A DNA stretch of 64,000 nucleotides, taken from NCBI GenBank assembly GCA_016186955.1, contig JACPKP010000002.1, positions 5,566 to 69,565 on the forward strand, read 5' to 3'. This document shows, in pieces, positions 1 through 64,000 of this stretch (the first letter of the stretch is position 1; every line of letters begins with the position of its first letter). The notes under the pieces were generated by a model. That model was not told the DNA's origin. It saw only the letters and a list, made by a program, of their open reading frames with translations, and ran no database searches. Made by a program: the position numbers and the translations under genes. This stretch comes from Candidatus Daviesbacteria bacterium. GTDB taxonomy: Bacteria > Patescibacteriota > Microgenomatia > Daviesbacterales > UBA10151.

Positions 1-1734
1 TTGCCCTGCAGGTCTTCCTGGGCTTTCTTGCGCAGATCAGAGGTAAGGGAAGCTAACAGTTTTTTCTGGTCTTCAGTTGTAACAACAGTCACATCCTTGC
101 TTATCCCACCCGAAAAAGCATTGTCTGATTTAGCGCTGTAAGACGAAGTTGGTTGGTCTTTAATGGCCAGTTCGGAGCCTGCCGGCAGATTACTATCAGG
201 CCCGATTTTTACAGCTGTGACATTACCCGCCTGCTTGCCAAATGCGATACCTCCTTCAACAGCGGAAGATGAAGCAACACTAACTGATGAGTCCAAAGTA
301 AATGCCAAACCATGGGCATCCGTCAAAATTGTACCCTGTGAGAATGTTTTGGGTGCAGATGTTTTGTTATAAATTAAAATATTACCTCTGGCAGGATCCC
401 CGATCTGCTTTTTACCGGAAGCAGTCCCCTTCAAAGACCCTGTCACCGTAGTTTCAACCACCTTTCCCGGGATAGTTTTTTCTGCTTCATTAATCTGGCT
501 AAGCCCAGGGTCAGCCACCACAGTTGATTCCTTTTCCAGCACCCGTAAATCAATGAAAACCGTCACTTTACTTTTTGGTAAAAAAAGGAAGGCTGCAACA
601 ATCAGCATAAGCGCCAAAACTGGAAAAATTATGGCATATTTGGTAAAAAATAACGGTAATTTTTTTGCCGGGAAAAAAGGTAAGGCCAAATATTTTTGAA
701 TTTTTTGGAAAATAGAAGATGGGTAAATATCAACCCTGTTTGCAGGTAAATAACGCTCCCTGCCTTCTCCGGGCAAATTAAACTCCGGCCTCCGTCCATC
801 ACCAAAAGACTCCTCATCTGAGATATCCCCCACCACAAAATTTAAATCCTGCACCGGGTTTGATTTTTTCGCTTCATGCCCTTTAAGTTGGATGTCAGTT
901 GCATGAAATGACAGATGTGGATTAATCTCAGCAGCGCCGGCCAAACAGACCGACATTGAACCGGTTTCCGGTTCCAGTATCTCAATTTTCGGGAGGTGTA
1001 AAAAAGGCAACTGCGACATCCAAGGGAAAGATGAAAGCTCATCCTTGAATTTTTCAGCAGACCCGCCTGTCTGTCTGCCCTGTCTGCCATCAGGCAGGGC
1101 GTCAGGCAGTTCGTCAGATCCGGATAACTTTTGGCTGCCTGTTTGGATATTGTGGATCAAGATCTTAGAGGGAAGTACTTCAATATCTTCAAATGTTAAA
1201 AGGGCTTTTTCTATATCTTCAGGCAAATTGCCAGACCTTTTTTGTTCCTTTGTGGCAACAATTTTCCCGGCCTTGATAACACTCACTGTTAACGGATCTG
1301 CCACTTCTACCAAAACCGCCGTCAAGGGAATCCCGTGAAGTTTTTGCAGATAATGGGCAATTGCCTGTACAGTTGAAACATACGCCATAGGAGCCAAACC
1401 AAGGTCTTTAACCATCTGTTTTAATGTTTTAAGGCATTCGGGTTTTAGGCTGTCATCCACCAACCATGACTGCGGGACACCAAACAGGATTTTTTCAGGT
1501 TCAGGCTGAAAATCAGCCAAGGCTGTATCCAGGGCAAGATTAGCAGCCTGGGTTAACTTTTCACCGGAAGCATATTTTTCCGTACTTTCTGAAATAACCT
1601 GGAGCCTATTGCCTGCAATACCCCAAAGCATGGCTTCAACTCTTTCAGGACCGATATTTAAGGCGAAAAAATACTTATCTGTTGAGGGTTTTTTTGAAAA
1701 AGGCAGGAGGTTGGACAGGTTACTCAGTAAACTC
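1..1734 (-). CDS. Partial CDS (C-terminus runs off the window): FtsA/PilM-like actin-fold ATPase N-domain fused to a TM helix and a long Ser/Thr/Gly-rich extracytoplasmic domain
   Basis: Hand translation of the minus strand from the ATG at 1732-1734 gives an uninterrupted ORF to position 1 (MSLLSNLSNLLPFSKKPSTDKYFFALNIGPERVEAMLWGIAGNRLQ...). Not in the ORF track because it lacks an in-window stop. Actin-like fold motifs are followed by a hydrophobic segment LPLFFTKYAIIFPVLALMLIVAAFLFL. Confidence 0.5.
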
Positions 1735-1812
1735 ATATAGAAAATCAGCCTGCTTAAAACAAGCCTCTGGGTTTATATTAACATACTCTGCAAAAATGGT
1801 ATACTTCTTGCT

Positions 1813-3201
1813 GTGAAATCTTCTAAAGTTAGGCAAAAATATTTTGATTTTTTTACAAAAAAAGGGCACAAATTAACGCCTTCTTCCTCCATTATTCCGT
1901 CTGACCCCACCACCCTTTTTACATCCGCTGGCATGCAACCCATGATCCCCTATCTTTTGGGTGAGGCCCATCCCCAGGGCAAAAGGATAGTCAACTCCCA
2001 AAAGTGTTTCCGCTCCCAGGACATTATGGAGGTTGGAGACAACCGCCATACCACTTTTTTTGAGATGCTGGGCAACTGGTCTTTTGGGGACTATTTTAAA
2101 AAAGAGCAGCTGGGTTGGGTTTTTGAATTTTTAACAAAGGATTTAGGGCTTGATCCCAACAAGCTTTATGTGACTGCATTTGAGGGCAACGGGCAGATCC
2201 CCAAAGATAGGGAGACAGTAGAGATCTGGCAGGAGCTTTTTAAAACTGCAGGGATTGAGGCAAAATTAAATGAGAGAATTTTTCTCTACGGCGCTGCCAA
2301 AAACTGGTGGACCAGGGCGGATTCTCCGGAATCTATGCCTGAGGGTGAACCGGGCGGGCCTGACTCTGAAGTGTTTTATCTGTTTGACCAGATTACCCAT
2401 GACCCAAAGTTTGGCAAAAAGTGCCATCCGAATTGTGATTGCGGCAGGTTTTTGGAAATTGCCAACTCGGTTTTTATGCAGTACCAGAAAAAAGATAAAG
2501 GTTTTATAGAACTTCCCCAAAAAAATGTTGATTTCGGCGGGGGTCTGGAGAGGTTGGTAGCAGCTTGTCAAAACCAACCTGATATTTTCAAAATAGACCT
2601 GTTTTGGCCTATTATTGAAAAGCTTAAAGAGGATCTCCGGGTTGAATATGGTGATGGTCAAAATTCCACAGCCTCACTGAGGGTTATTGCAGACCATATC
2701 AAAGCTGCCACATTTTTAATCAAGGATGGGGTTACACCTTCCAATAAGATGCAGGGGTATGTTTTAAGAAGGTTGCTCCGCCGCTGTGCTGTAAAAATCC
2801 ATGCATTACCGCAAGGCCGTCCTGCACGAAGTGCGGACGGGAGTCTAAATGACTCCCGGGCCTGGGAGGCTAATGATATATTACCTAAACTGGTAGACCC
2901 TATCATTGATATATACCAAGAAACGGATTACTTCCAAACAGGGGATTGGGATCAGATCAGACAAACTATCGCAGAAGAACTAATTAAATTCAAGCAAACA
3001 TTAAAAAGAGGTTTGAGACAAATTAAAAAGATTGACAAAGTCACGGGCAAAAATGCATTTGATCTTTACCAAAGTTATGGCTTTCCTTTTGAACTCATCG
3101 AGGAGCTGTTTTTAGAAAAAGGGCAAAAAGTAAGCAGGGAGGAGTTTGACAAAGAGTTTAAAAAACACCAAGAGTTATCCCATCAGGGTTCTTTTTTGTA
3201 A
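1813..3201 (+). CDS. alaS: Alanyl-tRNA synthetase, catalytic/tRNA-recognition core only (462 aa, no editing or C-Ala domains)
   Basis: N-terminus KYFDFFTKKGHKLTPSSSIIPSDPTTLFTSAGMQP and later FEMLGNWSFGDYFK match class II AlaRS motifs. The stop is followed by an unrelated minus-strand gene. Confidence 0.85.
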   Translation: MKSSKVRQKYFDFFTKKGHKLTPSSSIIPSDPTTLFTSAGMQPMIPYLLGEAHPQGKRIVNSQKCFRSQDIMEVGDNRHTTFFEMLGNWSFGDYFKKEQLGWVFEFLTKDLGLDPNKLYVTAFEGNGQIPKDRETVEIWQELFKTAGIEAKLNERIFLYGAAKNWWTRADSPESMPEGEPGGPDSEVFYLFDQITHDPKFGKKCHPNCDCGRFLEIANSVFMQYQKKDKGFIELPQKNVDFGGGLERLVAACQNQPDIFKIDLFWPIIEKLKEDLRVEYGDGQNSTASLRVIADHIKAATFLIKDGVTPSNKMQGYVLRRLLRRCAVKIHALPQGRPARSADGSLNDSRAWEANDILPKLVDPIIDIYQETDYFQTGDWDQIRQTIAEELIKFKQTLKRGLRQIKKIDKVTGKNAFDLYQSYGFPFELIEELFLEKGQKVSREEFDKEFKKHQELSHQGSFL

Positions 3202-3280
3202 GGTTCTCTCATAATCACATGCCCTACAACTTTTAGTAAACTCATGCATTCTCCCAACCCTTCATCAGTCAAGAATTGTT

Positions 3281-3712
3281 TTAAAGGCCAATCCTGTACT
3301 CCCTGCCTCCCCATTCACCTAAATCAGCAAAACAATCCAATTTTGGTCTTTTTAGCGCTGGCTCAATATAGAACTTGCCAGAACCCCTATATAATTTATT
3401 GAAATATCTTGCGTAGGTATTTGGATAAATTTCTCCACGAGGAAATTTCTTCCAGATACCAAAATGAAAAACCCAAGTTTCGTTGTCTCTTTTGGGCGAA
3501 GGCACACTTTCTGTCCCCAATGCAAAAGCGCTGTCATATCTGTTATTTCTCAATACCATCCCCCAGTCTAATTTAAAAAGCCGCCAAAACTCTTGTAAGC
3601 TCCACGGGCTAGTCTTTTGCCGCCAAAACTCTGCAACAACCTTATCCCCATCCTCTTCCCTCCATTTGATTGCCCTTTCAAAAAGTTCTGTAAAAAACTC
3701 TTGTTCCCGCAT
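3281..3712 (-). CDS. Hypothetical Trp-rich protein
   Basis: 143-aa ORF with coding-like composition. No recognisable motif. Confidence 0.35.
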   Translation of the reverse strand: MREQEFFTELFERAIKWREEDGDKVVAEFWRQKTSPWSLQEFWRLFKLDWGMVLRNNRYDSAFALGTESVPSPKRDNETWVFHFGIWKKFPRGEIYPNTYARYFNKLYRGSGKFYIEPALKRPKLDCFADLGEWGGREYRIGL

Positions 3713-3755
3713 ATCTACATCGGATTATAACAATTAAATTACCAGAAACAAGAGG

Positions 3756-4034
3756 TCATATTTTCTTACGCCCTTTTGGGAGGAAGATTGTCAATAAATC
3801 TTTTATCATACCCAGGGAATTTTTAGCTAAAAATGCCAGTATCGAGGCAATAACTATTTTCGAAGGCAAATCCACCCTTCTGGCGACATACTCTGTTTCT
3901 TCCATAATCTTATCTGCTTTCTTCAGCCCCCGTTTGATGGTAAAAAAAATCGCTAAAAGGATTAAAGCAATTACTGCAAAAATTACAATCCATAAGGAAA
4001 CAAGTATGACCAGTAGCGATTCTAAAATACCCAT
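3756..4034 (-). CDS. Small membrane protein
   Basis: 92 aa with a strongly hydrophobic N-terminal helix followed by a charged helical region. Confidence 0.4.
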   Translation of the reverse strand: MGILESLLVILVSLWIVIFAVIALILLAIFFTIKRGLKKADKIMEETEYVARRVDLPSKIVIASILAFLAKNSLGMIKDLLTIFLPKGRKKI

Positions 4035-4072
4035 ATTTTTATCATAACTTTTTCTTTTTCACTTTGCACTTT

Positions 4073-4711
4073 TCACTTTCTGACAAACACTGTCCTGTCA
4101 ATTTTTGTCATCTGCCCAAATTTGCCTGTTGCAATAACAGATACTATATTCGCTGAAGATGAAAGCTTGATCTCTTCCTGAAAATGGCCCTCTTTGTCAA
4201 CACCTATCTCCTGGTTGTTAACCAAAACCTTATTATCAGGGTCGGTATTGCCCGCAACCATCACTGCGGGGATCTCAACAGATTGGCCTTCTGTTGGGCT
4301 GGTAACTGCTAAGTTAGGTGAACCGACAAACTGCCTGTACTCCAACCAAAGATAGGTAAAAAAACCTAAAATAATTAAAGTCAAAGTAAGCCACACCACC
4401 CTGGATGGGGTGATACGGAACCTGTTTTCACTAATCGGCTTGGAAAAACTCTCCAGCACTACCGGAGGATGTTTTCTGCCCTCAAAATCCCGTCTGAAAA
4501 CCGCCAGCAGTTTTGAAGCATCCAGACCAAGAAATTTGCCATAATTTTTAATAAACCCCTGTATAAAAGTTGCTGGAGGGAGCTTGGAGTAATCACTCTC
4601 CTCCAGGGCTTGTAATAGCTCTTTTCTGATCTTGGTGGTTTTCTCAACGTTTTCTAGGGTAAGCAGTTTATTTTCCCTGGTTTCTCTCAAAATCTGCCCA
4701 ACAGTTCTCAT
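4073..4711 (-). CDS. RodZ-like HTH (XRE-family) membrane protein
   Basis: N-terminal HTH LTLENVEKTTKIRKELLQALEESDYSKLPPATFIQGFIKNYGKFLGLD resembles the RodZ N-domain. A central TM helix and a C-terminal DUF4115-like region follow. Confidence 0.55.
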   Translation of the reverse strand: MRTVGQILRETRENKLLTLENVEKTTKIRKELLQALEESDYSKLPPATFIQGFIKNYGKFLGLDASKLLAVFRRDFEGRKHPPVVLESFSKPISENRFRITPSRVVWLTLTLIILGFFTYLWLEYRQFVGSPNLAVTSPTEGQSVEIPAVMVAGNTDPDNKVLVNNQEIGVDKEGHFQEEIKLSSSANIVSVIATGKFGQMTKIDRTVFVRK

Positions 4712-4774
4712 TAAAATGAATTATACCAGTTTTCACTCCTGCTCCAACACTTAAGTCTTAACTTATACAAAATA

Positions 4775-4803
4775 TTGCAATACCTATTTTTATAGGGTAT
4801 AAT
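4775..4803 (+). promoter_or_regulatory. Sigma70-like promoter (TTGCAA-17 nt-TATAAT) upstream of the 1065-aa ORF
   Basis: TTGCAA at 4775-4780, 17-nt spacer, TATAAT at 4798-4803, ATG at 4818. Confidence 0.4.
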
Positions 4804-4817
4804 CCTTTTTTGCAAAT

Positions 4818-7800
4818 ATGGACAAAGAGAAAAACACATCGTGGCATAAAATCTTCTTTTATGAATCCGAGCTGAAAAAGTCTTGGGGCATCAAACACTA
4901 TATTCAGGATTTCAAAATACCTATCTTTGATAGCTACAAACAAGCAGTCAAACTGCCAGTTGTTGACGCAGAACAACCCAATGAAAACATCCCGGAACCA
5001 AACGAAGAAATCATCAACAGAAGAAAAGAGATTACAAGGAAGATATCTGAGCAGCAGGAGATAGCCAGACAGGCAATATTTATAGCCAGATCAAAAGGTA
5101 TGCTTGATGAAGAATATACAAAACATAAAGAAGCCTTAATCAAAATTGCCCTTGAGGACCAGTTCCCAAGGATAAGAAGAGAAGCAGCGGTACAATTGAC
5201 GTTTCTTGCTAATTCCGAGTCTGATGGAGAACTCGTCAGGCATATGGCTACTTTAACCCGCAGAATTATCCGCCAAAAAGGGCAAATAGCTAAACTTAGC
5301 ACTGAACAGTCTTTGGCTGTCAGAACCAGCTGTTCTTTAAGTGATTCTTACGCCCAAAGGTCTGCAGTCCAGCTGGCAACCGCAGAGGTTTTAGATCCCA
5401 GGATCAGAAAACTGGTCTTAACAAGACTGCTGAAAGCAGGTATTTTTGACGGTTACAGTGGTGTGTCAAAGTTTATCAGTAATCACATTTTTAGAGACAG
5501 CAGAGATATCCAATGGGACAGGCTAAAACCCTTCACAACTTTATACTCCCACCCAAGCAAAGGGCTCCGCGTTTCAGCCCTTAGATCAATCGAAAAGAAA
5601 ATGGAAAATACCGGTCTTTGGCTGGCAGATGGTATCACCAGCTACCGGGATAAAACACCAAATATCCCTGAGGAAGCATTTTTACAAATACTCATCGCTT
5701 CCGAAGAAAGCGACCTACCAATCAAAAGGTTTGACTTATTATTTCAACTGGCAAATAAAAACCGGGCTATTTTAGAAGAATTAACCCTCCTTATTACATC
5801 TTTCCTGGAAGAAAAAGGTATCCGGGAAAATAATTTTTACGGCTATTCCTGGGTTTTGCGCGCACTTTTGCATAATAACCCAAAACCAGAATCATTACCT
5901 CTCCTGCTTAGCTGCCTTAAGAGATCGCTTTTTCTGTTAAAACAAACGCATGACAACCGGGATGACTGTCTTAAATTCTTAATTTCTCTATATGACCCGT
6001 CAGGGAAAAAATCTATTACAGCACGGAGAAATTACTACGGTATTGAGTGGCCATTACCAAGGGATACAAAACCACCTGCTCTTAAGATAATTAATCAAAC
6101 TTTAGACAAGCATATACTTGAGCTTGTACAAAAAATTCTGCCTAAAAAGGGTTTAAAACCTGAAAACATTGTGCAGATTAGTTCTGTTTGGGGTGGCATG
6201 GAACCTTTTTTGATCTATGTATCTAAACTAAAAAGCTGCAACTCAACATTCTACCAAGACATCATAAGCCTTATGGGTAAAGTCATAGCCCATACAGATC
6301 CTCCTACTTTCAAGGCATGGAAAAAGTGGCGTTATAACCTAAAGAATAAAAAAGTCAAAGAACAGGTTGGGTTTTTGGAAAGTGAAAGTCTAGACGCATA
6401 TGCAAATGATTATATGCTGAATGCTTCAGACATACTAAACAACAATTTACCTGAATTGATAACTAAAACCAAGGTTATTTTTGAGCAGTTTTTATCCTGC
6501 CCTGAAAAGTTTGTGCCAGAATCTGTTTCAAGTCAACTGGCATGTTTTCTGGCAGAGTATCGACCTTCAGACAGTAACTTTGAGTACATGGCAAAAATTG
6601 AAATATCGCGGAAAGAAGAATTACTCGGGGTTTTTACTAAATATATTACCTTAAAAGGTGACCTTGAACTTGCAAAACGTGCTGAAAAAAGTATTCAGGA
6701 GCTAAATGCATCGGCAGCCCAAAAAAGGGTGGCTATGGGAAAAGCCGGATTCTCTCACCTTAAAACAACCGGACAGATCCATGCTGAGATTGAAAGAATT
6801 AGGAAACGGTTGGGCGCTGAAAATGAAATTAAGGTGAAAAACCTTGCTGCAAACGGTGTTATTAAAAAATATGTACAAGCCAAAAACCATCTGGAGTATT
6901 TAAATTCCAAAAACATTCAACCATCAAGCGAAGATTTAGCTAATCTTTCATTGCTTCAAAACCAACTTATTAACACCCTGGGTAACGGGTTTGAAAATCT
7001 GCTGAGGGATTATCAAAGCATAGCTTTCTTGACTGCCAACCTGCCAAAGGATATCGACCCTCAACTGGCAAGCTTCTTAGAGAGGTATGCATTAACAAAG
7101 CCTTCGCATCAAAAAAGGATTGGGGTTGTAGAAGTTTTGATCCGGGAAAAACTCAGGGAGTTAGTTGACGATTTAGAGTATTGCTATCAAAGAAGATTTA
7201 TAAAACCCATACTGGATTCAGATGATAAAGAAGTCTACAAAACCATAAAAAATTTGAAGATACAAAAAGAGCTGTTTTCTTTGCTTGCTGCAAATCCTTC
7301 GACTTTATCTGTAGCACAGTTTACAGAAAAATTAGAGTTTGTTAAAAAACAGTTAAGTGAATTTAATGAGTTAGACGAAAAACTGGCATCTATTCAGGAA
7401 AGCCTGAGAAAAGAAAACCCCGGGCAAGATAACCACTTACTTTTTGTATTTACTGACAATCCACTGGTATGCCTCACTGTGGGAAAATATCCTGAGGGAG
7501 CTGTTTCATGCCAGAGCTACTGGCAGAGCAGTACAACTTTAGCAGCCTACCCAGCTGATGCAATGACCAAGCTATGCCTTTTGATCGACAAAAATAATCT
7601 GCCAGAAGATGTGGCCGAAAAACTGACCTGTGCAACAACCAATGAAGAAAAGTTAGAAATATTCAATAATAATACTTATGCTTTTTTAGAAGCAATGATC
7701 GCCAGAAGAGTCACTAAAATTGTCCGTGATGACCAAAGCCAGGAAGCCTGCATATTCCTTGAGCCGGTTTATACAAGCCATAATCAAACACTAATGACTA

Positions 7801-8015
7801 AACATTTGAACAAGTTTGCTTTAGGTTTTCTTAACCCTAAAACAGGTTTGAATTTGGTACGCGGCGGAGGAAATATGCAAGTTAAAGTCGCATCCAGCCG
7901 CAATCAATACCAATATGAGGATGGTGAAAAAGGTGGTCCCCAAAATGGGGGGATAGGTACTAAAGAAGGAGAATATACTATGCCTGCCCAATACTTACAA
8001 GCTATAGATTTTTGA
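4818..8015 (+). CDS. Large (1065 aa) HEAT/PBS-lyase-like repeat protein of unknown function
   Basis: Repeated motifs such as FPRIRREAAVQLTFL, AQRSAVQLATAEVLDPRIRK and LRVSALRSIEK. No catalytic motifs recognised. Confidence 0.5.
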   Translation: MDKEKNTSWHKIFFYESELKKSWGIKHYIQDFKIPIFDSYKQAVKLPVVDAEQPNENIPEPNEEIINRRKEITRKISEQQEIARQAIFIARSKGMLDEEYTKHKEALIKIALEDQFPRIRREAAVQLTFLANSESDGELVRHMATLTRRIIRQKGQIAKLSTEQSLAVRTSCSLSDSYAQRSAVQLATAEVLDPRIRKLVLTRLLKAGIFDGYSGVSKFISNHIFRDSRDIQWDRLKPFTTLYSHPSKGLRVSALRSIEKKMENTGLWLADGITSYRDKTPNIPEEAFLQILIASEESDLPIKRFDLLFQLANKNRAILEELTLLITSFLEEKGIRENNFYGYSWVLRALLHNNPKPESLPLLLSCLKRSLFLLKQTHDNRDDCLKFLISLYDPSGKKSITARRNYYGIEWPLPRDTKPPALKIINQTLDKHILELVQKILPKKGLKPENIVQISSVWGGMEPFLIYVSKLKSCNSTFYQDIISLMGKVIAHTDPPTFKAWKKWRYNLKNKKVKEQVGFLESESLDAYANDYMLNASDILNNNLPELITKTKVIFEQFLSCPEKFVPESVSSQLACFLAEYRPSDSNFEYMAKIEISRKEELLGVFTKYITLKGDLELAKRAEKSIQELNASAAQKRVAMGKAGFSHLKTTGQIHAEIERIRKRLGAENEIKVKNLAANGVIKKYVQAKNHLEYLNSKNIQPSSEDLANLSLLQNQLINTLGNGFENLLRDYQSIAFLTANLPKDIDPQLASFLERYALTKPSHQKRIGVVEVLIREKLRELVDDLEYCYQRRFIKPILDSDDKEVYKTIKNLKIQKELFSLLAANPSTLSVAQFTEKLEFVKKQLSEFNELDEKLASIQESLRKENPGQDNHLLFVFTDNPLVCLTVGKYPEGAVSCQSYWQSSTTLAAYPADAMTKLCLLIDKNNLPEDVAEKLTCATTNEEKLEIFNNNTYAFLEAMIARRVTKIVRDDQSQEACIFLEPVYTSHNQTLMTKHLNKFALGFLNPKTGLNLVRGGGNMQVKVASSRNQYQYEDGEKGGPQNGGIGTKEGEYTMPAQYLQAIDF

Positions 8016-8053
8016 CTTTAATAAATTTTTGTGTTAAAACATAGCAGATTTAC

Positions 8054-9184
8054 ATGTCTAACAAGGAATTAAATCATAATTTCCAACTTGACCCGCTGCT
8101 TTGGGATCTGAACCTGCGCATCCCCGGCCCCACCCCCTGTCCTCCCCAGGTTTTAAAAGCGATGAGCCATCCGATGGTCAATCACAGAAGCGCTAATTAT
8201 TTCATACCGCTGGCAAGAAGTATTTCACAGGATTTACAAATTTTTTTCAAAACAAAAAATGAGGTGATGGTGCCGACAAGTTCTGGCACCGGGGGAATGG
8301 AAGCTGCTGTTGTAAACCTTCTCTCCCCCGGAGACAAAGTTTTGGGTGTATCAATGGGCTATTTCGGCGACAGGCTTGCCAGGATAGCCAAAGCATTCGG
8401 TGCGGATGTCAGGTTGATGCAGGTTGAATGGGGCAAAGCAGCTGATCCTGATAGTATCAAAAAGGAGCTGAAAAAATACAGCTCAATCAAGGCAGTGCTT
8501 ATCACCCATAATGAAACGTCAACAGGCGTGACAAACGACCTTAAGGCAGTTGCAAAAGTAGCCAAGGGGTTTGACAAACTGCTGATTGTAGATGCTGTTT
8601 CAAGCATCCCGGGAATAGATATGGAGATGGACAAATGGGGTATCGATTCTGTCTGTACTGCATCACAAAAAGGCTGGATGACACCCCCTGGTTTGGCTTT
8701 CGTTGCTTTAAGCAAAACAGGCTGGAAGGCATATAAAACTTCCAAGATGAGTAAGTATTATTTCAACTTAGGGCGGTTTATTGACTATGAAAACCCGGGC
8801 AATATACCCCAAACTCCTGCTGTCTCGCTGTATTTTGCCTTAAATGTTGCACTCAAGGTTTTAAAAAAAGAGGGACATGACAATCTCATTGCCCGGCACA
8901 AAAAACTTGCCAAAAAAGTCCGCGACGGGGCTAAAAACATGGGCCTTGAGCTGGTAGCTGATGAAGCTCACGCCTCAGACACCGTCACTGCCATCTATAT
9001 CCCGGAAAAGATTGGTGCAGGACATGTGATCAGGGAATTGGAAAAAAGAAAAGTGGTGGTGGCAGGTGGTATGGGTGCACTGGCAGGGAAAATCATCCGG
9101 ATCGGGCATATGGGTTATGTAAACGATAAAGAGATAGATGAAACCTTAAAAACCTTAGAGGAATCAATTAAGAATTTTAGCTAA
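8054..9184 (+). CDS. Class V PLP-dependent aminotransferase (serine-pyruvate/alanine-glyoxylate/phosphoserine aminotransferase family)
   Basis: SSGTGGMEAAVVNLLSPGDKVL and the lysine-region SQKGWMTPPGLAFVALS match the AGXT/SGAT family. Confidence 0.75.
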   Translation: MSNKELNHNFQLDPLLWDLNLRIPGPTPCPPQVLKAMSHPMVNHRSANYFIPLARSISQDLQIFFKTKNEVMVPTSSGTGGMEAAVVNLLSPGDKVLGVSMGYFGDRLARIAKAFGADVRLMQVEWGKAADPDSIKKELKKYSSIKAVLITHNETSTGVTNDLKAVAKVAKGFDKLLIVDAVSSIPGIDMEMDKWGIDSVCTASQKGWMTPPGLAFVALSKTGWKAYKTSKMSKYYFNLGRFIDYENPGNIPQTPAVSLYFALNVALKVLKKEGHDNLIARHKKLAKKVRDGAKNMGLELVADEAHASDTVTAIYIPEKIGAGHVIRELEKRKVVVAGGMGALAGKIIRIGHMGYVNDKEIDETLKTLEESIKNFS

Positions 9185-9390
9185 ATTCTTGAAGAACGTC
9201 GCCCGGTACGTCTGCCACTCAAACTCTTGTGTGATTCAAGTCTGTCACTTCTATGTTCTCCTAATATTCGGTAATAATTAGGGATTCCGGCATCTTGCAA
9301 CTTTCCATGCATCTCTAAATCGTCATAAAATGGATATTCTTTAAAAAATAAGGTATAGACTGTATTCAAAACTGCATCTTTAAAAAGCAT
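9181..9390 (-). CDS. Small hypothetical ORF (possibly a gene fragment)
   Basis: 69-aa ORF overlapping the aminotransferase stop. Upstream, a 37-codon protein-like ORF lies in a different frame. Confidence 0.2.
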   Translation of the reverse strand: MLFKDAVLNTVYTLFFKEYPFYDDLEMHGKLQDAGIPNYYRILGEHRSDRLESHKSLSGRRTGRRSSRI

Positions 9391-9935
9391 TCTTCCACTT
9401 ATTAAATCTTTACGATTTGTTTCAACTCTTTTGTTTTGGCGTAAATCCTACCTTCTTTAGCCAATCTTTGATAATATAAACCATCATCCTTTTGTGATTC
9501 GCTGCCAAAACTCATGAGGCAATCATAAGACACGCGTCTATTAAAGTCAATAGACCCAATGTCAACTGTAACTAGTTAGTATTTCCCAGTAAACTGTCAT
9601 CCTGAGCGTAGCGAAGGATATATATTTCATTATATTCTTCGGCTTTCAGCCTCAAAAGAGGACGCCTTTTGATCCTATAACGCTTTTGATCCTATAATCA
9701 ACCAACCGCCCCTTCCCTGCTCATAGCTAGTAGCCTGTTTAACTCAACTGACTACTACCATAAAGAGTATGTGTCAACGTAACCCACCCCCCAGGTGTAT
9801 TAGCTTGGCACCCTATCTTTTTTAACAATTTTAACCACTTGAAAGGTGGCGCTGCTGGAAAAAACTGAGTTAATACAAATTACTTACTGGAGATAACTGA
9901 ATAGTTACTGTCAACTCTATAGATCTGATCTTAAT

Positions 9936-12083
9936 TTATCGTGTAGTAGTACCAAGTTGTGAAGCATTTCCATCACCTTGACCATCAAAATACTCCTCTG
10001 CATTTCTGATTAATACATCCCTGGGTTTTGACCCTTCACCGTGACCAATAATACCAGCGCCTTCAAGCTCATCTATGATCCTGGCAGCCCTGGCGTATCC
10101 CACTTTAAGCCTTCTTTGCAAAAGCGAGGCTGAAGCACGGTCGTACTGACAGACAGTCCTTAAAGCTTCTTCAAACAACTCATCCTGCCCGTCCCCGCCT
10201 GTATTGGCTCCCATCCCCCGGCCAATTCTGCCAATCGGCATCTCTGTCACTTCAGCGGTATATTGGGGCGCCACACCCAACTCTTTCAAATATTTCACCA
10301 GGTTATTGGTCTCAGCATCTGTCACCAAAACACCCTGTATACGCATTGGTTTTGCAGCATCAGGCGGTAAAAACAGCATATCCCCTCTTCCTAAAAGCTT
10401 TTCTGCACCGGGCTGGTCAATAATAACCCTTGAGTCGATCATTGATGAAACATTGAATGCAATCCTGCAGGGAATATTGGCCTTCATCAAACCTGTTATA
10501 ACATCCACCGAAGGCCGTTGTGTTGCCAATATTAGATGTATACCTGTTGCCCTGGCAAGCTGGGCTAAACGGGTAATTGCATCTTCAATTTCAACAGGGG
10601 CAAACATCATCAGGTCTGCCAACTCATCAATGAAGATGGCAATATAAGGCAGAACCTGAAACCCGCTCATTTCGTTGTACCCTGCAATATTCCGCACTCC
10701 AACAGACTGGAAAAGCTTATATCGCCTATCCATCTCCGCCATCGCCCATTTTAGGGCAGACAATATTTTTTCCGGTTCAACTATCACCGGCGCCAGCAGG
10801 TGCGGAATACCATTGTATTGTGTCAACTCCACCCGCTTGGGGTCAATCAAGATTAATTTCATCTCTGCAGGAGAGTTGCGGAACAGCAGGGCGGTAATCC
10901 ACTGGTGGATCAAAATGGATTTTCCGGAGCCGGTTGTACCTGCTACTAAAACATGGGGCATCCTGTCAATATCAACCGTAACCGGATTTGAACCGGTGTC
11001 TTTCCCCAAAGTCACAGCCAGTTTTGACTTATTTTTCTTCATCTCTTCTGAAGCCAAAACAGACTTTAATGTCACTATCTCCAGGGTATGGTTGGGTACT
11101 TCAATCCCTACCAATGATTTACCGGGGATAGGGGCCTCAATCCTGACCGTCCCTGTCCTGGTCGCCAGAGACAAAGCAATATCATGCTGCAAATTGGCAA
11201 TTTTGGCAATTTTGGTGCCAGATGCAATCTCAAGGGCGTATTGGGTGACGGCCGGTCCGCCGTTTACTTCAGCAACTCTTGCCTGGATCCCGAAAGAATC
11301 CAGGGTTTTTTCTATAATGGCTGCGTTTCTCTTAACATCACCCCTGTTGGCAGGAGCGCCGCCTTTATCGGATAACAAATTATACGGGGGGTATCTCCAA
11401 ACCCGTGTTTGGCCTGCCATATTGGCAACCAAGGTGTCTGCCATAACATTCTCCTTTGGTGTTTTTTCAACCGGCTTATATTTTGACCTTTGGTCTTCAA
11501 TTCCGGAAACCTTTAGCGCGCCTTTTACTTCAAACGTTTCCTTTCTTCTGATCACTCCAAAAATTTTTCCCATGAATTTTCCAAGCGCTGCCAGTGATGC
11601 AAAAACTTGAGTAATAAAGTGCAGCGCCTGGGTCAGGTTAGTATTGAGAAAAACAACAAACCCGACTAAAAAAATTCCCAGCAGAAAAACCAACGCACCC
11701 GGGGCAGTCAGCAGGTTTTTTAATTCCTCCCAAACTGTCTGGCCCAAAACCCCGCCGGCCTGAATGCTAAAAATAGCAAAGACCCCCATTAAAGATACCA
11801 TCATGGTGACAAGCCCCAATAAAACATTTGTTTGTGCAAACTGCCACCTGACTCTTTGCAGCACCAGCGAGCAAAGCAGGAAAACTACCGGGGCAAGGAA
11901 TGCCATCAACCCTAAATTGGATATCAAAAATTCCCGCCAAAACGACAGGGCAGAAGCACGGGTTATAAAGGATACTGCTGAAAGGCCTGCCAGGACCAGG
12001 GAGATTATTGAGCCAACAGCCACAACTGTTTTTTGGCGGAGTTTGAGTTTGGGTATCGAGTAGATAGATCTTCGTCTAGGCAT
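9936..12083 (-). CDS. ftsK: DNA translocase FtsK/SpoIIIE
   Basis: N-terminal TM helices, Walker A VLVAGTTGSGKS and a C-terminal gamma-domain-like wHTH (RASASLLQRRLKVGYARAARIIDELE). The ATG at 12081-12083 (MPRRRSIY...) is preferred over the TTG-initiated track start at 12137. Confidence 0.9.
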   Translation of the reverse strand: MPRRRSIYSIPKLKLRQKTVVAVGSIISLVLAGLSAVSFITRASALSFWREFLISNLGLMAFLAPVVFLLCSLVLQRVRWQFAQTNVLLGLVTMMVSLMGVFAIFSIQAGGVLGQTVWEELKNLLTAPGALVFLLGIFLVGFVVFLNTNLTQALHFITQVFASLAALGKFMGKIFGVIRRKETFEVKGALKVSGIEDQRSKYKPVEKTPKENVMADTLVANMAGQTRVWRYPPYNLLSDKGGAPANRGDVKRNAAIIEKTLDSFGIQARVAEVNGGPAVTQYALEIASGTKIAKIANLQHDIALSLATRTGTVRIEAPIPGKSLVGIEVPNHTLEIVTLKSVLASEEMKKNKSKLAVTLGKDTGSNPVTVDIDRMPHVLVAGTTGSGKSILIHQWITALLFRNSPAEMKLILIDPKRVELTQYNGIPHLLAPVIVEPEKILSALKWAMAEMDRRYKLFQSVGVRNIAGYNEMSGFQVLPYIAIFIDELADLMMFAPVEIEDAITRLAQLARATGIHLILATQRPSVDVITGLMKANIPCRIAFNVSSMIDSRVIIDQPGAEKLLGRGDMLFLPPDAAKPMRIQGVLVTDAETNNLVKYLKELGVAPQYTAEVTEMPIGRIGRGMGANTGGDGQDELFEEALRTVCQYDRASASLLQRRLKVGYARAARIIDELEGAGIIGHGEGSKPRDVLIRNAEEYFDGQGDGNASQLGTTTR

Positions 12084-12091
12084 TTTAAAAA

Positions 12092-12200
12092 ATTCGAAAT
12101 ACGAAATACGAAACAAATTCAAATATTTAATTTGCAAATAAATTAAAATTTTTGAATTTAGAATTTAATCATAGTTTCGAGTTTCGATATTCAAATTTCG
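12092..12200. repeat. AT-rich palindromic element (CGAAAT family), intergenic copy upstream of ftsK
   Basis: Left arm cgaaatacgaaatacgaaac and right arm gtttcgagtttcgatattcaaatttcg form an imperfect inverted repeat. A second copy lies inside lepA. Confidence 0.55.
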
Positions 12201-12236
12201 TAATTATATACTAATTATACCATACCCACTATGGGC

Positions 12237-13961
12237 TTAAACCTCCACCACTGTCGTTAAAATAAGCGGGCTTCTTTTGGTTTCCCCATAGAAAAACTTT
12301 TCCAGCTGCTCCTCAATCTGATGCCTGGTATAACGCCAGTCGATGGGAGCTTCACCCCTGCCTTTAAGACAGTTCCTGGCAATGCTTTTAGCCTTTTCAA
12401 TCAACTCCTCTGATTCCTGTTCAAATACAAAACCTCTAGTTATAATATCCGGTTCGCCAGCCACCTGACCGCTTTGCTGCTCAACCGGCACTATGACCAC
12501 AACCACCCCTTCTTCACTCATCACCTGCCTGTCGCGCAATACAATACTGCCCACATCCCCCACCCCTAAACCGTCAACATAAACATTGGATACCGGAATA
12601 AAACCCTCCATTTTGACATTATCTCTCCTGATATTAATAACCTGTCCATCCTGGGCCATTAAAACCTGGTCTTCCCGGTAACCCATACCCTGGGCCATCC
12701 TTGAGAAAGATTTCATATGCCTGAAGGTTCCCCCAATTGGCAGGATATATTTTGGTTTGGCCAAATTTACCATCAATTTTAACTCTTCTGCGGCTGCATG
12801 GCCTGATACATGTAAATCCGAGAGCATGGCGGAATAATAAACATCACACCCGAGTTTGGTAAGTGTATCTATCAAGGCGCTTTGTGCTGACTCAGTGCTG
12901 GGTATCGGGTCAGCGCTGAAAACTACTGAATCTTTTTTACGGAGAGTGACAAATTTATGGTCACTATTGGCAGCCCGGGACAGGGCAGAACCTGGTTGCC
13001 CCTGCGAGCCTGCAATAAGCACCATCAACTTATTATCATGGAAGCGTTTTATTTCTTCCTGAGCTATTACCAAACCCGGCGGTACATCAAGATAACCTAA
13101 ATCCCTTGCCACCTGGAAATTATTTTCCACAGACCTACCTGCTAAAGCTAATCTGCGGCCTGACTTGACACAAACATTGATCGCCTGTTGGATCCTGGTA
13201 ACGTTGGATGATGTCATTGTGATCAATACTTTCCCCTCTGTCTCTTTCTCTACGGAGGCAAAAGTATTCTCAATGGTTTTCTCCGATAGTGTATAACCCT
13301 GTTTCTCCACCCTGAGGCAATCAATGGCCATAAACACCACACCGCTCTCTCCCACCCTTGCCACACTGCCAACATCAGTTACCTGGCCGTTGACAGGGGT
13401 CCAGTCCATTTTAAAATCAGCCTGATGGATAATAGTCCCGACCGGAGTTGATAAAACAATCCCTGTAGAATCCGGTATGGAATGAGAAACCTGATAGAAT
13501 GAAGCGCTAAAAACTCCCAACTGCAGTTTATCTTTTAAACCCACTACCCTGATTTTATCCTTCGGCAGCCTATGTTCGGTAAATTTTGCCCTGATCATGC
13601 CACAAGTCAGTTTCTGTGAATAAATAGGCACCTCACCAAGCTGGGGCCAGATGTATGGCAGACTGCCTATATGGTCATCATGCGCATGGGTTATTAAAAT
13701 CCCCCGTATTTTATGCTTTTTATCTTTTAAATAGGTGATATCCGGGATAACCAAGTCTATCCCAAGCATGCCTTCGTCAGGAAAACCAACTCCGCAATCA
13801 ATGATAACAATATCATTCTCGTATTCATAAACATACATATTTTTAGTAACATCACCCACCCCACCAAGCGGTATTAACTTTAAAATTTTGTTGCCGGAAA
13901 AAGCCGGTGTACCCTTGACCGGTCCATTAAATTGTTTGGGCCTGAAACTTTTTATTTTCAT
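12237..13961 (-). CDS. rnj: Ribonuclease J (beta-CASP metallo-beta-lactamase)
   Basis: Motif ILITHAHDDHIGSLPYIW (HxHxDH) and RNase J-like overall length and order. Confidence 0.9.
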   Translation of the reverse strand: MKIKSFRPKQFNGPVKGTPAFSGNKILKLIPLGGVGDVTKNMYVYEYENDIVIIDCGVGFPDEGMLGIDLVIPDITYLKDKKHKIRGILITHAHDDHIGSLPYIWPQLGEVPIYSQKLTCGMIRAKFTEHRLPKDKIRVVGLKDKLQLGVFSASFYQVSHSIPDSTGIVLSTPVGTIIHQADFKMDWTPVNGQVTDVGSVARVGESGVVFMAIDCLRVEKQGYTLSEKTIENTFASVEKETEGKVLITMTSSNVTRIQQAINVCVKSGRRLALAGRSVENNFQVARDLGYLDVPPGLVIAQEEIKRFHDNKLMVLIAGSQGQPGSALSRAANSDHKFVTLRKKDSVVFSADPIPSTESAQSALIDTLTKLGCDVYYSAMLSDLHVSGHAAAEELKLMVNLAKPKYILPIGGTFRHMKSFSRMAQGMGYREDQVLMAQDGQVINIRRDNVKMEGFIPVSNVYVDGLGVGDVGSIVLRDRQVMSEEGVVVVIVPVEQQSGQVAGEPDIITRGFVFEQESEELIEKAKSIARNCLKGRGEAPIDWRYTRHQIEEQLEKFFYGETKRSPLILTTVVEV

Positions 13962-14995
13962 AGTGATAAATACTCGCCTAAATTAGCGCTGTTAACAATA
14001 AAAGGGCCTCTTTGGCCCTCTACTATTTTTTTTGCTAATTTACGCACTAGCGCGTCTATATTCCTGCCCAAAGACCTGATTCCTCCGTCAAATCCCAACG
14101 GACGTACAATTGCCGGCCATGTTTGAGGGTCAACTTGTATCAGCTTACCGTCTATACCTGAACGGTCAAGCGCCTGCGGTAAAAGATATTCCCTGCCAAT
14201 GGTTATTTTTTGCTCATCCGAATAAAACGGCATCTCTAAAACTTCAATCCTGTCCATTACAGCTGTGGCAATATTGCCTATATTGTTGGCTGTCGCTATA
14301 AAAAGCACCTGGGATAGGTTAAAAGGAAAGCCAACATAATGGTCAAAAAAAGCCATATTTTGTTCAGGGTCTAACAGTTCAACCAGGACTCCCATAATAT
14401 CATTCCTGGCCTCCTCAGTTACCCTATCTAACTCATCCAGTAAAATAACCGGGTTTAAAACCCCTGCCCTTTTTAGGGATTTCATAATCAATCCGGGTTC
14501 AGCTTCCGCTTTAATCCTTGACTCACCCCTCAGCTGCAACGCGCTCCCTAACCCTCCAAAAGGTATCCTGATAATCGGCCTGCCTAAACTTTCCGCTATT
14601 GAAAAAGCCAGTGAAGTTTTGCCTGATCCTACCAACCCGACAAACCCCAATATTGGCTCTCTCGGTAATTGCCCTTTTTGTTTATTTAAAATCAATACTG
14701 ATAAATATTCAAGTATCCGCTCTTTAATGGGCTCGAGGCCATAGTGGTTTTTATCCAATATTTGTTTGGCCCTTTGCAGGTCAAGGATATCCTGGACGCT
14801 TTTTTCCCAGGGAAGGTCACAGATAAAGTTTATATAATTTATCGTCCTGTCTGTTTCAGGACCAAATTGGTTTGCCCGTAAGCTGATGTCAACATGCGAT
14901 AATTCATCCTGTAATCTCCCCAGTACGTCTTGCGGCAGTTGTGATGTTGAAATTCTCTGTTTTAATTTCCCTATTAAATCATTATTGTTTACCAT
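13958..14995 (-). CDS. Lon-like AAA+ ATPase module lacking a protease domain
   Basis: HYGLEPIKERILEYLSV...GFVGLVGSGKTSLAFSIAESLGRP...LLDELDR...VLVELLDPEQNMAFFDHY...FIATANN..AVMDRIEVL aligns to the Lon AAA+/alpha domains. The ORF ends where the Lon protease domain would begin and overlaps the rnj start (ATGA). Confidence 0.7.
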   Translation of the reverse strand: MVNNNDLIGKLKQRISTSQLPQDVLGRLQDELSHVDISLRANQFGPETDRTINYINFICDLPWEKSVQDILDLQRAKQILDKNHYGLEPIKERILEYLSVLILNKQKGQLPREPILGFVGLVGSGKTSLAFSIAESLGRPIIRIPFGGLGSALQLRGESRIKAEAEPGLIMKSLKRAGVLNPVILLDELDRVTEEARNDIMGVLVELLDPEQNMAFFDHYVGFPFNLSQVLFIATANNIGNIATAVMDRIEVLEMPFYSDEQKITIGREYLLPQALDRSGIDGKLIQVDPQTWPAIVRPLGFDGGIRSLGRNIDALVRKLAKKIVEGQRGPFIVNSANLGEYLSL

Positions 14996-15068
14996 TCACC
15001 CTTTTAGTATATCTTACCCTATGGAGAAAAAATATCCCATGATACTCAAGTGGAGTCAATTGCTTCTT

Positions 15069-17465
15069 TCATCTACCAAAATCCCTGCGGCCCGGCCTGC
15101 CTCTTGTAGAACCTCTGGGGCTAAACCCTCTGTCATTTCCTCCAAAGCCGCCTCTGCCTCTATCCCGGAATCCGCTTCCTCCGGGTCTGCCGCCACCAAA
15201 ACCTCTCCTTTGGAAACCTCCTGCCGGACGGCCGCCGCCTCCTGAATACCCGCTTCCTTCCCCTCGCCCCACTGAAGACCCATCGAAGCGGCCAAAACCG
15301 GAGGAGCGTGAAGGCCTGCCTTCAGATTCTACCTTCCGGTCATCACCAAACAACATTGAAAGGGCAATTTTCCCTTGCGGGTCAACATCAGTCACGCGCA
15401 CATGTACAACCTGCCCTTCTGACACTATATCCTCAGGCCGTTCCACCCGCCCCGGCGCCATCTGTGAAACATGGACCAAACCGTCTTTGCCGGGTAAAAT
15501 TTCAACAAAAGCCCCGAACGGTGCAATCCTGACAACTTTACCATCGAATTCTTCTCCGGGTTTGACTTCTTTAAACATGCCTTCAACAGCTTCCATGGCT
15601 TTTGCGATAGACTCTTCATCCGTAGAGGAGATCATCACAGTTCCGTCATCCTCGATATCAATTTGCGCCCCTGTTTTGGCAATAATCCCGTTAATATTTT
15701 TACCTCCGGGACCGATCAACATGCCAATCTCTTCAGGTTTGATATGGGTTATCTTAATTTTAGGGGCGTACACACTAATCTTGATTTCTTTTGGCATCAC
15801 TTGAGCCATTCTTTCCAAAATAAACTCCCTGGCAGCTTTACCCTGACGCAGCGCTTCTTTGATAATGTCAAAGGTTAACCCATGTAATTTTGTGTCCATC
15901 TGGATACCGGTAATCCCGTTTTTGGTGCCGGCCACTTTAAAATCCATCTCCCCGTAAAAATCTTCCACCGCCTGCATATCCGTTATAACCTGAAATCCCT
16001 GTCCTGAGCCTTTTTTAATATTATGATCTGTTATAAGACCCATGGCGATACCTGCCACCGGTTCTACAGGCACACCCGCATCTAGCATTGCCAAAGTTGA
16101 GGCGCAAATTGCAGCTTGCGAGGTAGAGGCGTTAGCCCCCAAAACTTCCGAAACTACCCTGATTGCATAAGGAAAATCCTGGATTGAAGGGATCACACTC
16201 TCTAAAGATATCTCCCCTAAATTACCGTGGCCGATATCACGCCTGTTGGGCGAACCAATCCTTTTAACCTCTCCCGATGCAAAAGGATTAATACTCATAT
16301 TGTAATAATGCATAAAACGCTTGGAGCTTTCACCCTCCATACCTTCAAGGGTTTGGCCGACAGAGAGCGGGCCCAGTGTGGCAACTGAAAGCAGCTGGGA
16401 TCCTCCACGCTGGAACAGTGCGCTGCCATGAGCTCTCGGCAGAATGCCTATCTCCATATTAATCTCCCGTACCTCTTCCATACCTCTCCCGTCTACCCTT
16501 TTGCTTTTATTTAAGATTGTATCGTTCATTATCTCTTTGGCAACTTTGTCAAAAACCGCAACGACCTGGATCGCTGTCAATGTATCTGCATGCAGGGCGA
16601 TGATTTCGTCTTTGATGATATCACCGGTTAAGTCATGCCAGGTTTTATCTTTATCAAACAGGGCTGCTTCAATCCTCTCTTTGATATCTTTCCTAACCTG
16701 GGTCAAGAGCTTAACATCAATTTCTTCGGCTACATTAACAAATGTCTGTTTTTCTTTTCCTGCAGCTTTGGCAAATTCTGAAATTAAATCAATTACCGGC
16801 TGGGAAGCTGTATGGGCTTTCTTGATAGCATCAAATATAACCTCCTCTTTAACCTGTTTAGCCTCAGCTTCAATCATTGTTACCAGGTCTTTGCCGGAGG
16901 CAACCAACAGGTTAAAATTCAGGTTTTCAAAATCACTCAAATTCGGGTTAATCACAACCTCTCCATTGAGTTCTCCCACCCTTGTTAAACTGATCGGACC
17001 TGCCCAAGGCACGGAAGAGATGGACAACGCTGCAGCAGTACCGATCAACCCCAACTCAACAGGGTCGTTGATACCATCATAAGATAACACTGTGACAATA
17101 ACCTGGACTTCATCCCTGAAGTCTTTGGGGAAAAGCGGCCTGATGGAACGGTCAATGGCCCGGCCTGACAAGATTGATTTTTCAGACGGCCTGCCTTCTC
17201 TTTTGATAAATTTTTGAGGAGTAATACGCCCTGAGGCATAGTGTTTTTCCACATATTCTACAGAAAGCGGGAAATAGCCCGGATCCTCAGTGATAGGCTG
17301 GGTTGAAACCGTAGCCAATACTACTGTTTCACCCCATGTAGCCAAAACAGCAGCATCAGCCTGCAAAGCAAACTTGCCTGTTTCAAGTTTAAGAGTACGG
17401 CCGTTTAAGTCCATCTCCTTAGTAATAAACGAAGTTTTCTGCTTCGCAGTAACTTTATCTTTCAT
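15069..17465 (-). CDS. pnp: Polynucleotide phosphorylase with a C-terminal Arg/Gly-rich tail
   Basis: Two RNase PH-like domains, then KH and S1 (GKVVRIAPFGAFVEILPGKDGLVHVSQM), then an ~80-aa RGG/GRG-rich tail. Confidence 0.95.
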   Translation of the reverse strand: MKDKVTAKQKTSFITKEMDLNGRTLKLETGKFALQADAAVLATWGETVVLATVSTQPITEDPGYFPLSVEYVEKHYASGRITPQKFIKREGRPSEKSILSGRAIDRSIRPLFPKDFRDEVQVIVTVLSYDGINDPVELGLIGTAAALSISSVPWAGPISLTRVGELNGEVVINPNLSDFENLNFNLLVASGKDLVTMIEAEAKQVKEEVIFDAIKKAHTASQPVIDLISEFAKAAGKEKQTFVNVAEEIDVKLLTQVRKDIKERIEAALFDKDKTWHDLTGDIIKDEIIALHADTLTAIQVVAVFDKVAKEIMNDTILNKSKRVDGRGMEEVREINMEIGILPRAHGSALFQRGGSQLLSVATLGPLSVGQTLEGMEGESSKRFMHYYNMSINPFASGEVKRIGSPNRRDIGHGNLGEISLESVIPSIQDFPYAIRVVSEVLGANASTSQAAICASTLAMLDAGVPVEPVAGIAMGLITDHNIKKGSGQGFQVITDMQAVEDFYGEMDFKVAGTKNGITGIQMDTKLHGLTFDIIKEALRQGKAAREFILERMAQVMPKEIKISVYAPKIKITHIKPEEIGMLIGPGGKNINGIIAKTGAQIDIEDDGTVMISSTDEESIAKAMEAVEGMFKEVKPGEEFDGKVVRIAPFGAFVEILPGKDGLVHVSQMAPGRVERPEDIVSEGQVVHVRVTDVDPQGKIALSMLFGDDRKVESEGRPSRSSGFGRFDGSSVGRGEGSGYSGGGGRPAGGFQRRGFGGGRPGGSGFRDRGRGGFGGNDRGFSPRGSTRGRPGRRDFGR

Positions 17466-17489
17466 AAGAGAGTTTACTCATCTTTCATA

Positions 17490-17531
17490 AATAGTTCATG
17501 AAAAAACAAAACATATCTTCTATGAACTATT
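17490..17531 (-). promoter_or_regulatory. Stem-loop in the rpsO-pnp intergenic leader (candidate RNase III/autoregulatory hairpin)
   Basis: A 10-bp inverted repeat aatagttcat ... atgaactatt flanks a 22-nt loop and sits between rpsO and pnp, the classical position of the pnp leader hairpin. Confidence 0.4.
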
Positions 17532-17669
17532 CACTAAGAACCAATAACTGATTCTTGGGTGTTTGGAAACTGTGGAAGAGAGAATTAGTCAAATACTAAC
17601 TGCCTCTTTGCAATCCCCAAACCACCTACTAAAAACAAGTATATCACAACCGATAGTGATGTGCAAGCG

Positions 17670-17939
17670 CTATCTTGCCAGACCCAACTTCTCTATAACC
17701 ATCTTATACCTATCCGCATCTTTTTTCAGCAGATATTGCAAAAGCCTTCTTCTTTTGTTCACCATCGAAAGTAACCCTCTTCTGGAATGGACATCATGGG
17801 TGTGTTCCTGTAAATGCTCTGTGAGGTTTTTGATCTGCTCCGTCAAAAGCGCTGCCTGGACTTCCGGGGAGCCTGTATCACCTTTGTGAGTGGCAAACTG
17901 GTCTATAATTTTTTGCTTGCTTTTCGGGTCAAGTGGCAT
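17670..17939 (-). CDS. rpsO: 30S ribosomal protein S15
   Basis: 89 aa; [32 protein letters not shown] is characteristic of S15. It sits directly upstream of pnp, the conserved operon arrangement. Confidence 0.9.
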
Positions 17940-18032
17940 CTTTACTTTCCGGACAACCTTGGTGCCAAAACGATGTCCTTATGTATTACTTTGGAATCTT
18001 ACCAGAAATTTGAAAATTATGCAAGGGTGCAG

Positions 18033-18061
18033 TTGACAAACTTGGCAGTTGAACCTATAAT
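18033..18061 (+). promoter_or_regulatory. Consensus sigma70 promoter (TTGACA-17 nt-TATAAT)
   Basis: TTGACA at 18033-18038, 17-nt spacer, TATAAT at 18056-18061, ATG at 18078. Confidence 0.45.
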
Positions 18062-18077
18062 TCCGTTTTAGAAACTT

Positions 18078-19655
18078 ATGTTAAGAATTGAAGGCTTGGA
18101 AGCGGTAGAATATCTGGAGAAAGCCCGCGGGACTATCCACAAAGAGGATACGGTTTTCAACCTGCCCTATCTTTCTAAAATGCTGGAGCTTGAGGCTTTA
18201 TTCCTCCAAAGGACCATGCAAAGCGGCCTCCCGGAAATTGCAGGGATCGCCATTGATGCAACCGGGTTTCCGGAGATTAACGGGTGGCGGGCGGACCTGT
18301 CCAAAATAATGGAGCAGTTCAATAACTTGAGGGGGAAACGGGAGCTTGAGCTTAGACCATTCCGGCAGCAGCTGCTGAATGCCTCTCCTGACGGCATAAT
18401 CTCAGCAGGCGCTAACCTAGCTGTAAAGCTCACTGAGGATATTCCGCTGATCCAGGCTTTCAGCGGGACTGACGACACCTTCAAAAAGGCGGTAAGTTCA
18501 GAAAAAGAACCAGGTTTGCCATTTTCCAAAAAAACAAGTTTCCCCGGGCTGCTGTTTACTGCTACCCCTTCTGACCCCCATAGGCTCAACCAAGGCCTTC
18601 TCAAATATTCCAAAAGTCTGGAATATGCTTTTAAGCTGGTTCCTGTTTTTAGGGAAGAGACTGTTTTATTTTGTGCCGGAATTTATTCCGGCAGGGTTAA
18701 TTTTTTAAACCGGCTGGATAAAAATCAAGGCTTGGCAAGCCCTCTAAGTAAACCTGAACAGCCAAACACACCCCAATATCTACCAGACTATTCAACCGCT
18801 TTTGAAAAAAACGTGCTGGGCTATGAACAATCCATACAACATGCCCTGCTTAATTTTGATGCTGCCAGGTTCAGCAGCAGCCAGGTTGATCAATATCTTG
18901 ATGCCCTTGCCCAGCTAAATAAATTAATAGCCAAATCTAAAAAATTCATGGATGCTGCCTTAAATTGTGATTACCAGACCAAAGAGGAGATAAACAGTTC
19001 AATTTTGGAAATTGCCGGAAAGACAAACGATATTTACTCCTCTTTGGATAATGATGAGCTGAGGAGCAGCTTGCAGCTTGCCATGGGTGGAAGCCTGGAT
19101 GCAGCCTACGGGCAGCCTAAACCGGAGCTGCAGCCGGCTCAAAACCTTGCCTTAAGAGCTCCCCGCCCGGTAGATCAAAAAGAGAATTTAAAATACAGCG
19201 CCAGGCAAAGGCTCCGGGAAATTCTGGAGGAGGTAAAAAAAGAGCCTGCAAATGATAAAACATCCAAAACTCTGCTTGATAAAGCTTTAGAAAATTATGG
19301 TTTTATAGAAAGCCTGGTAAATGAACCCGCCTTCAAAAATTACATTAATTTTATCAACCATAACCATAAATTCCGGGTTGTGCTTGCAGGCGGAGGTTTA
19401 TGTCCTTGGAGAATAGACTTGGGCAGCAAGAGCATTTATGTCGAGGGCTGCGGCGGTAGAAAAATATTTGAACAGGGTAATTCAGAGTATATAACTCATT
19501 TTTTGACTGTCGGTCGATTTGGAGATCCTACGCTGCTGGTGAGTAGAGAAAACCTTCAGGATTGGTGGAACAAGGATGGTGATTACTGTTATGTAAATGC
19601 TTTAGGGAAGATAACAAAAGAAAAACTAGTCAAAACAATACTAAACAAGCTTTAG
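18078..19655 (+). CDS. Orphan 525-aa hypothetical protein (GC-richer than its surroundings)
   Basis: Long ORF with coding-like composition and no recognisable motif. Its GC content is visibly higher than flanking housekeeping genes. Confidence 0.5.
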   Translation: MLRIEGLEAVEYLEKARGTIHKEDTVFNLPYLSKMLELEALFLQRTMQSGLPEIAGIAIDATGFPEINGWRADLSKIMEQFNNLRGKRELELRPFRQQLLNASPDGIISAGANLAVKLTEDIPLIQAFSGTDDTFKKAVSSEKEPGLPFSKKTSFPGLLFTATPSDPHRLNQGLLKYSKSLEYAFKLVPVFREETVLFCAGIYSGRVNFLNRLDKNQGLASPLSKPEQPNTPQYLPDYSTAFEKNVLGYEQSIQHALLNFDAARFSSSQVDQYLDALAQLNKLIAKSKKFMDAALNCDYQTKEEINSSILEIAGKTNDIYSSLDNDELRSSLQLAMGGSLDAAYGQPKPELQPAQNLALRAPRPVDQKENLKYSARQRLREILEEVKKEPANDKTSKTLLDKALENYGFIESLVNEPAFKNYINFINHNHKFRVVLAGGGLCPWRIDLGSKSIYVEGCGGRKIFEQGNSEYITHFLTVGRFGDPTLLVSRENLQDWWNKDGDYCYVNALGKITKEKLVKTILNKL

Positions 19656-19665
19656 AAATTAAATA

Positions 19666-20790
19666 CTATCCTCCGCCTCTATAAATTTTAGGTGTCAGCC
19701 AGTCTGGCGTTGGGGTCCCCCCATCTGGTGAGGCCGTTGCTGCGAATTCCCCGGACGGTACCTCCTCCGGTGATGGTACATCCTGTTGCGGTTGTATGTT
19801 TGTTGCCCCGATTTTTTTTTGGACTTGTTCTGTTTGAGGCTGTTGCGGTTGCTGCCCGGCTGGCGGTGAGCCTGCCGGATCCGCTGGCGGCGTTACGGGA
19901 ATCTGGAAGACTTTACTCAAGTCAAAGCCCTGCACAGCAGGTTCCTGCTGGGGTGGTTCGCTATACTGGATAGGGCTTGCATGCCCGCTAGCAGGCTGAA
20001 CAGGAGTTTGCACGGGTTGCGGAGTCTGCACGCTTTGGCCCTGCACCCTCCCGCCTGCCTGCATCGCCTGCCCTAGAGAAATAAACGTATCCGCAGTTAG
20101 GTTGTTTGTCAAATTGCCGGTTGCATCATAGATCCCTGTCAGGATATTTGTTGCAATATCCCCATCCAGGTTCAAACCCAAACCAGGAATAAGCTGTATC
20201 ATCATCTCGGAGATGGAATTGGTTGCAGGATCCACTATATTTACAGAACCAAAATTGGAGTTGAGGGATGAGTTATCAATATTTATAAGCGGGATATTTT
20301 GAAAACTCTGGATGTTTTGCTGGTAAACTGCACCAAGTTGGTTGGGCTGACCGGCGCCTATTGTAAAAATCATGTTGTAAGCGCCGCCCTGATATTTTGG
20401 GGTAATATGAACCGGCTCAAACCTCTGGCCGGGCACAACATGAAAAACCAGATTTAAGTTGGCGCCCTCAGGGTACCAGTCCAGCTTCTCAAGCGCAGGG
20501 ATCTTCCCTGAAGAATCCACCACGCCTTCCAACATCAAAGTTAAATCACCGCCGCCCTTAGGCAGTTCATTTGCCACATCCCCAACTCCATATAAATTAG
20601 TGTGTGAAACCCTGATTGTATCCTGTGTCACTAATGCCGCCCTTTTACCCGACTGTTGCAAAGAAAGCATCAGGGACAACGCAGCAGCCAGCTTATCCAC
20701 AGTAATTTTGGTAGGAAGAAAGATCAATATGTTTGAGGCTGAGGAAACCTGGTTTTTTAAATCTCCAAGCTGTAAGTCATATTTAGACAT
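19666..20790 (-). CDS. Hypothetical protein, possibly a degenerate DHH/DHHA1-like pseudo-phosphoesterase, with a Pro/Gln-rich C-terminal tail
   Basis: N-terminus ILIFLPTKITVDKLAAALSLMLSL resembles the NrnA-type motif I but lacks the His/Asp residues. The C-terminal 120 aa are low-complexity P/Q-rich. The gene is GC-rich. Confidence 0.35.
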   Translation of the reverse strand: MSKYDLQLGDLKNQVSSASNILIFLPTKITVDKLAAALSLMLSLQQSGKRAALVTQDTIRVSHTNLYGVGDVANELPKGGGDLTLMLEGVVDSSGKIPALEKLDWYPEGANLNLVFHVVPGQRFEPVHITPKYQGGAYNMIFTIGAGQPNQLGAVYQQNIQSFQNIPLINIDNSSLNSNFGSVNIVDPATNSISEMMIQLIPGLGLNLDGDIATNILTGIYDATGNLTNNLTADTFISLGQAMQAGGRVQGQSVQTPQPVQTPVQPASGHASPIQYSEPPQQEPAVQGFDLSKVFQIPVTPPADPAGSPPAGQQPQQPQTEQVQKKIGATNIQPQQDVPSPEEVPSGEFAATASPDGGTPTPDWLTPKIYRGGG

Positions 20791-20839
20791 ATTTTGTGCA
20801 ATTTTACACCTTTTTTAAAATGGGTGCAAGCCTGAAAAA

Positions 20840-21043
20840 TCAAATGGGATCAAAGAAGTGGCGGAATAAAGGTACATAAAGATTATCCATCTCTATTTTT
20901 TCCTCAGGCGTCAATGGACCTTGTTTATAATGGAGCTCCCCGTAGCGGGCCATTGCTTGGGAATAATTTTCCCCGTCAAACAGGTCATTATAGGTAAAGG
21001 TGAGTAGTGCACTGCCCAAATCCTGTTCCGGGCTTTTTGGCAT
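20840..21043 (-). CDS. Small hypothetical protein
   Basis: 67-aa ORF with no recognisable motif. Confidence 0.25.
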   Translation of the reverse strand: MPKSPEQDLGSALLTFTYNDLFDGENYSQAMARYGELHYKQGPLTPEEKIEMDNLYVPLFRHFFDPI

Positions 21044-21128
21044 ACAAACAGTATATTACCACAAATTTTTTCTTTGTCAACCTTGATATGACCAAGGCCT
21101 ATTCAGTCTATAAAAGAGGATTTTGAGA

Positions 21129-21467
21129 TTACCCGCAAGGCCAGTCATGTCTTTTTCTTCCTTCTATGAATTTATCTATTATTACTTGATGCCGTCTATA
21201 TAATTCAAGCTCCTCTCCAAAATTGGCCTTTTGCTCTTCACTTGGATGAGGAAATGCAGTTTCAAATTGACCTATGGTAAAAACTTCTGTTATTTCATCA
21301 TGGGATTTAGGTTGATCTATTTTTAACAGATTTTCAATACTTGGATGTTCCATGCAGTGAACATATTGTTCACTATAAACCGTTCTCTCTTCTGCCACAT
21401 GATATTTTCTTACAAATTCTTCTGAATTTGGGCAGATCTGAATTTCAGGCAAAGACATGCTTAACAT
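21129..21467 (-). CDS. Hypothetical protein
   Basis: 112-aa ORF immediately downstream of the duplicated infB-end repeat. Confidence 0.3.
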   Translation of the reverse strand: MLSMSLPEIQICPNSEEFVRKYHVAEERTVYSEQYVHCMEHPSIENLLKIDQPKSHDEITEVFTIGQFETAFPHPSEEQKANFGEELELYRRHQVIIDKFIEGRKRHDWPCG

Positions 21468-21487
21468 TATAACACAGGTTTCAACTT

Positions 21488-21537
21488 ATAATGTTCTAAA
21501 ACTTTGGACTAAATCCCCAATCTGGAAATCAACCTGA
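21488..21537. repeat. Direct repeat: synonymous-variant duplicate of the last 16 codons plus stop of infB, bounding the AbiE-like cassette
   Basis: The minus strand reads QVDFQIGDLVQSFRTL*, identical at protein level to the true infB end at 22404-22453. The two copies differ at 6 of ~50 nt, all synonymous, with TAA versus TAG stops. Confidence 0.7.
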
Positions 21538-21546
21538 TATTTTCAT

Positions 21547-22203
21547 TTACTTGACTAATTTGCCTCCAATTTTTTTTGCTAAATTCCGGAAATAATCTTT
21601 TAGCTCATCTAAAGTCAGCGGCAAAATCATCTTAGGAAGATACTCAAAAGACTCTACTTTTAAAAAACTTGAAGCGATGACTAGTGGGTCAGTTTTTATT
21701 CCAAATTTTTTCTGTACTCCTCCTATTAAATCCCAAATTGTAAATCTTTTTAAAAGAAAATAAAGGTCAACAAAATCTTTAACTTCTGCCCTTTGCTCTG
21801 TCATCAATAACTTATTGGCAGCAATATCAAATAAACTGTCAACCTTAACCCCATCTTTTACAATTAAAGGCTCAAGTCTTTTATAAGGATAAAACGCAAA
21901 ATCTACCTTGACTGCATTTTGTTTAGGGAAAGTTAAAATATAAACTTGAGTTTCTTCAGCCGGGACATACTCAATTTTAAAGTGGTATTTATTTTTTAAA
22001 AGATTTAATTTTGTTAATATAGTTTGAGAGTCGAATTCCTGTTCTGAAAAAAAATCCAGGTCAACTGAAATGCGGTGGTTAAGGTAATACAAAGATAAGG
22101 CAGTCCCGCCGGAAAAATAAAAATTAGCGCTAAGAAATGGATCCACTGCAAATTCAGAAAGTAACAATTTTTGCTCAGAAGAAATAATAGTTATTTTCCC
22201 CAT
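21547..22203 (-). CDS. AbiEii/DUF1814-family nucleotidyltransferase (type IV toxin/abortive-infection toxin)
   Basis: FYFSGGTALSLYYLNHRISVDLDFF matches the AbiEii NTase motif GGTALS...RxSxDxDF. Size 218 aa. Confidence 0.7.
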   Translation of the reverse strand: MGKITIISSEQKLLLSEFAVDPFLSANFYFSGGTALSLYYLNHRISVDLDFFSEQEFDSQTILTKLNLLKNKYHFKIEYVPAEETQVYILTFPKQNAVKVDFAFYPYKRLEPLIVKDGVKVDSLFDIAANKLLMTEQRAEVKDFVDLYFLLKRFTIWDLIGGVQKKFGIKTDPLVIASSFLKVESFEYLPKMILPLTLDELKDYFRNLAKKIGGKLVK

Positions 22204-22391
22204 ATTAGAAGCTGAAATAATCTCTTTCTGAGGGGTAAGAGGTGTAATTTACCCCAATGCTTTTTAACTTCCTCCAGTTTTATCCTCTTATTACCCTCTC
22301 TGCCATAGTTAATTAATCTTTCAAGCAGTAAGATTCTGCCTGATTCGGTTTTTTGAAGTTTTTTTTGGTCATAATCCCAAATTAGAGCCAT
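22191..22391 (-). CDS. Small ORF overlapping the AbiEii start; candidate cognate antitoxin or fragment
   Basis: 66 aa, 13-nt overlap with the toxin gene in typical TA arrangement. No wHTH recognised. Confidence 0.35.
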   Translation of the reverse strand: MALIWDYDQKKLQKTESGRILLLERLINYGREGNKRIKLEEVKKHWGKLHLLPLRKRLFQLLIWGK

Positions 22392-22403
22392 ATTTTTATT
22401 ATA

Positions 22404-23933
22404 CTATAACGTCCTGAAACTCTGCACTAAATCCCCGATCTGGAAATCAACCTGGGGCTCAAATATCATCCCGCATTCATCCCCCTTTTCAACCTTCACT
22501 ATCTCTTCCTTAACTTTTTTAATGGATTTTATCTTCATCTCTCCTATAACCTTATCTCCACGCACAACCCTTGCCTTTGGCCCTTTTGAAATATTACCGT
22601 CTAAAACCTTACATCCTGCAATCCGCTCGTTTTTGCCATACGGAAATTCTGCCACAATCTGCGCAGTCCCAAAAACCTCCTCAATCGCCCCCACTTTTAA
22701 CATCTCCTCCACTACCTGTTTTAACTCATCAATCAACTCATAAATTATTGTGTAAGTCCTGACTAAAACATGCTCATTTTCTGCAATCTTTTGGGCGGTC
22801 GGGACAACAATACTGTTAAAACCTATCACAATTGACCTAGTTGAGGCAGCAAGTTTTATATCTGATTCCATAATCCCACCTGTCCCTGAAGATATTACCT
22901 TGACATGCTCACCCCCAGTATTAAATCCCTTGAGCGCTTCCTCTATCGCTTCCAACGAACCCTGTTTATCAGCTTTTATCACCACATTCAAAGTTGTGGT
23001 ATCAGCCTGCCTCAATTTATCAATTAAAGATCTGGTTTCACTTGACTCTTGACTCTTGACTCTTGACTCTTCCCCCAGAGCTGCCCCCACCTCAGGCACA
23101 ATTTCCAAACCCAAAACTTCAACCGGTGTTGAGGGGCCGGCGCTGTCAACAGGTTTGCCGGCAAAATCAAACATCCCCCTGATCTTACTTTTAACTCCGC
23201 CCAGCGCTATCTGGTCGCCTTTTCTTAAAGTTCCACTGCGCACCAATATTGTTGCAATCGGGCCTTTAAATTTATCCAGGTTCGCTTCAATTACCACTCC
23301 CACAGGTAAGGCCAGCGGGTCACCTTTGATCTCGTTTAACTCCGCCACCAACAAAATCATCTCCAAAAGTTTATCCACTCCTACCCCTGTTTTTGCTGAA
23401 ACAGGCACAACCGGCACATCCCCTCCATACTCTTCCACCAAAACCTTTTGGTCAGACAATTGTTTTTTAATTTTTTCAGTCTGGACCTTAATATCAATCC
23501 CCGGCAGGTCAATTTTGTTTAAAGCCACTATCATGGAGACTTTAGCTTCCTGGATATGTTTTATAGCTTCCACTGTCTGAGGCATCACCCCATCATCTAA
23601 AGCTACAACCAATACAGCAATATCCGCAACTTTTGCACCTCTTGATCTCATTTTTTCAAAAGCTGCATGGCCCGGAGTATCTATAAAAGTTATCGTATCT
23701 TCCTCATCACTTTTGACTTTTGACTTTTGACTTTTGACTTTTACCTGGTAGGCCCCAATCGCCTGAGTAATCCCACCATGTTCTTTGGCTGCAACAGAAG
23801 ATTTCCTGATAAAATCGAGCAGGGAAGTTTTTCCATGGTCAACATGGCCAAGTATTGTGACTATCGGCGGTCTGGTTTGCTCTGCCATATTTTTTATTTT
23901 TACTACCCTCAAACAAGTTGAGAGATTTCTCAC
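22404..23933 (-). CDS. infB: Translation initiation factor IF-2 (short form starting at the G domain)
   Basis: GHVDHGKTSLLD, DTPGH and NKID G-motifs with downstream IF2 domains. The likely true start is the internal MAEQTRPP. Contains two heptanucleotide-repeat tracts. Confidence 0.9.
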   Translation of the reverse strand: MRNLSTCLRVVKIKNMAEQTRPPIVTILGHVDHGKTSLLDFIRKSSVAAKEHGGITQAIGAYQVKVKSQKSKVKSDEEDTITFIDTPGHAAFEKMRSRGAKVADIAVLVVALDDGVMPQTVEAIKHIQEAKVSMIVALNKIDLPGIDIKVQTEKIKKQLSDQKVLVEEYGGDVPVVPVSAKTGVGVDKLLEMILLVAELNEIKGDPLALPVGVVIEANLDKFKGPIATILVRSGTLRKGDQIALGGVKSKIRGMFDFAGKPVDSAGPSTPVEVLGLEIVPEVGAALGEESRVKSQESSETRSLIDKLRQADTTTLNVVIKADKQGSLEAIEEALKGFNTGGEHVKVISSGTGGIMESDIKLAASTRSIVIGFNSIVVPTAQKIAENEHVLVRTYTIIYELIDELKQVVEEMLKVGAIEEVFGTAQIVAEFPYGKNERIAGCKVLDGNISKGPKARVVRGDKVIGEMKIKSIKKVKEEIVKVEKGDECGMIFEPQVDFQIGDLVQSFRTL

Positions 23934-24017
23934 TTTATTCGAAATGACAACAATGAATCTGAAAAAATAAGGATTAGAAACTAAGAATTAAAGTGTTGCA
24001 AAAAAATCATAAACTTT

Positions 24018-25385
24018 TCATTCTTTTTTCTTTTCACTTACTTGGTCAGTCTCTTTCATATCCTCTTCTGCATCAGCTACAGCCTCTGCCTGTTCTTGTT
24101 CAACAGGTTCTGCCTGAACCTCACCTGCCTCTTCTTTTACAGCCTCATCAATATCCTTTTCCACCTGTTCAACTACTTTTTCCGGCTTCACCCCGGAGGT
24201 GTTGTCTGCCGGCTTTTCTTTTTTCTCATGAGTGCCTTTCTCTTTTGTTTTTTTCGGCTTTTTTCCTTTTTCCTTTTTTTCATCCTTCTTGCCCTTTGCA
24301 TTTTTATCCGCTGGCTCCTTTGACTCTTTTGCTGCCTCTTTTTCCCCACTTTCTTCCTGGACTCTAGACTCTTGCGTGCCCGCTGAAGCTTCGGCGGAAG
24401 CGGGCAACTTGTCACTGCTTTCGCCACTACCCTCGATATCAATCTTCCATCCGGTTAATTTTGCAGCCAACCGGACGTTTTGCCCGCCTTTGCCTATCGC
24501 CAAAGACAGCTGGTTGTCAGGCAGTTTTACTTTCGCCTCTCTGGCCTCTTCATTCAAAGTAACCTGTATGTCTTTCGCCGGGGAAAGGGCAGCAGCAATA
24601 AACCTGGCCGGGTCCTCTGAAAAAGAGATAATATCAATCTTTTCTTCTCCCAACTCGTTAATAACCGCCTGAACCCTAACTCCTTTTTGTCCTACTAAAC
24701 TGCCCACCGGATCCACTCCGTCCTGATGTGACAAAACAGCCACTTTGCTTCTCCCCCCAGCTTCCCTGGCAACTTCCTTGATTTCAACCGCGCCTGATTG
24801 GATTTCAGGCACTTCCAAAGCAAAAAGCCCTTTTACCAGCGCCGGATCTGTACGCGATACAACCACCTCAGGACCCCTGCCACCTTCCCTGATCTCTTTG
24901 ATAAAAACTTTCAAGCGTTGGTTTGGGGAATAAAACTCATCCCTGGTCTGTTCTGATGGTGGCATAATCCCCTCAGCTCTCCCCAAATCTACAAAATAAG
25001 TATTGCCTTCATGCCTCTGTATTGAACCTGAAATAACAGTCCCAACTTTTTGGGCATATTCATCTATAATCGCTCCTTTTTCTGCTTCATGCAGTTTTTG
25101 GGCAATCACCTGTTTGGCTGTCTGGGCTGCAATCCTGGCAAACCCGGGCGGTGTAACATTAACATCCCCCCTAAATATTCCTATTTCACCGGAGGCAGGG
25201 TTAATTTTGGCGATTAATGTATCAAAATCATCAGGGATGGGTTCGTTTCTGTATGAAAGGTCTTTCCTGTATGCGGCAAGCGCTGCCTGTTCAATGGCAT
25301 CTATGATAACCTGGGTATCAACCCCTTTTTCAGAGGCGATCTGGTTAATGGCAGCTGCAAATTCTGTCCTTGCTTGTAAGGCCAT
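24018..25385 (-). CDS. nusA: Transcription termination/antitermination factor NusA with a Lys/Glu-rich tail
   Basis: S1 and KH regions (GQKGVRVQAVINELGEEKID, LAIGKGGQNVRLAAKLTGWKIDI) in the classical nusA-infB arrangement. Confidence 0.9.
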   Translation of the reverse strand: MALQARTEFAAAINQIASEKGVDTQVIIDAIEQAALAAYRKDLSYRNEPIPDDFDTLIAKINPASGEIGIFRGDVNVTPPGFARIAAQTAKQVIAQKLHEAEKGAIIDEYAQKVGTVISGSIQRHEGNTYFVDLGRAEGIMPPSEQTRDEFYSPNQRLKVFIKEIREGGRGPEVVVSRTDPALVKGLFALEVPEIQSGAVEIKEVAREAGGRSKVAVLSHQDGVDPVGSLVGQKGVRVQAVINELGEEKIDIISFSEDPARFIAAALSPAKDIQVTLNEEAREAKVKLPDNQLSLAIGKGGQNVRLAAKLTGWKIDIEGSGESSDKLPASAEASAGTQESRVQEESGEKEAAKESKEPADKNAKGKKDEKKEKGKKPKKTKEKGTHEKKEKPADNTSGVKPEKVVEQVEKDIDEAVKEEAGEVQAEPVEQEQAEAVADAEEDMKETDQVSEKKKE

Positions 25386-25465
25386 ATAAATTTAAAGGTG
25401 GGACAAGCCCACCCTAATACAGTTGATATTGTAATCTCAAAACAACCCAAAAGTCAACCCTTAGG

Positions 25466-25500
25466 CAGAAAAAAGCCCCCCGCCAACCGGCAGGGGGCAA
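25466..25500 (-). terminator. Rho-independent terminator downstream of the cold-shock-domain gene
   Basis: The minus strand reads gccccctgccggttggcggggggcttttttctgcc: a GC stem followed by a T6 run. Confidence 0.5.
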
Positions 25501-25520
25501 AGACACCTGGAACCTGAACG

Positions 25521-25931
25521 TCAACCGGCCTGCTGCTGGACCAGCTTCTGACTAGGAAACCTGAATTTCGCCATCAAGTGCCACAAGGCATCGACGGCGT
25601 TTTCATGGACCTCCAAGTAAGCCCAACCAACCGCTCTTGAATCACCGTTGGCTGAAACAACCCGAACAAACACCACCCGCGGGGAGACACCCCCATCCAG
25701 AGCTTGCTGTTCGTTTGGTGAGACGACCTCACCTACTTTTGGATAATCCCATCCGAAAACCCCGGATTCAAGATCCACCCGGGGAACCCGGACAGCTTCA
25801 AGCCGGAAGTAAACATCCCTTCCGCCGGAATCAGGGACTATGAAACCATAGCCCCGATCCTCCCTGTAGAACTTCACGGTCCCTGTCTCAGCCACTCGAA
25901 AAACCTCCCAATGTTTCTTTCCAGATGCCAT
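25521..25931 (-). CDS. Cold-shock-domain protein with a C-terminal extension (GC-rich gene)
   Basis: GTVKFYREDRGYGFI matches the CSD RNP1 region. The gene is markedly GC-richer than its neighbours. Confidence 0.55.
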   Translation of the reverse strand: MASGKKHWEVFRVAETGTVKFYREDRGYGFIVPDSGGRDVYFRLEAVRVPRVDLESGVFGWDYPKVGEVVSPNEQQALDGGVSPRVVFVRVVSANGDSRAVGWAYLEVHENAVDALWHLMAKFRFPSQKLVQQQAG

Positions 25932-26031
25932 TGCACGAAGACAATCACAAACCGCTTAAGGTTTGCCACCATCTTTTGATGCGGGGGAATTGTAACACAA
26001 ACAGAATCAAGATGTCAAACTATGAGCTACC

Positions 26032-26451
26032 CTAAACTTTAATTACAAATGTACTTGCTATTTTGTCATGCAACCCCTGCTTTTTAGCATCAAATGCTAT
26101 CATTAAATACCCTATGCCCAAAATAATTCCGGAGATCATCTTCCCTATTATCTCCCTTAAGAAAAAGGTCATCAGTGTCGGTGTCTTACCCGACACATCA
26201 ACAACCTTGATATTCATAATTTTCTTACCAATAGTTTGGGTCTGAGACTGCTGGTAGAAAACATAATAGCCTATGCCAAGCCCCAGCTGTATGATCATAC
26301 CCAAAAATCCAAGCTTAATGCTGGTAAGAACCAACATCAGTAAAAAACTCACCACACCTACAATGAGGGCGTCGATAATTGCTGCCACAAACCTGATCCA
26401 AAAACCTGCATAATTCAAACTAATCACCTCCCTTTGACATACTGTTTTCAA
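26032..26451 (-). CDS. RDD-family membrane protein
   Basis: Motifs AGFWIRFVAAIIDALIV and a C-terminal GLHDKIASTFVIK (RDD-like). Confidence 0.65.
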   Translation of the reverse strand: MKTVCQREVISLNYAGFWIRFVAAIIDALIVGVVSFLLMLVLTSIKLGFLGMIIQLGLGIGYYVFYQQSQTQTIGKKIMNIKVVDVSGKTPTLMTFFLREIIGKMISGIILGIGYLMIAFDAKKQGLHDKIASTFVIKV

Positions 26452-26471
26452 CAGCGTAACATAAATCTACT

Positions 26472-27530
26472 ATGGAAGAAAATAGCAACCAACCCGACTG
26501 GTCCATTTCTGAGCTTTACGAAAAAAGTTGGGAGATAATCAAAAAAAATAAAGTACTTTGGGTTTTTGGGATGGCGCTGGCTGGGGCAGGATCATCCTTC
26601 AGCTCTTTTAGCAACTCTTCTTCCAATTTCAAAGATCTAATCAACCCTTCTTCCAGCCCCTTGGCTTCCCCTGCTTCAAACCAGATCAGCCAGGTGCTGG
26701 GTGCAGCGGCCTCAAACCCGAACTTACCCGACATAGGGCAAATTATCTTAATTCTCCCCTGGTACTTATATTTAATTTTAGGCAATATGGCGCCAATCCT
26801 CGCAAGCATCCCCTGGTACTTATATTTAATTTTAGGCCTGGAAATATTAGCCTTGGTTATTCTGGGTTATACCATCAGTATAATTTATAGTGTCTGGTCA
26901 CACGCCTCCTTAATACAGGGCGTGCAGAAAGCCCTGGGCAGTGAAAAACTAACCATAGCCGACACCTCTGAAAAGGCATTTCCAGCCATTAAGTCCTTAG
27001 CATTTTTAAGTATTGTACCAAGCTTTGTTATTGTTGGTGTGGGAATAGTCATGTCCGCAGTTTTTATATTCTTGCTGACGCTTGGCGGCGCTGTATTTAA
27101 AATTATAGCCGGGCTTTTACTGGCAGTTTGGGTTATCTTTTTCCTGCTGGCTCTTATTATGCTCTCTTTAACCTTGATCTGGTCTTACAGGGAAGTCATC
27201 CTCAGGCAAAAACCGGCCATGGAAGCGTTCAAAAGAGGCTACTATCTTGCCAAGAAAAAGCTTTGGTCAATGCTTTTGCTGGGTCTTGTCAATACCATTT
27301 TATCTGCAGTTGTCACAGGTATTCCAATTGTTGTAGCTTTTGGTGTTGTAGTAGGCGGCTTTCTTAGCTTAAGCGCCTTCAAGGATTTGGCTGTGGTTCT
27401 GATTATATTAGGAACCATCCTCTTCTTTGTGGTCATTATCGGGCTAACATTGCTTGGAGGAATCTTGAATGCCTTCAAAACTTCTGTCTGGACAATTGCT
27501 TATAACAAAATAGCCAAAAAATATGGATAA
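26472..27530 (+). CDS. Polytopic membrane protein with an internal in-frame 28-bp direct repeat
   Basis: Multiple hydrophobic helices. PWYLYLILG is encoded twice by identical 28-bp repeats at 26756-26783 and 26810-26837. Confidence 0.45.
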   Translation: MEENSNQPDWSISELYEKSWEIIKKNKVLWVFGMALAGAGSSFSSFSNSSSNFKDLINPSSSPLASPASNQISQVLGAAASNPNLPDIGQIILILPWYLYLILGNMAPILASIPWYLYLILGLEILALVILGYTISIIYSVWSHASLIQGVQKALGSEKLTIADTSEKAFPAIKSLAFLSIVPSFVIVGVGIVMSAVFIFLLTLGGAVFKIIAGLLLAVWVIFFLLALIMLSLTLIWSYREVILRQKPAMEAFKRGYYLAKKKLWSMLLLGLVNTILSAVVTGIPIVVAFGVVVGGFLSLSAFKDLAVVLIILGTILFFVVIIGLTLLGGILNAFKTSVWTIAYNKIAKKYG

Positions 27531-28143
27531 CAACAGAAATGCATCGTTTGGATTGCGGTTTTTAGCCACTATCACTGAATTTTTTATTTTTCTGAGCATG
27601 CATTTATTGTTTTGGTTTTTTCTTATTCAAAGCAGTTCAATTTCCCAATTTTTTTATAATTTCATTTTATACTTGGTTGTCTTGGCGCTATCCCCTTTAG
27701 GTCTTTTGCACAGTCTTTTGTTCACATACTACCTGGGGGGGACTATAGGCAAGCTGGTTACCGGACTGAAAGTGGTAGATCGTTTAGGGCAACGTTTGAA
27801 TTTTAAAAGGGTTTTTTTCAGGCAAACCATCGGCTACCAGTTTTCATCCCTGGTATTTGGGCTGGGTTTTTTGTCTATCTTAAAATATGAAAATAAACTG
27901 GCTTGGCATGATAAGGCATCAGGTTCAAAAGTAATTGTTGCAAAAAATCTCTGGATGTTGTCTGCAGTTTTGGCGGTTATATTTTTCGTCTTCAACCTTT
28001 ACCTTGCTGTGTCTGTTTTGGATAAGGCATTCACAAGCCCGCTGCCCGGAGAAATATCAGAAATGTTTAAATCTGTTGGAAAATCTCAAATCCCTGCAGA
28101 AGAATCCACTCCCTCCGCCTTACCCAAACTCCGTGTTGACTAA
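27523..28143 (+). CDS. RDD-family membrane protein
   Basis: YYLGGTIGKLVTGLKVVD...LAWHDKASGSKVIV is RDD-like. Confidence 0.6.
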   Translation: MDNNRNASFGLRFLATITEFFIFLSMHLLFWFFLIQSSSISQFFYNFILYLVVLALSPLGLLHSLLFTYYLGGTIGKLVTGLKVVDRLGQRLNFKRVFFRQTIGYQFSSLVFGLGFLSILKYENKLAWHDKASGSKVIVAKNLWMLSAVLAVIFFVFNLYLAVSVLDKAFTSPLPGEISEMFKSVGKSQIPAEESTPSALPKLRVD

Positions 28144-28158
28144 CTCCCAACCTCCAAC

Positions 28159-29070
28159 TCAAAACCAGCTCTTTTTTTTACCTAAACTTTGGGCTAACTG
28201 CTCATAAAGCTGTTTTTCTTTACTGGTTAAATTTTTGGGCACCTCTACTTTAACCCTCACATAATGGTCGCCGCTTCCACCTTTAAGGGTTGGCACACCT
28301 TTACCTTTGACCCTAACCAGGGAACCTGGCTGGGTTGCAGGAGGTATCCTCAGTTTGACTTTTCCATGGATAGTTTTAACTTCAATAGTGTCTCCCAAAA
28401 CCGCTTGCGGCACTGGAATTGTCTCCTCTGTAAAAATATCCGCGCCTTCTCTGTGAAAGAAAGGGTGGCGCCTGACCCGGAAAACTATATCCACATCCCC
28501 AAAACGCATCCTGGTGCCCTCATCAACCCCGGCCGGGATTTTAATAGTCATCCTCTCTTTCGCCATCCTTCCCTGGTTGCCTTCTACTCTTTGTATCTCT
28601 ATCTCTTTTGTTACGCCATGGACTGCCTCATCAAAAGTCAAATCCATCTGGTAAGTCTGCCTTCTCCTAAAACCCCTGCTAAACTCTGCCCCAAATCCGC
28701 TCATCCCAAAGATCTGCTCAAAAAGTTCAAAAGGGTCAGCAAAACCCTCACCCTGACCACTCGATGAAGACCAGCTATAGCTAAAACCGCCGTTGCCAAA
28801 AGGATTGAAACCGCCCTCAAAAGGATTGCCAGCCCGCTGGCCGCCTCCGCCGGGGGCAAACGCGCTATGCCCAAACTGGTCATAAGTTTTTCTCTTCCCC
28901 GGGTCTGATAAAACCTGATAAGCTTCAGACACCTCCTTGAATCTCTCTGCAGCCCCGGCGGTTTTATCCACATCAGGGTGATGCTGCCTGGCCAGTTTTC
29001 TGTAAGCAGATTTAATCTCCGCCTCAGAAGCAGACTTACCAACACCTAGAATTTCGTAATAATCACTCAT
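28159..29070 (-). CDS. J-domain co-chaperone (DnaJ class B/CbpA-like, no zinc finger)
   Basis: DYYEILGV...HHPDVDK (HPD) J-domain, a G/F-rich region and C-terminal substrate-binding domains. No CxxCxGxG repeats. Confidence 0.8.
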
Positions 29071-29849
29071 ACCCCTAACTCTCCTTTGCTAAACTGTCTT
29101 ATTGTATATCTTTCAATCCTTCTTTTTGGCTCCAAAACCATGCTGCCAAACATCTGCTTAATAAGTTCCAAAATTTCTATTTTCTCAGGACTTTCTGAAG
29201 ATAAAACCGCTGTTTCATTTCTGGTTATTGCATCCTTTAAATCACCACTAAATCCTGTCAGCCCTCTGCCGACAGAAAAAAAGTGGCCGTCGCTGCTGCC
29301 TATTGCCGCTCCGAGTTGTTTGGGAAAATCCCTATAAAATTTTTGTGCAGATTTGTTTGCCCCGATAAAAATATTATCCAAAATCCCTGCATTAAAAATT
29401 TCAAACCCGTCAAAATAGACCATTGAATCCTGGCTGTTGGTTGCCCTTAAAATATCCTGCTTTGTTATTGACCGGGTTAGACGGTACATCGGATGGGGAG
29501 CAACAGCCAACCCATCCTGTTTGTGGATTTCTTTTATGGTCCATTCTAGATTTTTACCGCTTGGTATATCATTTTTAAGATACAATCCAACCAGATGGCC
29601 TTCTGATGTGGTAATTTCAGATCCTACTATTACCTCCAGGTCATATCCCATCCTGCGGCAGTAATTTTTTGCATAAATTGCAGGCCCGGTAACCTCGTGG
29701 TCTGTAATGGCTAAAACATTCAGGTTCAAATTACGCGCTGCCAGATCAATTACACTTTTAGGGTCCATCCTACCATCAGACCTACTGGTATGCATATGTA
29801 AATCTGCAAATTTTATATTAGGTAAAACTTTGCCAATAATCTCTCGCAT
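29067..29849 (-). CDS. PHP-domain metal-dependent phosphoesterase
   Basis: [12 protein letters not shown] and ITDHEV histidine motifs typical of the PHP family. Confidence 0.65.
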
Positions 29850-30707
29850 TTAACCTCTCTTAATTCTTTGGACTTTGTCACTTTCGAAAAGTTTTTTCCG
29901 TTGTTTTTCGATTTCTCTAATGTGCTCTTCTACTGGCAGATTTTCTGGCATGGTTCCACCAATATCTTTAATAGCTTGTCTTACCTTTTTACCTACTACA
30001 AAATGAGTTTGATTAGCTTTATCTCCATTAGAAATTTGGTCCTTAACTAATTTTTCATCAGTTTGGGTAATTCTGAATAGGTTTGCAGCTAATTCTGTAG
30101 TACCAGCTCTATCTAAAATATCATCCTTACCGATACCCTTTTTATGCTGTATCTGTTTGTTCCTGAGTCCATATAAACCTAAGTAGCCTGCGTTATTAAA
30201 TTTTCCAAAATTAGTAACGCCTGATTTTTGTGCAGTCACAAACAATTTTTTGTTATTATCTCTAACTTCACCTCTGACAAATAGCCTCTTCTCGTTTCCA
30301 TTTAAAGATTCAAAAATTTCCTGGCGTCTAGCCTGGATTGCAAAATAAGTCTGAGCTCGGGCAATCGCTTCCTTAGCAGGATCCCCATTTTGTGCTATAA
30401 GATAACATGCATAACGCGATAGCTTATAATCCTCAATTGCCCTGATTACTTGTTTGGGGCTTCCCGCCGCGATATGTATCATTTTGTTGATATCAACAAA
30501 ATGATATTCTATTTTTTGTTTACTCTTATTACAGGCTTCTTGCGCTTTTAAAATAACCCCCTTAAAATTCCTCCATTCTGAATATTCCAGAAGCGGCATC
30601 AATGCCCGTGCTTCCCAGTACTCAAAACCATTTTCATCATTTTTTTTAATATCCTCAAAATTTTTATGGGGGGTGTTGATCATCATAAGTGAATCTTGCT
30701 TAGCCAT
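29850..30707 (-). CDS. dinD: DNA-damage-inducible protein D homologue
   Basis: Extended colinear similarity to E. coli DinD: WEARALMPLLEYSEWRNF, LSRYACYLIAQNGDPAKEAIARAQTYFAIQARRQE, GTTELAANLFRITQTDEKL, HFVVGKKVRQAIKDIGGTMPE. Confidence 0.8.
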   Translation of the reverse strand: MAKQDSLMMINTPHKNFEDIKKNDENGFEYWEARALMPLLEYSEWRNFKGVILKAQEACNKSKQKIEYHFVDINKMIHIAAGSPKQVIRAIEDYKLSRYACYLIAQNGDPAKEAIARAQTYFAIQARRQEIFESLNGNEKRLFVRGEVRDNNKKLFVTAQKSGVTNFGKFNNAGYLGLYGLRNKQIQHKKGIGKDDILDRAGTTELAANLFRITQTDEKLVKDQISNGDKANQTHFVVGKKVRQAIKDIGGTMPENLPVEEHIREIEKQRKKLFESDKVQRIKRG

Positions 30708-31296
30708 ATTTAGTTGCTTTTAACACAACATACCCTTCCTTGTTTGCTATTATCTCATGAGAGGAAAAATATTTTTCAAATAGTCGTTTGACAAATGGTT
30801 TCATTCTTGATTGTATAACCCAATAAACATGACCATTTTCCTTTAAATGATCCACACATGCTTTGGTTGCCTCCTCTAAATATTCATTACCTAAATGCTG
30901 CGCAGGATTTGATAGTATCAAATCATATTTTCTATGTGCTTCAGCGCTAAAATTGTCGCTTAAGCATACCTTAATATTTTCAAGCTTATTCAGCTTTGCA
31001 TTTTCTTTTGCTAAATTAATGACTCTTAAATTGACATCAAACAAGTGAGTAACTCCTTTTGTATTTAGTTTCGCAGCTACAAAACCAATTATTCCTGTTC
31101 CACAACCTAAATCAGCAACTGATGATCCATTATTAATTTCCATCATCTCAATCAGCAACCTGCTCCCTAAATCTAGACCATGTTTAGAAAACACACCTGG
31201 TTTGGTGCGGAATTTAATTTCAAATCCCCGTAAATTTGCTGTAACAAGACTGTCATTCCTGGCTTGACCAGGAATCCAGATATCAGATTTCTTCAT
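30700..31296 (-). CDS. Class I SAM-dependent methyltransferase (MTS/RsmC-like small-domain methyltransferase)
   Basis: VADLGCGTGIIG (motif I) and ILSNPAQH (NPPY-like motif IV). Confidence 0.7.
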   Translation of the reverse strand: MKKSDIWIPGQARNDSLVTANLRGFEIKFRTKPGVFSKHGLDLGSRLLIEMMEINNGSSVADLGCGTGIIGFVAAKLNTKGVTHLFDVNLRVINLAKENAKLNKLENIKVCLSDNFSAEAHRKYDLILSNPAQHLGNEYLEEATKACVDHLKENGHVYWVIQSRMKPFVKRLFEKYFSSHEIIANKEGYVVLKATKYG

Positions 31297-31561
31297 ATAA
31301 ATCTTTCCATTTTGGATTTTGTTTTTCTATTAACTCTAATTTCCAATTTCTCTTCCATTTTTTTAATTGTTTTTCCCTCAATATTGCTTGCCCCACATCT
31401 TCCGTTTGTTCAAAATATACTAATATATGAATCCCATATTTCTCTGTAAATCCCTTTACCAATTCATTTTTATGTTCCCATTACCCTTCTTTGTAAATCA
31501 TTTGTCACACCAATATACAAAGTCCCATTTCTTTGGCTAGCCAGGATGTAAATGTAATACA
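31296..31561 (-). pseudogene. GIY-YIG nuclease-family gene disrupted by a 1-nt frameshift
   Basis: The minus strand from the ATG at 31559-31561 reads MYYIYILASQRNGTLYIGVTNDLQRRVMGT*. The +1 frame continues HKNELVKGFTEKYGIHILVYFEQTEDVGQAILREKQLKKWKRNWKLELIEKQNPKW. A C-run at ~31477-31479 is the likely indel site. Confidence 0.55.
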
Positions 31562-31669
31562 TTTTTCTAGATCCCTGCTTTCGCAGGGATGACAGTTACA
31601 TTTTGCCTTAAAAGAACAAAAAACCCCGGTTGCCCGAGGCATGACTAGTTACGAGAAACTAGTTACCAG

Positions 31670-33649
31670 TTACTGGCTTTTTTCTTCCACTACTTCTCCC
31701 TCAACAGCCTCGTCCGTCGAAGCCTTGGCGGAGTCGGACTCATCCTTTTTCTTTGCTGTTTTTTCCGGCTCCTCTGACCCGCTGGCTTCTGAGTCTTTCT
31801 GAGCCTCTTCTGAATTTTGTGTTTCTTCCGACTTCTGACCTCCGGCATCTGACTTCTGATCTTGATACATTGCTGCCCCTACTTTTTGCAAAACCTCCCC
31901 CAACGCATCCGCTTTGGCTTTTACATCCTCAACAGTCCCGGTATCTTTTATGCTTTTTAGCTCTGAAACTTTTTGCTCAACATCGGTCCTTATATCCGCC
32001 GGAACTTTTTCTCCCGCATCTTTTAAGCTCTTTTCAGCAGTATAAATTAAAGTATCAGCCTGATTTCTAACCTCTATCTCTTTCTTTTTCTTTTTATCTT
32101 CCTCAGCATGAGCTTCGGCCTCTTTGGTCATCCTTTCCACTTCGGTTTTATCAAGCCCTGTTGAACCGGTGATGGTAATTTTTTGCTCTTTGCCGGTGGC
32201 TTTATCTTTGGCGGAGACATTCAAAATCCCGTTAGCGTCAATATCAAATGTCACCTCAACTTGAGGCACACCCCTGGGCGCTGGAGGAATACCATCTAAA
32301 ATAAACCTACCCAAAGATTTGTTATCTGCTGCCATCTGCCGCTCACCCTGCAAAACATTAATCTCAACTGAAGTCTGGTTGTCTGCAGCTGTTGAGAAAA
32401 CCTCGGATTTAGAAGTAGGAATGGTAGTATTCCTGTTAATAAGCGGGGTAGAAACACTGCCTAAAGTTTCAATGCCTAAAGTCAATGGTGTCACATCCAA
32501 AAGCAAAACATCCTTTACTTCTCCACCTAACACCCCTCCCTGGATTGCAGCGCCGATCGCCACCACCTCATCCGGATTTATACCTTTGTGGGGTTCCTTG
32601 CCAAAAAATTCAGTAACAGCTTTTTGCACAGCCGGCATTCTTGTCATACCGCCTACTAAAACCACCTCATCTACTTTGGATGTTTCGATCTTAGCGTCTT
32701 TGATAGCGTTTTTTACCGCGTCAAAGGATTTATTAATCAACTCTTGCACCAAAGATTCCAGCTTCGCCCTGGTTAACTTCATCTCCAGATGCTTCGGACC
32801 GGATGAGTCTGCAGTTACAAAAGGTATGGAGATATCAGTTTCCTGGGATGAGGACAGTTCAATCTTTGCTTTCTCAGCCGCGTCGCGGAGCCTTTGCAAA
32901 GCCTGCCTGTCGCCTTTTAAGTCTATCCCCTCTTTCTTTTTAAAATCATCCGCTAAAAAATCAATAATTTTCTGGTCAAAGTCATCACCACCCAAATGGG
33001 TATCGCCGTTGGTGGATTTAACCTCAAAAACCCCCTCGCCCAAATCCAAAATTGAGATATCAAAAGTCCCGCCGCCTAAATCATAAACTGCAATGGTATG
33101 GGCGCCGGCTTTATCCAGCCCATAAGCTAGCGCCGCAGCAGTGGGTTCATTAATAATTCTTTTAACATCCAACCCGGCAATCTCTCCTGCTTGTTTGGTC
33201 GCCTGGCGCTGGGCATCATCAAAATAAGCCGGGACAGTGATAACTGCATCTGTCACTTTTTCACCCAAATAACTCTCTGCATCAGCTTTAATTTTTCCTA
33301 AAATCATGGCAGAAATTTCCTGGGGAGTATATTCATGGCTCTCTACGTCCACCACAGCCATACCATTTTTACCTGATTTAATTTCATAAGGCAGCCACTC
33401 CATATCCCTTTTGACCTCAGGATCAGCAAACTTCCGCCCCATCAGCCTTTTTACAGAAAATATTGTCTCTTTAGGGTTAACCACAGCCTGCCTTTTTGCC
33501 ACTCTTCCCACAATATTTTTAACAGGGTTGACAACAGAGGGGATAATATTTTCCCCCTCAGCAGAGTGGATGACTTTGGGTTTTCCACCCTCCATCACCG
33601 CCACTGCGCTATTTGTTGTACCAAGATCTATACCAATTATTTTACTCAT
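31670..33649 (-). CDS. dnaK: Chaperone DnaK (Hsp70)
   Basis: [14 protein letters not shown] and [12 protein letters not shown], with an acidic C-terminus. The preferred start is the internal [10 protein letters not shown] rather than the longer track ORF. Confidence 0.95.
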
Positions 33650-33650
33650 A

Positions 33651-33833
33651 TTATTTTTCCTCCTTTTCTGTTTCAGTATAAAGTTCCACTTTGCCACATT
33701 TAGGACATTTTAAGGCAATAATTTTTGTTCGCTCGTCACCTTCACCCATCCATGACATATTCGCAACTTCCTGGATTAATCTATCAACTAGCTTACCTTT
33801 CTCCATCTCACTTTGATCATTTGGACATTTCAT
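33651..33833 (-). CDS. Small zinc-ribbon protein between grpE and dnaK
   Basis: CPNDQSEM...CPKCGKVE is a CxxD...CxxC pair. 60 aa. Confidence 0.35.
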
Positions 33834-33841
33834 TTTTTATT

Positions 33842-33917
33842 TTGTCATTGCGAGCGATTAGCGTGGCAATCTCGTTTAACAAGATCCTCACGTCGGATGC
33901 ACTCCTCAGGATGACAT
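33842..33917. repeat. GC-type palindromic element (GTCATTGCGAGCG family), intergenic copy
   Basis: tgtcattgcgagcgattagcgtggcaatctcg ... cgtcggatgcactcctcaggatgaca. The arms match elements inside uvrD and at 9595. Confidence 0.5.
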
Positions 33918-34409
33918 TTCCTTCCTCCCTACTACTACCTTAGCTGGCCTCAGCACTTTTCCATTTAAATTATAACCCTTTTCTGCAACTTCTAATATTT
34001 TATCATATTCCCCTTCACGCATATCTACAGCTTCATGTAAGCTTGGATCAAACCTTGTCCCGAGCGAAGTCGAGGGATCTATTTCAATTTCCTCCAAACC
34101 CTCATCCTTCAAAACCTGTTGGAACTGTTTAACCGCAAGCTCCATCCCTTTATACCATCCAGAGGCTTTTTCTTCTTCACTTGCCCCTTCCATAGCCTTC
34201 TCCAAATGGTCCAATACAGCCAAAAGCTTCCTGATTAACTCAGTTGTTGCCCAGTTTGTCAACTCAGATCTCCCCTCAGCCACTCTTTTTTCTAAATTCT
34301 GATAATCAGCCACTGCCCTTTTTAATTGATTCTGCAGATTATCAAAATCCTGCTTTAATTTTTCAAAGTCATCTTTGCTGACCATATTTTCATTTTTCTG
34401 TTTTTTCAT
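33906..34409 (-). CDS. grpE: Nucleotide exchange factor GrpE
   Basis: A coiled-coil N-region followed by VADYQNLEKRVAEGRSELTNWATTELIRKLLAVLDHLEKA. Confidence 0.85.
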   Translation of the reverse strand: MKKQKNENMVSKDDFEKLKQDFDNLQNQLKRAVADYQNLEKRVAEGRSELTNWATTELIRKLLAVLDHLEKAMEGASEEEKASGWYKGMELAVKQFQQVLKDEGLEEIEIDPSTSLGTRFDPSLHEAVDMREGEYDKILEVAEKGYNLNGKVLRPAKVVVGRKEMSS

Positions 34410-34528
34410 AGTTATAACTTAAATCGCAAAACGCAAATCTTAAATCTACATCTAAAATTTAAAAACTTTATAGATTTAATTTTTTAGTTGTAGTTTTGAC
34501 TTTTAACATTTGAGTTTTGAGATCGTTC

Positions 34529-35260
34529 CTACCAGGAACGTAATGCTTGCTCTACCAAATTACTGGTATACCTGACATAAGGCAGGACTACAGGAAAGTT
34601 CAGCCTGGCAGGGCCTATCACCCCCACCACCCCTTCTTTTCCATTCCTTGCCCCAAACTTACAAAACACAAAACTGGTTGGCGCTAAATCCGCATACCCC
34701 AGATCTTCCCCAAACAAGACGTGTAGCGGATCCTGCCCGACTGCCTGGCCTATTATCTGCTTTAAGGTTGGGTACTCATCAAAAAGCGACAGTACAAACC
34801 TGGCAACATCAATGTCTTCAAATTCAGGCCAATCTAAAATATTGGCTGCCCCGGCATAAAACATCTCTCCCTCATCATCAACTGCCAAAGCTAGGATCTG
34901 CAGACGGTGTGCCAAACCCCGGACAGCTTCTTTCAAAAGCCTATTTTCCTTAAACCGCTGCTGCCATAAATTTTCCTTGATGGAAACTTCAGCCGATACA
35001 GGCAGTTCCTTTTCCTTCATCAAATCAGAGATATAAACCCGAAAACCCATGGAAGTAGGAATCCTCCCCGCAGAAGTATGGGGCTGCTTCAAAAAACCCA
35101 TTGTAGTCAAATGCACCATCTCGTTGCGGATTGTAGCAGGGGAAACGCCTAAGCTTGCATGCTTTTCGATAAGTTCTGAACCAATCGGTTCGCCACCTTT
35201 AACATACAATTCAACAACAGCTTTAAGTAAATCTTTTTGCCTACTAGTCAAGTCTGTCAT
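34529..35260 (-). CDS. hrcA: Heat-inducible transcription repressor HrcA
   Basis: LTSRQKDLLKAVVELYVKGGEPIGSELI...ATIRNEMVHLTTMGFLKQPHTSAGRIPT matches the HrcA N-terminal wHTH. Sits upstream of grpE-dnaK. Confidence 0.85.
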   Translation of the reverse strand: MTDLTSRQKDLLKAVVELYVKGGEPIGSELIEKHASLGVSPATIRNEMVHLTTMGFLKQPHTSAGRIPTSMGFRVYISDLMKEKELPVSAEVSIKENLWQQRFKENRLLKEAVRGLAHRLQILALAVDDEGEMFYAGAANILDWPEFEDIDVARFVLSLFDEYPTLKQIIGQAVGQDPLHVLFGEDLGYADLAPTSFVFCKFGARNGKEGVVGVIGPARLNFPVVLPYVRYTSNLVEQALRSW

Positions 35261-35272
35261 AATTCTCTTTGG

Positions 35273-35299
35273 TTAGCAGTAAGATACCACGAGTGCTAA
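35273..35299. promoter_or_regulatory. CIRCE operator (HrcA binding site)
   Basis: TTAGCAGTA-N9-GAGTGCTAA versus the consensus TTAGCACTC-N9-GAGTGCTAA, immediately upstream of hrcA. Confidence 0.7.
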
Positions 35300-35302
35300 A
35301 AA

Positions 35303-36346
35303 ATGTCAAGACCCTTTTTGGGATATACTAAATTTGTGGCGCATACTTACAAGGAGTCCGGCATTGATTATGAGGCAATGGATAAGCTTAAAAACGCCGC
35401 TTTAAACTATTCAGGCAACCGTCAAAATTTAATTGAATTTCCCAATTTTTATTTAGTTGATATCCTGGAAGGTTTGGGCAGCTTAAACAAACTTGCAGAC
35501 ACTATCTACCAAAAAACCCAACAGGATTATTATTTTCAAGTTGGCTGGGGTAATGCTGCCTCGGTTTTAAATGATTTGGCAGTCACCGGTGCAACACCGT
35601 TAACAATCAAATTGTTCATCGCTGCAGGCCATGCCAATTGGTTTAAAAATCAAGATTGCTGGCAGAACTTAATAGCAGGATTTGGTGAAGCTGCAAAATT
35701 TGCATCCTGCAGCTGGAATGGTGGTGAGACACAAACTCTTCCCGGTTTAATCCAGGAGGATTCTTTTATACTGGCAGGTTCCGCAACAGGCATTATTAAA
35801 CCCAAACGCCAAATCCTGGAAGAGAAAAAAATCAGGCCCGGCGATAGGATAATTTTATGTGAAAGCTCCGGCATCCATACCAACGGGATAACATTTATCA
35901 GGAAAAATTTCCCGGATGACCTGGAGGTCTATACTGAAGCGGTTAAAAATAAAACCCTCATTTATCTCCCCTTCATTAATAAATTGCTCGCTGATAAAGT
36001 TGACATCCATTATGTTTCCCATATTACCGGCCACGGATGGAGAAAATTGATGAGGCCGAAGAGACCGTTTACTTATGTTTTAGAAGATATCCCCAAACCG
36101 CAGCTGATTTTCCAAAAAATCCGGGAAAAAAGCGCTATGGATGATAGACAGATGTATGCGGATTTTAACATGGGTGCGGGATTGGCGATCTATGCACCTT
36201 CCTCCTCGGTTGATAGGATTTTGAAAATTGCACAGAGCCAATCGGTTGCGGCTTTTGATGCAGGTTTTGTGGAGAAAGGTCCCAGAAAAGTCATCATAAA
36301 ACCAATTCATGTTGAATTTGATGGTGCAGATCTTAATATAAGATGA
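35303..36346 (+). CDS. AIR-synthase-related (PurM-like) protein
   Basis: Colinear similarity to PurM: DILEGLGSL, GGETQTLPG, VSHITGHGW and YADFNMGAGLAI are PurM-like. 347 aa. Confidence 0.6.
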   Translation: MSRPFLGYTKFVAHTYKESGIDYEAMDKLKNAALNYSGNRQNLIEFPNFYLVDILEGLGSLNKLADTIYQKTQQDYYFQVGWGNAASVLNDLAVTGATPLTIKLFIAAGHANWFKNQDCWQNLIAGFGEAAKFASCSWNGGETQTLPGLIQEDSFILAGSATGIIKPKRQILEEKKIRPGDRIILCESSGIHTNGITFIRKNFPDDLEVYTEAVKNKTLIYLPFINKLLADKVDIHYVSHITGHGWRKLMRPKRPFTYVLEDIPKPQLIFQKIREKSAMDDRQMYADFNMGAGLAIYAPSSSVDRILKIAQSQSVAAFDAGFVEKGPRKVIIKPIHVEFDGADLNIR

Positions 36347-36354
36347 CCCCTAAG

Positions 36355-36918
36355 TTAAATCATACCCAAAACAGATTCTGCAACATCCGGCAGATGAGTA
36401 CAGCTTTCTTCATTATCAATTGGTCCTGAAAAATGCCCCATGTTGTGTTTAATAATTACCTTTGCACCAAGTTTTTGTTTAAACTCTTCTGCATATTTTA
36501 AATCAACATACGGGTCATTGTCAGAATTTATTGCCACAAAATAGCGGGCTTTATTTTTTATTTTTTCAAAATTGACAGGAGCGGTAAAAAAATTTTTAAC
36601 CTCCGGAAATCCCAAGTCATCTGTAAATCCCGCGACAAGGACTGCTCCGTCAATTTTTTCGTTATCTTTCAATTGCTCCAAAAACCTAAGGATTGTTATA
36701 CATCCCAAACTGTGTCCGATAAGAAAAAGGCTACCATCAGTTTTGCCGGTCACATCTTTTAGTTTAGTCAGCCATAAAGATTGTTTAGGAAAATCAGTTT
36801 CAGGCATTTCGGGGACTGAAACCTCAAACCCTTTTTCTTCAAGCTCTTGTTTGGTTTTGGGGTACCAGCAATAGTCAGGATCCCCTCCCCAGCAATGGAC
36901 AATTACAACTTTTTTCAT
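36355..36918 (-). CDS. Alpha/beta serine hydrolase (YdeN/RBBP9-like)
   Basis: GHSLGC nucleophile elbow (GxSxG). 187 aa. Confidence 0.65.
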   Translation of the reverse strand: MKKVVIVHCWGGDPDYCWYPKTKQELEEKGFEVSVPEMPETDFPKQSLWLTKLKDVTGKTDGSLFLIGHSLGCITILRFLEQLKDNEKIDGAVLVAGFTDDLGFPEVKNFFTAPVNFEKIKNKARYFVAINSDNDPYVDLKYAEEFKQKLGAKVIIKHNMGHFSGPIDNEESCTHLPDVAESVLGMI

Positions 36919-36962
36919 AATCCAATTCTACACCATAAACTGTTTTAGGATATAATCTCTCT

Positions 36963-37334
36963 ATGAATTTTGAAAAACTTTTGAAAAAATTAAAAGCTTT
37001 AAACTTGCCCAGAGATGAATTTGTGGTTGTGTCTTCGGGATCTATGGCAGTACGCGGAATAAGGGATGCCAGGGATCTGGATATATTAGTCACAGATAAA
37101 CTTTGGAGCTCTCTGTCTGAAAAATATCCTATCAAAAACGAGAACGGAATTGACAAAATTGAGGTTCATAGTAAGGATATCGAAATTTTAGGCGCTGGTT
37201 CAATATTTAGAGATTCTTCCATTGCTTCTTTAGAAGAAATTTTCAGATCCGCGGATATATTCGATGGTATCCGCTATATAAATTTGGAGCTTTTAAAAAA
37301 ATTCAAACAAAAATGGGCAGGGAAAAAGATTTGA
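36963..37334 (+). CDS. Minimal nucleotidyltransferase-fold protein
   Basis: VVSSGSMAVRGIRDARDLDILV fits the NTase hG[GS]x9-13DhD motif. Confidence 0.4.
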   Translation: MNFEKLLKKLKALNLPRDEFVVVSSGSMAVRGIRDARDLDILVTDKLWSSLSEKYPIKNENGIDKIEVHSKDIEILGAGSIFRDSSIASLEEIFRSADIFDGIRYINLELLKKFKQKWAGKKI

Positions 37335-37386
37335 GGGATATAGAATTAATTGATAAATATTTGTTAGAAAATAATGAGGGCTAACC

Positions 37387-37968
37387 ATGGATATAGCCCA
37401 GTTAATTTCAGAGGGAACTTTTAACAGGCCTTACAGAAAATACACTCTTAAATCTTCGCTTAACCCGGCAATAGCGTTTGCGATGAACCATCTTGGGGGT
37501 CTTGATGACAAAGATCGTATTTTAGATCCCTGTTGTGGATCAGCGACAATCTTGATTGAACGCCAATTATTAAAACCAGCATCTTGCATTGGTGTGGATA
37601 TTGATTCACAGGCATTGGATTGCGCCAAAGAAAATATTCAAACCGCAAAACTCACTATTCAATTAAAACACGGTAACATTCAAGACCAAAAATTTCCTGA
37701 CGGTTATTTCACAAAAATTATTTCCAACTTGCCTTATGGAATCCATTCGGGTTCCAGGGAGAAAAACATCGAACTGTATAGATTCTTAGCACAAATCTGT
37801 GAAAAATGGCTTAAACAGGACGGTAAAGCAATTTTGCTTACTACCTCTAAGAAGATTTTATGGAATGCTTTTGCAGATAAAAAATCAATGCAATTTATAG
37901 ATGAAATTCAAATCCCCTACGATAAACTGAACCGCTCAATATTTATCTACCAAAAAATTAACTCTTAA
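37387..37968 (+). CDS. UPF0020/RlmL-type N6-adenine or N2-guanine RNA methyltransferase
   Basis: ILDPCCGSATILIE (motif I) and ISNLPYG (NPPY-type catalytic motif). Confidence 0.65.
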   Translation: MDIAQLISEGTFNRPYRKYTLKSSLNPAIAFAMNHLGGLDDKDRILDPCCGSATILIERQLLKPASCIGVDIDSQALDCAKENIQTAKLTIQLKHGNIQDQKFPDGYFTKIISNLPYGIHSGSREKNIELYRFLAQICEKWLKQDGKAILLTTSKKILWNAFADKKSMQFIDEIQIPYDKLNRSIFIYQKINS

Positions 37969-38005
37969 GGATCGTTAGAAATATCCCCAGGAAGATTTCA
38001 ATAGT

Positions 38006-38380
38006 TTATGCCATGTAGCAGCATTTTCTTACTAAAAGCAGTTGCGGCTTAATTTTCATAATAAACTGATGGGGAAGTCTTTGCTCTATTGCAATATCAT
38101 GTTCATCCCTAGACCCTAAAGATTTTCTCCATCTTGGGGTAAACGATAGATCGCTTATATTTCCGCTTTGCAAAATTCCCCTCCAAAATTCTATAAAAAC
38201 AAAGTCTATCTCTGGTTTGGGTAATTTAAATTCTGTTAACCTTTCATAAACATCCGTCGTAAATATATCTGCTGCTGAAAAGAAAGCTGCACCAGGATAT
38301 CTTTGGCCCATAAGTAAAGTATATCCCTGCAATTTTGCCATGTTTTGGGGGATCTTATCTAAACCATCTGAACTTACCAT
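38006..38380 (-). CDS. Hypothetical protein (possibly N-terminally frameshifted)
   Basis: 124-aa ORF. A protein-like 50-codon ORF (MNELISRAIVNAQTLSEIRSS...) lies just upstream in another frame. Confidence 0.3.
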   Translation of the reverse strand: MVSSDGLDKIPQNMAKLQGYTLLMGQRYPGAAFFSAADIFTTDVYERLTEFKLPKPEIDFVFIEFWRGILQSGNISDLSFTPRWRKSLGSRDEHDIAIEQRLPHQFIMKIKPQLLLVRKCCYMA

Positions 38381-38519
38381 CCCGGAAATAAATCCAATCC
38401 TTGCTTTGCCGTTTGCTTTTATATTTGAGGTAAGCCCTAATAGAGCTTCTTATCTCAGACAATGTCTGAGCATTTACAATAGCCCGGGATATCAACTCAT
38501 TCATGGAGGTATTATAGCA

Positions 38520-40445
38520 TTAACTTTTCAAAATAGATAAAAATGCTTCTTGGGGAATCTCTACCCTTCCTATCATCTTCATCTTCTTTTTCCCCTTCTT
38601 TTGTTTTTCCAACAACTTATCTTTCCTAGTCCTGTCACCCCCATAAAGTTTAGCTGTCACATCTTTCCTAAAAGGTGAGATTGTCTCCCTGGCGATAATT
38701 GTTCCCCCTATTGCAGCCTGGATTGCTACCGCAAAATTCTGACGGGGCAGAACCTCTTTTAATTTTTCTACCATCCGCCGGCCAACGGATTCAGCCTTCG
38801 GCCTGACCACTACTGTTGTTAGTGCATCCACTTTTTCCCTTCCCACTAAAATATCAACCTTTACGGCGTCTACCTCCCTAAAATCTAAAAATTCCCAATC
38901 CAATGATGCAAACCCGCTTGAGACTGATTTTAATTTATCGTAAAAATCCGTAATCATCTCTGACAGGGGCATCTCATAAAAAAGTTCTACCTGAAATCCG
39001 AAGTGAGTCATATTCAAAAATTTCCCCCGCCTTTCCTGCACCAACTCCATCACCAAACCGATAAAATTATTGGGTGCAAAAACTTTTAAACTGACCCAAG
39101 GTTCTTTCAGGTTTCTCATATTACTCAAATCCAATTCAGCCGGATTATTAATAAGCTGCTCACCAACCATATATGCTACTGACGGCACAGTTGCTAAAAG
39201 GTTAACTCCGAATTCTGCAGACAGTCTTTGCTGCACAACTTCTGCATGTAGCAGCCCCAAAAATCCGCATCTGAAACCTGAGCCCAAAGCAGCTGATTGT
39301 TCCTGTTCAAAGATAAAAGCCGGGTCATTTAATTCAAATTTAGACAGCGCCTCTTTCAGCTCAAAATATTCTGATGCCTCAATCGGATAGAACCCCACAA
39401 ACACCATTGGTTTTACAGTTTTGTATCCGGGCAATGGTACAACTTTTGAAACATCGCCATTAATCCATTCTTCCAACTTTTCACTTTTCACTTTACGCTT
39501 TAAGCTTGTTATAGTGTCACCTACATAAACCAGATCCGGCTCTTTAATCCCTGTTGCAATATACCCTATCTCCCCGCTTTGTAGGCTTTCACAAGACACC
39601 AGTTGTGGTGAAAAATAACCCACTTCCAAAATTTGCCCTTCTGCTTTTGTCCCCAAAAAATAAATTGGGGATTGCTCTTTTGGCGTCTCACCATCAAATA
39701 TTCTAACTTGGGCAATTACACCCTTATAAGGATCAAAAAATGAATCAAAAATCAGAGCCCGAAGGTGTGAACCTATGACACCCGACGGGTAGTTTAGGTT
39801 GACACCCTTACTCCCAGGTGGTGGAACACGTTCAATAATCCTTCCCAAAATCTCCTCAACACCTTGCCCTGTTTTACCGGATGCAAGTAAAATTTCCTCC
39901 CCTGAAAACCCGAAAGTTGCAACTAATTCTTTTTTACATTTTTCCACATCAGCATTTGGCAAATCTATTTTATTTATAACAGGTATCAGAGTTAGGTTTT
40001 GCTCCAATGCGGATAAACCATGCGCCAATGTCTGTGCCTGAATCCCCTGCGTGGCATCCACCAAAAGCACTGCCCCCTCAACTGCAGCTAAAGCCCTGGA
40101 AACCTCATAAGAAAAATCAACATGCCCGGGAGTATCGATCAGATTCAAAATATACTCTCCTGAATCTGGAAACTCGAAATTCGAAGCACGAATATCGAAA
40201 TTTTGATCATTCGCATTTTGATAATTAGAATTTGTTTCGGATTTCGGATTTCGATATTCGTATTTTAGTCTTACTGGCGCAAGCTTGATAGTAATACCTC
40301 GCTCACGCTCAAGCGCCAAAGAATCCAACAACTGGGGTTTCATTTTGTCAGGCGCAACAGTGTGGCAGATCTCCAAAAACCTGTCAGCTAGAGTTGATTT
40401 GCCATGGTCAACGTGGGCAATAATCGAGAAGTTCCTAATATTCAT
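38520..40445 (-). CDS. lepA: Elongation factor 4 (LepA) carrying an in-frame ~30-aa insertion encoded by a palindromic element
   Basis: IAHVDHGKSTLADR, DTPGHVDF, NKIDL and the LepA C-terminal domain. The insertion NPKSETNSNYQNANDQNFDIRASNFEFPDSG lies between the G1 and G3 regions and coincides with the palindromic repeat. Confidence 0.95.
   Translation of the reverse strand: MNIRNFSIIAHVDHGKSTLADRFLEICHTVAPDKMKPQLLDSLALERERGITIKLAPVRLKYEYRNPKSETNSNYQNANDQNFDIRASNFEFPDSGEYILNLIDTPGHVDFSYEVSRALAAVEGAVLLVDATQGIQAQTLAHGLSALEQNLTLIPVINKIDLPNADVEKCKKELVATFGFSGEEILLASGKTGQGVEEILGRIIERVPPPGSKGVNLNYPSGVIGSHLRALIFDSFFDPYKGVIAQVRIFDGETPKEQSPIYFLGTKAEGQILEVGYFSPQLVSCESLQSGEIGYIATGIKEPDLVYVGDTITSLKRKVKSEKLEEWINGDVSKVVPLPGYKTVKPMVFVGFYPIEASEYFELKEALSKFELNDPAFIFEQEQSAALGSGFRCGFLGLLHAEVVQQRLSAEFGVNLLATVPSVAYMVGEQLINNPAELDLSNMRNLKEPWVSLKVFAPNNFIGLVMELVQERRGKFLNMTHFGFQVELFYEMPLSEMITDFYDKLKSVSSGFASLDWEFLDFREVDAVKVDILVGREKVDALTTVVVRPKAESVGRRMVEKLKEVLPRQNFAVAIQAAIGGTIIARETISPFRKDVTAKLYGGDRTRKDKLLEKQKKGKKKMKMIGRVEIPQEAFLSILKS
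40165..40270. repeat. AT-rich palindromic element (CGAAAT family), copy inserted in-frame within lepA
   Basis: aaactcgaaattcgaagcacgaatatcgaaatttt ... gtttcggatttcggatttcgatattcgtatttt. The arms are reverse complements and match the intergenic copy at 12092-12200. Confidence 0.6.
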
Positions 40446-42070
40446 GTTTCTCCCACTACTTCTTTTGGGGTTACTTTAAGTTTGGTACGCCCAATCTTTT
40501 TCACCAATTCGGCATAAGTGTAAAGCTCTTTAATTTTTAACAACCAGACCAAAATTATATATACGATCAACCCAAAACATGAAGCAATTACTGTTAATAT
40601 AATTAAATTCACTGTCCTGGTAGTATCAAAAACCAATTGATCCAATTGTTTGATCGGTATATAAAGCGCAACAGCGGCAACAGCTGCAGAAACAAGCATC
40701 TTAAAAGCCGGCATCAGTAAACTGTACAAATTAAAACCGCCCACCCTTTTATGAAGAAAAGAAAAAAGCAGGACCAAAGACAGGTTTGAAGAGACAGAAT
40801 AAGAGATCCCCAAACCCCAAACCGGAAGATGCATCACGTTTATAAAAAGCAGGCTCAATAAAATATTAACCGCCACACTTATAATAGAAACTATAACGGG
40901 TGTTTTAGTATCCTTTAAGGCATAAAAAGCCCTGACTAAAAGCAACACAACAGATTGACTGACTAAACCAAGCGACAAAAAGGCAACTGTCCAACCTGTC
41001 AAAACTGTATCCTCCCAGCTGAAGCGGGCGGCGCCGAAAACCAGCCTTACCAACGGAATCCGCAGAATAATCAGTATCGCGCTCACAGGCAAAACCAAAA
41101 ATAAGATCTGATGCATGGTCGTCAAGAGGGTGATCTTAAATGCGGGAGATTCGTTCCTTGATTGCTCTCTTGATAAAACAGGCAATGCTGCTTGGGCAAT
41201 TGTTGCACCAAAAAGTCCAATCGGCGCTGTCTGCAAATGCTGGGCTACAGTCAGCAGGGATACCGAAGAATAGGAGATAACTGACGATAATGCGATTGCC
41301 ACAACATCATTTATCTGCTCTGCTATCAAACCTATATTCCTTATACTCATCAGCCGGAAAATCTCTTTGACGCCTTTATTTAAAAAATCAAAAGAAAGTT
41401 GATACTTAAACCCCAAAGATTTAATAAGGGGCACCTGGATCAATACATGTAACACCGCTCCTATTAAAACTCCAAAAGCAGGCCCATAAATACCGAAAAA
41501 TTGTGATAAAACAGTGATCCCTAAAATAATACCGACGTTATAAAAAAACGGGGCCAGGGCCGGTACAATAAACCTCTGGTAAGATTGCCCTACCGCTATA
41601 AAAAAAGAGCCTATTATCAAAAACAGCTGTGACAGTAATATTATCTTGGTCAACTGGTCTGTCACCTCTTTTTGGTGGCCGGAAAAACCAGGAATCAACA
41701 GGCTATTGAGGGGGACAACAAAGATAAAAGCTATAAGCGCCACCAGGCCAAAAACCAGCAGTGACAGGTTCAAAATATTTGAAGCGAATTCAAACGCCTG
41801 CCTTGGCCCCTTTTGGTGGAGGTATTCAGTAAAAATAGGTATGAACGCAACCGAGAGAGAGCCAAAAATTAAAAGTTGAAATATCAGGTCAGGCAGTTTA
41901 AAGGCTGCAAAAAAAATTGCTGATTGTGTTGTATCAAAATTATGGAATAATAATCTGTCTTTGATTAATCCTAAAAATTTAGAGGCAAAAATAGCAACCA
42001 TCAAAACCATCGCCCCTGAAAGGATACTGTTTTGCCTGGCTGCTAAAATAGAAAGAAAAGATTTTACCAT
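40442..42070 (-). CDS. murJ: Lipid II flippase MurJ (MviN)
   Basis: About 14 predicted TM helices. The N-terminus ASKFLGLIKDRLLFHNFDTTQSAIFFAAFKLPDLIFQLLIFGSLSVAFIPIF is typical of MurJ. Confidence 0.8.
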   Translation of the reverse strand: MVKSFLSILAARQNSILSGAMVLMVAIFASKFLGLIKDRLLFHNFDTTQSAIFFAAFKLPDLIFQLLIFGSLSVAFIPIFTEYLHQKGPRQAFEFASNILNLSLLVFGLVALIAFIFVVPLNSLLIPGFSGHQKEVTDQLTKIILLSQLFLIIGSFFIAVGQSYQRFIVPALAPFFYNVGIILGITVLSQFFGIYGPAFGVLIGAVLHVLIQVPLIKSLGFKYQLSFDFLNKGVKEIFRLMSIRNIGLIAEQINDVVAIALSSVISYSSVSLLTVAQHLQTAPIGLFGATIAQAALPVLSREQSRNESPAFKITLLTTMHQILFLVLPVSAILIILRIPLVRLVFGAARFSWEDTVLTGWTVAFLSLGLVSQSVVLLLVRAFYALKDTKTPVIVSIISVAVNILLSLLFINVMHLPVWGLGISYSVSSNLSLVLLFSFLHKRVGGFNLYSLLMPAFKMLVSAAVAAVALYIPIKQLDQLVFDTTRTVNLIILTVIASCFGLIVYIILVWLLKIKELYTYAELVKKIGRTKLKVTPKEVVGET

Positions 42071-42136
42071 CAGCTAAATTTTATGATATTATACAGGAGT
42101 TTGCCAAATAGCTTTAAGTTTGATAAAATACTCCCT

Positions 42137-42385
42137 ATGCCAATCATTAAATCAGCTATCAAAAAGGTACGCAAAGATAAAAAACGCACTATGCATAATA
42201 AAAAAAATAAGGAAACCATAAAGGGTTTAATCAAAAAGATGCGCAAAACACCAACTGCAAAAAATTTACAACAGGTTAGTAGCTCCCTGGATAAAGCTGC
42301 CAAAACCCATCTTATACACCCCAATAAATCTTCACGGCTTAAAAGCAGGCTTGCACATTTAATGACAACATCCGGTTTTCGGTAG
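42137..42385 (+). CDS. rpsT: 30S ribosomal protein S20
   Basis: MPIIKSAIKKVRKDKKRTMHNKKNKE with internal start and a basic helical protein of S20 size. Confidence 0.85.
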   Translation: MPIIKSAIKKVRKDKKRTMHNKKNKETIKGLIKKMRKTPTAKNLQQVSSSLDKAAKTHLIHPNKSSRLKSRLAHLMTTSGFR

Positions 42386-42467
42386 ACTTAAATAAGACTA
42401 CACCAGGCTGATTGCCACTTGGGTTTTACCCTAACTTGTTTTACAATAATCCTAATCTCACTAAATT

Positions 42468-43034
42468 ATGGCTAAGCCTGTCCAGAAAAATACGCCTAGA
42501 GTTAACTTGAACCTTTTGTACCCGCAGGGTATTGCCCAAAAACTTCCCATCCGCTTTTTGAGATGGCTGTTATCATATGGCCGCTTCATTGTTGTTGCAG
42601 TAGAGATATTCGTGCTGGCCGCATTCGCTTTCCGTTTTAAACTGGATGCTGATCTGACCAACCTTAAAGAACAGATTAACGAAAAAGTGCCTTTTATTGA
42701 AAGCCTATCAGCTGACGAGGCAAGGATCAAACAGACACAACAAAGGTTAGCTATTATTAAAAACGTCTATGCATTTTCCGGTTCATGGCAAGGCATTTTA
42801 TCCAAAATTAGTGCACAAATTCCAATTACTGCCAAGCTAACTAGTATAAATTCGGAAAAAAACGATAGTGGAGTTTTGCAATTTAAGTTAAATGCTCAAA
42901 CAACCAATATTAGTGATGTTGCTCTATTGTTAAAAGGGCTCAGGGAGGACAAGGAATTGAAAGATATCAACTTGTCCAATATAAGCTTTGAGCAAGGGTA
43001 TATATTATTTAGTATAACAGGGAGTATTAAATGA
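42468..43034 (+). CDS. PilN-like type IV pilus assembly protein
   Basis: Cytoplasmic N-tail, one TM helix (FIVVAVEIFVLAAFAFRF), a coiled-coil and a small periplasmic domain. The next gene is PilO-like. Confidence 0.5.
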   Translation: MAKPVQKNTPRVNLNLLYPQGIAQKLPIRFLRWLLSYGRFIVVAVEIFVLAAFAFRFKLDADLTNLKEQINEKVPFIESLSADEARIKQTQQRLAIIKNVYAFSGSWQGILSKISAQIPITAKLTSINSEKNDSGVLQFKLNAQTTNISDVALLLKGLREDKELKDINLSNISFEQGYILFSITGSIK

Positions 43035-43633
43035 ACCCACGGTATTCAAGATATTACATATTTGTAAAACCTATTTTTAAAAATAAGGTTGTCAAAAGTT
43101 ATGGGTATTTTATTTTTAGCCTCATCACTATCACTATTTTTGCTTTATTAGCAATCCGGCCAACTTTAAACACTATTGTCTCACTTCAAAAAAGTATTGC
43201 TGAACAACAAGGGATTTTGAAGCAATTGGATACAAAAACAGCCAATCTATCTGCAGGAAAACAAAATCTGGACAATCTGGATCCAGATGCAAAAAACAAA
43301 CTTTCAAGCTTACTCCCTGATTATACTTCCTTACCAAAATTAATTGACAACTTAACTACACTTGCTGTCCAAAACGAAGCTTCTATATCCGGATTACAAT
43401 TTCAACCTGTAGATCTCTTAGGTGCGCCGAAAACCCTTAGCAAAGATGCAAAACCCGAAGAGATAGAGTTTACATTAAACAGCCAAGGTTCGTATGAAAA
43501 TCTTTCCTTGTTTTTAAATTCCATTGTCACCACCAACCGCTTGATTAATATAAACTCAGTCAATTTTAATAAACCTCTTGATAGTCCTTTGAGCATGTCA
43601 ATAAATGCGGTAGCTTATTTTCTTAGGAATTAA
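43031..43633 (+). CDS. PilO-like type IV pilus assembly protein
   Basis: TM helix, a coiled-coil (QKSIAEQQGILKQLDTKTANLSAGKQNLDNL) and a C-terminal domain. Overlaps the PilN-like gene by 4 nt. Confidence 0.45.
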   Translation: MNPRYSRYYIFVKPIFKNKVVKSYGYFIFSLITITIFALLAIRPTLNTIVSLQKSIAEQQGILKQLDTKTANLSAGKQNLDNLDPDAKNKLSSLLPDYTSLPKLIDNLTTLAVQNEASISGLQFQPVDLLGAPKTLSKDAKPEEIEFTLNSQGSYENLSLFLNSIVTTNRLININSVNFNKPLDSPLSMSINAVAYFLRN

Positions 43634-43647
43634 TACTTTTAAGGTTT

Positions 43648-43908
43648 ATGAACAGGAAAGAACTGATTATAGTCTTTGCAATTACTTTTATAGTAGTCGC
43701 CATATGGATCATTTCAGATGCTTATCGCAATACTAAACCTTCTATACCGCCTGACCCTAAATTACAAAAAATTATGGATCCTGTTGACCCAAACTTTGAT
43801 GAAGAAACCATCAAGGCTATCAAAAACCCACCGGTGATACAAGTTCCGGTTATTACCAACCCGCAACCAAGCGAACAACCGGCAACGGGATCTGCTATTC
43901 CACAATGA
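43648..43908 (+). CDS. Small single-TM Pro-rich protein
   Basis: 86 aa with an N-terminal TM helix and a Pro-rich tail, overlapping the next gene. Confidence 0.3.
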   Translation: MNRKELIIVFAITFIVVAIWIISDAYRNTKPSIPPDPKLQKIMDPVDPNFDEETIKAIKNPPVIQVPVITNPQPSEQPATGSAIPQ

Positions 43909-44831
43909 AAATTCCAACATTATTGGGCTTGGCATTGCTGACAGTTGCAGTTGTTTTAGGCATCATCATTTTCTTTTATAAACAAAAGGTCCAAAAAGAA
44001 TTGGAACTTATTTTAATGCCTAAAAAAATCCAGGTGGCCAACATTACTGAATCTTCGGCAACAATAACCTGGCAAACATATACACCAGCGCTGGAGTCGG
44101 TGGTATACGGGGTTGATACAAATTTAGACCAGGCGCAAAATGATGACCGCAATCAAAATAACCAGGAGTTGCGTTTGACACATTTTGTAACCTTAAAAAA
44201 CCTGCAACCTGACAAAACCTACTATTTTAAGATACAAGGGCCACAATTCCTTTATCCAAACCAACCATTATCCTTTAAAACAGGCAAGGAAATCACAGCA
44301 GATACTACCCTAACCCCTCTGCGCGGAAGCGTTGTCGACCAAAGCCTGAACCCGGTTGACGAAGCTTTGGTGTTTCTAAAAATTACCGGAGCAGCTGAAC
44401 TGGCAGGTTTTACTACAACAGCAGGCAATTTTATAATCCCTTTAAAAGGCTTATACAAGCAGGATTTGGCAGGACAGTTTACACCCGAATTAATGCAGGA
44501 GGTTATTTTGACTGTATCCCGGGCAAATCTGGAGTCTTCTGCTGTGATAATTTTACCTCCGGTAAACCACTCCCTACCTCCAATTATACTGGGCGAAAAC
44601 CAGGATTTAAGGCATGAGATAGCAGCTTCCACTGCCCCAATTGCAACTATCTCCGCACAGCTGAAAAAGTTTGATTTAAACAATGACGGACAGTTGAATG
44701 CACTTGATGTATCAATTATGATTGACAATATTTCAAAAAAACAAAAATTAAAACAGGCTGATGTAAATGGGGACAGGAAAATTGACCAAAAAGATTTAGA
44801 CCTGCTGGAAAAAGCCCTCCAGTCGCTTTAA
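43905..44831 (+). CDS. Membrane-anchored protein with an FN3-like domain and a C-terminal dockerin-like Ca-binding repeat pair
   Basis: N-terminal TM, then ITWQTYTPALESVVYGVDTNL...TYYFKI (FN3/PAP-N-like), then DLNNDGQLNALDVSIM...DVNGDRKIDQKDLDLL (dockerin type I / EF-hand-like repeats). Confidence 0.5.
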   Translation: MKIPTLLGLALLTVAVVLGIIIFFYKQKVQKELELILMPKKIQVANITESSATITWQTYTPALESVVYGVDTNLDQAQNDDRNQNNQELRLTHFVTLKNLQPDKTYYFKIQGPQFLYPNQPLSFKTGKEITADTTLTPLRGSVVDQSLNPVDEALVFLKITGAAELAGFTTTAGNFIIPLKGLYKQDLAGQFTPELMQEVILTVSRANLESSAVIILPPVNHSLPPIILGENQDLRHEIAASTAPIATISAQLKKFDLNNDGQLNALDVSIMIDNISKKQKLKQADVNGDRKIDQKDLDLLEKALQSL

Positions 44832-44863
44832 AACCCATAGTCATTTGACTTCTCGTTTTAATT
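44811..44863 (+). repeat. Direct repeat 1 (gene-end plus promoter segment), with TTGACT-17-TATTAT promoter
   Basis: aagccctccagtcgctttaaaacccatagtcatttgac matches 46493-46528. -35 TTGACT at 44835-44840 and -10 TATTAT at 44858-44863. Confidence 0.6.
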
Positions 44864-44990
44864 CTGTTATTATCACCCTGCATTTATGTTTAAATGCTCT
44901 GCTCTTTCTTGAGCAGACAGCACTTTGAAAATTTGTGGAACAAAGTGAAGGAGGGATTTTTTAACCTATCGTTATCCGTCTGATCCGCCT

Positions 44991-46328
44991 TTGGTGGATC
45001 GTTCAGTCTCTAAATCAGGAGGAGTGATGAAAATCAGGCTAGTACTGACAGCAACCCTTGTGGTTGCCTACGCACTGTTTAATATGGCTTACGGGCCATT
45101 TCGCACAAACGTGCAGGCTCGTATGGCTACTGGTCAGGTCTCTAATGACCCCGCCACAGCAGCGCTTGCCCGCGCTGCTGCACAAAACGACCTGCTGATT
45201 ACTTGGGTTAGCGGAATACTGGTGGCGTTGTTGGTCCTTATCTGGATCACAGTGCTTCCAACACTTCTGCGGTTACTCAGAGACAACGGCAACGGTAAGA
45301 TACACATCATCGCCCTCGTGGTGATGCTGTTTGTCTTACCTTCCCTCGCCTGCGCCCCCTACAAAAAGGACCTCCTTGAGGAAATCGCTCCAAACGAGAC
45401 GGCTTTCCTGGTACCTCTTGAGGATACCAAAGACTCGCAAGCTCAGTTTCAAAGCGTGCAGTACCTCAATGAGAAAAAGGTAGCAGGCAAGAGGGTGACT
45501 ATCCCCCAGAGAGACTTGCATAAGGGCTATATGCCCTGGGAACTCGAATACATTCCAACCATGAAGGTCATTAAGGTTGACCGTACACCTGCAGTCCGTG
45601 AGTGGACCAAGGCTACGGATTCGGGCACGAGTGCCAACAACCAGGCCTTTAGGGTGGAATCAAACGAGTCCATCGATTTTTGGATCGGAGGTGTCGCAAG
45701 CGCCTCTATCAAGGAGGAAGACGCGGCAACCTTTTTGTACAACTTCCCCAATAAGCCTTTAGCCCAGGTTATGGACAGCAATGTCCGCAACATGGTGCAA
45801 AAGATCTTGTTCAATGAGTTCGGTATCCGGTCTCTTGACCAGGGAAGGCAGGACAAGAAGGTCATTTTTTCGTATACCGAGGAACAAGTCCGCGCTGCCT
45901 TTAAACCGCTCGGCCTCACTATTGATTACGTCGGCGGCAGTGAGGGTATGACTTACGCTGATCCCAAAATCCAGGAAGGGATCAATACGGTTTTCGCGGC
46001 ACAGTTGGAGAAATCCAGGCAGGAAGCGTTAAAACGGGCGCAGGAAGAGACAAACCTCAAGGATATCTCCGTCGCTGAAACCGCAAAGCGCAAAGTTGAG
46101 CTTGATGCCGACGCGAACGCTTATCGCACAAGGACTGAAGCGATAGCTTCGGCGGATGCCTTAAGGTTGAGAGGCGAACAACTCGATAAACACCCAAGTC
46201 TGGTTGACTTTGAAGTTGCCCAGCGCTACAAGGGTGATGTACCCGAAACTGTCGTTGACGGTGGTGGTGGCAACTTACCCGGGTTTTTCTTAAACCCTGG
46301 TCGCCGCACAACTCCTGTACAACGCTAG
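44991..46328 (+). CDS. SPFH/band-7 (stomatin/HflK-like) membrane protein, GC-rich gene
   Basis: Two or three N-terminal TM helices, then a band-7-like core (FLYNFPNKPLAQVMDSNVRNMVQKILFNEFGIRSLDQGRQ) and an Ala/Glu/Arg-rich coiled-coil (LEKSRQEALKRAQEE...AYRTRTEAIASADALRLRGE). Confidence 0.5.
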   Translation: MVDRSVSKSGGVMKIRLVLTATLVVAYALFNMAYGPFRTNVQARMATGQVSNDPATAALARAAAQNDLLITWVSGILVALLVLIWITVLPTLLRLLRDNGNGKIHIIALVVMLFVLPSLACAPYKKDLLEEIAPNETAFLVPLEDTKDSQAQFQSVQYLNEKKVAGKRVTIPQRDLHKGYMPWELEYIPTMKVIKVDRTPAVREWTKATDSGTSANNQAFRVESNESIDFWIGGVASASIKEEDAATFLYNFPNKPLAQVMDSNVRNMVQKILFNEFGIRSLDQGRQDKKVIFSYTEEQVRAAFKPLGLTIDYVGGSEGMTYADPKIQEGINTVFAAQLEKSRQEALKRAQEETNLKDISVAETAKRKVELDADANAYRTRTEAIASADALRLRGEQLDKHPSLVDFEVAQRYKGDVPETVVDGGGGNLPGFFLNPGRRTTPVQR

Positions 46329-46336
46329 TTCCACAA

Positions 46337-46452
46337 CTTTCTGCCGGTTAGCCTCAAGCTAACCCTAAAGCCACACAGGCGTGGCTTGATGGGACAGCCT
46401 CAAGGCTGACAGGCAGTTGGGCCCCGATGTAACAGTCGGGGCCTTTTTTTGC
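46337..46452 (+). terminator. ~110-bp structured element (three hairpins plus a GC stem/T7 intrinsic terminator), copy 1
   Basis: Hairpins ggttagc-ctcaa-gctaacc, gccac-acagg-cgtggc and cagcc-tcaa-ggctg, then gggccccgatgtaacagtcggggcc followed by TTTTTTT. Near-identical copy at 47659-47771. Confidence 0.65.
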
Positions 46453-46492
46453 CTGCCTGCAGAAATGAATCAAAAAGATATGGGCCTGTTAC

Positions 46493-46553
46493 AAAGCCCT
46501 CCAGTCGCTTTAAAAACCCATAGTTTGACAAATTATAAAATCTGTGCTAGAAT
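46493..46553 (+). repeat. Direct repeat 2 with a consensus sigma70 promoter (TTGACA-17-TAGAAT)
   Basis: aagccctccagtcgctttaaaaacccatagtttgac. TTGACA at 46525-46530, 17-nt spacer, TAGAAT at 46548-46553. Confidence 0.6.
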
Positions 46554-46721
46554 CCCAAGTGACAAAAGTTTTCAACTTTTGCAGCACATTAAAAATTTGA
46601 GGGCTATTCAGTCTATCAGTTGGGAAGCGCAAAGTATATCAAGCCTTTGGTGTATTTTGTGCTTCTCATCTGAGAGCTGGCAGACAGCAGCCATGGATGC
46701 TGACTTATCAAAAGGAGGAGG

Positions 46722-47074
46722 CTGTGAAAGCCGTCTTAGGAACAATCGGCGTGGTTCTTGGAGCGCTTTTAGTGCTCCTGGCGCTCACCTGGATGGCCCA
46801 GGGGAGCAATTTTTTCCTGTACAAGGTGTTCGCACATCAGTACGCGGTTGTAGAACGCGAGGTGTACGAAGGTACACCGAGCTACAATCAGGGGATGATT
46901 CAGGAGCTGCAGAACATGCAGCGCGAGTACCTGAAGGCTCCTGAGGATAGCAAACCGGCGCTGCGCAAGATCATTTTGCGTCGGTCGGATGCGTATCCGA
47001 ACAAGGATAGGATGCCTGCGGATCTGCAGGCTTTTATCGCTCAGCTTGAGCGCGAAGAGCGCTCTGCACGCTGA
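46722..47074 (+). CDS. Small single-TM protein (GTG start after AAAGGAGG RBS), GC-rich
   Basis: aaaggaggaggct followed by GTG AAA GCC... gives VKAVLGTIGVVLGALLVLLALTWMAQ... The longer track ORF from 46697 lacks an RBS. Confidence 0.4.
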
Positions 47075-47091
47075 CGAAAAAGGAGTAGCGA

Positions 47092-47643
47092 GTGAAGTCT
47101 CGTTTTAAACTCGTGCGGTTAGTAGCCGTAGCAGCTGTTTTGGTAACGGCAGTCTGGGGCTGCGCCCCAGCGCCTACGCCCACAAGTGACCAACAGCAGA
47201 CCCGGCAGCAGGACAAGCTGCTGGAAGAAGGTACCCGGCAGACCGGGATGCCCAACATCGTCAACTTCCGGGAACGGAAGATGATGAAGGACATCCTGGA
47301 ACTGCGTGACCAGGAAGGCTTGGTCACGTTCACCTACCTGGAGAATCTTTCTCCGATAGTGGTTCCGGGTAAAACCGCGCTGGGCGGAAAGTTGACGTTC
47401 CTTGGCGAGTCGGTTGGTTACGGGTTGCCGTATGCAACCCAATATACCAACCCGCAGAGGGTCATAAACCCCTACACGTCGGCGATAACCACCCTGCCCC
47501 AGGCTGACCCGAATGGGCTCTTCTCGCCGGCTTCGGCCGAGGGGACCTGGGTGATCCTGAAGGATCCGGGCAGCAATAAAACCGGGGTGGTTTACGTTGA
47601 ACCCCGGATTGTGGTTTCACCCTTCAAGTATCAACCAGACTGA
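47092..47643 (+). CDS. Lipoprotein (lipobox LVTAVWGC), GC-rich
   Basis: Signal peptide MKSRFKLVRLVAVAAVLVTAVWG followed by Cys. AAAAGGAG RBS upstream. Confidence 0.5.
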   Translation: MKSRFKLVRLVAVAAVLVTAVWGCAPAPTPTSDQQQTRQQDKLLEEGTRQTGMPNIVNFRERKMMKDILELRDQEGLVTFTYLENLSPIVVPGKTALGGKLTFLGESVGYGLPYATQYTNPQRVINPYTSAITTLPQADPNGLFSPASAEGTWVILKDPGSNKTGVVYVEPRIVVSPFKYQPD

Positions 47644-47658
47644 CTCTCGAATTCAATC

Positions 47659-47771
47659 GTTCTGCCGGTTAGTCTCAAGCTAACCCTAAAGCCACACAGG
47701 CGTGGCTTGATGGGACAGCCTCAAGGCTGACAGACAGTGGCCCCGATGTAAAAGTCGGGGCCTTTTTTTGC
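47659..47771 (+). terminator. ~110-bp structured element plus intrinsic terminator, copy 2
   Basis: Same three hairpins and ggccccgatgtaaaagtcggggcc followed by TTTTTTT. Confidence 0.65.
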
Positions 47772-47787
47772 CCAAAAAATCCCGCCC

Positions 47788-47818
47788 TAAAAAGGGCGGG
47801 ATTTGGATAATTACCTGG
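47788..47818 (-). terminator. Intrinsic terminator for the minus-strand DUF378 gene (bidirectional hairpin)
   Basis: atcccgccctaaaaagggcgggat is a 9-bp GC stem. On the minus strand it is followed by TTTTTTGGG. Confidence 0.5.
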
Positions 47819-47827
47819 AAACTAAAA

Positions 47828-48079
47828 TTATTTTTTAGCGCCGCAGATTTTGCAATCCTGCATGTGTGTAAACCCCAAATATACCGCTGCAACCCCCACC
47901 AGAATATACACCAGTTTTTCCAACCCCAATGAACCAAAAATAGCGCTTACCAAATTAAAATCAAAAAGCCCCATTAAACCCCAATTGAGCGCGCCAACTA
48001 ACACCAGCGTAAATACCACCATATGTAGCATTTTGTTATTCATACTCCTCACCTCCCTCTTGATATACATTGTACTCAT
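47828..48079 (-). CDS. DUF378-family small membrane protein
   Basis: VVFTLVLVGALNWGLMGLFDFNLVSAIFG matches the DUF378 signature (GALNWGLVGLF.FDLVAAIFG). Confidence 0.55.
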   Translation of the reverse strand: MSTMYIKREVRSMNNKMLHMVVFTLVLVGALNWGLMGLFDFNLVSAIFGSLGLEKLVYILVGVAAVYLGFTHMQDCKICGAKK

Positions 48080-48738
48080 ACTTTGATTATTTTTTCTACA
48101 AGCATTGTCAGCCCCAACTTATCCCCTATCAATCCGTTTTTTATTTTAAAATCAGTTTCCAGCGCTTCTTTATACAAAAAGGTAATTTTTTCCAGTCTAA
48201 AATTTTTTTTCTGAAGCTCAATTTTTTTAGCTATAAATGGGGGAAGTTTTTTTACAGGCAAAATTAACCTTCTCAACATATAAAAAATCATTGTCAAAAC
48301 ATACTGCCCACCCCATTCTTCAAGATAATTTTCCAGCTGCCCAAAAGCGCCGCCTTTTTTTTCTGCCAGCATATCCAAAAATGGAAATATATTAGTTTCA
48401 CCCTTTTCTTCAAATAAAATTACCTGGGGTTTGGAAGATGCCGTTGATTTTAAAATTTCACTTGAGGCGGTAAGTTTTTTATTTGACTTTAAGACAACAG
48501 TTAAATTTTCATCCTCGGGTAGCCCGGTTAATTTAAAACCGGGATCAAAACCCTCCAATATCACCAGGCGTTTATCGGAAAAAAGCTGGGGAGTTGCAAT
48601 TGCAGCCAGAACCTGCCCCAATCCCACATCCTTACAATTGAGCTCAGTAATAGATATTTGGTCAAATCCTTTTTTAATAGCGGAAAGTTTATGCGATAGC
48701 GCAGACAAACCACTGCCATGCATGATTATTAAATTCAT
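48076..48738 (-). CDS. holA: DNA polymerase III delta subunit-like protein
   Basis: AAA-lid-like clamp-loader delta architecture; N-region MNLIIMHGSGLSALSHKLSAIKK and C-terminal helical domain. Weak motif match. Confidence 0.4.
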   Translation of the reverse strand: MNLIIMHGSGLSALSHKLSAIKKGFDQISITELNCKDVGLGQVLAAIATPQLFSDKRLVILEGFDPGFKLTGLPEDENLTVVLKSNKKLTASSEILKSTASSKPQVILFEEKGETNIFPFLDMLAEKKGGAFGQLENYLEEWGGQYVLTMIFYMLRRLILPVKKLPPFIAKKIELQKKNFRLEKITFLYKEALETDFKIKNGLIGDKLGLTMLVEKIIKV

Positions 48739-48765
48739 GAAAGAATTATACCAACAATAATCCTG

Positions 48766-49815
48766 TTAGGGAATTTTTGTAACATAAACCATCAGGTAAC
48801 TACTGTCCGAAAGCTGCACTACCGCCGGGTCTTTAAGAACGCCTGTTTCAAAACCTGAGTTATGGTTTATGCTTAAGCGCACACCCTCTTCGGCTACCCA
48901 ATCTTTTCCATCCTTTGAAAAAAAAGATACAATTGTTTTATTGCCAAAACCATACGCCCTATATCCTCCTAACGCAGGAATAAGATTGGCTACTATGTAT
49001 CCCTTCCCATCTTTTATGAATTCCTTGTATTCTTTTTGGGTAAAGGATATTCCATCCTGTGAGACGGCGTACCATCCCTTTTCCGACCCACCTCCTCCGG
49101 CAAAGAGATGCCAACCAGAAGAAGTTTGCAAAATAGAAGGATCAAGTACAGCTTTTCCTGCACCGGAAAACGCTATCCCCATTTTGGTAAAATTGATGCC
49201 GTCTATTCCTTCGGCATAGTAGGTTCGAGGACCCAAACCGTCTTCAGGGTCAGATGTCACATACAACCTAAAAGTACCATCCTCTAATATTTGGACGTCG
49301 GGATCAACTGCAGCAGCCATCCCCCCTTCAAACCCGGTCAAACTAAGTTTTTTAAAAACCCAGCTTTTCCCATTGTCATCAGAAATAGCTACTGCCGATT
49401 TATTTTGCTCATCAGCCACTGTCCAACCGACATAATAAAGATAGATCCTACCGTTTTTGTCAACGGTTAAATCAGGAACATCCCCCTGGTCAGTAATCAC
49501 TTGGTTGGTCCTGGTGAAATTTAACCCGTCTGTTGAAGTGGCCGACATCAGACGCATTGACCAGGGACCGTTTGCGCCCGGCCCCGTAGTTTTACCAACT
49601 GGCGGGGTAAATTCGGCAGCTTTTTGCTTATGTTTTTCACCTCCTTGTTGGTTTACCGCTTCTTGCAAAGATGACGGGTGTTGGATTCGCGGGGTTTCCT
49701 GTTTTTGGGCTATCAAAAACCCCACCGCTCCTGCAGCAAAGAAAGCTACAGTTATAACTGTTACTAAAAATATGGCAAACCCTTTTTGGGTTATAGCCTC
49801 ATTGTTAATACTCAT
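48766..49815 (-). CDS. Membrane-anchored beta-propeller protein (sialidase/GH32-43-like fold)
   Basis: N-terminal TM, repeated DG..W/DGT.RLY blade-like motifs (SDDNGKSWV, LEDGTFRLYVTSD, SQDGISF, SKDGKDWV). Confidence 0.45.
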   Translation of the reverse strand: MSINNEAITQKGFAIFLVTVITVAFFAAGAVGFLIAQKQETPRIQHPSSLQEAVNQQGGEKHKQKAAEFTPPVGKTTGPGANGPWSMRLMSATSTDGLNFTRTNQVITDQGDVPDLTVDKNGRIYLYYVGWTVADEQNKSAVAISDDNGKSWVFKKLSLTGFEGGMAAAVDPDVQILEDGTFRLYVTSDPEDGLGPRTYYAEGIDGINFTKMGIAFSGAGKAVLDPSILQTSSGWHLFAGGGGSEKGWYAVSQDGISFTQKEYKEFIKDGKGYIVANLIPALGGYRAYGFGNKTIVSFFSKDGKDWVAEEGVRLSINHNSGFETGVLKDPAVVQLSDSSYLMVYVTKIP

Positions 49816-50183
49816 TTGACAGGAGGCGGAGTTCCAACCGACGGATTTTCTTGACCTTCCCGCCTGGGTGCAGGACTACCCGACCCTATGCCTGATGCAT
49901 TGGGGCCTTGGTTAGATCCTTTCGGAGGCCCCAGGTTTTCCCTTGGTTGTCGGTCATCAGTTGTACCTTCTTTAGATTGTATCCCAAAAGGAGATTGGTT
50001 TTGCCCTTTGGGAATTGTTACCCTGCCTAAGTAAAACCCGACTCCCCCGGCAACAATAAGCCCAATCATAACCCAAGTCACTATTAATGCTTTGGCTGCT
50101 GTTGACAAATTATCCACCTCCTCTACTATTAAAAAGTCGCATAATATATGCCTTTGGTATGCTGGCCGTAGTACATAAACCAC
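49812..50183 (-). CDS. Small membrane protein with a Pro/Gly-rich tail
   Basis: Hydrophobic helix VTWVMIGLIVAGGVGFYLG, then a low-complexity tail. The true start may be internal. Confidence 0.25.
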   Translation of the reverse strand: MVYVLRPAYQRHILCDFLIVEEVDNLSTAAKALIVTWVMIGLIVAGGVGFYLGRVTIPKGQNQSPFGIQSKEGTTDDRQPRENLGPPKGSNQGPNASGIGSGSPAPRREGQENPSVGTPPPVK

Positions 50184-51070
50184 TTGCCGTTTATTTTCAT
50201 AATTGTCGGATCACCGGGGGGATTGGGAGAAAATTTAGCCATTGGATCCTCCTTATCTGTTGTAAAGTCAAAAATCGGCTGGGAAAAAATCCCATCTTTG
50301 TAAACAACATGGAAAACACCGGCATAACTCCAAATGTAAACCCTTAATTCTCCATTGTCCCATTTAACCCATTCGGCGCCATCGACAGCTCCAAGCAGCG
50401 TTTCATTTCTTGAATCAATAGCCAACCCTTTCTTTTCAAAAGTTAACCCGTCTTTTGAAGTCGCCCAAAAATAAATGCCGGTTGTTTGGTTCGGAACCTT
50501 GTCTGCGGTTTTAAAAACTTCATTGATGACGCCTCGGTAAAGCATAATGAAAATACCATCATCCAACCTGTATGTCCCCTGGGCGCCTATATTATCTAAT
50601 GTAAACCCCAGTTCGCTATTCGTAACCCTCACGCCCGGCTCATCCGTCCAAGTTAAGCCGTCTTTGGAAACAGCGCTTTTTATAATTCCTGCATTTTGGA
50701 AATACATCCTCCATGTACCGTCAGCCAGCTTAACTACATCAGGAAAAGTCACCATTTCTTTGCGGATTCCTCCTTCCTTTGTCCAATTAATACCGTTTGT
50801 TGAAGTTGAGGAATAAATTTCTAAATTATTTCCGGGAACTTCCGGTTCAACGGAATAATACATCCTGTATTTATCATCACCGATGTCAACCACTTCCGCA
50901 TCGGCATATCCCCCCGCAATTGCCACTCCACCTTCTTTCCACCCAGACTTCTTATCTTGTACAGTTTCCACTTTTTCTGTTTGGGGCGAAGATTTTGGCA
51001 CTACGGATTGTTTTAGAAAACCTAAGAGCAAAAAGGCAGTAACAATTGCAATAACTACAATTATTATCAC
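50129..51070 (-). CDS. Membrane-anchored beta-propeller protein, paralogue of 48766-49815
   Basis: Same architecture and blade motifs (STNGINWTKEGG, LADGTWRMYF, SKDGLTWTDE, SKDGLTFEKKG). Confidence 0.45.
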   Translation of the reverse strand: MIIIVVIAIVTAFLLLGFLKQSVVPKSSPQTEKVETVQDKKSGWKEGGVAIAGGYADAEVVDIGDDKYRMYYSVEPEVPGNNLEIYSSTSTNGINWTKEGGIRKEMVTFPDVVKLADGTWRMYFQNAGIIKSAVSKDGLTWTDEPGVRVTNSELGFTLDNIGAQGTYRLDDGIFIMLYRGVINEVFKTADKVPNQTTGIYFWATSKDGLTFEKKGLAIDSRNETLLGAVDGAEWVKWDNGELRVYIWSYAGVFHVVYKDGIFSQPIFDFTTDKEDPMAKFSPNPPGDPTIMKINGKWFMYYGQHTKGIYYATF

Positions 51071-51180
51071 CAGTGGGGCAGACCCCTTCGACTCGTTCCA
51101 AACCCTTCGGGCAGGACTTTTTTCTATTACTTTTTAAGTATAGCAAATAATATTAGATGTCTATATCCTATGAACGAAGA

Positions 51181-52347
51181 CTATTTCTCAAGCTCCCCTT
51201 TGATAAACTCTTTAATAATTGAAAAATCATTACCAGGCGGTATTAAAACGTATGCTCCTCCATAATCGGCAGCAGGAGGATTGATTAATATTGATTTTCC
51301 AGTCCCCAAATCCCCTAACACTAAACTTTTAACCCCATCAACATCTTTGACCAACTTATAAAAATCCAGAAACCTTTCCAGCGGAATATCTGTCTCAAAG
51401 CTCTTCCCGAAAGTTTTAATAAGTTCGCTTATTTTTTGCGGATTAGTCAATGTTTGTATTGACAAAACCTTATCCCTAAAAGACTGCAGGACCAGTTGCT
51501 GCCTGCGGGAACGGGCAAAATCAGACCCTTCACTGTTTGTCCCCATCCTTGAACGCACAAATTTTAAAGCCTCTGCACCGTCCATATGTTGGATACCCTG
51601 CTCAAAATGGATGTGTTCAAAACGGCATCCAAAATCAGCAGCGCTGGTTGCAATTTTTTCCTGTAAGTCCACCAAGACTTTGTTTTTGCCTGGTTTTAAA
51701 TTCAGGGACGGGGCATTTAAATCCTGTATCTGGCCTGCAGAAAGTTCAACGTCTTTTTCTACCAACCCGCAAAGTTCGTCTTCTTTGCCTTCAATAGGGT
51801 AGTTGAAGTCATCAAAAGTTTTAGGGATTTTAACATCGATACCTTCCACAAGGTCAATGGCCCTGGCAAAGCCACTAAAATCAAGCCTCACCCCGTAATG
51901 GATGGGAACACCTAATATGTCATCAATCTTATCTTCGGCAAACTTCAAACCATTACCCTCGTTTTTAGGGCTAAGGCCTATTTCATAAGCGGCATTGACT
52001 TTAGCGGATATTGAAGAAAGCCATAAATCCCTTGGCACGGATATTAAAATTACCTGGTGGGTTTTAAGGTGATAGGACGCTATGATCATAGAATCTGTCA
52101 ACTGTGCGCCTGCATGGGTTCCGCCTGCAATACCAAGCAATAAAACATTAACCCGATCATTGGTGGATTTGAGGCCGCTGTTTGAAAAAACAAACTGAAA
52201 GACTGAAGATGTTGAGGTTAAAATAGACCAAACAACAACACAGCCAATTATTATTGAAACCGCAACCAGGAGTTTTTCAAATTTTTTTGCAAAAAAACCA
52301 CTGGTCTGGGTTTGTTGTAGTTTTAGTTTTTTTAGTTTAAAATCCAC
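51181..52347 (-). CDS. LytR-CpsA-Psr (LCP) family cell-wall polymer transferase
   Basis: VNVLLLGIAGG...DSMIIASYHLKTHQVILISVPRDLWL is the LCP core motif, with an N-terminal TM. Confidence 0.75.
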   Translation of the reverse strand: MDFKLKKLKLQQTQTSGFFAKKFEKLLVAVSIIIGCVVVWSILTSTSSVFQFVFSNSGLKSTNDRVNVLLLGIAGGTHAGAQLTDSMIIASYHLKTHQVILISVPRDLWLSSISAKVNAAYEIGLSPKNEGNGLKFAEDKIDDILGVPIHYGVRLDFSGFARAIDLVEGIDVKIPKTFDDFNYPIEGKEDELCGLVEKDVELSAGQIQDLNAPSLNLKPGKNKVLVDLQEKIATSAADFGCRFEHIHFEQGIQHMDGAEALKFVRSRMGTNSEGSDFARSRRQQLVLQSFRDKVLSIQTLTNPQKISELIKTFGKSFETDIPLERFLDFYKLVKDVDGVKSLVLGDLGTGKSILINPPAADYGGAYVLIPPGNDFSIIKEFIKGELEK

Positions 52348-53008
52348 TGCACTCCTTGATAATTTTTAGGAATTCCTGAGGGTCCAGAGAAGATTTTCCA
52401 ATCAGCAGCCCGCTGATATTCTCCTGGTTTACAAAATCTTTGCAGTTTGCGCTGGTAGCGCTCCCGCCGTATAAAACTTCCAAGTCTTGACCATACTTGT
52501 CTTTCAAGGCCTTGGCAATTAGGTTAGCATTTTCAGGTGTATCAGGATTACCTGTGCCTATGGCAAAAACAGGCTCATAGGCTGCTAGTTTACATTTACC
52601 AGGTATAGGCACATCCGATCCCTGGACACAAACCAAGGGTATGATATCATGCGCTATGGCTTCATCCACTTTTTTTGCAACCATCTCATCCGTTTCATGA
52701 AAATTTTGTCTTCTTTCCGAGTGGCCTAAGATAGCCAAATCCACAAATTGCTTTAATATTGAGGCTGCCTCCTCACCTGTATAAGCGCCTTCCTCAAAAG
52801 GTGACAGGTCCTGGGATCCCACGAGCATTTGATAATTTCCCACCTTAATTTTTTTTGCCACCTCTTCCAGGGAACTAAATGTGGGACAAACCACGACTTT
52901 CAAGTTTTCCCCCTTTACCAACTTAGGCCCCACCTGCTCCACCCATTCCAAAACCTCCATCAAATTCTTATTGGATTTGAAATTAGCAATAATCCACAAA
53001 TGCTTCAT
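52337..53008 (-). CDS. tpiA: Triosephosphate isomerase
   Basis: ANFK, GHSERR, AYEPVFAIGTG and YGGS motifs. Confidence 0.9.
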   Translation of the reverse strand: MKHLWIIANFKSNKNLMEVLEWVEQVGPKLVKGENLKVVVCPTFSSLEEVAKKIKVGNYQMLVGSQDLSPFEEGAYTGEEAASILKQFVDLAILGHSERRQNFHETDEMVAKKVDEAIAHDIIPLVCVQGSDVPIPGKCKLAAYEPVFAIGTGNPDTPENANLIAKALKDKYGQDLEVLYGGSATSANCKDFVNQENISGLLIGKSSLDPQEFLKIIKECSGF

Positions 53009-53209
53009 AATTTTAAATTTAAAATTTTTAATTTGAACTGAAATTTAAATTTTTAAAATTAAACAAATGAAAATTCATTGAAAATTGAGAATTCGAAGTT
53101 CATTTATGAACTTCTCCAATCCATCCATACTTTTTCAAGTCTATCAGAATAAGTAGTCACCTTGCCATAAGGAATTTTTTTACAATCTGAATAATCTTTT
53201 GTTTAAAGT

Positions 53210-53467
53210 TCAGCTGGTGAGCAGCTTAATTAGTTCTGCTTTAGGAGTAACTCCAATTTTTCTTGCTATCTCCTTGCCGTCTTTTTCTATGATATATGTC
53301 GGTATACTCATCACCCCATACTGTGAGGCTTTTTGGGGATTTTCATCAACATTGATTTTTTCCACCTCAATCTTATCCCCCAATTCCTTTTCAATCTCCT
53401 CAATAACAGGGTTCATTATTTTACATGGCCCGCACCAAGGAGCCCAAAAATCTAAAAGCTTAACCAT
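53210..53467 (-). CDS. trxA: Thioredoxin
   Basis: WAPWCGPCK active site. 85 aa. Confidence 0.85.
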   Translation of the reverse strand: MVKLLDFWAPWCGPCKIMNPVIEEIEKELGDKIEVEKINVDENPQKASQYGVMSIPTYIIEKDGKEIARKIGVTPKAELIKLLTS

Positions 53468-53549
53468 ATTGGATAAAGATCATAACATGAAAAAAGAGAA
53501 CTGGAAAGTGGCATTTAATGAAACAGGCCCTTGCTTAGTAATGTTCTTT

Positions 53550-53912
53550 CTAAATCTGAATGTCTGGAAAGGAGTTTTTGATAAATGCTTTTATCTCTTT
53601 CAGATAACCTCCATGTCGTCTATCTATTTCTTGTCCATCCTCCATAGTGATGAACGTGGGTACACCTATAATATCAAACTGCTGCTTGATTGACTCAACA
53701 AAATGATGATTATTATCAGGATCTATATTAATCTCTTCATAAATTATTCCATTTGGTTCTAAAACCTCTTGTTTAAGTTTTTCAATAATGGGCTTCATCC
53801 CTGTACATGGTCCGCACCAATCTGCATAAAAATCTAACAGTTTTCTCTCCATAAAATTATAGCTCTCTAATACGTAATCTTGCTTCCGTGATATTTTCTT
53901 CTGCCTGTTCAA
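53550..53912 (-). CDS. Thioredoxin-like protein
   Basis: WCGPC active site. 120 aa. Confidence 0.7.
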   Translation of the reverse strand: MNRQKKISRKQDYVLESYNFMERKLLDFYADWCGPCTGMKPIIEKLKQEVLEPNGIIYEEINIDPDNNHHFVESIKQQFDIIGVPTFITMEDGQEIDRRHGGYLKEIKAFIKNSFPDIQI

Positions 53913-54046
53913 ACCGCTTTACCAATTCAGGGAGTCTATTTAACATAATTTTTTTGAATTTTCTTAAATCTTCCAACTCTTGCCTCTCTTTTCCATCCAG
54001 TGGTTCTGTTTCTAACATTAGGTATAAAGATATACCATTTTTTGTG

Positions 54047-54075
54047 CTTTGTCAAACATACAGTGTGGTGTTATA
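54047..54075 (+). promoter_or_regulatory. Sigma70-like promoter (TTGTCA-17-TATAAT) upstream of uvrD
   Basis: TTGTCA at 54047-54052, TATAAT at 54070-54075, ATG at 54114. Confidence 0.35.
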
Positions 54076-54113
54076 ATTTTTCTTCGATCGAAGCGGAGCA
54101 GTACATTGTTTAT

Positions 54114-56162
54114 ATGCCCAATTTACTTGATGATTTAAACCCTATCCAACAGAAAGCAGTCCAAACCACAGAGGGTCCGACCCTAATCCTGGCTGGAGCA
54201 GGTTCAGGAAAAACGCGGGTTTTAACTTATAAAGTGGCTTTTCTAATCTCCGAGAAAAAAATCCAACCGGAAAATATTTTAGTTGTGACTTTCACCAACA
54301 AAGCCAGCGGCGAAATGAAAAATCGCATCCTCAATTTGCTCTCCAACAACCAACAACCAGTAACCAGTAACCAACCTGTGATGGGTACATTCCATTCCAT
54401 CTGCGCCAAAATCCTGCGCCGCGAAGGCCACAATATCGGCCTTAGTATTTCCTTTACAATCTACGATGAAAACGACGCCATGGATGCGGTAAAACTTGCC
54501 ATGGGTAATTTAAACATAGCCACCAAACAGGTAAATCCGGGCGCTGTCAGACATACAATTTCCGGCGCCAAAAATGAACTGGTTTCCGAACTTGAATATC
54601 CCCAATATGCCCGCGGTTTTTTCCAGGAAACTGCCGCTAAAATTTATCTGGAATATCAAAAAATCTTAAGGGAAAACCAGGCATTGGATTTTGATGATCT
54701 ACTCATGAAAACTATCCAGCTTTTTCAGACCGTTCCAATAGTCCTCACCCGTTACCAAAACCAATTTAAATATGTTTTGGTTGATGAATACCAAGACACC
54801 AACGCTGCCCAATACCAGTTAATTAAACTCCTGGTTCAAAGATACAGGAATATATGTGTAGTTGGTGATGCTTCCCAGGCAATTTATGGTTTCAGGGGAG
54901 CAGATTTTCGCAACATTGTTAATTTCCAAAAAGACTATCCGGAAACTAAAGTGTTTAACCTGGAGCAAAATTACCGTTCAACCCAAATTATTTTGGATGT
55001 AGCCCAGGCCGTAATTTCTGAAAATAAACTTCACCCAATTCTAAAACTTTGGACAGAAAAAAAAGTGGGTCCCAAAATTGCCGTCTATCAGGCTAGATCT
55101 GAAGTGGATGAGGCTGTCTTTATTTTAGATGAGATCAGGAAGTTTGCGAGGGGTGGCGGAGGACGGGGAGCCCCATCAACCGCCCGCATCCTGAGTGACC
55201 GAAGGGAGTCGAATGAGAGGACGTCGGATGGGGCTGTCCTCCGACAGGACCCCGAGCAAAATACATTAACCCTTGCTGATTTTGCAATTTTGTACAGAAC
55301 CAATGCCCAATCCCGGGCAATTGAAGAAGTTTTCCTGAAGGCTGGCGTACCTTATAGACTGGTTGGTGGCGTCCAGTTTTATGAGAGAAGAGAGATCAAA
55401 GATGTTTTGGCTTATCTTAGATTAGCAGCAAATCCCAAGGACTCTGTTGCCAAAAAAAGGATCGAAAAATTAGGCAAAGGCCGCGCCCAAAAATTTTATG
55501 AACTGGCAGACGTCATTGCGAGCGGAGCGAAGCAATTTCAAAAAAACGAGATTGCCACGTCCTCCGATGTCCATCGGAGTCCTCGCAATGACGGATACCA
55601 CACTTTACAGCTCATGGACTTAATCCTAGAAAAAACAGGCTATTTAGAATATCTTGATGACGGGACAGAACAGGGCAGGTCCAGAATTGAAAATGTTAAA
55701 GAACTCCGTTCTGTGGCGGAACAATTTCCCAATTTAGTACAGTTTTTAGAAAATGTAGCTTTAGTACAGGATAATTACCATCCAGACCAACAATCAACAA
55801 CCAACACCCAACTACCAACTGACGCAGTGACTTTAATGACCTTACATGCCTCCAAAGGTCTGGAATTCCCCACAGTTTTTATTGTTGGCATGGAGGAAGG
55901 TTTATTCCCTCATTCCAGATCTATGCTAAACTCCAATGAAATGGAAGAGGAAAGAAGGCTGGCTTATGTGGGAATTACCAGGGCAAAACAACAACTTTAC
56001 CTAACCTATACCAGGACCAGGCTTTATTTTGGCACCAGGTCTAATAATTTAGTTTCCAGATTTTTAGGTTCGATTCCTGAAAATTTACTGGATCAAAAAT
56101 TTTCTTCAAAACTTATTGACCCCGATCTAATCGGGGTTGACGAAGATGATTGGCTTAATTAA
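54114..56162 (+). CDS. uvrD: ATP-dependent DNA helicase UvrD/PcrA carrying two in-frame palindromic-element insertions
   Basis: Walker A AGAGSGKTRVLT, motif TFTNKA, QDTN and LEQNYRS. The preferred start is MPNLLDDLNPIQ. Inserts are GGGGRGAPSTARILSDRRESNERTSDGAVLRQDPEQ and DVIASGAKQFQKNEIATSSDVHRSPRNDG. Confidence 0.9.
   Translation: MPNLLDDLNPIQQKAVQTTEGPTLILAGAGSGKTRVLTYKVAFLISEKKIQPENILVVTFTNKASGEMKNRILNLLSNNQQPVTSNQPVMGTFHSICAKILRREGHNIGLSISFTIYDENDAMDAVKLAMGNLNIATKQVNPGAVRHTISGAKNELVSELEYPQYARGFFQETAAKIYLEYQKILRENQALDFDDLLMKTIQLFQTVPIVLTRYQNQFKYVLVDEYQDTNAAQYQLIKLLVQRYRNICVVGDASQAIYGFRGADFRNIVNFQKDYPETKVFNLEQNYRSTQIILDVAQAVISENKLHPILKLWTEKKVGPKIAVYQARSEVDEAVFILDEIRKFARGGGGRGAPSTARILSDRRESNERTSDGAVLRQDPEQNTLTLADFAILYRTNAQSRAIEEVFLKAGVPYRLVGGVQFYERREIKDVLAYLRLAANPKDSVAKKRIEKLGKGRAQKFYELADVIASGAKQFQKNEIATSSDVHRSPRNDGYHTLQLMDLILEKTGYLEYLDDGTEQGRSRIENVKELRSVAEQFPNLVQFLENVALVQDNYHPDQQSTTNTQLPTDAVTLMTLHASKGLEFPTVFIVGMEEGLFPHSRSMLNSNEMEEERRLAYVGITRAKQQLYLTYTRTRLYFGTRSNNLVSRFLGSIPENLLDQKFSSKLIDPDLIGVDEDDWLN
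55141..55245. repeat. GC-rich palindromic element inserted in-frame in uvrD (copy A)
   Basis: Inverted repeats catcctgagtgac / gtcctccgacaggac and tcggatg...cctccga. GC-rich against AT-rich flanking codons. Confidence 0.55.
55510..55593. repeat. GTCATTGCGAGCG-family palindromic element inserted in-frame in uvrD (copy B)
   Basis: cgtcattgcgagcggagcgaagcaatttc...gagattgccacgtcctccgatgtccatcggagtcctcgcaatgacg has perfect outer 12-bp inverted termini and nested inner palindromes. Confidence 0.65.
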
Positions 56163-56178
56163 TATTAGCTAAAAATCA

Positions 56179-56928
56179 ATGGATCAACTACTGGGAGCCG
56201 TATTGGTTTTTATCTCCACACTAACAGGCCAGCGTATCCTGGGGGTTGCAACTCAAGATCTAGAACCTTTTGTCCAAGAAGTTCTGGAGATCTCCCAACC
56301 GATTAAAACAGAGTCCCGGTTTGAAGAAAAACTCTCCACCCAATCTGCCACTATTTCCAAAAAAACTGTTTATAAGGATGACCCGGAAACTGAAGCCGGA
56401 ATAGATACTGTGCTGGATGAAGGAGCAAATGGCAAAAAAATTATTACCTACAAAATAACCTACTACCATGCCAACACCTCGGATGGTGGCACTGAGCGTA
56501 GCCGAAGTGACTCCTCCGAGGTGAAACAGAAAAAAGAAGAATATTCCCGCGAGCTTGTCTCTATCCAAACTATTGACCCTCAAGACAAAATCATCTCAAG
56601 AGGCACTAAAATTGTCTGGCATACCTTAGACACCCCTGAAGGCCCAATACAATACTGGAAAAAAATGCGGGTTTACGCCACTCATTATGATTCCAGGTGT
56701 CCGGGGTGTAATGAGTGGACAGCTATCGGCATGAGAGCTGGCAAAGGTGTGATAGCTGTTGATCCAGCTGTAATCAAAATGAAATCCAAAGTTTACATAC
56801 CGGGATATGGTCAAGCAATAGCCGGAGATACTGGAGGAGCCATCAAAGGAAACATTATTGATCTAGGCTTCGACGACGCCCGCACCGCGGGTTGGACCGC
56901 CCATTTTATAGATATTTACCTACTCTAA
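56179..56928 (+). CDS. G5-like plus 3D-domain protein (peptidoglycan-associated)
   Basis: C-terminal VIAVDPAVIKMKSKVYIPGYGQAIAGDTGGAIKGNIIDL is a 3D-domain signature. Upstream KKIITYKITY is G5-like. Confidence 0.6.
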   Translation: MDQLLGAVLVFISTLTGQRILGVATQDLEPFVQEVLEISQPIKTESRFEEKLSTQSATISKKTVYKDDPETEAGIDTVLDEGANGKKIITYKITYYHANTSDGGTERSRSDSSEVKQKKEEYSRELVSIQTIDPQDKIISRGTKIVWHTLDTPEGPIQYWKKMRVYATHYDSRCPGCNEWTAIGMRAGKGVIAVDPAVIKMKSKVYIPGYGQAIAGDTGGAIKGNIIDLGFDDARTAGWTAHFIDIYLL

Positions 56929-57594
56929 GAATTTAAAGGTAAAAAGAATTTTGTTAAAAAGTTTAAGTTCTGCTTCTGGAATTTCGCCTATTATTCTTTC
57001 TTCATCATACCTTATCTTCGTATTAGTTTTTAGTTCATAAATAGTCATTATGTAAAACTGTTTATTTTGTTCAATAACAAAATCCATATATTTTTGTGGA
57101 ATAGTCCCACCAACCCTCCCTAGCTCACCTGTTATCTTTTTAGCATCTAAACCATTAATTTTGATGTCTTCCACCTTGTCTATCGTTGGACAATCACCCT
57201 TACAATTTAACGGGTTATTTTCCGAAACAGCAATGTAAATTTGTTTATCAACCAATACGTATGCAGGATCTTGTGTCTCCAAAGAAATATTTTGTGGATA
57301 TTTTAGTAAATAATTGTATTTTGCATTTTTATATGTTTTCCACCCTGCAGTTTCATCTGCTGAAGATGCCTGGGGTTCTGGGGAAGTTTGATCAGGGGTT
57401 AAAACTAGAGGTGGGGCAGATACAGGAAATTTCGGTTTACTCAAAATAATATATCCTGCAATTCCCCCAGCGATCAAGATCAAAGCCAAAATAACAGCCA
57501 CCACTGTCACAAACCCCGCCTGCCAGCAGGCAAGGCCTTTTTGTTTACACTGAGCGGACTTGTGGTGAGCGGAGTCGAACCAGTCGGAGTGCAT
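56920..57594 (-). CDS. Secreted/membrane-anchored hypothetical protein
   Basis: N-terminal TM VTVVAVILALILIAGGIAGYII. No other motif. Confidence 0.35.
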   Translation of the reverse strand: MHSDWFDSAHHKSAQCKQKGLACWQAGFVTVVAVILALILIAGGIAGYIILSKPKFPVSAPPLVLTPDQTSPEPQASSADETAGWKTYKNAKYNYLLKYPQNISLETQDPAYVLVDKQIYIAVSENNPLNCKGDCPTIDKVEDIKINGLDAKKITGELGRVGGTIPQKYMDFVIEQNKQFYIMTIYELKTNTKIRYDEERIIGEIPEAELKLFNKILFTFKFLE

Positions 57595-57603
57595 AAATTA
57601 ATG

Positions 57604-58230
57604 TCAATTAAACGGAACTATCCCTATCTTTGTTAATTTTTCTATGTTTAAATCAATTTCATACTCATTTAAAAACTTAGGTTTGATAACAAAATCCATC
57701 CCTCCTAAAAACCTTATTTTGTCAGAGCCTTTCCAAATAAGCTTCATTATAGGCATAGCATTGTAGCTGATTTTGGAAATTAAAATATACTCCTTTCCGC
57801 CGGAAAAATTACTTCCGTCTGATTTAAACAGATATAAATCTCCGCCATCAGGCGGTTGGACTTGTAGATAAAAATATTTTCCGTCTGGCGACCAGTTATT
57901 AATTTTTAGATCCATCCATGTGTCGGCATCGGCCCGTCCTGCCAACACGGTTTTTCCATTTTTTCCCGTTTTATCTGAGATAACCACCGACCTTATAAAA
58001 CTATCTCCTTCACCAGAGTTTTTGATCATGATCTTCCGCTGCCCATCCGGTGAAAGTGCTTCACTTATAATAATTTCTTTTGTTGAAGGAATTAAACTTT
58101 TCATTTCCTCTTGTTGTAAGTCTGGAAGAAATTGCTGCCCATTTTGATAAACCCAAAATACTCCCCCGCCGATAATCGAGACAATTAAAATTACAACCAA
58201 GATTAAAATTGGCGCAAATCCTTTTTGCAT
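57604..58230 (-). CDS. Membrane-anchored hypothetical protein (paralogous N-terminus with the next gene)
   Basis: MQKGFAPILILVVILIVSIIGG. WSPDGKYFYL is a beta-propeller-like fragment. Confidence 0.35.
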   Translation of the reverse strand: MQKGFAPILILVVILIVSIIGGGVFWVYQNGQQFLPDLQQEEMKSLIPSTKEIIISEALSPDGQRKIMIKNSGEGDSFIRSVVISDKTGKNGKTVLAGRADADTWMDLKINNWSPDGKYFYLQVQPPDGGDLYLFKSDGSNFSGGKEYILISKISYNAMPIMKLIWKGSDKIRFLGGMDFVIKPKFLNEYEIDLNIEKLTKIGIVPFN

Positions 58231-58998
58231 TTATTTTGTAAATTTGAAGTCTGCGAGGATTTTTTCACCATCTGTTTTTGCTGCAGAATCGGTAAAAACC
58301 TTAAAAAGGTACATCTTCCCGTCTTTAGAAAGAAGCATTAATCTTGGTTTCCCCGGCTGGTAATAAACCACCGCAGATTTTGACACCCTGCCGCTTATTG
58401 TTGCTTCGTCCTTTGGAAAAACATGCACATTGGTTGCGACATCAAAATCACCCCATAAAAAAGGATAATACCAATAGCGTTTATACCAACCTTGCTCATC
58501 TAAACCATCCAGATTTTCAAAAACCCAAACTGTAAAAGGAGCATTTTCAAAAGATTTATCCCGGCCCAAAACAACCATCGCTTCCAGAACTTTCCCCGGC
58601 TCGTATCCGATATACCCGCTGAAGTTTTTCCTAAAATCCCCATTCCCCCTTTTGTTGAATTCAGACTCTTTGTCCTCCATTGCTTCCAGCGGGGAGGAAT
58701 ATTTTAACTCAAAATCCGAACTTTTACTTGTGTAAGTTTTTTCTTCCGTTTTTTGGATGGCTTCAGAAGGTTTAGGGTTTAAAAAAGTTTTCGAAAGAAA
58801 TCCGGGGTTTGGTGGCGCGGGAGTTTGTAAAAGTTTTCCTTTATCGACATCCAGATTTACCTGTTTCACCGGATCTTTAGTCTGGTCCGGTTTTGTATTT
58901 TTAAAGATAACCACACCGGAAATTACGGAGAGAGCCAGCGCTGCAAGCAAAATAACCAGAGGGGCAGAACCTCTTTGCATAAATTTATGATACCACAA
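58231..58998 (-). CDS. Membrane-anchored hypothetical protein
   Basis: MQRGSAPLVILLAALALSVISGVVIF signal anchor. Confidence 0.35.
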   Translation of the reverse strand: MWYHKFMQRGSAPLVILLAALALSVISGVVIFKNTKPDQTKDPVKQVNLDVDKGKLLQTPAPPNPGFLSKTFLNPKPSEAIQKTEEKTYTSKSSDFELKYSSPLEAMEDKESEFNKRGNGDFRKNFSGYIGYEPGKVLEAMVVLGRDKSFENAPFTVWVFENLDGLDEQGWYKRYWYYPFLWGDFDVATNVHVFPKDEATISGRVSKSAVVYYQPGKPRLMLLSKDGKMYLFKVFTDSAAKTDGEKILADFKFTK

Positions 58999-59000
58999 AT

Positions 59001-59642
59001 TCAGGAGCCCTGCCCAAAATGGATTCCGGAAATCATCTCCTCGACCTTAGAAGAATAGTCATCTTTGCTTGAGGCAGGAGAGTTATCCGAAGAAACCCTA
59101 TGTGTGATATCCAATAAAAGTGTTGGTGCACACCACTGGTATTTGGTATAACCGGTGATTGAAATCTTAGAGCGGATCACTTTTTTGCCCCCCAAATCAA
59201 CTTCCGTGCCTTGACATTTAGCATTATTACCAACCAAAATAGTTATCGGTTTTTGTGCTCTACCACAAACCACATCTTTAAAATCAGCGCTGTTGAGAGG
59301 GTCAAGTTCAATATTTTTTGAATTGCTGCATGTCAAAAGCCCCCAGTTTTTTGGATAAAAAATTTCAAATCCTTCCCCTTTGTAGCTTTTCATACCGGAA
59401 GATGTTATTTCACCTGGTTTGGCAGGTGTTTGCGGGGAAGGTGAAGGCGGTTTTGCATCAAAACCGCTTGCTGCAGGTTTGGGAGAATCAGATTGCTTTT
59501 GCAAAGTTGCAGTTTGACGACCCCCAAACCCTTTGACAAAATAAAGTATGGTTCCTGAAATAATAGCCAACAGAATCAATAAAACTGACCCTGTAACCAA
59601 TAAAACCTTTGCTCTCTCATCCATAGCCTGTAATTTTACCAC
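59001..59642 (-). CDS. Membrane-anchored hypothetical protein
   Basis: N-terminal TM, then a Pro/Ser-rich linker and a globular domain with 4 Cys. Confidence 0.35.
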   Translation of the reverse strand: MVKLQAMDERAKVLLVTGSVLLILLAIISGTILYFVKGFGGRQTATLQKQSDSPKPAASGFDAKPPSPSPQTPAKPGEITSSGMKSYKGEGFEIFYPKNWGLLTCSNSKNIELDPLNSADFKDVVCGRAQKPITILVGNNAKCQGTEVDLGGKKVIRSKISITGYTKYQWCAPTLLLDITHRVSSDNSPASSKDDYSSKVEEMISGIHFGQGS

Positions 59643-59663
59643 AAATTGGGTTAAAATGACAGC

Positions 59664-60689
59664 ATGGATTTACGGAAAATCACCAATGCACAAAAGTCTG
59701 AATATAATAAACTAGTTACTCATGTCAGCCAGAGCTATGAGTGGGGGGAATTCAGAAAAAGTTTAGGGCTAACTCTTTTACGGTACGGAATTTTTAAAAA
59801 AGATAAACTCACAACAGTGTTTCAGCTAACTCTCCATAAAATACCACTGACAAAACAATTTGTTGGTTACCTGCCAAAAGGGCCATTGCCCGATAAAGAA
59901 TTGGCTCAGGCATTGGAAATAATCGGCAAGGAACATTCATGCGCATTCATTAAAGTTGAACCAGACATCCTTGCTAAGACTCCCCCCTCCCCGGTATATC
60001 CTGCTTTTCTGTCTTCGCCTAAACCTTTATTTACCAAATATAACTATATTTTGGACCTCACCCCTGCTACAGAAGAGCTTTTAAAAAAGATGCATCAAAA
60101 AACCAGATATAATATCAAACTGGCCCAAAAAAAAGGTGTGGTTGTTGAAGAAAGAACTGATGATAAAGCCTTTGAAATATATTTAAAACTGTATTTTGAG
60201 ACAACCCAAAGACAAAATTATCATGGACACAATACCAACTACCACCAAAAGGTCTGGCAGATTCTAAAAAAGATAGGCATGGCAAGGCTTTTGATCGCAT
60301 TTTATAAACCTCCAAACTCCAAAACCCGAATCCCGCTTTCAGCCTGGATGCTGCTAAATTTTAAGGATACTTTATATTACCCGTATGGTGGATCTTCTTT
60401 AAAACATAAAGAAGTTATGGCAAATAATTTAGTCGCTTGGGAAGCCATCAGATTGGGTAAAAAAATGGGCCTTAAAAAATTTGACATGTGGGGGGCATTA
60501 CCCCCAGACGCTCCACTAAACCATCCCTGGCAAGGTTTTAACAAGTTTAAGGCCGGGTTTGGGGGTGAACTGGTTGAATATCTTGGCACATACGACCTTA
60601 TTTTTATTGATTTCCTTTATTGGGCTTTTACGACAGTAGATAAATTAACATCTCTTAAGGTGTTCCTCTTGAGATTGCTACACAAATAG
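59664..60689 (+). CDS. FemAB-family peptidoglycan interpeptide-bridge aminoacyltransferase
   Basis: TRYNIKLAQKKGVVVEE and the overall GNAT-like duplication typical of FemX/FemAB (PF02388-like). Confidence 0.6.
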   Translation: MDLRKITNAQKSEYNKLVTHVSQSYEWGEFRKSLGLTLLRYGIFKKDKLTTVFQLTLHKIPLTKQFVGYLPKGPLPDKELAQALEIIGKEHSCAFIKVEPDILAKTPPSPVYPAFLSSPKPLFTKYNYILDLTPATEELLKKMHQKTRYNIKLAQKKGVVVEERTDDKAFEIYLKLYFETTQRQNYHGHNTNYHQKVWQILKKIGMARLLIAFYKPPNSKTRIPLSAWMLLNFKDTLYYPYGGSSLKHKEVMANNLVAWEAIRLGKKMGLKKFDMWGALPPDAPLNHPWQGFNKFKAGFGGELVEYLGTYDLIFIDFLYWAFTTVDKLTSLKVFLLRLLHK

Positions 60690-60691
60690 CT

Positions 60692-61192
60692 ATGGCTGAT
60701 CCGATACTACTGGCAACATTTATTACTATAACCTTATGCTGTATCGGATTATCCTGGTTTGCCGGGTCTGATGCACCGTATGTTGCAACAAAAATGGATA
60801 ATATTAAAGATATCCTTAAACGGGCAGGAACGGGGAAAAACAAAATATTTTATGAATTGGGCTCAGGGGACGGCAGGGTTGTAATTGAGGCTGCAAAACT
60901 AGGCGCTCGGGCAAACGGGGTCGAGCAATCATGGATTAGGGTCTGGTATTCAAGATATAAAGCCAGGCAGTTAAGATTAAATGCCGTTTTTTTCCATGGC
61001 AATATTTTTGACAGAAGTTATTTCCCTGCGGACATTGTTTATATCTATCTTCTTTCCAATGCAGTCCAAAGACTTGAGGGAAAACTAAAGAAAGAGCTGA
61101 AACAAGGCTCAATAGTAATTACCCAAACTTATCATTTCAAAAAATGGAGGCCTTTTAAAAAAGCGGGTGATTTTTGGCTTTACAAAGTATGA
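60692..61192 (+). CDS. Small class I SAM-dependent methyltransferase with an N-terminal TM anchor
   Basis: FYELGSGDGRVVIEAAKLG is motif I. Confidence 0.55.
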   Translation: MADPILLATFITITLCCIGLSWFAGSDAPYVATKMDNIKDILKRAGTGKNKIFYELGSGDGRVVIEAAKLGARANGVEQSWIRVWYSRYKARQLRLNAVFFHGNIFDRSYFPADIVYIYLLSNAVQRLEGKLKKELKQGSIVITQTYHFKKWRPFKKAGDFWLYKV

Positions 61193-61233
61193 GGGCATTT
61201 CGTGTATTGACAATTAGGTAGTGTTTTTTTATA

Positions 61234-62328
61234 TTGAGTTGTAATGATTCATTGCAGTCGTTACGCAAGATGGGTCAGGTTTTTCCTTTAGGGCTATCGT
61301 TTGATGATGTCCTGCTCATTCCTCAACACTCTGGAATCAAGAGTCGTTCTCTCGTAGATTTAACAACCCAACTTACACCCTCTGTAAGCCTCAAACTACC
61401 AATTTTGAGTACAAATATGACAGATGTCACAGGTGTAGAAATGGCTATTGCGTTAGGCAAATTAGGCGGGATGGGCATTTTACCCCGCTTTGAAAATCCA
61501 AAAGTTCAGGCAGATATGGTTAAACAGGTTAAAAAAAATGAAGTTTCTGTAGCTGCTGCAGTTGGCTGCAAGGAAGGGTTTTTGGACAGGGCGGAAAAAT
61601 TAGCCAAAGCCGGCGTGGATATATTACTTCTTGATATAGCCCATGGCCATATGCAACAAGCTTTGGATGCCACAAAAAAAATAAAAAATAAGTTTGGTCA
61701 AAAGATCGGTCTTATCTCCGGTGCAATTGCAACTTATGCTGGGGCAAATGATCTATACCAAGCAGGCGCTGATTGTGTCAGGGTTGGTGTTGGCCCAGGC
61801 AGCATCTGCACAACCAGGATAGTAACAGGGGTAGGCATCCCACAAATTACAGCAATTACGGAAGCCTCCAAGGCTGCAAAAAAATGGAAAAGGACAATCC
61901 TAGCTGATGGAGGCATTAAAAATTCTGGTGATATAGCAAAAGCTCTGGCAGCAGGAGCTTCTGCTGTATCACTGGGTAATGTATTTGCAGGGACAGATGA
62001 AGCTCCTGGAAAAATAGTTATCAGGAAAGGCAAAAAGTATAAAATTTACAGGGGGTCTACCTCTATTGAATCTAAAAATGACCACCAAAAAAAGCTTTCA
62101 GATTTATCAAATAACTACCTTCATCATATTGAAGGCGTTGAAGGATTAGTCCCCTTTAAAGGTCCTGTCCAAAATTTGGTTTTGCAGTTTGTAGCAAATT
62201 TAAAATCCTCATTTTCATATGTTGGGGCAAAGAATTTAAGACAGTTCCACCGATATGCAAAATTTATCAGAGTTACTTCTTTGGGGTTGAGGGAAAACGG
62301 CCCGCATGATATTTTGACTCAAGATTAA
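61234..62328 (+). CDS. IMP dehydrogenase/GMP reductase-family protein lacking the CBS subdomain
   Basis: [10 protein letters not shown], the catalytic loop [12 protein letters not shown] and [21 protein letters not shown] 364-aa product implies no CBS pair. Confidence 0.8.
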
Positions 62329-62919
62329 TTATTTTGGCAAAGCTATCACAATTAACCTTTTCTGGTCGAATGTGCCATCACAAGTATACAAAGTCAATCT
62401 GTTGCTGTCTGATATGACTGCATCAATATCAGCAGGCGTTACTTTTCTTTTTGCATTTACTAAATAACTATACTCTTTTTCATTTGTCTGTATTTTTATC
62501 TCATCCCCAATATTTATTTTTTTCAAACCCCCAAATAAATATTCCCTATTATGGGCATACAAAATAACATTCCCTTTCCCTGGTGTTTTCGACGTTGTCA
62601 GCCAGGACACCGCATCATCATACAAAGTCCACTGGTTATTTTTAATAGCGCCTGTAGCAATTGGTAGTTGCAAACCAATGGATTTTATTGAAATTAAAGT
62701 TGGTGGATAAACCGCCTCAATAATTTTAGCTGACTGGGTAGCAATTACGGTTGCATTTTTTACCGGCAGGGCATTTTGAACCTCTTTAACATCTTTATAG
62801 GAAACTTTCTGATGAAAATCGAATAAATTGTTTGGGAAAACTCTAACTAAAATAAGGGCTACTATTAGACCTGTCATGCCAAACATCAAAACTTGCAGAA
62901 AAATTTCAATCTTCGGCAT
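62329..62919 (-). CDS. Sortase-family transpeptidase
   Basis: N-terminal TM, a His-containing ILYAHN motif and the catalytic LTLYTCD (TLxTC) motif. Confidence 0.7.
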   Translation of the reverse strand: MPKIEIFLQVLMFGMTGLIVALILVRVFPNNLFDFHQKVSYKDVKEVQNALPVKNATVIATQSAKIIEAVYPPTLISIKSIGLQLPIATGAIKNNQWTLYDDAVSWLTTSKTPGKGNVILYAHNREYLFGGLKKINIGDEIKIQTNEKEYSYLVNAKRKVTPADIDAVISDSNRLTLYTCDGTFDQKRLIVIALPK

Positions 62920-63199
62920 TACTGCGGACCGTTCTCAATGCCCAAATTAAAACAATTATCCCCCCAAAAAAGACAACAGCCCATTTGGCAATATCTTTTT
63001 CGGCGCCTGTTGAACCTAATACTTTTGTTTCCCCTAAAACTTGTTTCGCGCTTCCGCTTGCAGGTTTGATAGTAGGTTGGGCAGAAGCAGTTGCTGAAGC
63101 TGAGGCAGCAGCTGTAGGGGTAGGTGTCACAGCAAAAACAGCAGGCGCAAACACAAACATTACTACAGCAATATAACCTATCATGAACATCTTTTTCAT
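62906..63199 (-). CDS. Small secreted protein with a C-terminal sorting-signal-like segment (candidate sortase substrate)
   Basis: Signal peptide, an Ala/Thr/Pro-rich region, then VLGSTG followed by the hydrophobic WAVVFFGGIIVLIWAL and RTVR. Overlaps the sortase gene start. Confidence 0.45.
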   Translation of the reverse strand: MKKMFMIGYIAVVMFVFAPAVFAVTPTPTAAASASATASAQPTIKPASGSAKQVLGETKVLGSTGAEKDIAKWAVVFFGGIIVLIWALRTVRSNAED

Positions 63200-63271
63200 A
63201 AGTATTATATTAACTTATCTAAATTATAAGAGAATTTCAATACCTTAAAATTATAATGATATAATCCATTC

Positions 63272-64000
63272 AATGAAACTTCTTCATTTTGCTGATATCC
63301 ATATTGGCATGGAAAATTATTCTAAACTTGACCCTCACACAGGTCTTTCCACCAGACTGTTGGATTTTTTAAATACTTTTGACTTTATAGTTGATACTGC
63401 CCTCTCTCAAGATGTTGATGCCTTAATTTTTGCAGGTGACGCTTATAAAACCCGTGACCCCAACCCTACCCAGCAAAGAGGTTTTGGCGAAAGGATCAAA
63501 AAAGCAGCCAAACATATGCCAGTTATACTTGTAGTTGGTAACCATGACACTCCTAATGCGCAAGGCCGGGCTAATACTTTGGATATTTATTCTGCTTTGG
63601 AAATTGAAAATGTTTGGGTCTCAAGAGTTCCCGAATATTTACAAATTCCCACCAAATCAGGCAACTTGCAAGTTGTCACCCTACCCTGGCTTCACAAAAA
63701 TGATTACCAAGAAGTAGCAGAAAAATTATTGTCCCTTTATGACAAAATAAAACCTCCGCCAGCTGGCGGACCTGCTATTTTTTTATCCCATGCTGAAGTA
63801 GAAGGCGCATCATATGGCTCAGAAAAGGGTATGGCTATTGCAAATGATGTCACCATCCCCCTATCTTTAATCCAGGACCGAAGACTCTCTTATGTAGCCT
63901 TAGGCCATATCCATAAACACCAGGTTTTATCCAAAGATCCGCCGGTTGTTTATGCTGGTTCCCCTCACAGGATTGATTTTGGTGAGGAAAAGGAAGAAAA
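63272..64000 (+). CDS. sbcD: Partial CDS (C-terminus runs off the window): SbcD/Mre11-family nuclease
   Basis: Hand-translated: MKLLHFADIHIGMENY...DALIFAGDAYKTRDP...LVVGNHD...ALGHIHKHQ are calcineurin-like phosphoesterase motifs in SbcD order. Not in the ORF track because it lacks an in-window stop. Confidence 0.8.

Follow-up and report, generated by a model that had tools for sequence, protein, structure and literature searches.

The gene for translation initiation factor IF2, infB, in a Candidatus Daviesbacteria genome is followed by a second, displaced copy of its own 3′ end, and between the two ends lies a predicted AbiEii-type toxin–antitoxin cassette. We consider it probable, though well short of established, that this arrangement arose by a crossover in the infB tail with DNA carrying the infB end and cassette of another lineage, most likely through homologous recombination. 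This is a known kind of event; what has not been seen before is its occurrence at infB and in Daviesbacteria.

CPR bacteria have tiny genomes in which mobile elements are seldom recognised, and little is understood of how these bacteria acquire accessory genes. The infB locus would provide a clean, datable record of such a gain, in which a defence or addiction cassette came in along with a foreign version of the end of an essential gene and the old end stayed behind as a marker. The window, meaning the whole stretch of DNA that was analysed, comprises 64,000 nt of Candidatus Daviesbacteria (CPR) DNA from contig JACPKP010000002.1. Its relevant features are listed in Table 1, where the infB end in use is called tail B and the displaced end tail A.

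Table 1. Features of the infB locus, in window coordinates
Feature	Position	Strand	Remarks
infB (translation initiation factor IF2)	22404..23933	-	509-codon ORF; Pfam GTP_EFTU, IF-2, EF-G_D2, GTP_EFTU_D2
Tail B, attL-like, in use	22404..22454	-	last 16 infB codons and TAG stop
Core in tail B	22426..22451	-	one mismatch to tail A core
12-nt spacer TATAATAAAAAT	22392..22403	-	infB stop to start of 66-aa ORF; holds TATAAT hexamer
66-aa partner ORF, presumed antitoxin/regulator	22191..22391	-	overlaps AbiEii gene by 13 nt
AbiEii-family nucleotidyltransferase gene, intact, 218 aa	21547..22203	-	Pfam PF08843, E=3.3e-18
10-nt spacer, AbiEii stop to tail A	21537..21546	-	aligns to L005 spacer with 1-nt indel
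Tail A, attR-like, displaced infB end	21486..21536	-	16 codons and TAA stop
Core in tail A	21508..21533	-	identical to both L005 cores
112-aa ORFan, hotspot fill	21129..21467	-	starts 18 nt past tail A; AT-rich, GC3 0.24
67-aa ORF, hotspot fill	20840..21043	-	no Pfam/PADLOC/NCBIfam family
Conserved 374-aa gene, far border of hotspot	19666..20790	-	tblastn across loci

The two ends of infB

The infB ORF opens with GTG, and the true start is probably the ATG at 23885. In the best tblastn segments the IF2 protein shares 58–86% identity with those of Candidatus Daviesbacteria MAGs, while an exact look-up of the protein taken from the ATG returned no record. Direct comparison of the 51-nt copies confirmed what a sequence-only reading of this DNA had reported, namely that both tails encode the same peptide, QVDFQIGDLVQSFRTL*, and that they differ by six synonymous changes and by TAA versus TAG in the stop codon, seven differences in all, each at a third codon position. 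The two copies that it described are thus real, while the coordinates it gave them (21488–21537 and 22404–22453) were 1–2 nt off. A repeat search of the window returned the tail pair as family D4, with 88% identity.

Random substitution would leave seven of seven differences silent with P~1.5e-5. Differences that are silent throughout indicate that each end has worked as the terminus of infB, the two in different lineages, and the sequence-only reading was right to take the second copy for a real, peptide-preserving infB end. In base composition, tail B is GC-rich at the third position of all seven variable sites, and with 16 codons per tail GC3 is 0.62 in tail B and 0.31 in tail A, the latter resembling the AT-rich cargo, compared with 0.42 for the whole of infB. 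The direction of this GC3 difference is reversed in L005, a MAG of a different species, and composition gives no guide to which tail is native.

Within the tails lies a 26-nt core, GTTGATTTCCAGATTGGGGATTTAGT, which at up to three mismatches matches only two sites in the window, those in tails A and B (0 expected, 100 shuffles). The longest identical run between the window tails is 17 nt. Across lineages the nucleotides of the infB tail are conserved no more than the protein requires.

A predicted toxin–antitoxin cassette

The two genes between the tails are predicted from their sequences to form an AbiEii-type toxin–antitoxin cassette of 0.87 kb, in keeping with the sequence-only reading, which described an AbiEii-type toxin cassette made up of this gene and an overlapping 66-aa ORF. 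The AbiEii ORF scores 66.9 bits against PF08843, for which the cut-off is 22.5, matches 21 PADLOC AbiEii models and has 786 homologues; residues G32, G33, D48, D50, K131, R138, D143 and D146 are invariant across 20 sequences. Between the window and L005 its codon differences comprise 30 silent and 13 non-silent changes.

The 66-aa partner matches no family in Pfam, PADLOC or NCBIfam. It has 36 homologues with 18 invariant residues, and at most of the homologue loci examined the AbiEii gene is immediately preceded by an ORF of 64–69 aa. Its structural model is all-alpha (pLDDT 84.5), and a comparison of the model with the PDB gave no fold match at E<=0.001. The TATAAT hexamer ahead of this ORF was not called by the promoter scan because it has no −35 match, and an Rfam scan found no RNA family anywhere in the window.

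Recurrence in independent assemblies and other lineages

The two-tail architecture is no assembly artefact. Three independent Logan assemblies (L001–L003) contain the infB end, the cassette and the second tail, all identical to the window, a fourth (L004) contains the cassette, the second tail and the next ORF, and L005 keeps the layout of the window in diverged sequence. That the source is a metagenome-assembled genome might suggest that two strain variants had been fused, a notion to which we attach almost no probability given that the junctions recur in these four assemblies and, diverged, in a different MAG, that the longest exact run between the tails is as short as noted above, and that the junction of AbiEii and tail A is unique sequence. 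Usual assembler k-mer sizes exceed 17 nt. When the exact proteins encoded by the AbiEii gene and the 112-aa ORF were looked up, only cassette-bearing contigs came back and hence no cassette-free haplotype of the window strain.

Cassettes of the window type follow infB also in L005, L038 and L096, and across these four lineages cassette identity tracks IF2 identity. Between the window and L005 mismatches amount to ~18% in infB, fall to ~6% from tail B to about position 21600 and then return to ~18%; this low-mismatch patch shows a recent exchange between lineages, which took in tail B and the greater part of the cassette. Across lineages, both the cassette and its junction seem to co-diverge with IF2.

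When the four tails of the window and L005 are compared, their 5′ 27 nt differ by only 0–2 nt, while the 3′ 24 nt differ by 4–8 nt, as in distant lineages. Tail A of the window and tail A of L005 have 9 nt differences with one residue change (P~5e-6), and decay of tail A is limited to the part upstream of the core, where L005 tail A reads MNLECL versus MMFEPQ and L021 tail A K-L versus Q-V. In L021 an unrelated HicAB pair lies between duplicated infB ends, and these have 10 nt differences, among them Ser AGT versus TCA, with only two residues changed. The preservation of protein sequence between tails holds in L005 and L021 as well as in the window. Divergence that is silent, or nearly so, means that each copy has been shaped by evolution as a working gene end. 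The duplication starts ~49–72 nt before the stop and does so similarly for three different cargoes.

An insertion hotspot downstream of infB

The gap between infB and the 374-aa gene is an insertion hotspot. Among ~65 Daviesbacteria infB loci with a readable downstream side, most are empty sites in which the 374-aa gene starts 36–75 bp past the infB stop; empty sites of the kind that the sequence-only reading proposed to look for do exist in relatives. In the window the variable fill from infB to the 374-aa gene is 1.6 kb and includes two ORFs beyond tail A, so that the extent of 0.9 kb given earlier was too small. Both of these ORFs, of 112 and 67 aa, are absent from all other infB loci fetched, and the 112-aa ORF has itself as sole database match and belongs to no Pfam, PADLOC or NCBIfam family. 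Elsewhere the gap is filled by HicAB, Gp49/HTH, MNT/HepT, an HTH antitoxin with a PIN gene, an IS transposase, an M23 peptidase and others, several of these fills being toxin–antitoxin pairs.

One locus, L018, retains a decayed tail remnant directly upstream of the −35/−10-like sequence and start codon region of the 374-aa gene. At empty sites such as L027 the real infB end occupies the same position, and this correspondence speaks for the distal copy being the original one.

Displaced ends at other genes

Displaced gene ends occur in relatives also at rpsO, dnaK, dnaJ, an AdoMet-decarboxylase gene and a LamG-like gene, and cassettes of the same family are found elsewhere bracketed by ends of unrelated genes (LamG-like, AdoMet decarboxylase). 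The mark is thus peculiar neither to the AbiEii cassette nor to infB. Duplicated lengths vary from 14 to >100 nt, and cargo is sometimes nearly absent. At rpsO the tails stack without cargo and without a common core, the longest identical run between t2 and t3 being 4 nt; in L090, as at infB, an identical core is shared between the tails. The dnaJ tail pair of L050 is ~95% identical and contains a frameshift, and copy U1 of L094 has two non-silent changes from the real end; these two look like young local copies in decay. A scan match in L017 was discarded as tandem paralogues.

The HicAB pair bracketed at infB and the displaced ends at other genes point to recombination at the ends of conserved genes as a general process. 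That several housekeeping genes bear this mark suggests a common route, recombination anchored in conserved genes, and a systematic search for displaced ends could map gene flow in uncultured lineages.

Search for mobile-element signatures

The insert holds the two cassette genes only and no recombinase or integrase, in agreement with the sequence-only reading. None was found in any filled infB gap among the related loci fetched, and no integrase-bearing version of the element exists among 33 genome and 44 metagenome loci. Ten unclear ORFs of the window were tested and gave no recombinase, and the remaining window ORFs, judged by eye, gave none. Dyad symmetry and inverted repeats are absent from the core and from both tail regions. 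A self-mobile integrative element, one of the possibilities entertained earlier, finds no direct backing in these searches.

Other classes of element were set aside on similar grounds. Insertion of a transposon or IS is expected to involve a transposase, terminal inverted repeats and a short identical target-site duplication, whereas this insert has no transposase, no inverted repeats at its borders and a repeat that is 51 nt long and not identical. An integron gene cassette would end in an attC site with imperfect inverted repeats, next to an integron integrase or a cassette array; here tail A follows the AbiEii stop after a mere 10 nt, no inverted repeat is present and the tested window ORFs include no integrase. 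The search for a phage or plasmid vector found no viral contig with the tail pattern, the toxin or the cassette.

Origin of the arrangement

The crossover that we propose would have fallen inside the last ~50–70 nt of infB. The donor would have been a different Daviesbacteria lineage, whose DNA brought its own infB end with the cassette behind it, so that tail B would be the imported end, now joined to infB and translated, and tail A the earlier end, displaced beyond the cassette and still attached to the downstream DNA. Such a geometry would be that of a Campbell-type insertion–duplication, and a double crossover would yield the same if its right arm were a short tail copy travelling with the cassette. 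Since no recombinase is encoded in cis, the enzyme was most likely the host homologous recombination system acting on imported DNA, and the addictive or defensive nature of a toxin–antitoxin pair would favour retention of the cassette. The duplication, its silent divergence, the empty sites, the recurrence of the cassette and of other cargo at this site and the exchange between lineages are observed; which tail was imported, how the DNA entered and what enzyme acted are inferred from them.

In line with a homology-driven insertion–duplication, the duplicated segment is the homology that would have been carried in, and the two copies are orthologous. Experimentally, a circle carrying part of a gene gives flanking duplications of 109–950 bp through a single crossover (PMC3240628). 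Among the options that the sequence-only reading had offered, recombination-driven cassette exchange fits best. Several observations speak against the proposed crossover. The tracking of IF2 by the cassette, together with an AbiEii–tail A junction seemingly common to the window and L005, suggests old vertical residence, under which tail A should have decayed, yet it is intact in both. The 17-nt run is short for RecA-dependent recombination. GC3 does not single out a native tail, and the look-ups gave no cassette-free haplotype of the strain. The similar duplication start for three cargoes could point to a site-specific enzyme.

This last point leads to the view that the insert is a miniature site-specific integrative cassette of the CIME or pseudo-SCC type, in which the tails would be attL and attR, attB would lie in the infB tail and a recombinase would act in trans from the genome or a helper element. 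We think this unlikely. In its favour are the near-identical core of 26–27 nt with strongly diverged 3′ arms, the decay of tail A homology upstream of the core as expected for a P arm, the like boundary for different cargoes, the presence of the cassette at this one site in each of four lineages, and a geometry that matches e14 at icd/icdC (PMC13626634); recurrent excision would also account for a 3′ arm of tail A that has stayed coding. Set against this are the absence of an integrase-bearing element at the site in the related infB loci fetched and of a recombinase among the window ORFs tested or viewed, a core without inverted repeats, tail nucleotides that lineages conserve no further than the protein demands, and viral contigs that hold neither tail nor cassette. 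Moreover, a single site-specific enzyme does not explain the LamG-like and AdoMet decarboxylase brackets or the rpsO stacks that have neither cargo nor core.

Those stacks are accommodated by homology-facilitated illegitimate recombination, in which imported DNA would be anchored in the conserved body of infB, its non-homologous far end would be joined by chance within the recipient tail, truncating the native tail, and later crossovers would generate the identical core. It would explain why the anchors are conserved housekeeping genes (infB, rpsO, dnaK, dnaJ), why duplications range so widely in length, why some tail pairs such as rpsO t2 and t3 lack a core and why cargo may be nearly absent, and the process, as introduced in PMC3240628, was defined in naturally competent bacteria. 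We nevertheless rate it as rather unlikely: on its own it does not predict the identical core at infB and in L090, and in one experimental system single-crossover duplications far outnumbered such events (PMC3240628). Far less probable is that the infB end was tandemly duplicated in place, the cassette then inserted and the spare copy left to drift. Tandem duplications are common, and the L050 dnaJ pair and L094 copy U1 resemble young, decaying local copies; at infB, however, seven of seven silent differences would have P~3e-4 with one copy drifting freely, one Ser codon of the L021 pair has switched at all three nucleotides, and the 3′ arms have diverged to the degree seen among distant lineages.

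Relation to known systems

In E. coli K-12 the 15-kb prophage e14 lies in icd, excises by site-specific recombination and leaves the C-terminal pseudogene icdC; most differences between the icd and icdC ends are synonymous, and the two can recombine into a chimeric gene that is functional (PMC13626634). As with e14, and with phage 21, the infB insert sits in the 3′ end of a gene that is essential or central, brings a replacement end and leaves the old end on its far side. Of the features of an element of this type, the infB locus shows direct repeats of a gene's 3′ end with the gene intact, protein-preserving differences and unoccupied sites, whereas an integrase or recombinase encoded by the element is not found here; the insert is 0.87 kb and consists of two genes, the target is infB and the host a CPR bacterium. 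As with icd and e14, displaced ends can mislead gene callers and make recombination resemble point mutation.

In staphylococci SCCmec and pseudo-SCC elements stack at the 3′ end of rlmH (orfX), with direct repeats of ~15–18 bp that include the last codons of the gene and are recognised by Ccr serine recombinases; some pseudo-SCC elements have no recombinase of their own and depend on one in trans. The infB locus resembles them in its position at a conserved gene's 3′ end and in repeats that include the last codons, but neither a Ccr-like enzyme nor a site sequence conserved across lineages is seen there. Campbell-type insertion–duplication shares with the infB locus a direct duplication on both sides and the lack of need for an element-encoded enzyme. 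The experimental case is a laboratory construct at lacZ of E. coli with identical homology (PMC3240628). At infB the homology, of ~50–70 nt, is to an orthologue that has diverged, and the event took place in nature, long enough ago for spread or inheritance across lineages.

The cassette resembles AbiE, a type IV toxin–antitoxin and abortive infection system (AbiEi–AbiEii), in its DUF1814 nucleotidyltransferase domain, its GG and DxD catalytic residues and a small overlapping gene upstream. It differs in that the upstream gene is a conserved partner of 66 aa rather than a cognate AbiEi, matches no AbiEi or other family and has no detected winged-helix fold, and in that the toxin is short. Hotspots of accessory genes between core genes exchange their content by homologous recombination in the flanks. 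The interval from infB to the 374-aa gene likewise holds small accessory genes that vary between lineages, and it carries the patch of recent exchange; ordinary flank-mediated exchange, however, leaves no duplicated gene end.

The state of tail A

A more speculative reading, which we regard as doubtful, holds that tail A is itself under purifying selection, that the cassette is repeatedly lost and regained through the 26-nt core with either tail usable, and that the silently diverged spare ends at infB, rpsO, dnaK, dnaJ and other genes act as a recombinase-free device for docking, exchanging and retaining small accessory cassettes in Daviesbacteria and perhaps other CPR bacteria. Room for it is left by the apparent co-divergence of the cassette and its junction with IF2, by the single residue change among the nine nucleotide differences between tail A of the window and of L005, and by decay confined to tail A upstream of the core. 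If selection did maintain the spare end, cassettes would have a docking system that needs no recombinase.

In the window, TGA AAA TAT stands in frame immediately before tail A, which is therefore without a start codon. Translation of tail A by frameshifting from AbiEii was considered and is unlikely, its frame relative to AbiEii being +1 in the window and +2 in L005. L005 does possess an ATG-initiated ORF of 21 codons that overlaps the AbiEii stop.

Duplicated ends of infB flank a toxin cassette

The last 16 codons and stop of infB (tail B) are separated from a second, displaced copy (tail A) by a cassette made up of a 66-aa ORF and an AbiEii gene. Both tails encode the peptide QVDFQIGDLVQSFRTL followed by a stop, and direct comparison gives seven differences, every one at a third-codon position: six are synonymous and the seventh changes the stop codon (TAA versus TAG). 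The sequence-only reading had described this duplicate exactly apart from its coordinates, which were off by 1–2 nt. The silent-only differences support its suggestion of a foreign origin for one infB end, since seven random substitutions in the tail 51-mer would all be silent with P≈1.5e-5. A near-identical 26-nt core common to both tails, GTTGATTTCCAGATTGGGGATTTAGT, is found at two sites only in the window when up to three mismatches are allowed, with none expected by chance.

Features of the infB region in window coordinates
Feature	Position	Strand	Remarks
infB	22404–23933	minus	509-codon ORF; Pfam GTP_EFTU, IF-2, EF-G_D2 and GTP_EFTU_D2 matches
Tail B	22404–22454	minus	last 16 codons of infB and stop
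12-nt spacer			between tail B and 66-aa ORF; TATAAT inside
66-aa partner ORF	22191–22391	minus	no family match
AbiEii/DUF1814 nucleotidyltransferase, 218 aa	21547–22203	minus	Pfam E=3.3e-18; PADLOC; overlaps 66-aa ORF
10-nt spacer			between AbiEii gene and tail A
Tail A	21486–21536	minus	second 51-nt copy of infB end
112-aa ORFan	21129–21467		gap fill; sole database match is itself
67-aa ORF			gap fill
374-aa ORF	19666–20790	minus	homologues follow infB in empty sites
525-aa gene	18078–19655	plus	convergent with, and adjoining, 374-aa gene

The infB end, cassette and tail A are identical in three independent Logan assemblies (L001–L003), a fourth (L004) contains the cassette, tail A and the next ORF, and a different metagenome-assembled genome, L005, has the same architecture in diverged sequence. 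The longest exact run common to the window tails is 17 nt, which is below usual assembler k-mer sizes. These observations rule out an assembly artefact, and the replication in independent assemblies leaves mis-assembly a negligible probability.

The AbiEii toxin gene looks intact from its sequence; the nucleotidyltransferase residues G32, G33, D48 and D50 do not vary in 20 homologues, and codon differences from the closest relative are 30 silent and 13 non-silent. The 66-aa partner matched none of the Pfam, PADLOC or NCBIfam models, has 18 invariant residues (36 homologues) and is predicted with confidence to adopt an all-alpha fold (pLDDT 84.5), for which no PDB match was found. The pair thus resembles AbiE through its toxin but does not form a canonical AbiEi–AbiEii system.

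The gap after infB is an insertion hotspot

The IF2 relatives place the host in Candidatus Daviesbacteria, a CPR/Microgenomates lineage. The comparison drew on 33 loci from genomes and 44 from metagenomes (L handles denote fetched loci), of which approximately 65 show the infB end and the following DNA. In most of these a homologue of the 374-aa gene lies 36–75 bp after infB; empty sites, a check proposed in the sequence-only reading, were thereby found. The corresponding gap in the window is 1,613 bp and holds the cassette, tail A, the 112-aa ORFan and the 67-aa ORF. Elsewhere the gap is filled by HicB–HicA (L021/L071), Gp49–HTH (L012/L051/L052), a nucleotidyltransferase–HepT pair (L009/L047/L080), an HTH antitoxin gene with a separate PIN-domain gene (L059), a DDE transposase (L031/L068) or an M23 peptidase (L018), and further fills exist. 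Because the fills vary across lineages the interval is an insertion hotspot; many of them are toxin–antitoxin pairs, and no recombinase was found in any infB gap among the related loci. The 374-aa gene follows infB throughout Daviesbacteria, and together with the 525-aa gene it occupies the usual place of rbfA and truB, between infB and rpsO. Neither gene gave a Pfam or NCBIfam match.

L005, whose IF2 is 86% identical to that of the window in the best tblastn segment, has a displaced tail encoding LVDFQIGDLVQSFRTL and a stop with its own codon choices (CGG, ACT, CTT, TGA), and the DNA beyond this tail is unrelated to the window. In L038 and L096 the cassette lies directly 3′ of infB, and the contigs stop before the tail A region is fully readable. 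In L021 the HicAB pair lies between two infB ends, FDPQVDFIVGDIVESFRII and FDPKLDFIVGDIVESFRII, each followed by a stop, with 10 nt differences between them, among which is a serine codon written AGT in one and TCA in the other. A decayed tail remnant in L018, IGDTVESLRVV, sits directly upstream of the −35/−10-like sequence and start of the 374-aa gene, the position held by the real infB end in empty sites such as L027. The placement of this remnant favours the distal copy being the original infB end, which would still be joined to its original downstream DNA. Many unrelated loci hold more distant AbiEii cassettes (~60% identical), some of them amid other toxin–antitoxin pairs.

Displaced ends of other genes

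A scan of all fetched DNA (1.57 Mb, both strands counted) looked for C-terminal peptides that reappear 3′ of the gene they end; with shuffled peptides there were no hits. In L007 (12405–12727), and also in L045/L046, three C-terminal ends of rpsO (S15) stand in tandem between rpsO and pnp, where hardly any cargo is present. The second and third copies encode KGVIDKL(W/G)LSR and a stop, with silent differences in 11 of the last 12 codons (stop included), a residue change in one more, and no identical run above 4 nt. The dnaK 3′ end (~95 nt) occurs twice in L034 (1864–1962 and 3239–3337), around a 199-aa ORF and a BrnT-like/CopG antitoxin pair, the BrnT match being weak and under the Pfam cut-off. 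In L050 the dnaJ 3′ end occurs at 229–294 and ~1323–1390; the two copies are ~95% identical, the distal one has a 1-nt frameshift, and a DUF1189 membrane protein gene in reverse orientation lies between them.

Two loci carry AbiEii cassettes at other genes. In L090 a cassette 60% identical to that of the window lies between two LamG-like gene C-termini (1887–1967 and 3107–3187) sharing a 31-nt identical core surrounded by mostly silent differences; the distal copy is a remnant from ~3025, split by an insertion of ~55 nt. In L094 the cassette is convergent to an AdoMet-decarboxylase gene (sites 1326–1355, 406–431 and ~300–360), and two C-terminal remnants of that gene lie beyond it, one young with an internal stop and one old and silently diverged. 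An AbiEii cassette in L040 (likewise L041–L043) is bounded by an exact 14-nt direct repeat, GTTATGTTTCCCCT (4779–4792 and 5715–5728), the distal copy of which includes the start codon of the next gene (SpoIID-domain). Just upstream is a transposase gene of the HTH_38/rve (IS30-like) type. A hit in L017 was discarded as a tandem paralogue pair. With hits at several genes, displaced and mostly silently diverged gene ends recur in these genomes, and they are not bound to a single target sequence.

Fine structure and age of the tails

Mismatch density between the window and L005 is ~18% along infB and ~6% from tail B to ~21600; across the final ~55 nt of AbiEii, the spacer and tail A it is back at ~18%. 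The two lineages have thus recently exchanged a stretch that spans tail B and the bulk of the cassette. In the four tails (A and B of the window and of L005) the 5′ 27 nt are 0–2 nt apart, while the 3′ 24 nt are 4–8 nt apart, equal to the distance from distant Daviesbacteria lineages. The tails thus consist of a common core and, after it, arms that differ in origin. Tail A has decayed on the 5′ side of the core (MNLECL versus MMFEPQ in L005, K-L versus Q-V in L021), and in the window no alignable infB homology was found there; on the 3′ side it shows only silent differences. We found no dyad symmetry in the core, and nucleotide conservation of the infB tail across lineages does not exceed the protein requirement.

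Across four infB-linked lineages cassette identity parallels IF2 identity. Taking the C-terminal 280 aa of IF2, AbiEii and IF2 are 94% and 91% identical between window and L005, 79% (first 80 aa of AbiEii only) and 80% for L096, and 70% and 67% for L038. This tracking, and an AbiEii-to-tail-A junction that looks common to window and L005, suggest long residence of the cassette at the infB site. A spare tail of such age should have decayed; tail A of the window and of L005 differ at 9 nt with one residue change (P≈5e-6). It is possible that the 3′ arm is renewed periodically by crossovers with cassette-free relatives. The alternative is that selection maintains this arm because the cassette is lost again and again by recombination in the core, which we consider improbable.

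Origin of the duplicated ends

The structure is of a known kind, the 3′-end insertion that replaces a gene end and leaves the old end behind. It differs in being a sub-kilobase toxin–antitoxin insert without a recombinase in cis, in having infB as a new target and a CPR lineage as host, and in the repetition of the mark at several housekeeping genes. A self-contained integrative element, one of two options raised in the sequence-only reading, is not supported. We lean, with some reserve, towards host homologous recombination acting on imported DNA. A crossover inside the gene tail would join the chromosome to DNA bearing an orthologous tail and cargo, either as a Campbell-type insertion-duplication or, with the same outcome, as a double crossover whose right arm would be a short tail copy travelling with the cassette. 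Single-crossover insertion-duplication has been obtained experimentally in E. coli lacZ with duplications of 109–950 bp (PMC3240628). The e14 element in icd is a natural analogue: the icdC fragment is left behind, and excision gives clusters of synonymous changes (PMC13626634), although e14 has an integrase whereas the infB cassette has no recombinase in cis.

Homologous recombination is favoured because there is neither a recombinase nor site-like symmetry, because several unrelated gene ends bear the mark, and because inter-lineage exchange is directly visible at the infB locus. The core-plus-arms structure and the similar duplication boundary with three cargoes would be best accounted for by a recombinase that works on the core in trans, which we regard as doubtful. 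The rpsO stacks and the tail pairs without cores are best accounted for by one-sided homologous recombination with an illegitimate join; this is unlikely as the overall explanation, and it may also be the way in which such structures first come about. Local duplication of the infB end is very improbable: if one copy drifted freely and the other accepted silent changes only, each difference would be silent with a probability of ~0.32, and seven of seven with P≈3e-4.

Other features of the window

A gene for a BRO-N domain protein (285 aa) adjoins one for a PHP-domain protein (260 aa) at 29067–30707 (minus). BRO-N proteins are often of phage origin; no other phage genes were noted near this one. 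A direct repeat of ~115 nt, 97% identical, occurs at 46339–46453 and 47660–47772, 1,321 nt apart, with one copy after ORF 44991–46328 and the other after ORF 47092–47643. It gave no Rfam match. Its fold (MFE −61.7 kcal/mol, z = −5.1) consists of one long hairpin, after which come a GC-rich terminator hairpin and a run of T. At 26724–26831, within membrane-protein ORF 26472–27530, two 54-nt units stand in tandem; they are 74% identical and encode a repeated LPWYLYLIL-type segment.

What the first reader, a model, noticed from the sequence alone, without database searches (positions are those of the whole stretch)
40165..40270. LepA carries an in-frame insertion encoded by a second (AT-rich, CGAAAT-type) palindromic element family
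Between the conserved RLKY and ILNLIDTPGH regions, LepA has an extra ~30 aa (NPKSETNSNYQNANDQNFDIRASNFEFPDSG). The nucleotide sequence is a near-perfect palindrome: aaactcgaaattcgaagcacgaatatcgaaatttt ... gtttcggatttcggatttcgatattcgtatttt. The same arms (cgaaatacgaaatacgaaac ... gtttcgagtttcgatattc) occur in non-coding DNA at 12092-12200 upstream of ftsK. So a mobile or proliferating palindromic element has colonised both an intergenic site and an essential translation GTPase without breaking the frame.
Basis: seen in the sequence. Interest (0 to 1): 0.65.

Follow-up and report, generated by a model that had tools for sequence, protein, structure and literature searches.

The report
Translated heptamer-armed palindrome inside LepA
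A 96-base palindromic repeat built from seven-base units sits in frame inside the translation-factor gene lepA of a Candidate Phyla Radiation bacterium. It belongs to a repeat family whose arms are nearly the same in distant bacterial phyla, so it resembles the "protein-coding palindromes" so far associated mainly with Rickettsia.

Summary
LepA (38520-40445, minus strand; Ca. Daviesbacteria) carries about 30 extra residues in the beta2-beta3 hairpin of its G domain. They are encoded by a 96-nt imperfect palindrome (40170-40265). Each arm is four tandem heptamers (AAATNCG x4 + AAAC). A second copy (12087-12205) fills the rnj-ftsK spacer.

This is not a local family: a profile built only from copies in other phyla (Planctomycetota, Desulfobacterota, Verrucomicrobiota, other CPR) finds all four window arms (E 2e-9 to 3e-3). 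One Thermoguttaceae copy shares 38 identical bases. Copies also occur on IMG/VR contigs. Elements are 96-186 nt, end sharply in AAAT...ATTT, show no target-site duplication and usually abut gene 3' ends.

The lepA copy looks old rather than freshly transposed. Eight orthologues share its junctions and centre. Its third-codon positions are 88% identical where the rest of the gene is 45%. In 48 of 50 metagenomic LepA genes of the same junction type the loop holds an insert, usually a heptamer-periodic palindrome, with differing unit sequences.

The insert is predicted disordered and is absent from solved EF4 structures. Mobility is not shown. The closest analogue is the Rickettsia palindromic elements, but this is not a member. 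No published description was found.

The parts
38520..40445 (-). lepA (EF4), 641 aa, intact ORF that hosts the element
   Evidence: ORF list. Pfam GTP_EFTU 6.8e-50, LepA_C 6.3e-46, EFG_C 5.8e-20. Identical protein named elongation factor 4, Ca. Daviesbacteria.
40170..40265 (-). Palindromic heptamer-repeat element copy, 96 nt, codons K61-F92 (KYEYRNPKSETNSNYQNANDQNFDIRASNFEF). It adds about 29-30 aa net to the beta2-beta3 hairpin loop of the G domain.
   Evidence: Sequence. Ends set by alignment to 19 other copies. No counterpart in solved EF4 structures. pLDDT <50 for residues 69-93, between strands 57-64 and 96-104.
40234..40265 (-). Sense-strand 5' arm: AAATACG AATATCG AAATCCG AAATCCG AAAC
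   Evidence: Profile built from other phyla only: hit 40265-40223, E 1.9e-9. 38 of 40 matches to the family consensus. 38 contiguous bases identical to the Thermoguttaceae copy L097.
40202..40233 (-). Centre of the element (AAATTCTAATTATCAAAATGCGAATGATCAAA), made of degenerate heptamers
   Evidence: The centre is shared with the lepA copies L001 and L002 but not with the window's intergenic copy.
40170..40201 (-). Sense-strand 3' arm: ATTTCG ATATTCG TGCTTCG AATTTCG AGTTT (reverse complement of the CGAAAT units)
   Evidence: Profile hit 40175-40200 (+), E 1.1e-4. Inverted repeats I1-I4.
12087..12205 (.). Second copy, 119 nt. It fills the spacer between the RNase J stop (12237) and the FtsK start (12083-12081).
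   Evidence: Profile hits 12090-12124 (+) E 5.5e-7 and 12202-12174 (-) E 2.7e-3. RNA fold z -4.1 / -3.0. Flanking genes by Pfam.
12087..12118 (+). Left arm of the intergenic copy (AAAAAATTCGAAATACGAAATACGAAACAAAT)
12174..12205 (+). Right arm of the intergenic copy (GTTTCGAGTTTCGATATTCAAATTTCGTAATT)

Best explanation
**What it is.** Bases 40170-40265 are a copy of a widely distributed palindromic repeat element of about 100-190 nt. Each of its 32-36-nt terminal arms is a tandem array of four heptanucleotides followed by a short conserved tail. The left-arm consensus is AAATyCG AAATyCG AAnnnCG AAATyCG AAAC AAATyC. The right arm is its reverse complement.

**What it does in intergenic DNA.** There the family sits right after gene 3' ends, like a hairpin of the terminator or 3'-UTR type. 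The rnj-ftsK copy at 12087-12205 has this context.

**What it does in lepA (inferred).** The copy lies in the beta2-beta3 hairpin loop of the G domain. It is a multiple of three long and stop-free. It is therefore most likely translated as a disordered, hydrophilic loop of about 30 residues that the protein tolerates. This loop is one of three permissive insertion sites in these LepA proteins.

**How it got there (inferred).** The copy was probably acquired once in an ancestor of a Microgenomates LepA lineage. It has since been lost in many lineages or reshaped in place. Repeat-unit turnover within an arm would come from slippage or conversion between tandem heptamers. Arm-to-arm correction would come from template switching at a quasi-palindrome.

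**Shown versus inferred.**
- Shown: family membership, reading frame, position in the fold, phyletic pattern, nucleotide-level conservation.
- Inferred: translation, neutrality, single origin, the turnover mechanism.
For: **Family membership**
- Arms of 20 copies from many phyla align without gaps and with sharp ends.
- A profile that excludes all window and lepA copies finds all four window arms.
- Full elements also occur on IMG/VR contigs.

**Context of intergenic copies**
- They lie 0-85 nt from a gene 3' end in nearly all cases.
- Several sit between convergent genes, and none is clearly between divergent genes.

**Frame and codon content**
- Both arms are stop-free in all six frames. The whole element is open in three of six.
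- 50 of 52 metagenomic loci keep GITI...DTPGH in one frame across the insert.

**Passenger loop**
- Absent from solved EF4 structures.
- pLDDT <50, between two strands.
- Three insertion hotspots exist in LepA: after residues 63-68, 184-186 and 276-280. The window protein has inserts at all three.
- Other orthologues carry unrelated GC-rich palindromes in the same loop, with MFE -63 and -52 kcal/mol.

**Single old origin**
- Eight orthologues share the junctions and the centre.
- The profile finds no other copy in their flanking DNA.
- 48 of 50 LepA genes with the DSEY junction carry an insert. Period 7 is the top period in 38 of 43 long loops, and the inverted repeat is significant in 28 of 43, with differing units.

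**mRNA hairpin not favoured**
- The sense-strand fold has z -1.36.
- The antisense strand folds more stably in 37 of 42 loops, p 2e-7.
Against: - The insert is far better conserved than a neutral passenger should be. Window vs L001 is 91% identical, and 88% at third codon positions. The rest of lepA is 69% and 45%.
- Its 5' arm still matches the cross-phylum consensus at 38 of 40 positions.
- Both points suggest either a recent arrival or a constraint acting on the DNA or RNA itself.
- The distribution is patchy. P0009 carries the insert but is 94% identical outside the loop to five orthologues without it. A single origin therefore needs many clean losses.
- Arm co-variation is incomplete. L005 and L006 changed both arms in a complementary way, but L003 changed only one arm.
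- Translation of the insert has not been observed.
- The 64-kb window gives no real copy number for this genome.
Confidence: 0.6

Rival explanations
1. The palindrome is a functional nucleic-acid element kept by selection inside lepA. It could be a DNA hairpin or cruciform, or an array of heptamer sites bound by a conserved factor. It could also be an RNA structure, possibly on the antisense strand, that tunes lepA expression.
For: - Third-position identity is 79-88% inside the insert and 43-45% in the rest of the gene, with a sharp boundary at the element ends.
- Across 43 loops the palindromic, 7-nt-periodic build persists while the unit sequence differs.
- Arms are complementary-variant in L005 (CCAAAT/ATTTGG) and L006 (CTAAAT/ATTTAG).
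- AT-rich arms are kept in genomes of up to 71% GC.
Against: - The sense-strand fold is not better than shuffles (z -1.36).
- The sense strand folds less stably than the antisense in 37 of 42 loops.
- 79 of 117 orthologues have no insert, and others carry unrelated palindromes.
- Loop length ranges from 25 to 69 aa.
- There is no Rfam match.
- RNAalifold gives only -3.8 kcal/mol.
Confidence: 0.2
2. Independent, recent, site-directed insertions. The element, and other palindromic families, repeatedly target this lepA loop in different lineages in a homing-like way.
For: - The distribution is patchy. Carriers are not each other's nearest relatives, and P0009 is 94% identical to empty-site orthologues.
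- At least three unrelated palindrome types occupy the same loop.
- The arms are near the family consensus.
- Copies occur on viral contigs, which could act as vectors.
Against: - There is no target-site duplication.
- The lepA copies share a centre and junctions that the same genome's intergenic copy lacks.
- No other copies occur near lepA in the other genomes.
- The LepA tree at this depth is star-like, with a mean of 77% identity, so patchiness is weak evidence.
- No enzyme is encoded in 96 nt.
Confidence: 0.15
3. Purely local origin. A heptanucleotide simple-sequence repeat expanded in the loop and became palindromic by template switching, with no link to a dispersed family.
For: - Heptanucleotide arrays are common in this window's genes, including IF-2, UvrD and a second site in lepA.
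- They are reported as the most abundant long-unit repeats in bacteria (PMC4679880).
Against: - A profile from other phyla hits the arm at E 1.9e-9.
- The irregular units (GAATATC, GAAGCAC) and the AAACAAATyC tail are shared with copies in Planctomycetota and Desulfobacterota.
Confidence: 0.05
4. The extra loop is an adaptive protein feature of LepA, for example a contact surface. The palindrome would be incidental.
For: An insert is present in 48 of 50 LepA genes of the DSEY junction type.
Against: - The peptide sequence and length are highly variable.
- The loop is predicted disordered.
- Conservation sits at synonymous sites, not at the peptide level.
Confidence: 0.05

Closest known systems
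Rickettsia palindromic elements (RPE; Ogata et al. 2000 and 2002, as summarised in PMC10969869)
   Same: Both are palindromic repeats of about 100-150 bp found in intergenic DNA and in frame inside unrelated housekeeping ORFs. Both are placed where the protein fold tolerates them and are presumed to be translated.
   Different: RPEs are reported from Rickettsia only. This family spans many phyla. Its arms are tandem heptanucleotides, which is not described for RPEs. Sequence relatedness to RPE consensus sequences was not tested. The lepA copy appears long-lived in one site.
Bacterial MITEs (Correia/NEMIS, ERIC, Coxiella QMITE, cyanobacterial MITEs)
   Same: All are short, non-coding and have terminal inverted repeats with a variable centre. 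All have multiple copies, sit mostly in intergenic DNA and occasionally fuse in frame with ORFs (PMC10969869, PMC5896051).
   Different: No target-site duplication appears in 20 copies. No parent insertion sequence is known. The inverted repeats are internally repetitive heptamer arrays.
REP / BIME / REPIN elements
   Same: Both are intergenic palindromes located after gene 3' ends, with a possible role as an mRNA 3' hairpin.
   Different: REPs are 20-40 nt, GC-rich and carry a GTAG or CGTC tag, with links to RAYT transposases (PMC3733652, PMC3116915). These arms are AT-rich, carry no such tag, and no RAYT link was examined.
Heptanucleotide tandem repeats (cyanobacterial STRR, from memory; TAACTGA repeats of Beggiatoaceae, PMC4679880; Geobacter heptanucleotide elements, PMC2700814)
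   Same: Both have a 7-nt unit, are mostly intergenic, show a scattered cross-phylum distribution and have no known function.
   Different: Those are direct arrays. Here two opposed arrays with a conserved irregular unit and tail form a delimited palindromic element.
Terminator-like dispersed repeats (e.g. SPRITE of S. pneumoniae, named in PMC10969869) and intrinsic bidirectional terminators
   Same: Both sit just after stop codons and between convergent genes. In GC-rich genomes some copies have a central GC hairpin followed by a T run, for example L032.
   Different: The two window copies lack a GC-rich stem and a T run, and the consensus scan does not call the intergenic copy a terminator. 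The lepA copy cannot act as a terminator if the gene is expressed.

Membership tests
Rickettsia palindromic elements (RPE) | Palindromic repeat of about 100-150 bp present in several copies | tested here: met
   96-nt and 119-nt copies in the window. Other copies are 96-186 nt.
Rickettsia palindromic elements (RPE) | Inserted in frame in protein-coding genes at sites compatible with the fold | tested here: met
   The lepA ORF is intact. The insert lies between two strands, has pLDDT <50 and is absent from solved EF4 structures.
Rickettsia palindromic elements (RPE) | Sequence homology to an RPE family consensus; occurrence in Rickettsia | not tested
   No RPE sequences were available in the tools. 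The host is a CPR bacterium and the arms are heptamer arrays, so membership is not claimed.
MITE | Terminal inverted repeats flanking a short non-coding core | tested here: met
   32-36-nt conserved arms in inverted orientation with sharp ends.
MITE | Target-site duplication flanking the element | tested here: not met
   Flanks of 20 copies, aligned in register, show no direct repeat. GAATAT flanks the insert in L001 and L002, but the left GAATAT is part of the canonical arm.
MITE | Related autonomous insertion sequence with matching ends | not tested
   No transposase search was possible. blastn found no match in the plasmid or phage collections.
REP / REPIN | 20-40-nt GC-rich palindrome with a GTAG or CGTC tag; RAYT association | tested here: not met
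   The arms are AT-rich (the element is 30% GC), begin with AAAT and carry no such tag. RAYT association was not examined.
Heptanucleotide simple-sequence repeats | Tandem copies of a 7-nt unit | tested here: met
   TRF finds period 7 at 12090-12113, 12173-12187 and 40235-40265. Period 7 is the top period in 38 of 43 LepA loops.
Intrinsic terminator | GC-rich stem-loop followed by a T run | tested here: not met
   The consensus scan of 11800-12500 does not call the element. Some copies in GC-rich genomes do have such a centre, by inspection.
Any Rfam RNA family | Score at or above the gathering threshold | tested here: not met
   No hit in the window or in four loci with full elements. Only sub-threshold hairpin (miRNA-precursor) matches appear at E >= 0.076.

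The most novel reading that the evidence does not exclude
**The family.** It may be an undescribed, cross-phylum class of heptamer-armed palindromic elements. It also occurs on viral contigs and lacks a target-site duplication. Its AT-rich arms would then be held near one consensus, from 42%-GC CPR genomes to 71%-GC Planctomycetes, by a shared constraint. That constraint could be a conserved binding factor or an unusual way of moving or of self-correcting.

**The host genomes.** CPR genomes may carry protein-coding palindromes on a scale comparable to Rickettsia. In this window LepA and UvrD carry in-frame palindromes, and LepA, IF-2 and UvrD carry in-frame heptamer arrays.

**The lepA loop.** It would then be a long-lived palindrome that is actively kept palindromic while its repeat unit changes.
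Probability: 0.3. Interest if true: 0.8.

Novelty: new variant of a known kind. Interest (0 to 1): 0.62.

Why it matters
**Protein-coding palindromes.** They have been treated as a Rickettsia peculiarity. A second, independent case in streamlined CPR genomes would suggest a more general link between small genomes, repeat invasion and new protein loops. Here the case covers several housekeeping genes in one 64-kb window.

**The repeat family.** The arms are about 90% alike in phyla as far apart as CPR, Planctomycetota and Desulfobacterota. The family carries no target-site duplication and sits at gene 3' ends. That points to a conserved partner or mechanism that has not been described. It could be searched for directly by testing which protein families co-occur with the element.

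**Annotation.** These inserts inflate protein lengths and produce many low-complexity peptides (RNPKSEIRN, FEFRASNFEF) in metagenomic protein sets.

Tried and rejected
- **Rfam.** The gathering threshold gave nothing on the window or on four loci. The permissive search gave only weak miRNA-precursor hairpin matches.
- **Literature.** String searches for the arm sequence and its peptides returned only unrelated primer hits. Searches on CPR plus palindromic or MITE terms found no description.
- **Peptide and profile searches for other proteins with the same insert.** The first query was too short. A 42-aa query gave one irrelevant hit. An 8-sequence loop profile gave no hit at E <= 1e-3.
- **Neighbour-joining tree of 117 LepA proteins.** It is star-like, with all pairs near 77% identity. 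It was not used for gain/loss counts, and pairwise identities were used instead.
- **Raw hit counts from the collection scans.** By my own estimate about 140 chance hits are expected in 596 Gb for this pattern. The counts therefore prove nothing. Because the search pattern came from the window copies, only similarity outside the 20-nt pattern was counted as evidence.
- **Variant-heptamer scans of viral contigs.** They saturated and were uninformative.
- **blastn of a full element against the plasmid and phage collections.** No match, but the low-complexity filter may have contributed.
- **RNAalifold on eight lepA inserts.** The consensus is weak (-3.8 kcal/mol), because repeated units allow many pairing registers.
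- **Candidates in the window at 34420-34525 and 53008-53061.** Both are heptamer-like AT-rich palindromes, but the family profile does not hit them, so they are not counted as members.
- **parS-like site.** Considered because of the GAAACA half-site. Rejected because the halves are 40-120 nt apart.
Full report
**1. What is in the sequence**

The window comes from a Candidatus Daviesbacteria (CPR, Microgenomates) contig. Its LepA protein is identical to a database entry named elongation factor 4 of that group. lepA is the intact 641-aa ORF 38520-40445 on the minus strand, with GTP_EFTU, EFG_C and LepA_C domains.

Between the conserved RGITI (G2) and DTPGH (G3) motifs the protein has 50 residues. 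Of 117 close orthologues, 79 have exactly 21. HMMER alignment to solved EF4 structures (Thermus 5imq, E. coli 3cb4, Aquifex 2ywe) leaves residues 66-92 unmatched.

The DNA under the insert is an inverted repeat whose arms are 7-nt tandem arrays. The palindrome is imperfect: 27-nt arms at 78% complementarity, with a 14-nt perfect core. 'Near-perfect' is therefore too strong.

The pattern (CGAA-N3)x3 occurs 8 times in the window, against 0.11 in shuffles. All 8 are at two loci, on both strands of each: the lepA insert and 12087-12205. The second locus fills the spacer between the RNase J stop and the FtsK start codon. The two copies share CGAAAT-n-CGAAAT-n-CGAAACAAATTC-n-AAT at 27 of 30 bases.

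**2. The family is not local**

By my own estimate about 140 chance hits are expected in 596 Gb, and the pattern was derived from the window. Neither the count nor the 20 matched bases is evidence.

What counts lies outside the pattern:
- About 20 loci hold a forward array followed 30-120 nt later by the inverted array.
- The host genomes include Planctomycetota, Desulfobacterota, Verrucomicrobiota, Omnitrophota, Binatia, and the CPR groups Doudnabacteria and Parcubacteria. Array-bearing loci in Saccharibacteria and Fibrobacterota were also seen.
- The 40 arms align without gaps to AAATyCG AAATyCG AA(ATy/GCA/TAT)CG AAATyCG AAAC AAATyC. Beyond the terminal AAAT the flanks are unrelated.
- The sense-strand 5' arm of the lepA copy matches this consensus at 38 of 40 positions. 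It is identical over 38 contiguous bases to a Thermoguttaceae copy.

A profile HMM built only from arms of other phyla finds both arms of both window loci. The E-values are 1.9e-9 and 1.1e-4 in lepA, and 5.5e-7 and 2.7e-3 in the spacer.

Further properties of the family:
- Elements are 96-186 nt long and show no target-site duplication.
- Full elements also occur on eight IMG/VR contigs.
- blastn finds none in curated plasmid or phage records.
- Rfam has no matching family.
- Text searches found no description.
- Host loci range from 45% to 71% GC, while the arms stay AT-rich.

**3. Context of intergenic copies**

In about 20 intergenic copies the element lies 0-85 nt from the 3' end of at least one gene, often within 7 nt of the stop. 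Several lie between convergent genes, and none is clearly between divergent genes. In GC-rich genomes the centre is often a GC hairpin with a T run.

This is the context of terminator-like or 3'-UTR hairpin repeats such as REP and SPRITE. The window's spacer copy has the same context, 32 nt after the RNase J stop. It lacks a GC stem and is not called a terminator by the consensus scan. It does fold significantly better than shuffles (z -4.1 and -3.0).

**4. The lepA copy as part of the protein**

The element covers codons K61-F92. Both arms contain no stop codon in any of the six frames, and the whole element is open in three of six. Any insertion whose length is a multiple of three therefore has a good chance of keeping an ORF open.

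An AlphaFold2 model (mean pLDDT 70.7) places residues 69-93 at pLDDT <50 between strands 57-64 and 96-104. This is the tip of the beta2-beta3 hairpin.

Across the 120 retrieved orthologues, insertions of at least 5 aa cluster at three sites. They fall after reference residues 63-68 (37 sequences), 184-186 (54) and 276-280 (29). The window protein has inserts at all three, of 29, 10 and 17 aa, and all three are low-confidence in the model.

In other orthologues the same loop holds unrelated GC-rich palindromes with GTCAT...ATGAC ends. P0066 and P0061 have MFE values of -63 and -52 kcal/mol. The loop is thus a permissive site that collects palindromic DNA.

**5. Age and evolution of the lepA copy**

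Eight of 117 orthologues carry the same insert type. Their DNA shares both junctions, KY(E/K)Y on the left and xDS(G)EY on the right. It also shares a centre, AAATTCnAATnnTCAAAAT...AATGAyCAAAA, which the window's own intergenic copy lacks. The family profile finds no other copy in about 90 kb around lepA in these genomes. This favours one origin at this site over repeated draws from a genomic pool.

The carriers are nevertheless not each other's nearest relatives. P0009 is 94% identical outside the loop to five orthologues with a 21-aa loop. The tree at this depth is unresolved.

The insert is also much better conserved than its host gene:

| Comparison | Insert identity | Insert, third codon positions | Rest of lepA | Rest of lepA, third positions |
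|---|---|---|---|---|
| Window vs L001 | 91% | 88% | 69% | 45% |
| Window vs L002 | 86% | 79% | 68% | 43% |

In the more diverged carriers the heptamer itself differs:
- L005: CCAAAT on the left and ATTTGG on the right, complementary.
- L006: CTAAAT and ATTTAG, complementary.
- L003: only one arm changed.

A metagenome scan for the lepA right junction gave 52 loci:
- 50 of them read through from GITI to DTPGH in one frame.
- 48 of those 50 carry an insert, with loops of 25-69 aa.
- Among 43 loops of at least 36 aa (a few of them near-duplicates), period 7 is the strongest period in 38.
- The inverted repeat beats 99% of shuffles in 28 of the 43.
- The repeat units differ widely: CGAAATC, CCAAATC, CTAAATC, TTTCCAA/TTGAAAA, AACGACA/GTCATnA, AATGCyA/GCATTCA, GTATCAA/TTGATAC and CATTGAA/TCCAATG.

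So the build (two opposed heptamer arrays) outlives the sequence.

As RNA, the sense strand folds less stably than the antisense strand in 37 of 42 loops (Wilcoxon p 2e-7). The window copy's sense fold is not better than dinucleotide shuffles (z -1.36). A hairpin in the lepA mRNA is therefore unlikely to be what is preserved.

**6. Interpretation**

Best supported: the insert is a member of a widespread heptamer-armed palindromic repeat family that entered a permissive LepA loop. It is translated as a disordered extension, persisted in part of the Microgenomates, and was repeatedly lost or reshaped.

The concerted change of units within an arm fits conversion or slippage among tandem repeats. 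The partial arm-to-arm matching fits template switching at quasi-palindromes, a known mutational route (from general knowledge). Both steps are inferred.

The excess nucleotide conservation is not explained by a neutral passenger. It keeps two rivals alive: a constraint acting on the DNA or RNA itself, and recent site-directed re-insertion. A purely local origin is largely excluded by the cross-phylum profile match. A protein-level function is unlikely, given disorder, variability and synonymous-site conservation.

**7. Comparison with known systems**

The phenomenon works like the Rickettsia palindromic elements. According to the review PMC10969869, those are about 150-bp palindromes, and nearly half are inserted in frame in unrelated genes at structurally tolerated sites. 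Membership is not claimed, because the host, the arm structure and the distribution all differ, and sequence relatedness was not tested.

- It fails the MITE criterion of a target-site duplication.
- It fails the REP criteria of a GC-rich short palindrome with a GTAG or CGTC tag.
- Its arms meet the definition of heptanucleotide tandem repeats. Those are known to be abundant and scattered across phyla with unknown function (PMC4679880, PMC2700814). The delimited palindromic composite with a conserved irregular unit and tail was not found described.

**8. Verdict**

I rate it a new variant of a known kind, with moderate to high interest. The interest rests on three points:
- the cross-phylum conservation of the arms;
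- the persistence of a palindrome inside a conserved GTPase gene;
- the several in-frame repeat-derived inserts in other housekeeping genes of the same window.

Noticed in passing
window 55500-55595 (arms 55504-55522 / 55582-55600), inside uvrD/pcrA 54117-56162 (+): An in-frame GC-rich palindrome (GTCATTGCGAG...CTCGCAATGAC) encodes ELADVIASGAKQFQKNEIATSSDVHRSPRNDG. RNA fold is -44.7 kcal/mol, z -6.3. Similar GTCAT...ATGAC palindromes fill the LepA loop in other Daviesbacteria.
   Followed up: partly
window 55146-55259, inside uvrD: A second in-frame insert (ARGGGGRGAPSTARILSDRRESNERTSDGAVLRQDPEQ) is encoded by a strong palindrome with MFE -54.6 kcal/mol.
   Followed up: partly
window 23691-23756 (array 23706-23746), inside infB (IF-2) 22404-23933 (-): A direct heptamer array (CAAAAGT x4.9 on the coding strand) encodes KVKSQKSKVKSD between GITQAIGAY and TFIDTPGH. 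By position between the G2 and G3 motifs this is the loop homologous to the LepA insertion site, in a second translational GTPase. It has no inverted partner.
   Followed up: partly
window 23038-23074, inside infB: A second heptamer array in IF-2 (CTTGACT x4.4 on the plus strand), around the peptide ESRVKSQESS.
   Followed up: no
window 39450-39500 (array 39474-39502) and 39777-39806, inside lepA: LepA has two further insertions relative to 585-aa orthologues. One is KRKVKSEKLEEWINGDV, partly encoded by GAAAAGT heptamers. The other is GVNLNYPSGV. Both sit at sites where many orthologues also carry inserts, and both have pLDDT <50.
   Followed up: partly
window 34420-34525, spacer between hrcA (34529-35260, -) and grpE (33906-34409, -): An AT-rich palindrome with heptamer-like arms (CTCAAAA / TTTTGAG type). 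It folds as one long hairpin (-23.2 kcal/mol, z -3.0). The build and intercistronic context match the rnj-ftsK copy, but the family profile does not hit it.
   Followed up: partly
window 54343-54375 and 55786-55812, inside uvrD: Two more period-7 arrays (CCAACAA / ACCAACA) lie within coding sequence.
   Followed up: no
window 53004-53061, spacer upstream of the ORF 52337-53008 (-): A very AT-rich low-complexity palindrome with period 6-7 (TAATTTTAAATTTAAAATTTTTAATT / AACTGAAATTTAAATTTTTAAAATTA).
   Followed up: no
L007 170-260, L018 about 520-545, L041 about 350-375, L126 about 445-475, L008 about 4660-4690: By reading the translations, short AAATCCG arrays or half elements lie in frame in what look like other housekeeping genes of other phyla. 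These look like ValRS, UvrA, phosphoglucomutase, an ABC ATPase and RecJ, with peptides such as RNPKSEIRN. The gene identities were not checked with Pfam.
   Followed up: no
L085 5530-5630 and 6529-6632 (Parcubacteria contig): Two full family members lie about 1 kb apart on one contig, each within 5 nt of a gene 3' end.
   Followed up: no
L001 1303-1329, L002 2576-2610 (uvrD); L002 16013-16048 (grpE start); L001 5250-5283: Other Daviesbacteria genes also carry in-frame heptamer arrays (for example GGTTATA and AAAGTGA units). This suggests a genome-wide habit of 7-nt repeats within coding sequence.
   Followed up: no

Follow-up and report, generated by a model that had tools for sequence, protein, structure and literature searches.

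Phage morons represent independent transcription units that have been added to phage or prophage genomes (PMC3594210), and PeSLs are motifs that combine a promoter with a terminator and through which T4-type phages shuffle their modules (PMC2839356, PMC4122927). Nus antitermination sites, in turn, comprise the rrn and lambda-nut sites (boxB-boxA-boxC) and the boxA leaders of suhB and CRISPR arrays (PMC5725501, PMC7665894), with GYTCTTTAANA as the published boxA consensus (PMC5725501).

Two GC-rich expression units, real and self-contained, lie 3' of a pilus/surface-protein operon in a Candidatus Daviesbacteria genome, inside a window of 64,000 nucleotides (the whole stretch of DNA that was analysed). 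Unrelated cargo lies between a head, which occurs at 44779-44849 and again at 46463-46529, and a tail, which occurs at 46339-46453 and 47660-47772; this common head and tail suggest a reusable expression shell for acquired genes, and not a classical mobile element. The features listed by a first-pass annotation of this DNA were all recovered at or near the positions it gave, above chance.

Anatomy and composition of the two modules

43905-44831, + strand: FN3/dockerin surface-protein gene (Pfam Dockerin_1 3e-11, Pur_ac_phosph_N, fn3)
44779-44849, + strand: head repeat A1, with dockerin codons KIDQKDLDLLE (44779-44810), core AAAGCCCTCCAGTCGCTTTAAAACCCATAGT (44811-44841), a 3-nt spacer and the -35
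44845-44873, + strand: module 1 promoter TTGACT-17-TATTAT with TG extension (10/12 matches plus TG)
44880-44917, + strand: two stem-loops of the leader in a boxB-like position (GCATTTA..TAAATGC and TCTGCTC..GAGCAGA)
44920-44938, + strand: boxA-like GCACTTTGAAAA, then GT-rich TTTGTGG (boxC-like); 9/11 GYTCTTTAANA positions
44982-45000, + strand: distal hairpin of the leader, GATCCGCC..GGTGGATC, with GTTATCCG and GTTCA..CTCTAA as flanks, then SD and ATG at 45027
45027-46328, + strand: P1, 433 aa, with N-terminal TM segments and a remote SPFH/band-7-like domain (phrog_200, 1.9e-15)
46339-46453, + strand: tail B1, with a nested hairpin of 76 nt at 46341-46416, then the intrinsic terminator (GC stem and T7) at 46419-46450
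46454-46462, + strand: 9-nt junction between tail B1 and the dockerin remnant
46463-46529, + strand: head repeat A2, with dockerin remnant (46463-46492), core (46493-46524) and a directly abutting -35
46525-46553, + strand: module 2 promoter TTGACA-17-TAGAAT with TG extension (11/12 matches)
46561-46603, + strand: module 2 leader stem-loop (46561-46582), boxA-like GCACATTAAAAA (46584-46595) and TTTGAGGG
46622-46667, + strand: long module 2 leader hairpin GGGAAGCGCA..TGTGCTTCTC, kept in L256 with both arms changed
46724-47074, + strand: P2, 116 aa, single-TM small protein (GTG start, strong SD; phrog_26268, 7.5e-4)
47092-47643, + strand: P3, 183 aa, lipoprotein-like, with Cys24 invariant in the alignment (phrog_24725, 2e-32)
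47660-47772, + strand: tail B2, with its nested hairpin at 47662-47737 and its terminator at 47739-47769
47774-47804, unstranded: hairpin AAATCCCGCCCT/AGGGCGGGATTT at the right edge of the island
47828-48079, - strand: DUF378 gene (DUF378 match 8.5e-19)

The island has a GC content of 51.8%, compared to 41.3% in the remaining window, and the GC3 of its cargo (0.585 for P1, 0.658 for P2, and 0.690 for P3) stands well above the 0.388 ± 0.057 of the 47 other ORFs of the window (z 3.5 to 5.3), which bears out the distinctly higher GC originally described for the cargo. Each module is an autonomous unit with a promoter, leader, cargo of atypical composition, and terminator of its own. The GC-richness of module 1 is kept across relatives at ~65% flank identity, and this persistence fits selection on composition as well as a foreign origin. 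Upstream, the S20-PilN-PilO-x-dockerin synteny is retained by dockerin orthologues; on the right-hand side, the edge hairpin is probably the terminator of the convergent DUF378 gene.

The direct repeat of ~36 bp reported at the start of each module is present, with two copies of its exact core in the window (44811-44833 = 46493-46515) versus 0 expected, although its length had been understated: judged by alignment, homology between the heads reaches far past 36 bp on both sides. The 3' extension runs via the CCCATAGT box up to the -35, while the 5' extension is a decayed copy of the last ~11 codons of the dockerin gene (44779-44810 versus 46463-46492), whose last ~53 nt constitute the left part of A1. 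This remnant shows 73% identity to the gene end plus a 2-nt deletion, and the frame-shifted copy of the C-terminus in A2 reads EMNQKDMGLLQ. Mismatches affect 9/32 nt of the remnant versus 0/31 of the core (Fisher p = 0.0012).

The tails are 97% identical, differing by three substitutions and a 2-nt indel, and occur twice in the window versus 0 expected. Their predicted folds are far more stable than those of shuffled sequence (z -6.4 and -4.7). The terminator stem plus T7 that had been proposed for this element is confirmed, but the three hairpins preceding it are replaced by one long nested hairpin, which is strongly favoured at -41.3 kcal/mol versus -21.5 for three separate hairpins (-28.8 with the outer stem).

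Promoters and leaders with a candidate boxA

Each head carries a CCCATAGT box abutting the -35 (3 nt upstream in module 1, an arrangement shared with L053, L134, and L135), followed by an extended -10, one or more hairpins, and a boxA-like motif. The near-consensus quality claimed for the promoters holds: that of module 2 ranks first within the 8 kb scanned, and that of module 1 is tied second. The head promoters appear real: in L175, the -10 is followed ~25 nt later by the start of a yjdF riboswitch. In L050 and L024, module 2 has kept its promoter.

The leaders themselves are related. Over ~95 nt, that of module 1 can be aligned with the leader found in a module 2 relative (z 8.9), and module 2 leaders align with one another at z 13.7. 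The second stem of the module 1 leader covaries (TCCCG/CGGGA in L134, GCTCCC/GGGAGC in L135), and its distal hairpin, homologous to hairpins in the leaders of L134 and of the module 2 relative L050, has a covarying stem as well. Matches to microRNAs in the module 2 leader are spurious and arise from the long hairpin at 46622-46667. Both the boxA-type leader and the full extent of the dockerin remnant had been overlooked by the first-pass annotation.

By sequence and position, the leader motif is a candidate boxA. The motifs in the window match 9/11 positions of the published consensus, six related heads have kept the motif, and exact consensus matches occur at equivalent positions of P2-P3 leaders in other CPR genomes, such as TGTTCTTTAACAATTTA in L015. 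It is found in 8/26 promoter-bearing P2-P3 leaders (0.16 expected) and in 15/98 distinct CCCATAGT-promoter loci (0.8 expected), always 3' of stem-loops, counts that include leaders related by descent and are not independent. Across the whole window, the degenerate motif is not enriched (7 matches versus 5.3 expected).

At least 120 metagenome contigs carry the same head type in front of different cargo, most of it comparatively GC-rich, and the DNA that follows boxA heads is GC-richer (+0.063, versus +0.016 without boxA; p = 2.5e-4). Repeated frame elements surround GC-rich cargo in three unrelated metagenome contigs (L229, L155, and L188), and one of these analogous arrays, L229, exhibits the full head-cargo-tail-head-cargo-tail layout. 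The frame is duplicated in only 4/67 heads, the locus of the window included.

Cargo and origin of the modules

The SPFH/band-7 label given to P1 stands as a remote likeness. A Pfam search with P1 itself gave no match, and the label rests on phrog_200 and on several homologues that carry PF01145. Three relatives, at a flank identity of ~65%, have module 1 at the corresponding position and behind the same head; their P1 is 78-85% identical compared to 60-62% for the dockerin protein. Module 1 is thus an old resident and not a recent insertion, since its synteny and head are shared by three diverged relatives.

The cargo of module 2 is, as had been described, a small TM protein (P2, whose start coincides with that of the gene call in L001) and a lipoprotein-like protein (P3, with 2866 homologues). 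Both genes are adjacent in 108/126 loci from CPR genomes and viral contigs, and a near-consensus promoter accompanies 23/37 of the loci in bacterial genomes versus 1/63 of the viral ones. PHROG matches and 166 IMG/VR contigs link the cargo to phages. Module 2 lies at different loci in L007, L256, and L050, and its closest relatives hold different, simple tails and lack dockerin-derived sequence.

On balance, the reading that is somewhat favoured is that of moron-like modules held in a recombination-prone regulatory shell, which express envelope proteins from the CPR phage/mobile gene pool with the help of Nus-type antitermination. Each module starts with a strong, lineage-typical sigma-70 promoter, in which the CCCATAGT box adjoins the -35 and TGn extends the -10, and its structured 5' leader opens with the stem-loop(s), followed by the boxA-like sequence and the GT-rich stretch. 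The head layout is, in sequence terms, that of rrn/nut antitermination leaders; Nus-dependent antitermination is what we infer from it. RNA polymerase, modified at boxA by NusB/NusE and partners, would then cross the cargo of foreign composition as a processive complex that withstands premature (Rho-type) termination up to the strong tail, where transcription would stop; the tail hairpin may also shield the mRNA 3' end. Head and tail would act as portable homology by which cargo is swapped or added by recombination, a pathway proposed from two copies only. The tandem may have arisen by placing one module beside the other at the dockerin 3' end, with duplication of its last ~55 nt, after which the untranslated dockerin copy would have decayed and the promoter-proximal core stayed identical.

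The cassette-like acquisition into a reusable frame put forward by the first-pass annotation is therefore upheld in part, by the shared frame, the occurrence of this head type with many other cargoes, the repeated frames in L229, L155, and L188, and the phage-family cargo. Its further suggestion, a mobile unit ending in the 36-bp repeat and the 110-bp element, is contradicted by several observations: module 1 with its head is a long-standing resident, no further copies of the repeat core or of the 110-nt tail were found in the other genomes and contigs searched, no recombinase lies nearby, the closest module 2 relatives differ in tail and dockerin remnant, and CCCATAGT and the -35, which form part of the repeat, belong to the generic promoter make-up of the lineage.

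A related possibility is considered unlikely, namely a small integrative element formed by module 1, or by module 2 as a 1321-bp circle, with the heads as attL/attR produced by site-specific integration at the dockerin 3' end and a recombinase acting in trans. Direct repeats including a gene 3' end do flank module 1, in L188 a direct repeat of 52 nt flanks a GC-rich module of ~700 nt that has this head type, and several heads lie just downstream of tRNA 3' ends (L137, L154, L233, and L254). In addition, a co-existing 1321-bp circle is compatible with the Logan unitigs, whose k=31 is too short for phasing over the identical 61-nt tail core. However, no integrase is encoded within ±6 kb, where the flanks hold housekeeping genes, and the stable synteny of module 1, the duplicated tail, the lack of further repeat-core or tail copies in the sequences searched, and the missing dockerin sequence in the closest module 2 relatives all argue against it.

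Still less probable is the tandem duplication of an ancestral unit (dockerin 3' end, promoter, gene, and tail), followed by replacement of one coding part by P2-P3 through head recombination. It accounts for both repeats in one step and for a remnant that is non-coding and decayed next to conserved functional parts, and the head homology offers a crossover site. Nevertheless, two events are required, no traces of P1 sequence are left in module 2, and the right-hand replacement junction (47644-47659) has no homology; the present data do not separate it from a version based on allelic recombination.

It is improbable that the head core and tail are simply cis-regulatory sites of one regulon, kept alike by purifying selection or gene conversion without any cargo mobility here. 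The core is kept at synonymous sites in L053 and L134, it is identical in contrast to the decayed remnant, and both modules encode envelope proteins, but the dockerin C-terminal remnant before module 2 is left unexplained, module 2 occurs elsewhere at other loci with other tails, and 97% identity over a 115-nt non-coding tail between unrelated genes needs a common origin or conversion.

Finally, an integron-like array with the 110-nt element as attC, or an assembly artefact, is very improbable and effectively refuted: despite the tandem layout of ORFs with structured 3' elements, the GTTGGGC (GTTRRRY) of B1, and the capacity of repeats to mislead assemblers in principle, IntI is absent, GTTRRRY is lost in B2 (GTGGCCC), RYYYAAC is absent at the 5' end, each cassette is equipped with a promoter, a terminator lies within the element, and independent Logan contigs from five sequencing runs reproduce the dockerin-module 1 junction and the tail-1/head-2/module-2 stretch at 100% identity.

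Comparison with known systems

Like integron cassettes, the modules are tandem ORFs that each end in a structured imperfect palindrome some 60-120 nt long and much alike from one unit to the next. Unlike them, they have neither integrase nor conserved R'/R'' core sites, and hold their own promoters and leaders, with a terminator inside the element. The direct repeat of the dockerin 3' end flanking module 1, whose displaced copy is non-coding, resembles the att duplication left by integrative islands at target-gene 3' ends. However, module 1 has no recombinase, spans only 1.6 kb, and predates the divergence of the relatives, and att duplication leaves the second repeat family (the tail) unaccounted for.

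As in PeSLs, a terminator-plus-promoter unit (tail B1 to head A2, 46339-46553) separates unrelated ORFs and offers homology for insertion, deletion, and replacement, and the possible 1321-bp circle recalls PeSL mini-circles. Contrary to PeSLs, there are only two copies, of unrelated sequence, in a bacterial chromosome rather than a phage hyperplastic region, and exchange is a matter of inference. The leaders share with rrn/nut sites a stem-loop, a GYTCTTTAANA-like motif, and a GT-rich stretch soon after a strong promoter, upstream of transcripts that might otherwise be terminated. Unlike at those sites, the cargo consists of translated, horizontally spread protein genes, and the putative motifs deviate at 2/11 positions.

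With respect to morons, the modules differ in residing among housekeeping genes of a bacterial chromosome with no surrounding prophage, in the stable synteny of module 1, in sharing head and tail, in their leader with a boxA-like motif, and in that the P2-P3 pair almost never has its own promoter in viral contigs. Like morons, they hold phage-family genes with their own promoter and terminator and a GC content unlike their surroundings, and, like many of them, encode small envelope or lipoprotein-type proteins.

Composition and architecture of the island

In the window, part of a Candidatus Daviesbacteria (Patescibacteria/CPR) contig, the conserved block lepA–murJ–rpsT–pilN–pilO–small ORF–FN3/dockerin gene precedes an island in which the GC content jumps from ~40% to 50–58% over 2.9 kb after the dockerin gene, returning to 33–41% at a convergent DUF378 gene (51.8% for the island vs. 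41.3% for the remaining window). The first-pass annotation had described the cargo as being of higher GC, and quantification bears this out: the three island genes show GC3 values of 0.585, 0.658, and 0.690, whereas the 47 other window ORFs of at least 150 aa stand at 0.388 ± 0.057 (z 3.5 to 5.3). Codon choice is also distinct, with AAG, ATC, and CGC favoured by the island genes, and AAA, ATT, and AGR by the others. The genes around the modules are lepA, murJ, rpsT, pilN/O, holA, and LytR; no recombinase was found among the flanking genes inspected, the locus holds no phage structural or integration genes, and PADLOC yielded no defence-system matches. Further GC maxima (0.51–0.54) occur in the window at 15001–15600, 18201–18600, 19601–20200, 25401–26000, and 28401–29000, all without head or tail motifs.

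The island comprises two tandem modules, each with a head (repeat, promoter, and leader), its cargo, and a tail:

44811–44841 and 46493–46524: head core of 31 nt, AAAGCCCTCCAGTCGCTTTAAAA(A)CCCATAGT, the two copies equal but for one additional A
44834–44841 and 46517–46524: the 8-mer CCCATAGT, 0–3 nt upstream of a consensus -35
following each head copy: -35 and extended -10, TTGACT-17-TGtTATTAT (module 1) and TTGACA-17-TGcTAGAAT (module 2)
45027–46328: P1, putative SPFH/band-7-like gene of module 1, matching phrog_200 (1.9e-15)
46724–47074: P2, small TM protein of module 2, matching phrog_26268
47092–47643: P3, lipoprotein-like protein of module 2 with an invariant Cys24, matching phrog_24725 (2e-32)
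46339–46453 and 47660–47772: tail copies, with 3 differing positions and a 2-nt indel

The 36-bp direct repeat originally described at the module starts is indeed present twice, but the true repeat is longer (44779–44841 and 46463–46524); its copies flank module 1, the first of them lying inside the 3' end of the dockerin gene. The 32 nt before the core share 73% identity between copies, with a 2-nt deletion, and in copy 2 this stretch reads EMNQKDMGLLQ, compared with KIDQKDLDLLE at the dockerin C-terminus. The 9 mismatches in the 32 nt of this dockerin remnant contrast with none in the 31 nt of the core (Fisher p = 0.0012). The core occurs exactly twice in the window (0 expected), and no further copies were found in IMG/VR, JGI metagenomes (exact 24-mer), GenBank phages (blastn), or the 257 fetched loci. 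Both promoters match 10–11 of 12 positions plus the TG extension, and an intrinsic terminator closes each module; in the 8 kb scanned, the promoter of module 2 is the best, while that of module 1 shares second place.

The tail consists of a 76-nt element followed by a GC stem with T7. Its near-identical copies and its terminator agree with the initial description of a 110-bp element, but the three hairpins proposed there give way to a single nested hairpin, which is the best fold of the 76-nt element (-41.3 kcal/mol, vs. -21.5 for the three-hairpin fold, or -28.8 with an outer stem). Like the core, the tail is found exactly twice in the window (0 expected) and nowhere in IMG/VR, JGI metagenomes (exact 24-mer), GenBank phages (blastn), or the 257 fetched loci. 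Since the nearest relatives of module 2 end in simple hairpins, the tail appears to be local to this genome or its nearest kin, where we infer that it provides a strong termination and 3'-stabilising signal.

Several other roles for these elements have been discarded. A tRNA-like tail is rejected by ARAGORN and by a cloverleaf 12–20 kcal/mol worse than the nested hairpin. An attC site is rejected because the core sites are unconserved between copies: the R'-like GTTGGGC is present in the first tail only and gone in the second, and there is no R'' (RYYYAAC). A leader–trailer helix around the coding sequence, in the style of rRNA operons, reaches a mean z of -0.19 over 24 P2–P3 loci, and module 1, where a 13-nt leader–trailer complementarity is present, reaches only -2.3. 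At the gathering threshold, Rfam finds nothing in the window or its relatives, the low-scoring matches being terminator or hairpin look-alikes.

An assembly artefact is unlikely, given that independent Logan contigs from five runs match the dockerin-to-module-1 stretch and the stretch of tail 1, junction, head 2, and module 2 at 100% identity; the k=31 unitigs are unable to phase over the 61-nt identical tail core. For the downstream DUF378 gene, sought as a separate check on the right junction, there was no record. One Logan unitig (L001; module 2, window 46383–47703) corresponds to exactly one tail-to-tail period of 1321 nt and is continuous from head to tail, which fits the tandem form and equally a circle or excised molecule.

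Relatives of the two modules

Four dockerin orthologues were traced, with 60–62% identity. At three of these loci (L053, L134, and L135), the dockerin gene ends in the same core, and CCCATAGT, a promoter, and a leader homologous to that of the window lead up to an orthologue of P1. The latter shares 78–85% identity with P1, above the values for the dockerin protein and PilO, and has a GC content of 0.54–0.58 vs. 0.36–0.40 upstream. This synteny, together with the shared head and the maintained GC contrast, indicates that module 1 is an old resident that has retained its atypical composition. The contigs of all four relatives stop before the tail position. One of them (L135:1290–1700) represents a natural deletion variant, in which the module 1 head is intact and P1 lacks ~310 N-terminal codons, with only the C-terminal ~120 residues in frame. 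In the fourth relative (L052:9125–9285), a GC-rich, strongly self-complementary insert of ~150 nt, with no Rfam match and no copy in the other loci, lies between the dockerin stop codon and a CCCCATAGTTTGACA head, after which the contig ends.

P1 itself has no Pfam match at E < 0.1, and 10 of its 27 homologues (34–53% identity) carry PF01145 (band 7) in precomputed annotation; none was found in viral contigs. A homologue with 49% identity on an unrelated contig (L051) has a GC content of 0.547 vs. 0.416 in its flanks. Upstream of this gene (L051:3195–3332) there is a boxA-like GCAGTTTGACAATTTGCGG. After it comes a 41-codon ORF, coding for a hydrophobic peptide, whose end coincides with the SD of the main gene.

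The cargo of module 2 is far more widespread. P3 has 2866 homologues, with an identity of typically 55–65%, and P2 precedes P3 directly in 108 of the 126 fetched loci, among them 80 of 166 IMG/VR contigs and 38 GTDB genomes, Patescibacteria for the most part. The GC content of the pair often exceeds that of its flanks by 5–17 points in CPR genomes, whereas this contrast is near zero in viral contigs. Likewise, a near-consensus promoter lies 50–185 nt upstream of the pair in 23 of 37 bacterial-genome loci, in contrast to 1 of 63 viral loci and none of the shuffled controls, suggesting that P2–P3 is an operon-embedded pair in phages and an autonomous unit in bacterial chromosomes. Its sites vary among relatives: 3' of lepA (L007), next to a divergent gene (L256), or 3' of a hairpin (L050). 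The lepA-associated contig, with 36% GC, also holds a patch of 56% GC upstream of this gene (L007:2551–2850), overlapped only by a 54-aa ORF and matching no Rfam family. The structure model of P3 (pLDDT 69) gave no significant PDB or viral fold match, PDB sequence searches were empty, and in a viral contig of 116 kb, almost none of the genes next to the pair is annotated. With ~2900 homologues, and adjacent in most of the 126 CPR-genome and viral loci, the pair is a good candidate for a phage–host interface function at the cell envelope.

Leaders, boxA-like motifs, and heads of this type in metagenomes

The alignment of the six available heads, four of module 1 and two of module 2, extends from CCCATAGT via the promoter into the leader. 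In L050, a relative of module 2, the leader aligns over ~95 nt with that of module 1 in the window (z 8.9), and the two module 2 leaders align with each other at z 13.7. Their shared plan starts with one or two stem-loops, which covary between relatives, followed by GCAC(A/T)TT(G/A)AAAA and TTTG(T/C/A)GG, and ends with GTTATCC, often preceded by an SD-like AAGGAGG, then a hairpin and the real SD.

The 12-mer in this plan resembles boxA, to which NusB/NusE bind in rrn and lambda nut leaders. In the window, the boxA-like motif lies 30–46 nt past the -10, immediately 3' of the stem-loops; TTTGTGG or TTTGAGGG comes next. The known boxA consensus, GYTCTTTAANA, is gamma-proteobacterial and shifts with phylogenetic distance (PMC5725501). 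The 12-mers of the window fit 9 of its 11 positions, a count to be read against a consensus that may not be that of the host; no 16S or other rRNA leader from which a lineage-specific boxA could be derived is present in the window or any fetched locus. Exact matches to the consensus exist at the equivalent position of two P2–P3 leaders from other CPR genomes (L015, with TGTTCTTTAACAATTTA, and L048). The sequence in L015 agrees with the boxA region of E. coli rrn at 16 of 17 positions. A degenerate boxA pattern is found in 8 of 26 promoter-bearing P2–P3 leaders (0.16 expected); among 63 viral upstream regions, two contain it (0.85 expected). Five P2–P3 leaders (L015, L018, L024, L026, and L035) share a conserved long hairpin, GGYYRCATYTTTTAG…CTAAAAGATGYRRCC, 3' of the boxA-like motif, in nut-like order and with apparent covariation; L025/L027/L047 and L042/L048 carry two further types of leader hairpin.

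Heads of this type were also sought in JGI metagenomes with the pattern CCCATAGT-N0-3-TTGAC-N15-TGnTAnnAT. At least 120 contigs match it, mostly of 33–50% GC, with an excess over chance that is not rigorously established for the 8-mer alone. CCCATAGT has the appearance of a promoter-proximal element specific to the lineage, which may be UP-like or bind a factor. In several of the listed contigs, a second CC(C/T)ATAG lies ~27 nt further upstream. A yjdF (azaaromatic) riboswitch (L175:270–457, minus strand; 73 bits) starts ~25 nt past the -10 of a CCCATAGT-type promoter, and this position, together with downstream RNAs conserved within contig groups, argues that the CCCATAGT sites behave as promoters. 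Two other contigs (L146 and L244) are listed with the same combination of promoter and riboswitch. In six more (L147, L220, L234, L235, L238, and L239), double-box promoters are directly followed by a conserved hairpin RNA of ~70 nt (…GGGGAGCTCATGTAGGGCAGGCGTGAGCTTCCC… plus a T-run), which may be an undescribed small RNA; neither in L147 nor in L220 does an Rfam family match it at gathering score.

Among the matches listed, a boxA-like motif follows 15 of 98 distinct heads at a distance of up to 220 nt (0.8 expected), in each case directly after stem-loops; six of these motifs precede TTGCG(G/A) (0.05 expected), and others GGTGTAGTGTGGG. Downstream GC relative to the contig is +0.063 for boxA-positive heads vs. 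+0.016 for boxA-negative ones (Mann–Whitney p = 2.5e-4). None of the P1, P2, and P3 genes is present on the listed head contigs, indicating that cargoes of many kinds are carried in this shell.

Some of these contigs hold arrays analogous to the island. L229 has the layout head–cargo–tail–head–cargo–tail, where both tandem heads have boxA and one has GTTATCC, the two structured tails of ~80 nt are 94–100% identical, and cargo GC is 0.55 vs. 0.47. L155 holds three to five repeats of a composite hairpin-plus-head unit, and L188 a GC-rich module of ~700 nt, with a head of this type, between 52-nt direct repeats. In total, the 70 nt upstream of the head recur downstream in only 4 of 67 testable heads, including the window locus, vs. 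0 in the reverse-complement control. The module tail in L188 (1930–1975) bears a tRNA-like T-arm, GTAGGTTCGAATCCTAC, where ARAGORN calls no tRNA gene, and the heads of four other contigs (L137, L154, L233, and L254) begin 15–30 nt after apparent tRNA 3' ends; both observations hint at tRNA-associated insertion sites.

Origin of the tandem modules and comparison with known systems

The best-supported reading is that the island represents two moron-like expression modules in a lineage-typical shell, whose tandem state arose by recombination within this shell. The latter would consist of a CCCATAGT-box promoter, a leader with boxB-, boxA-, and boxC-like parts, and a structured terminator. The dockerin remnant before module 2 suggests that this module, or its frame, was once located directly 3' of a dockerin gene end, copies of which now flank module 1. 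The untranslated remnant would then have decayed, while the core may have been kept identical by promoter proximity or gene conversion.

Two copies do not allow three routes to this state to be told apart: alternative alleles with one module each may have recombined, a small circle may have been inserted in a Campbell-type event, or a duplication may have arisen in situ, with the cargo replaced later. A classical integrative element has a lower likelihood: the direct repeats, one of them in the 3' end of a target gene, resemble an att duplication, but there is no recombinase at the locus, module 1 is syntenic in L053, L134, and L135 without presence/absence polymorphism, and the duplication of the tail would be left unexplained. 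An integron is excluded by the lack of a nearby integrase or attC cluster, the mere two copies of the element, and the unconserved core sites.

On the preferred reading of recombination within the shell, the repeated head/tail frame would let accessory genes turn over by simple recombination, with no need for a dedicated recombinase. A much broader proposal, which we consider improbable, is that CPR bacteria, at least the Microgenomates-like ones, use a dedicated recombination-competent shell, made up of a CCCATAGT-box promoter, a boxA antitermination leader like those of rrn and nut, and a structured terminator, to capture GC-rich genes of phage or other origin, shield their transcription from Rho-type silencing, and swap cargo via head and tail, possibly in the form of small circles, for which the 1321-bp unit would be an example.

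Among known systems, morons have been used as a comparison for autonomous modules (PMC3594210). As in morons, each module has its own promoter and terminator, and a composition unlike that of its neighbours. However, the modules are not located in a phage or prophage genome, and all three of the relatives inspected carry module 1. The tail-plus-head unit resembles the PeSLs of T4-type phages (PMC2839356, PMC4122927), since a terminator and a promoter are repeated between unrelated ORFs, with similar repeats in L229 and L155. Unlike PeSLs, it is found here in two copies on a bacterial chromosome.

The putative boxA function, predicted from motif and position, is the most interesting element. 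Its early transcribed position, boxB-like stem-loop, and GT-rich boxC-like stretch are those of Nus/boxA leaders, which are also known for suhB and CRISPR arrays (PMC5725501, PMC7665894). If the leader is such a site, BoxA control, so far described for rRNA, suhB, and CRISPR arrays, would also cover protein genes acquired horizontally, and this in a radiation that has been little studied and is for the most part uncultured. On the same condition, there would be a concrete, testable answer to how compositionally foreign genes are expressed in AT-rich, reduced genomes. Unlike the rrn/nut, suhB, and CRISPR-array sites, the leader described here precedes acquired protein genes.
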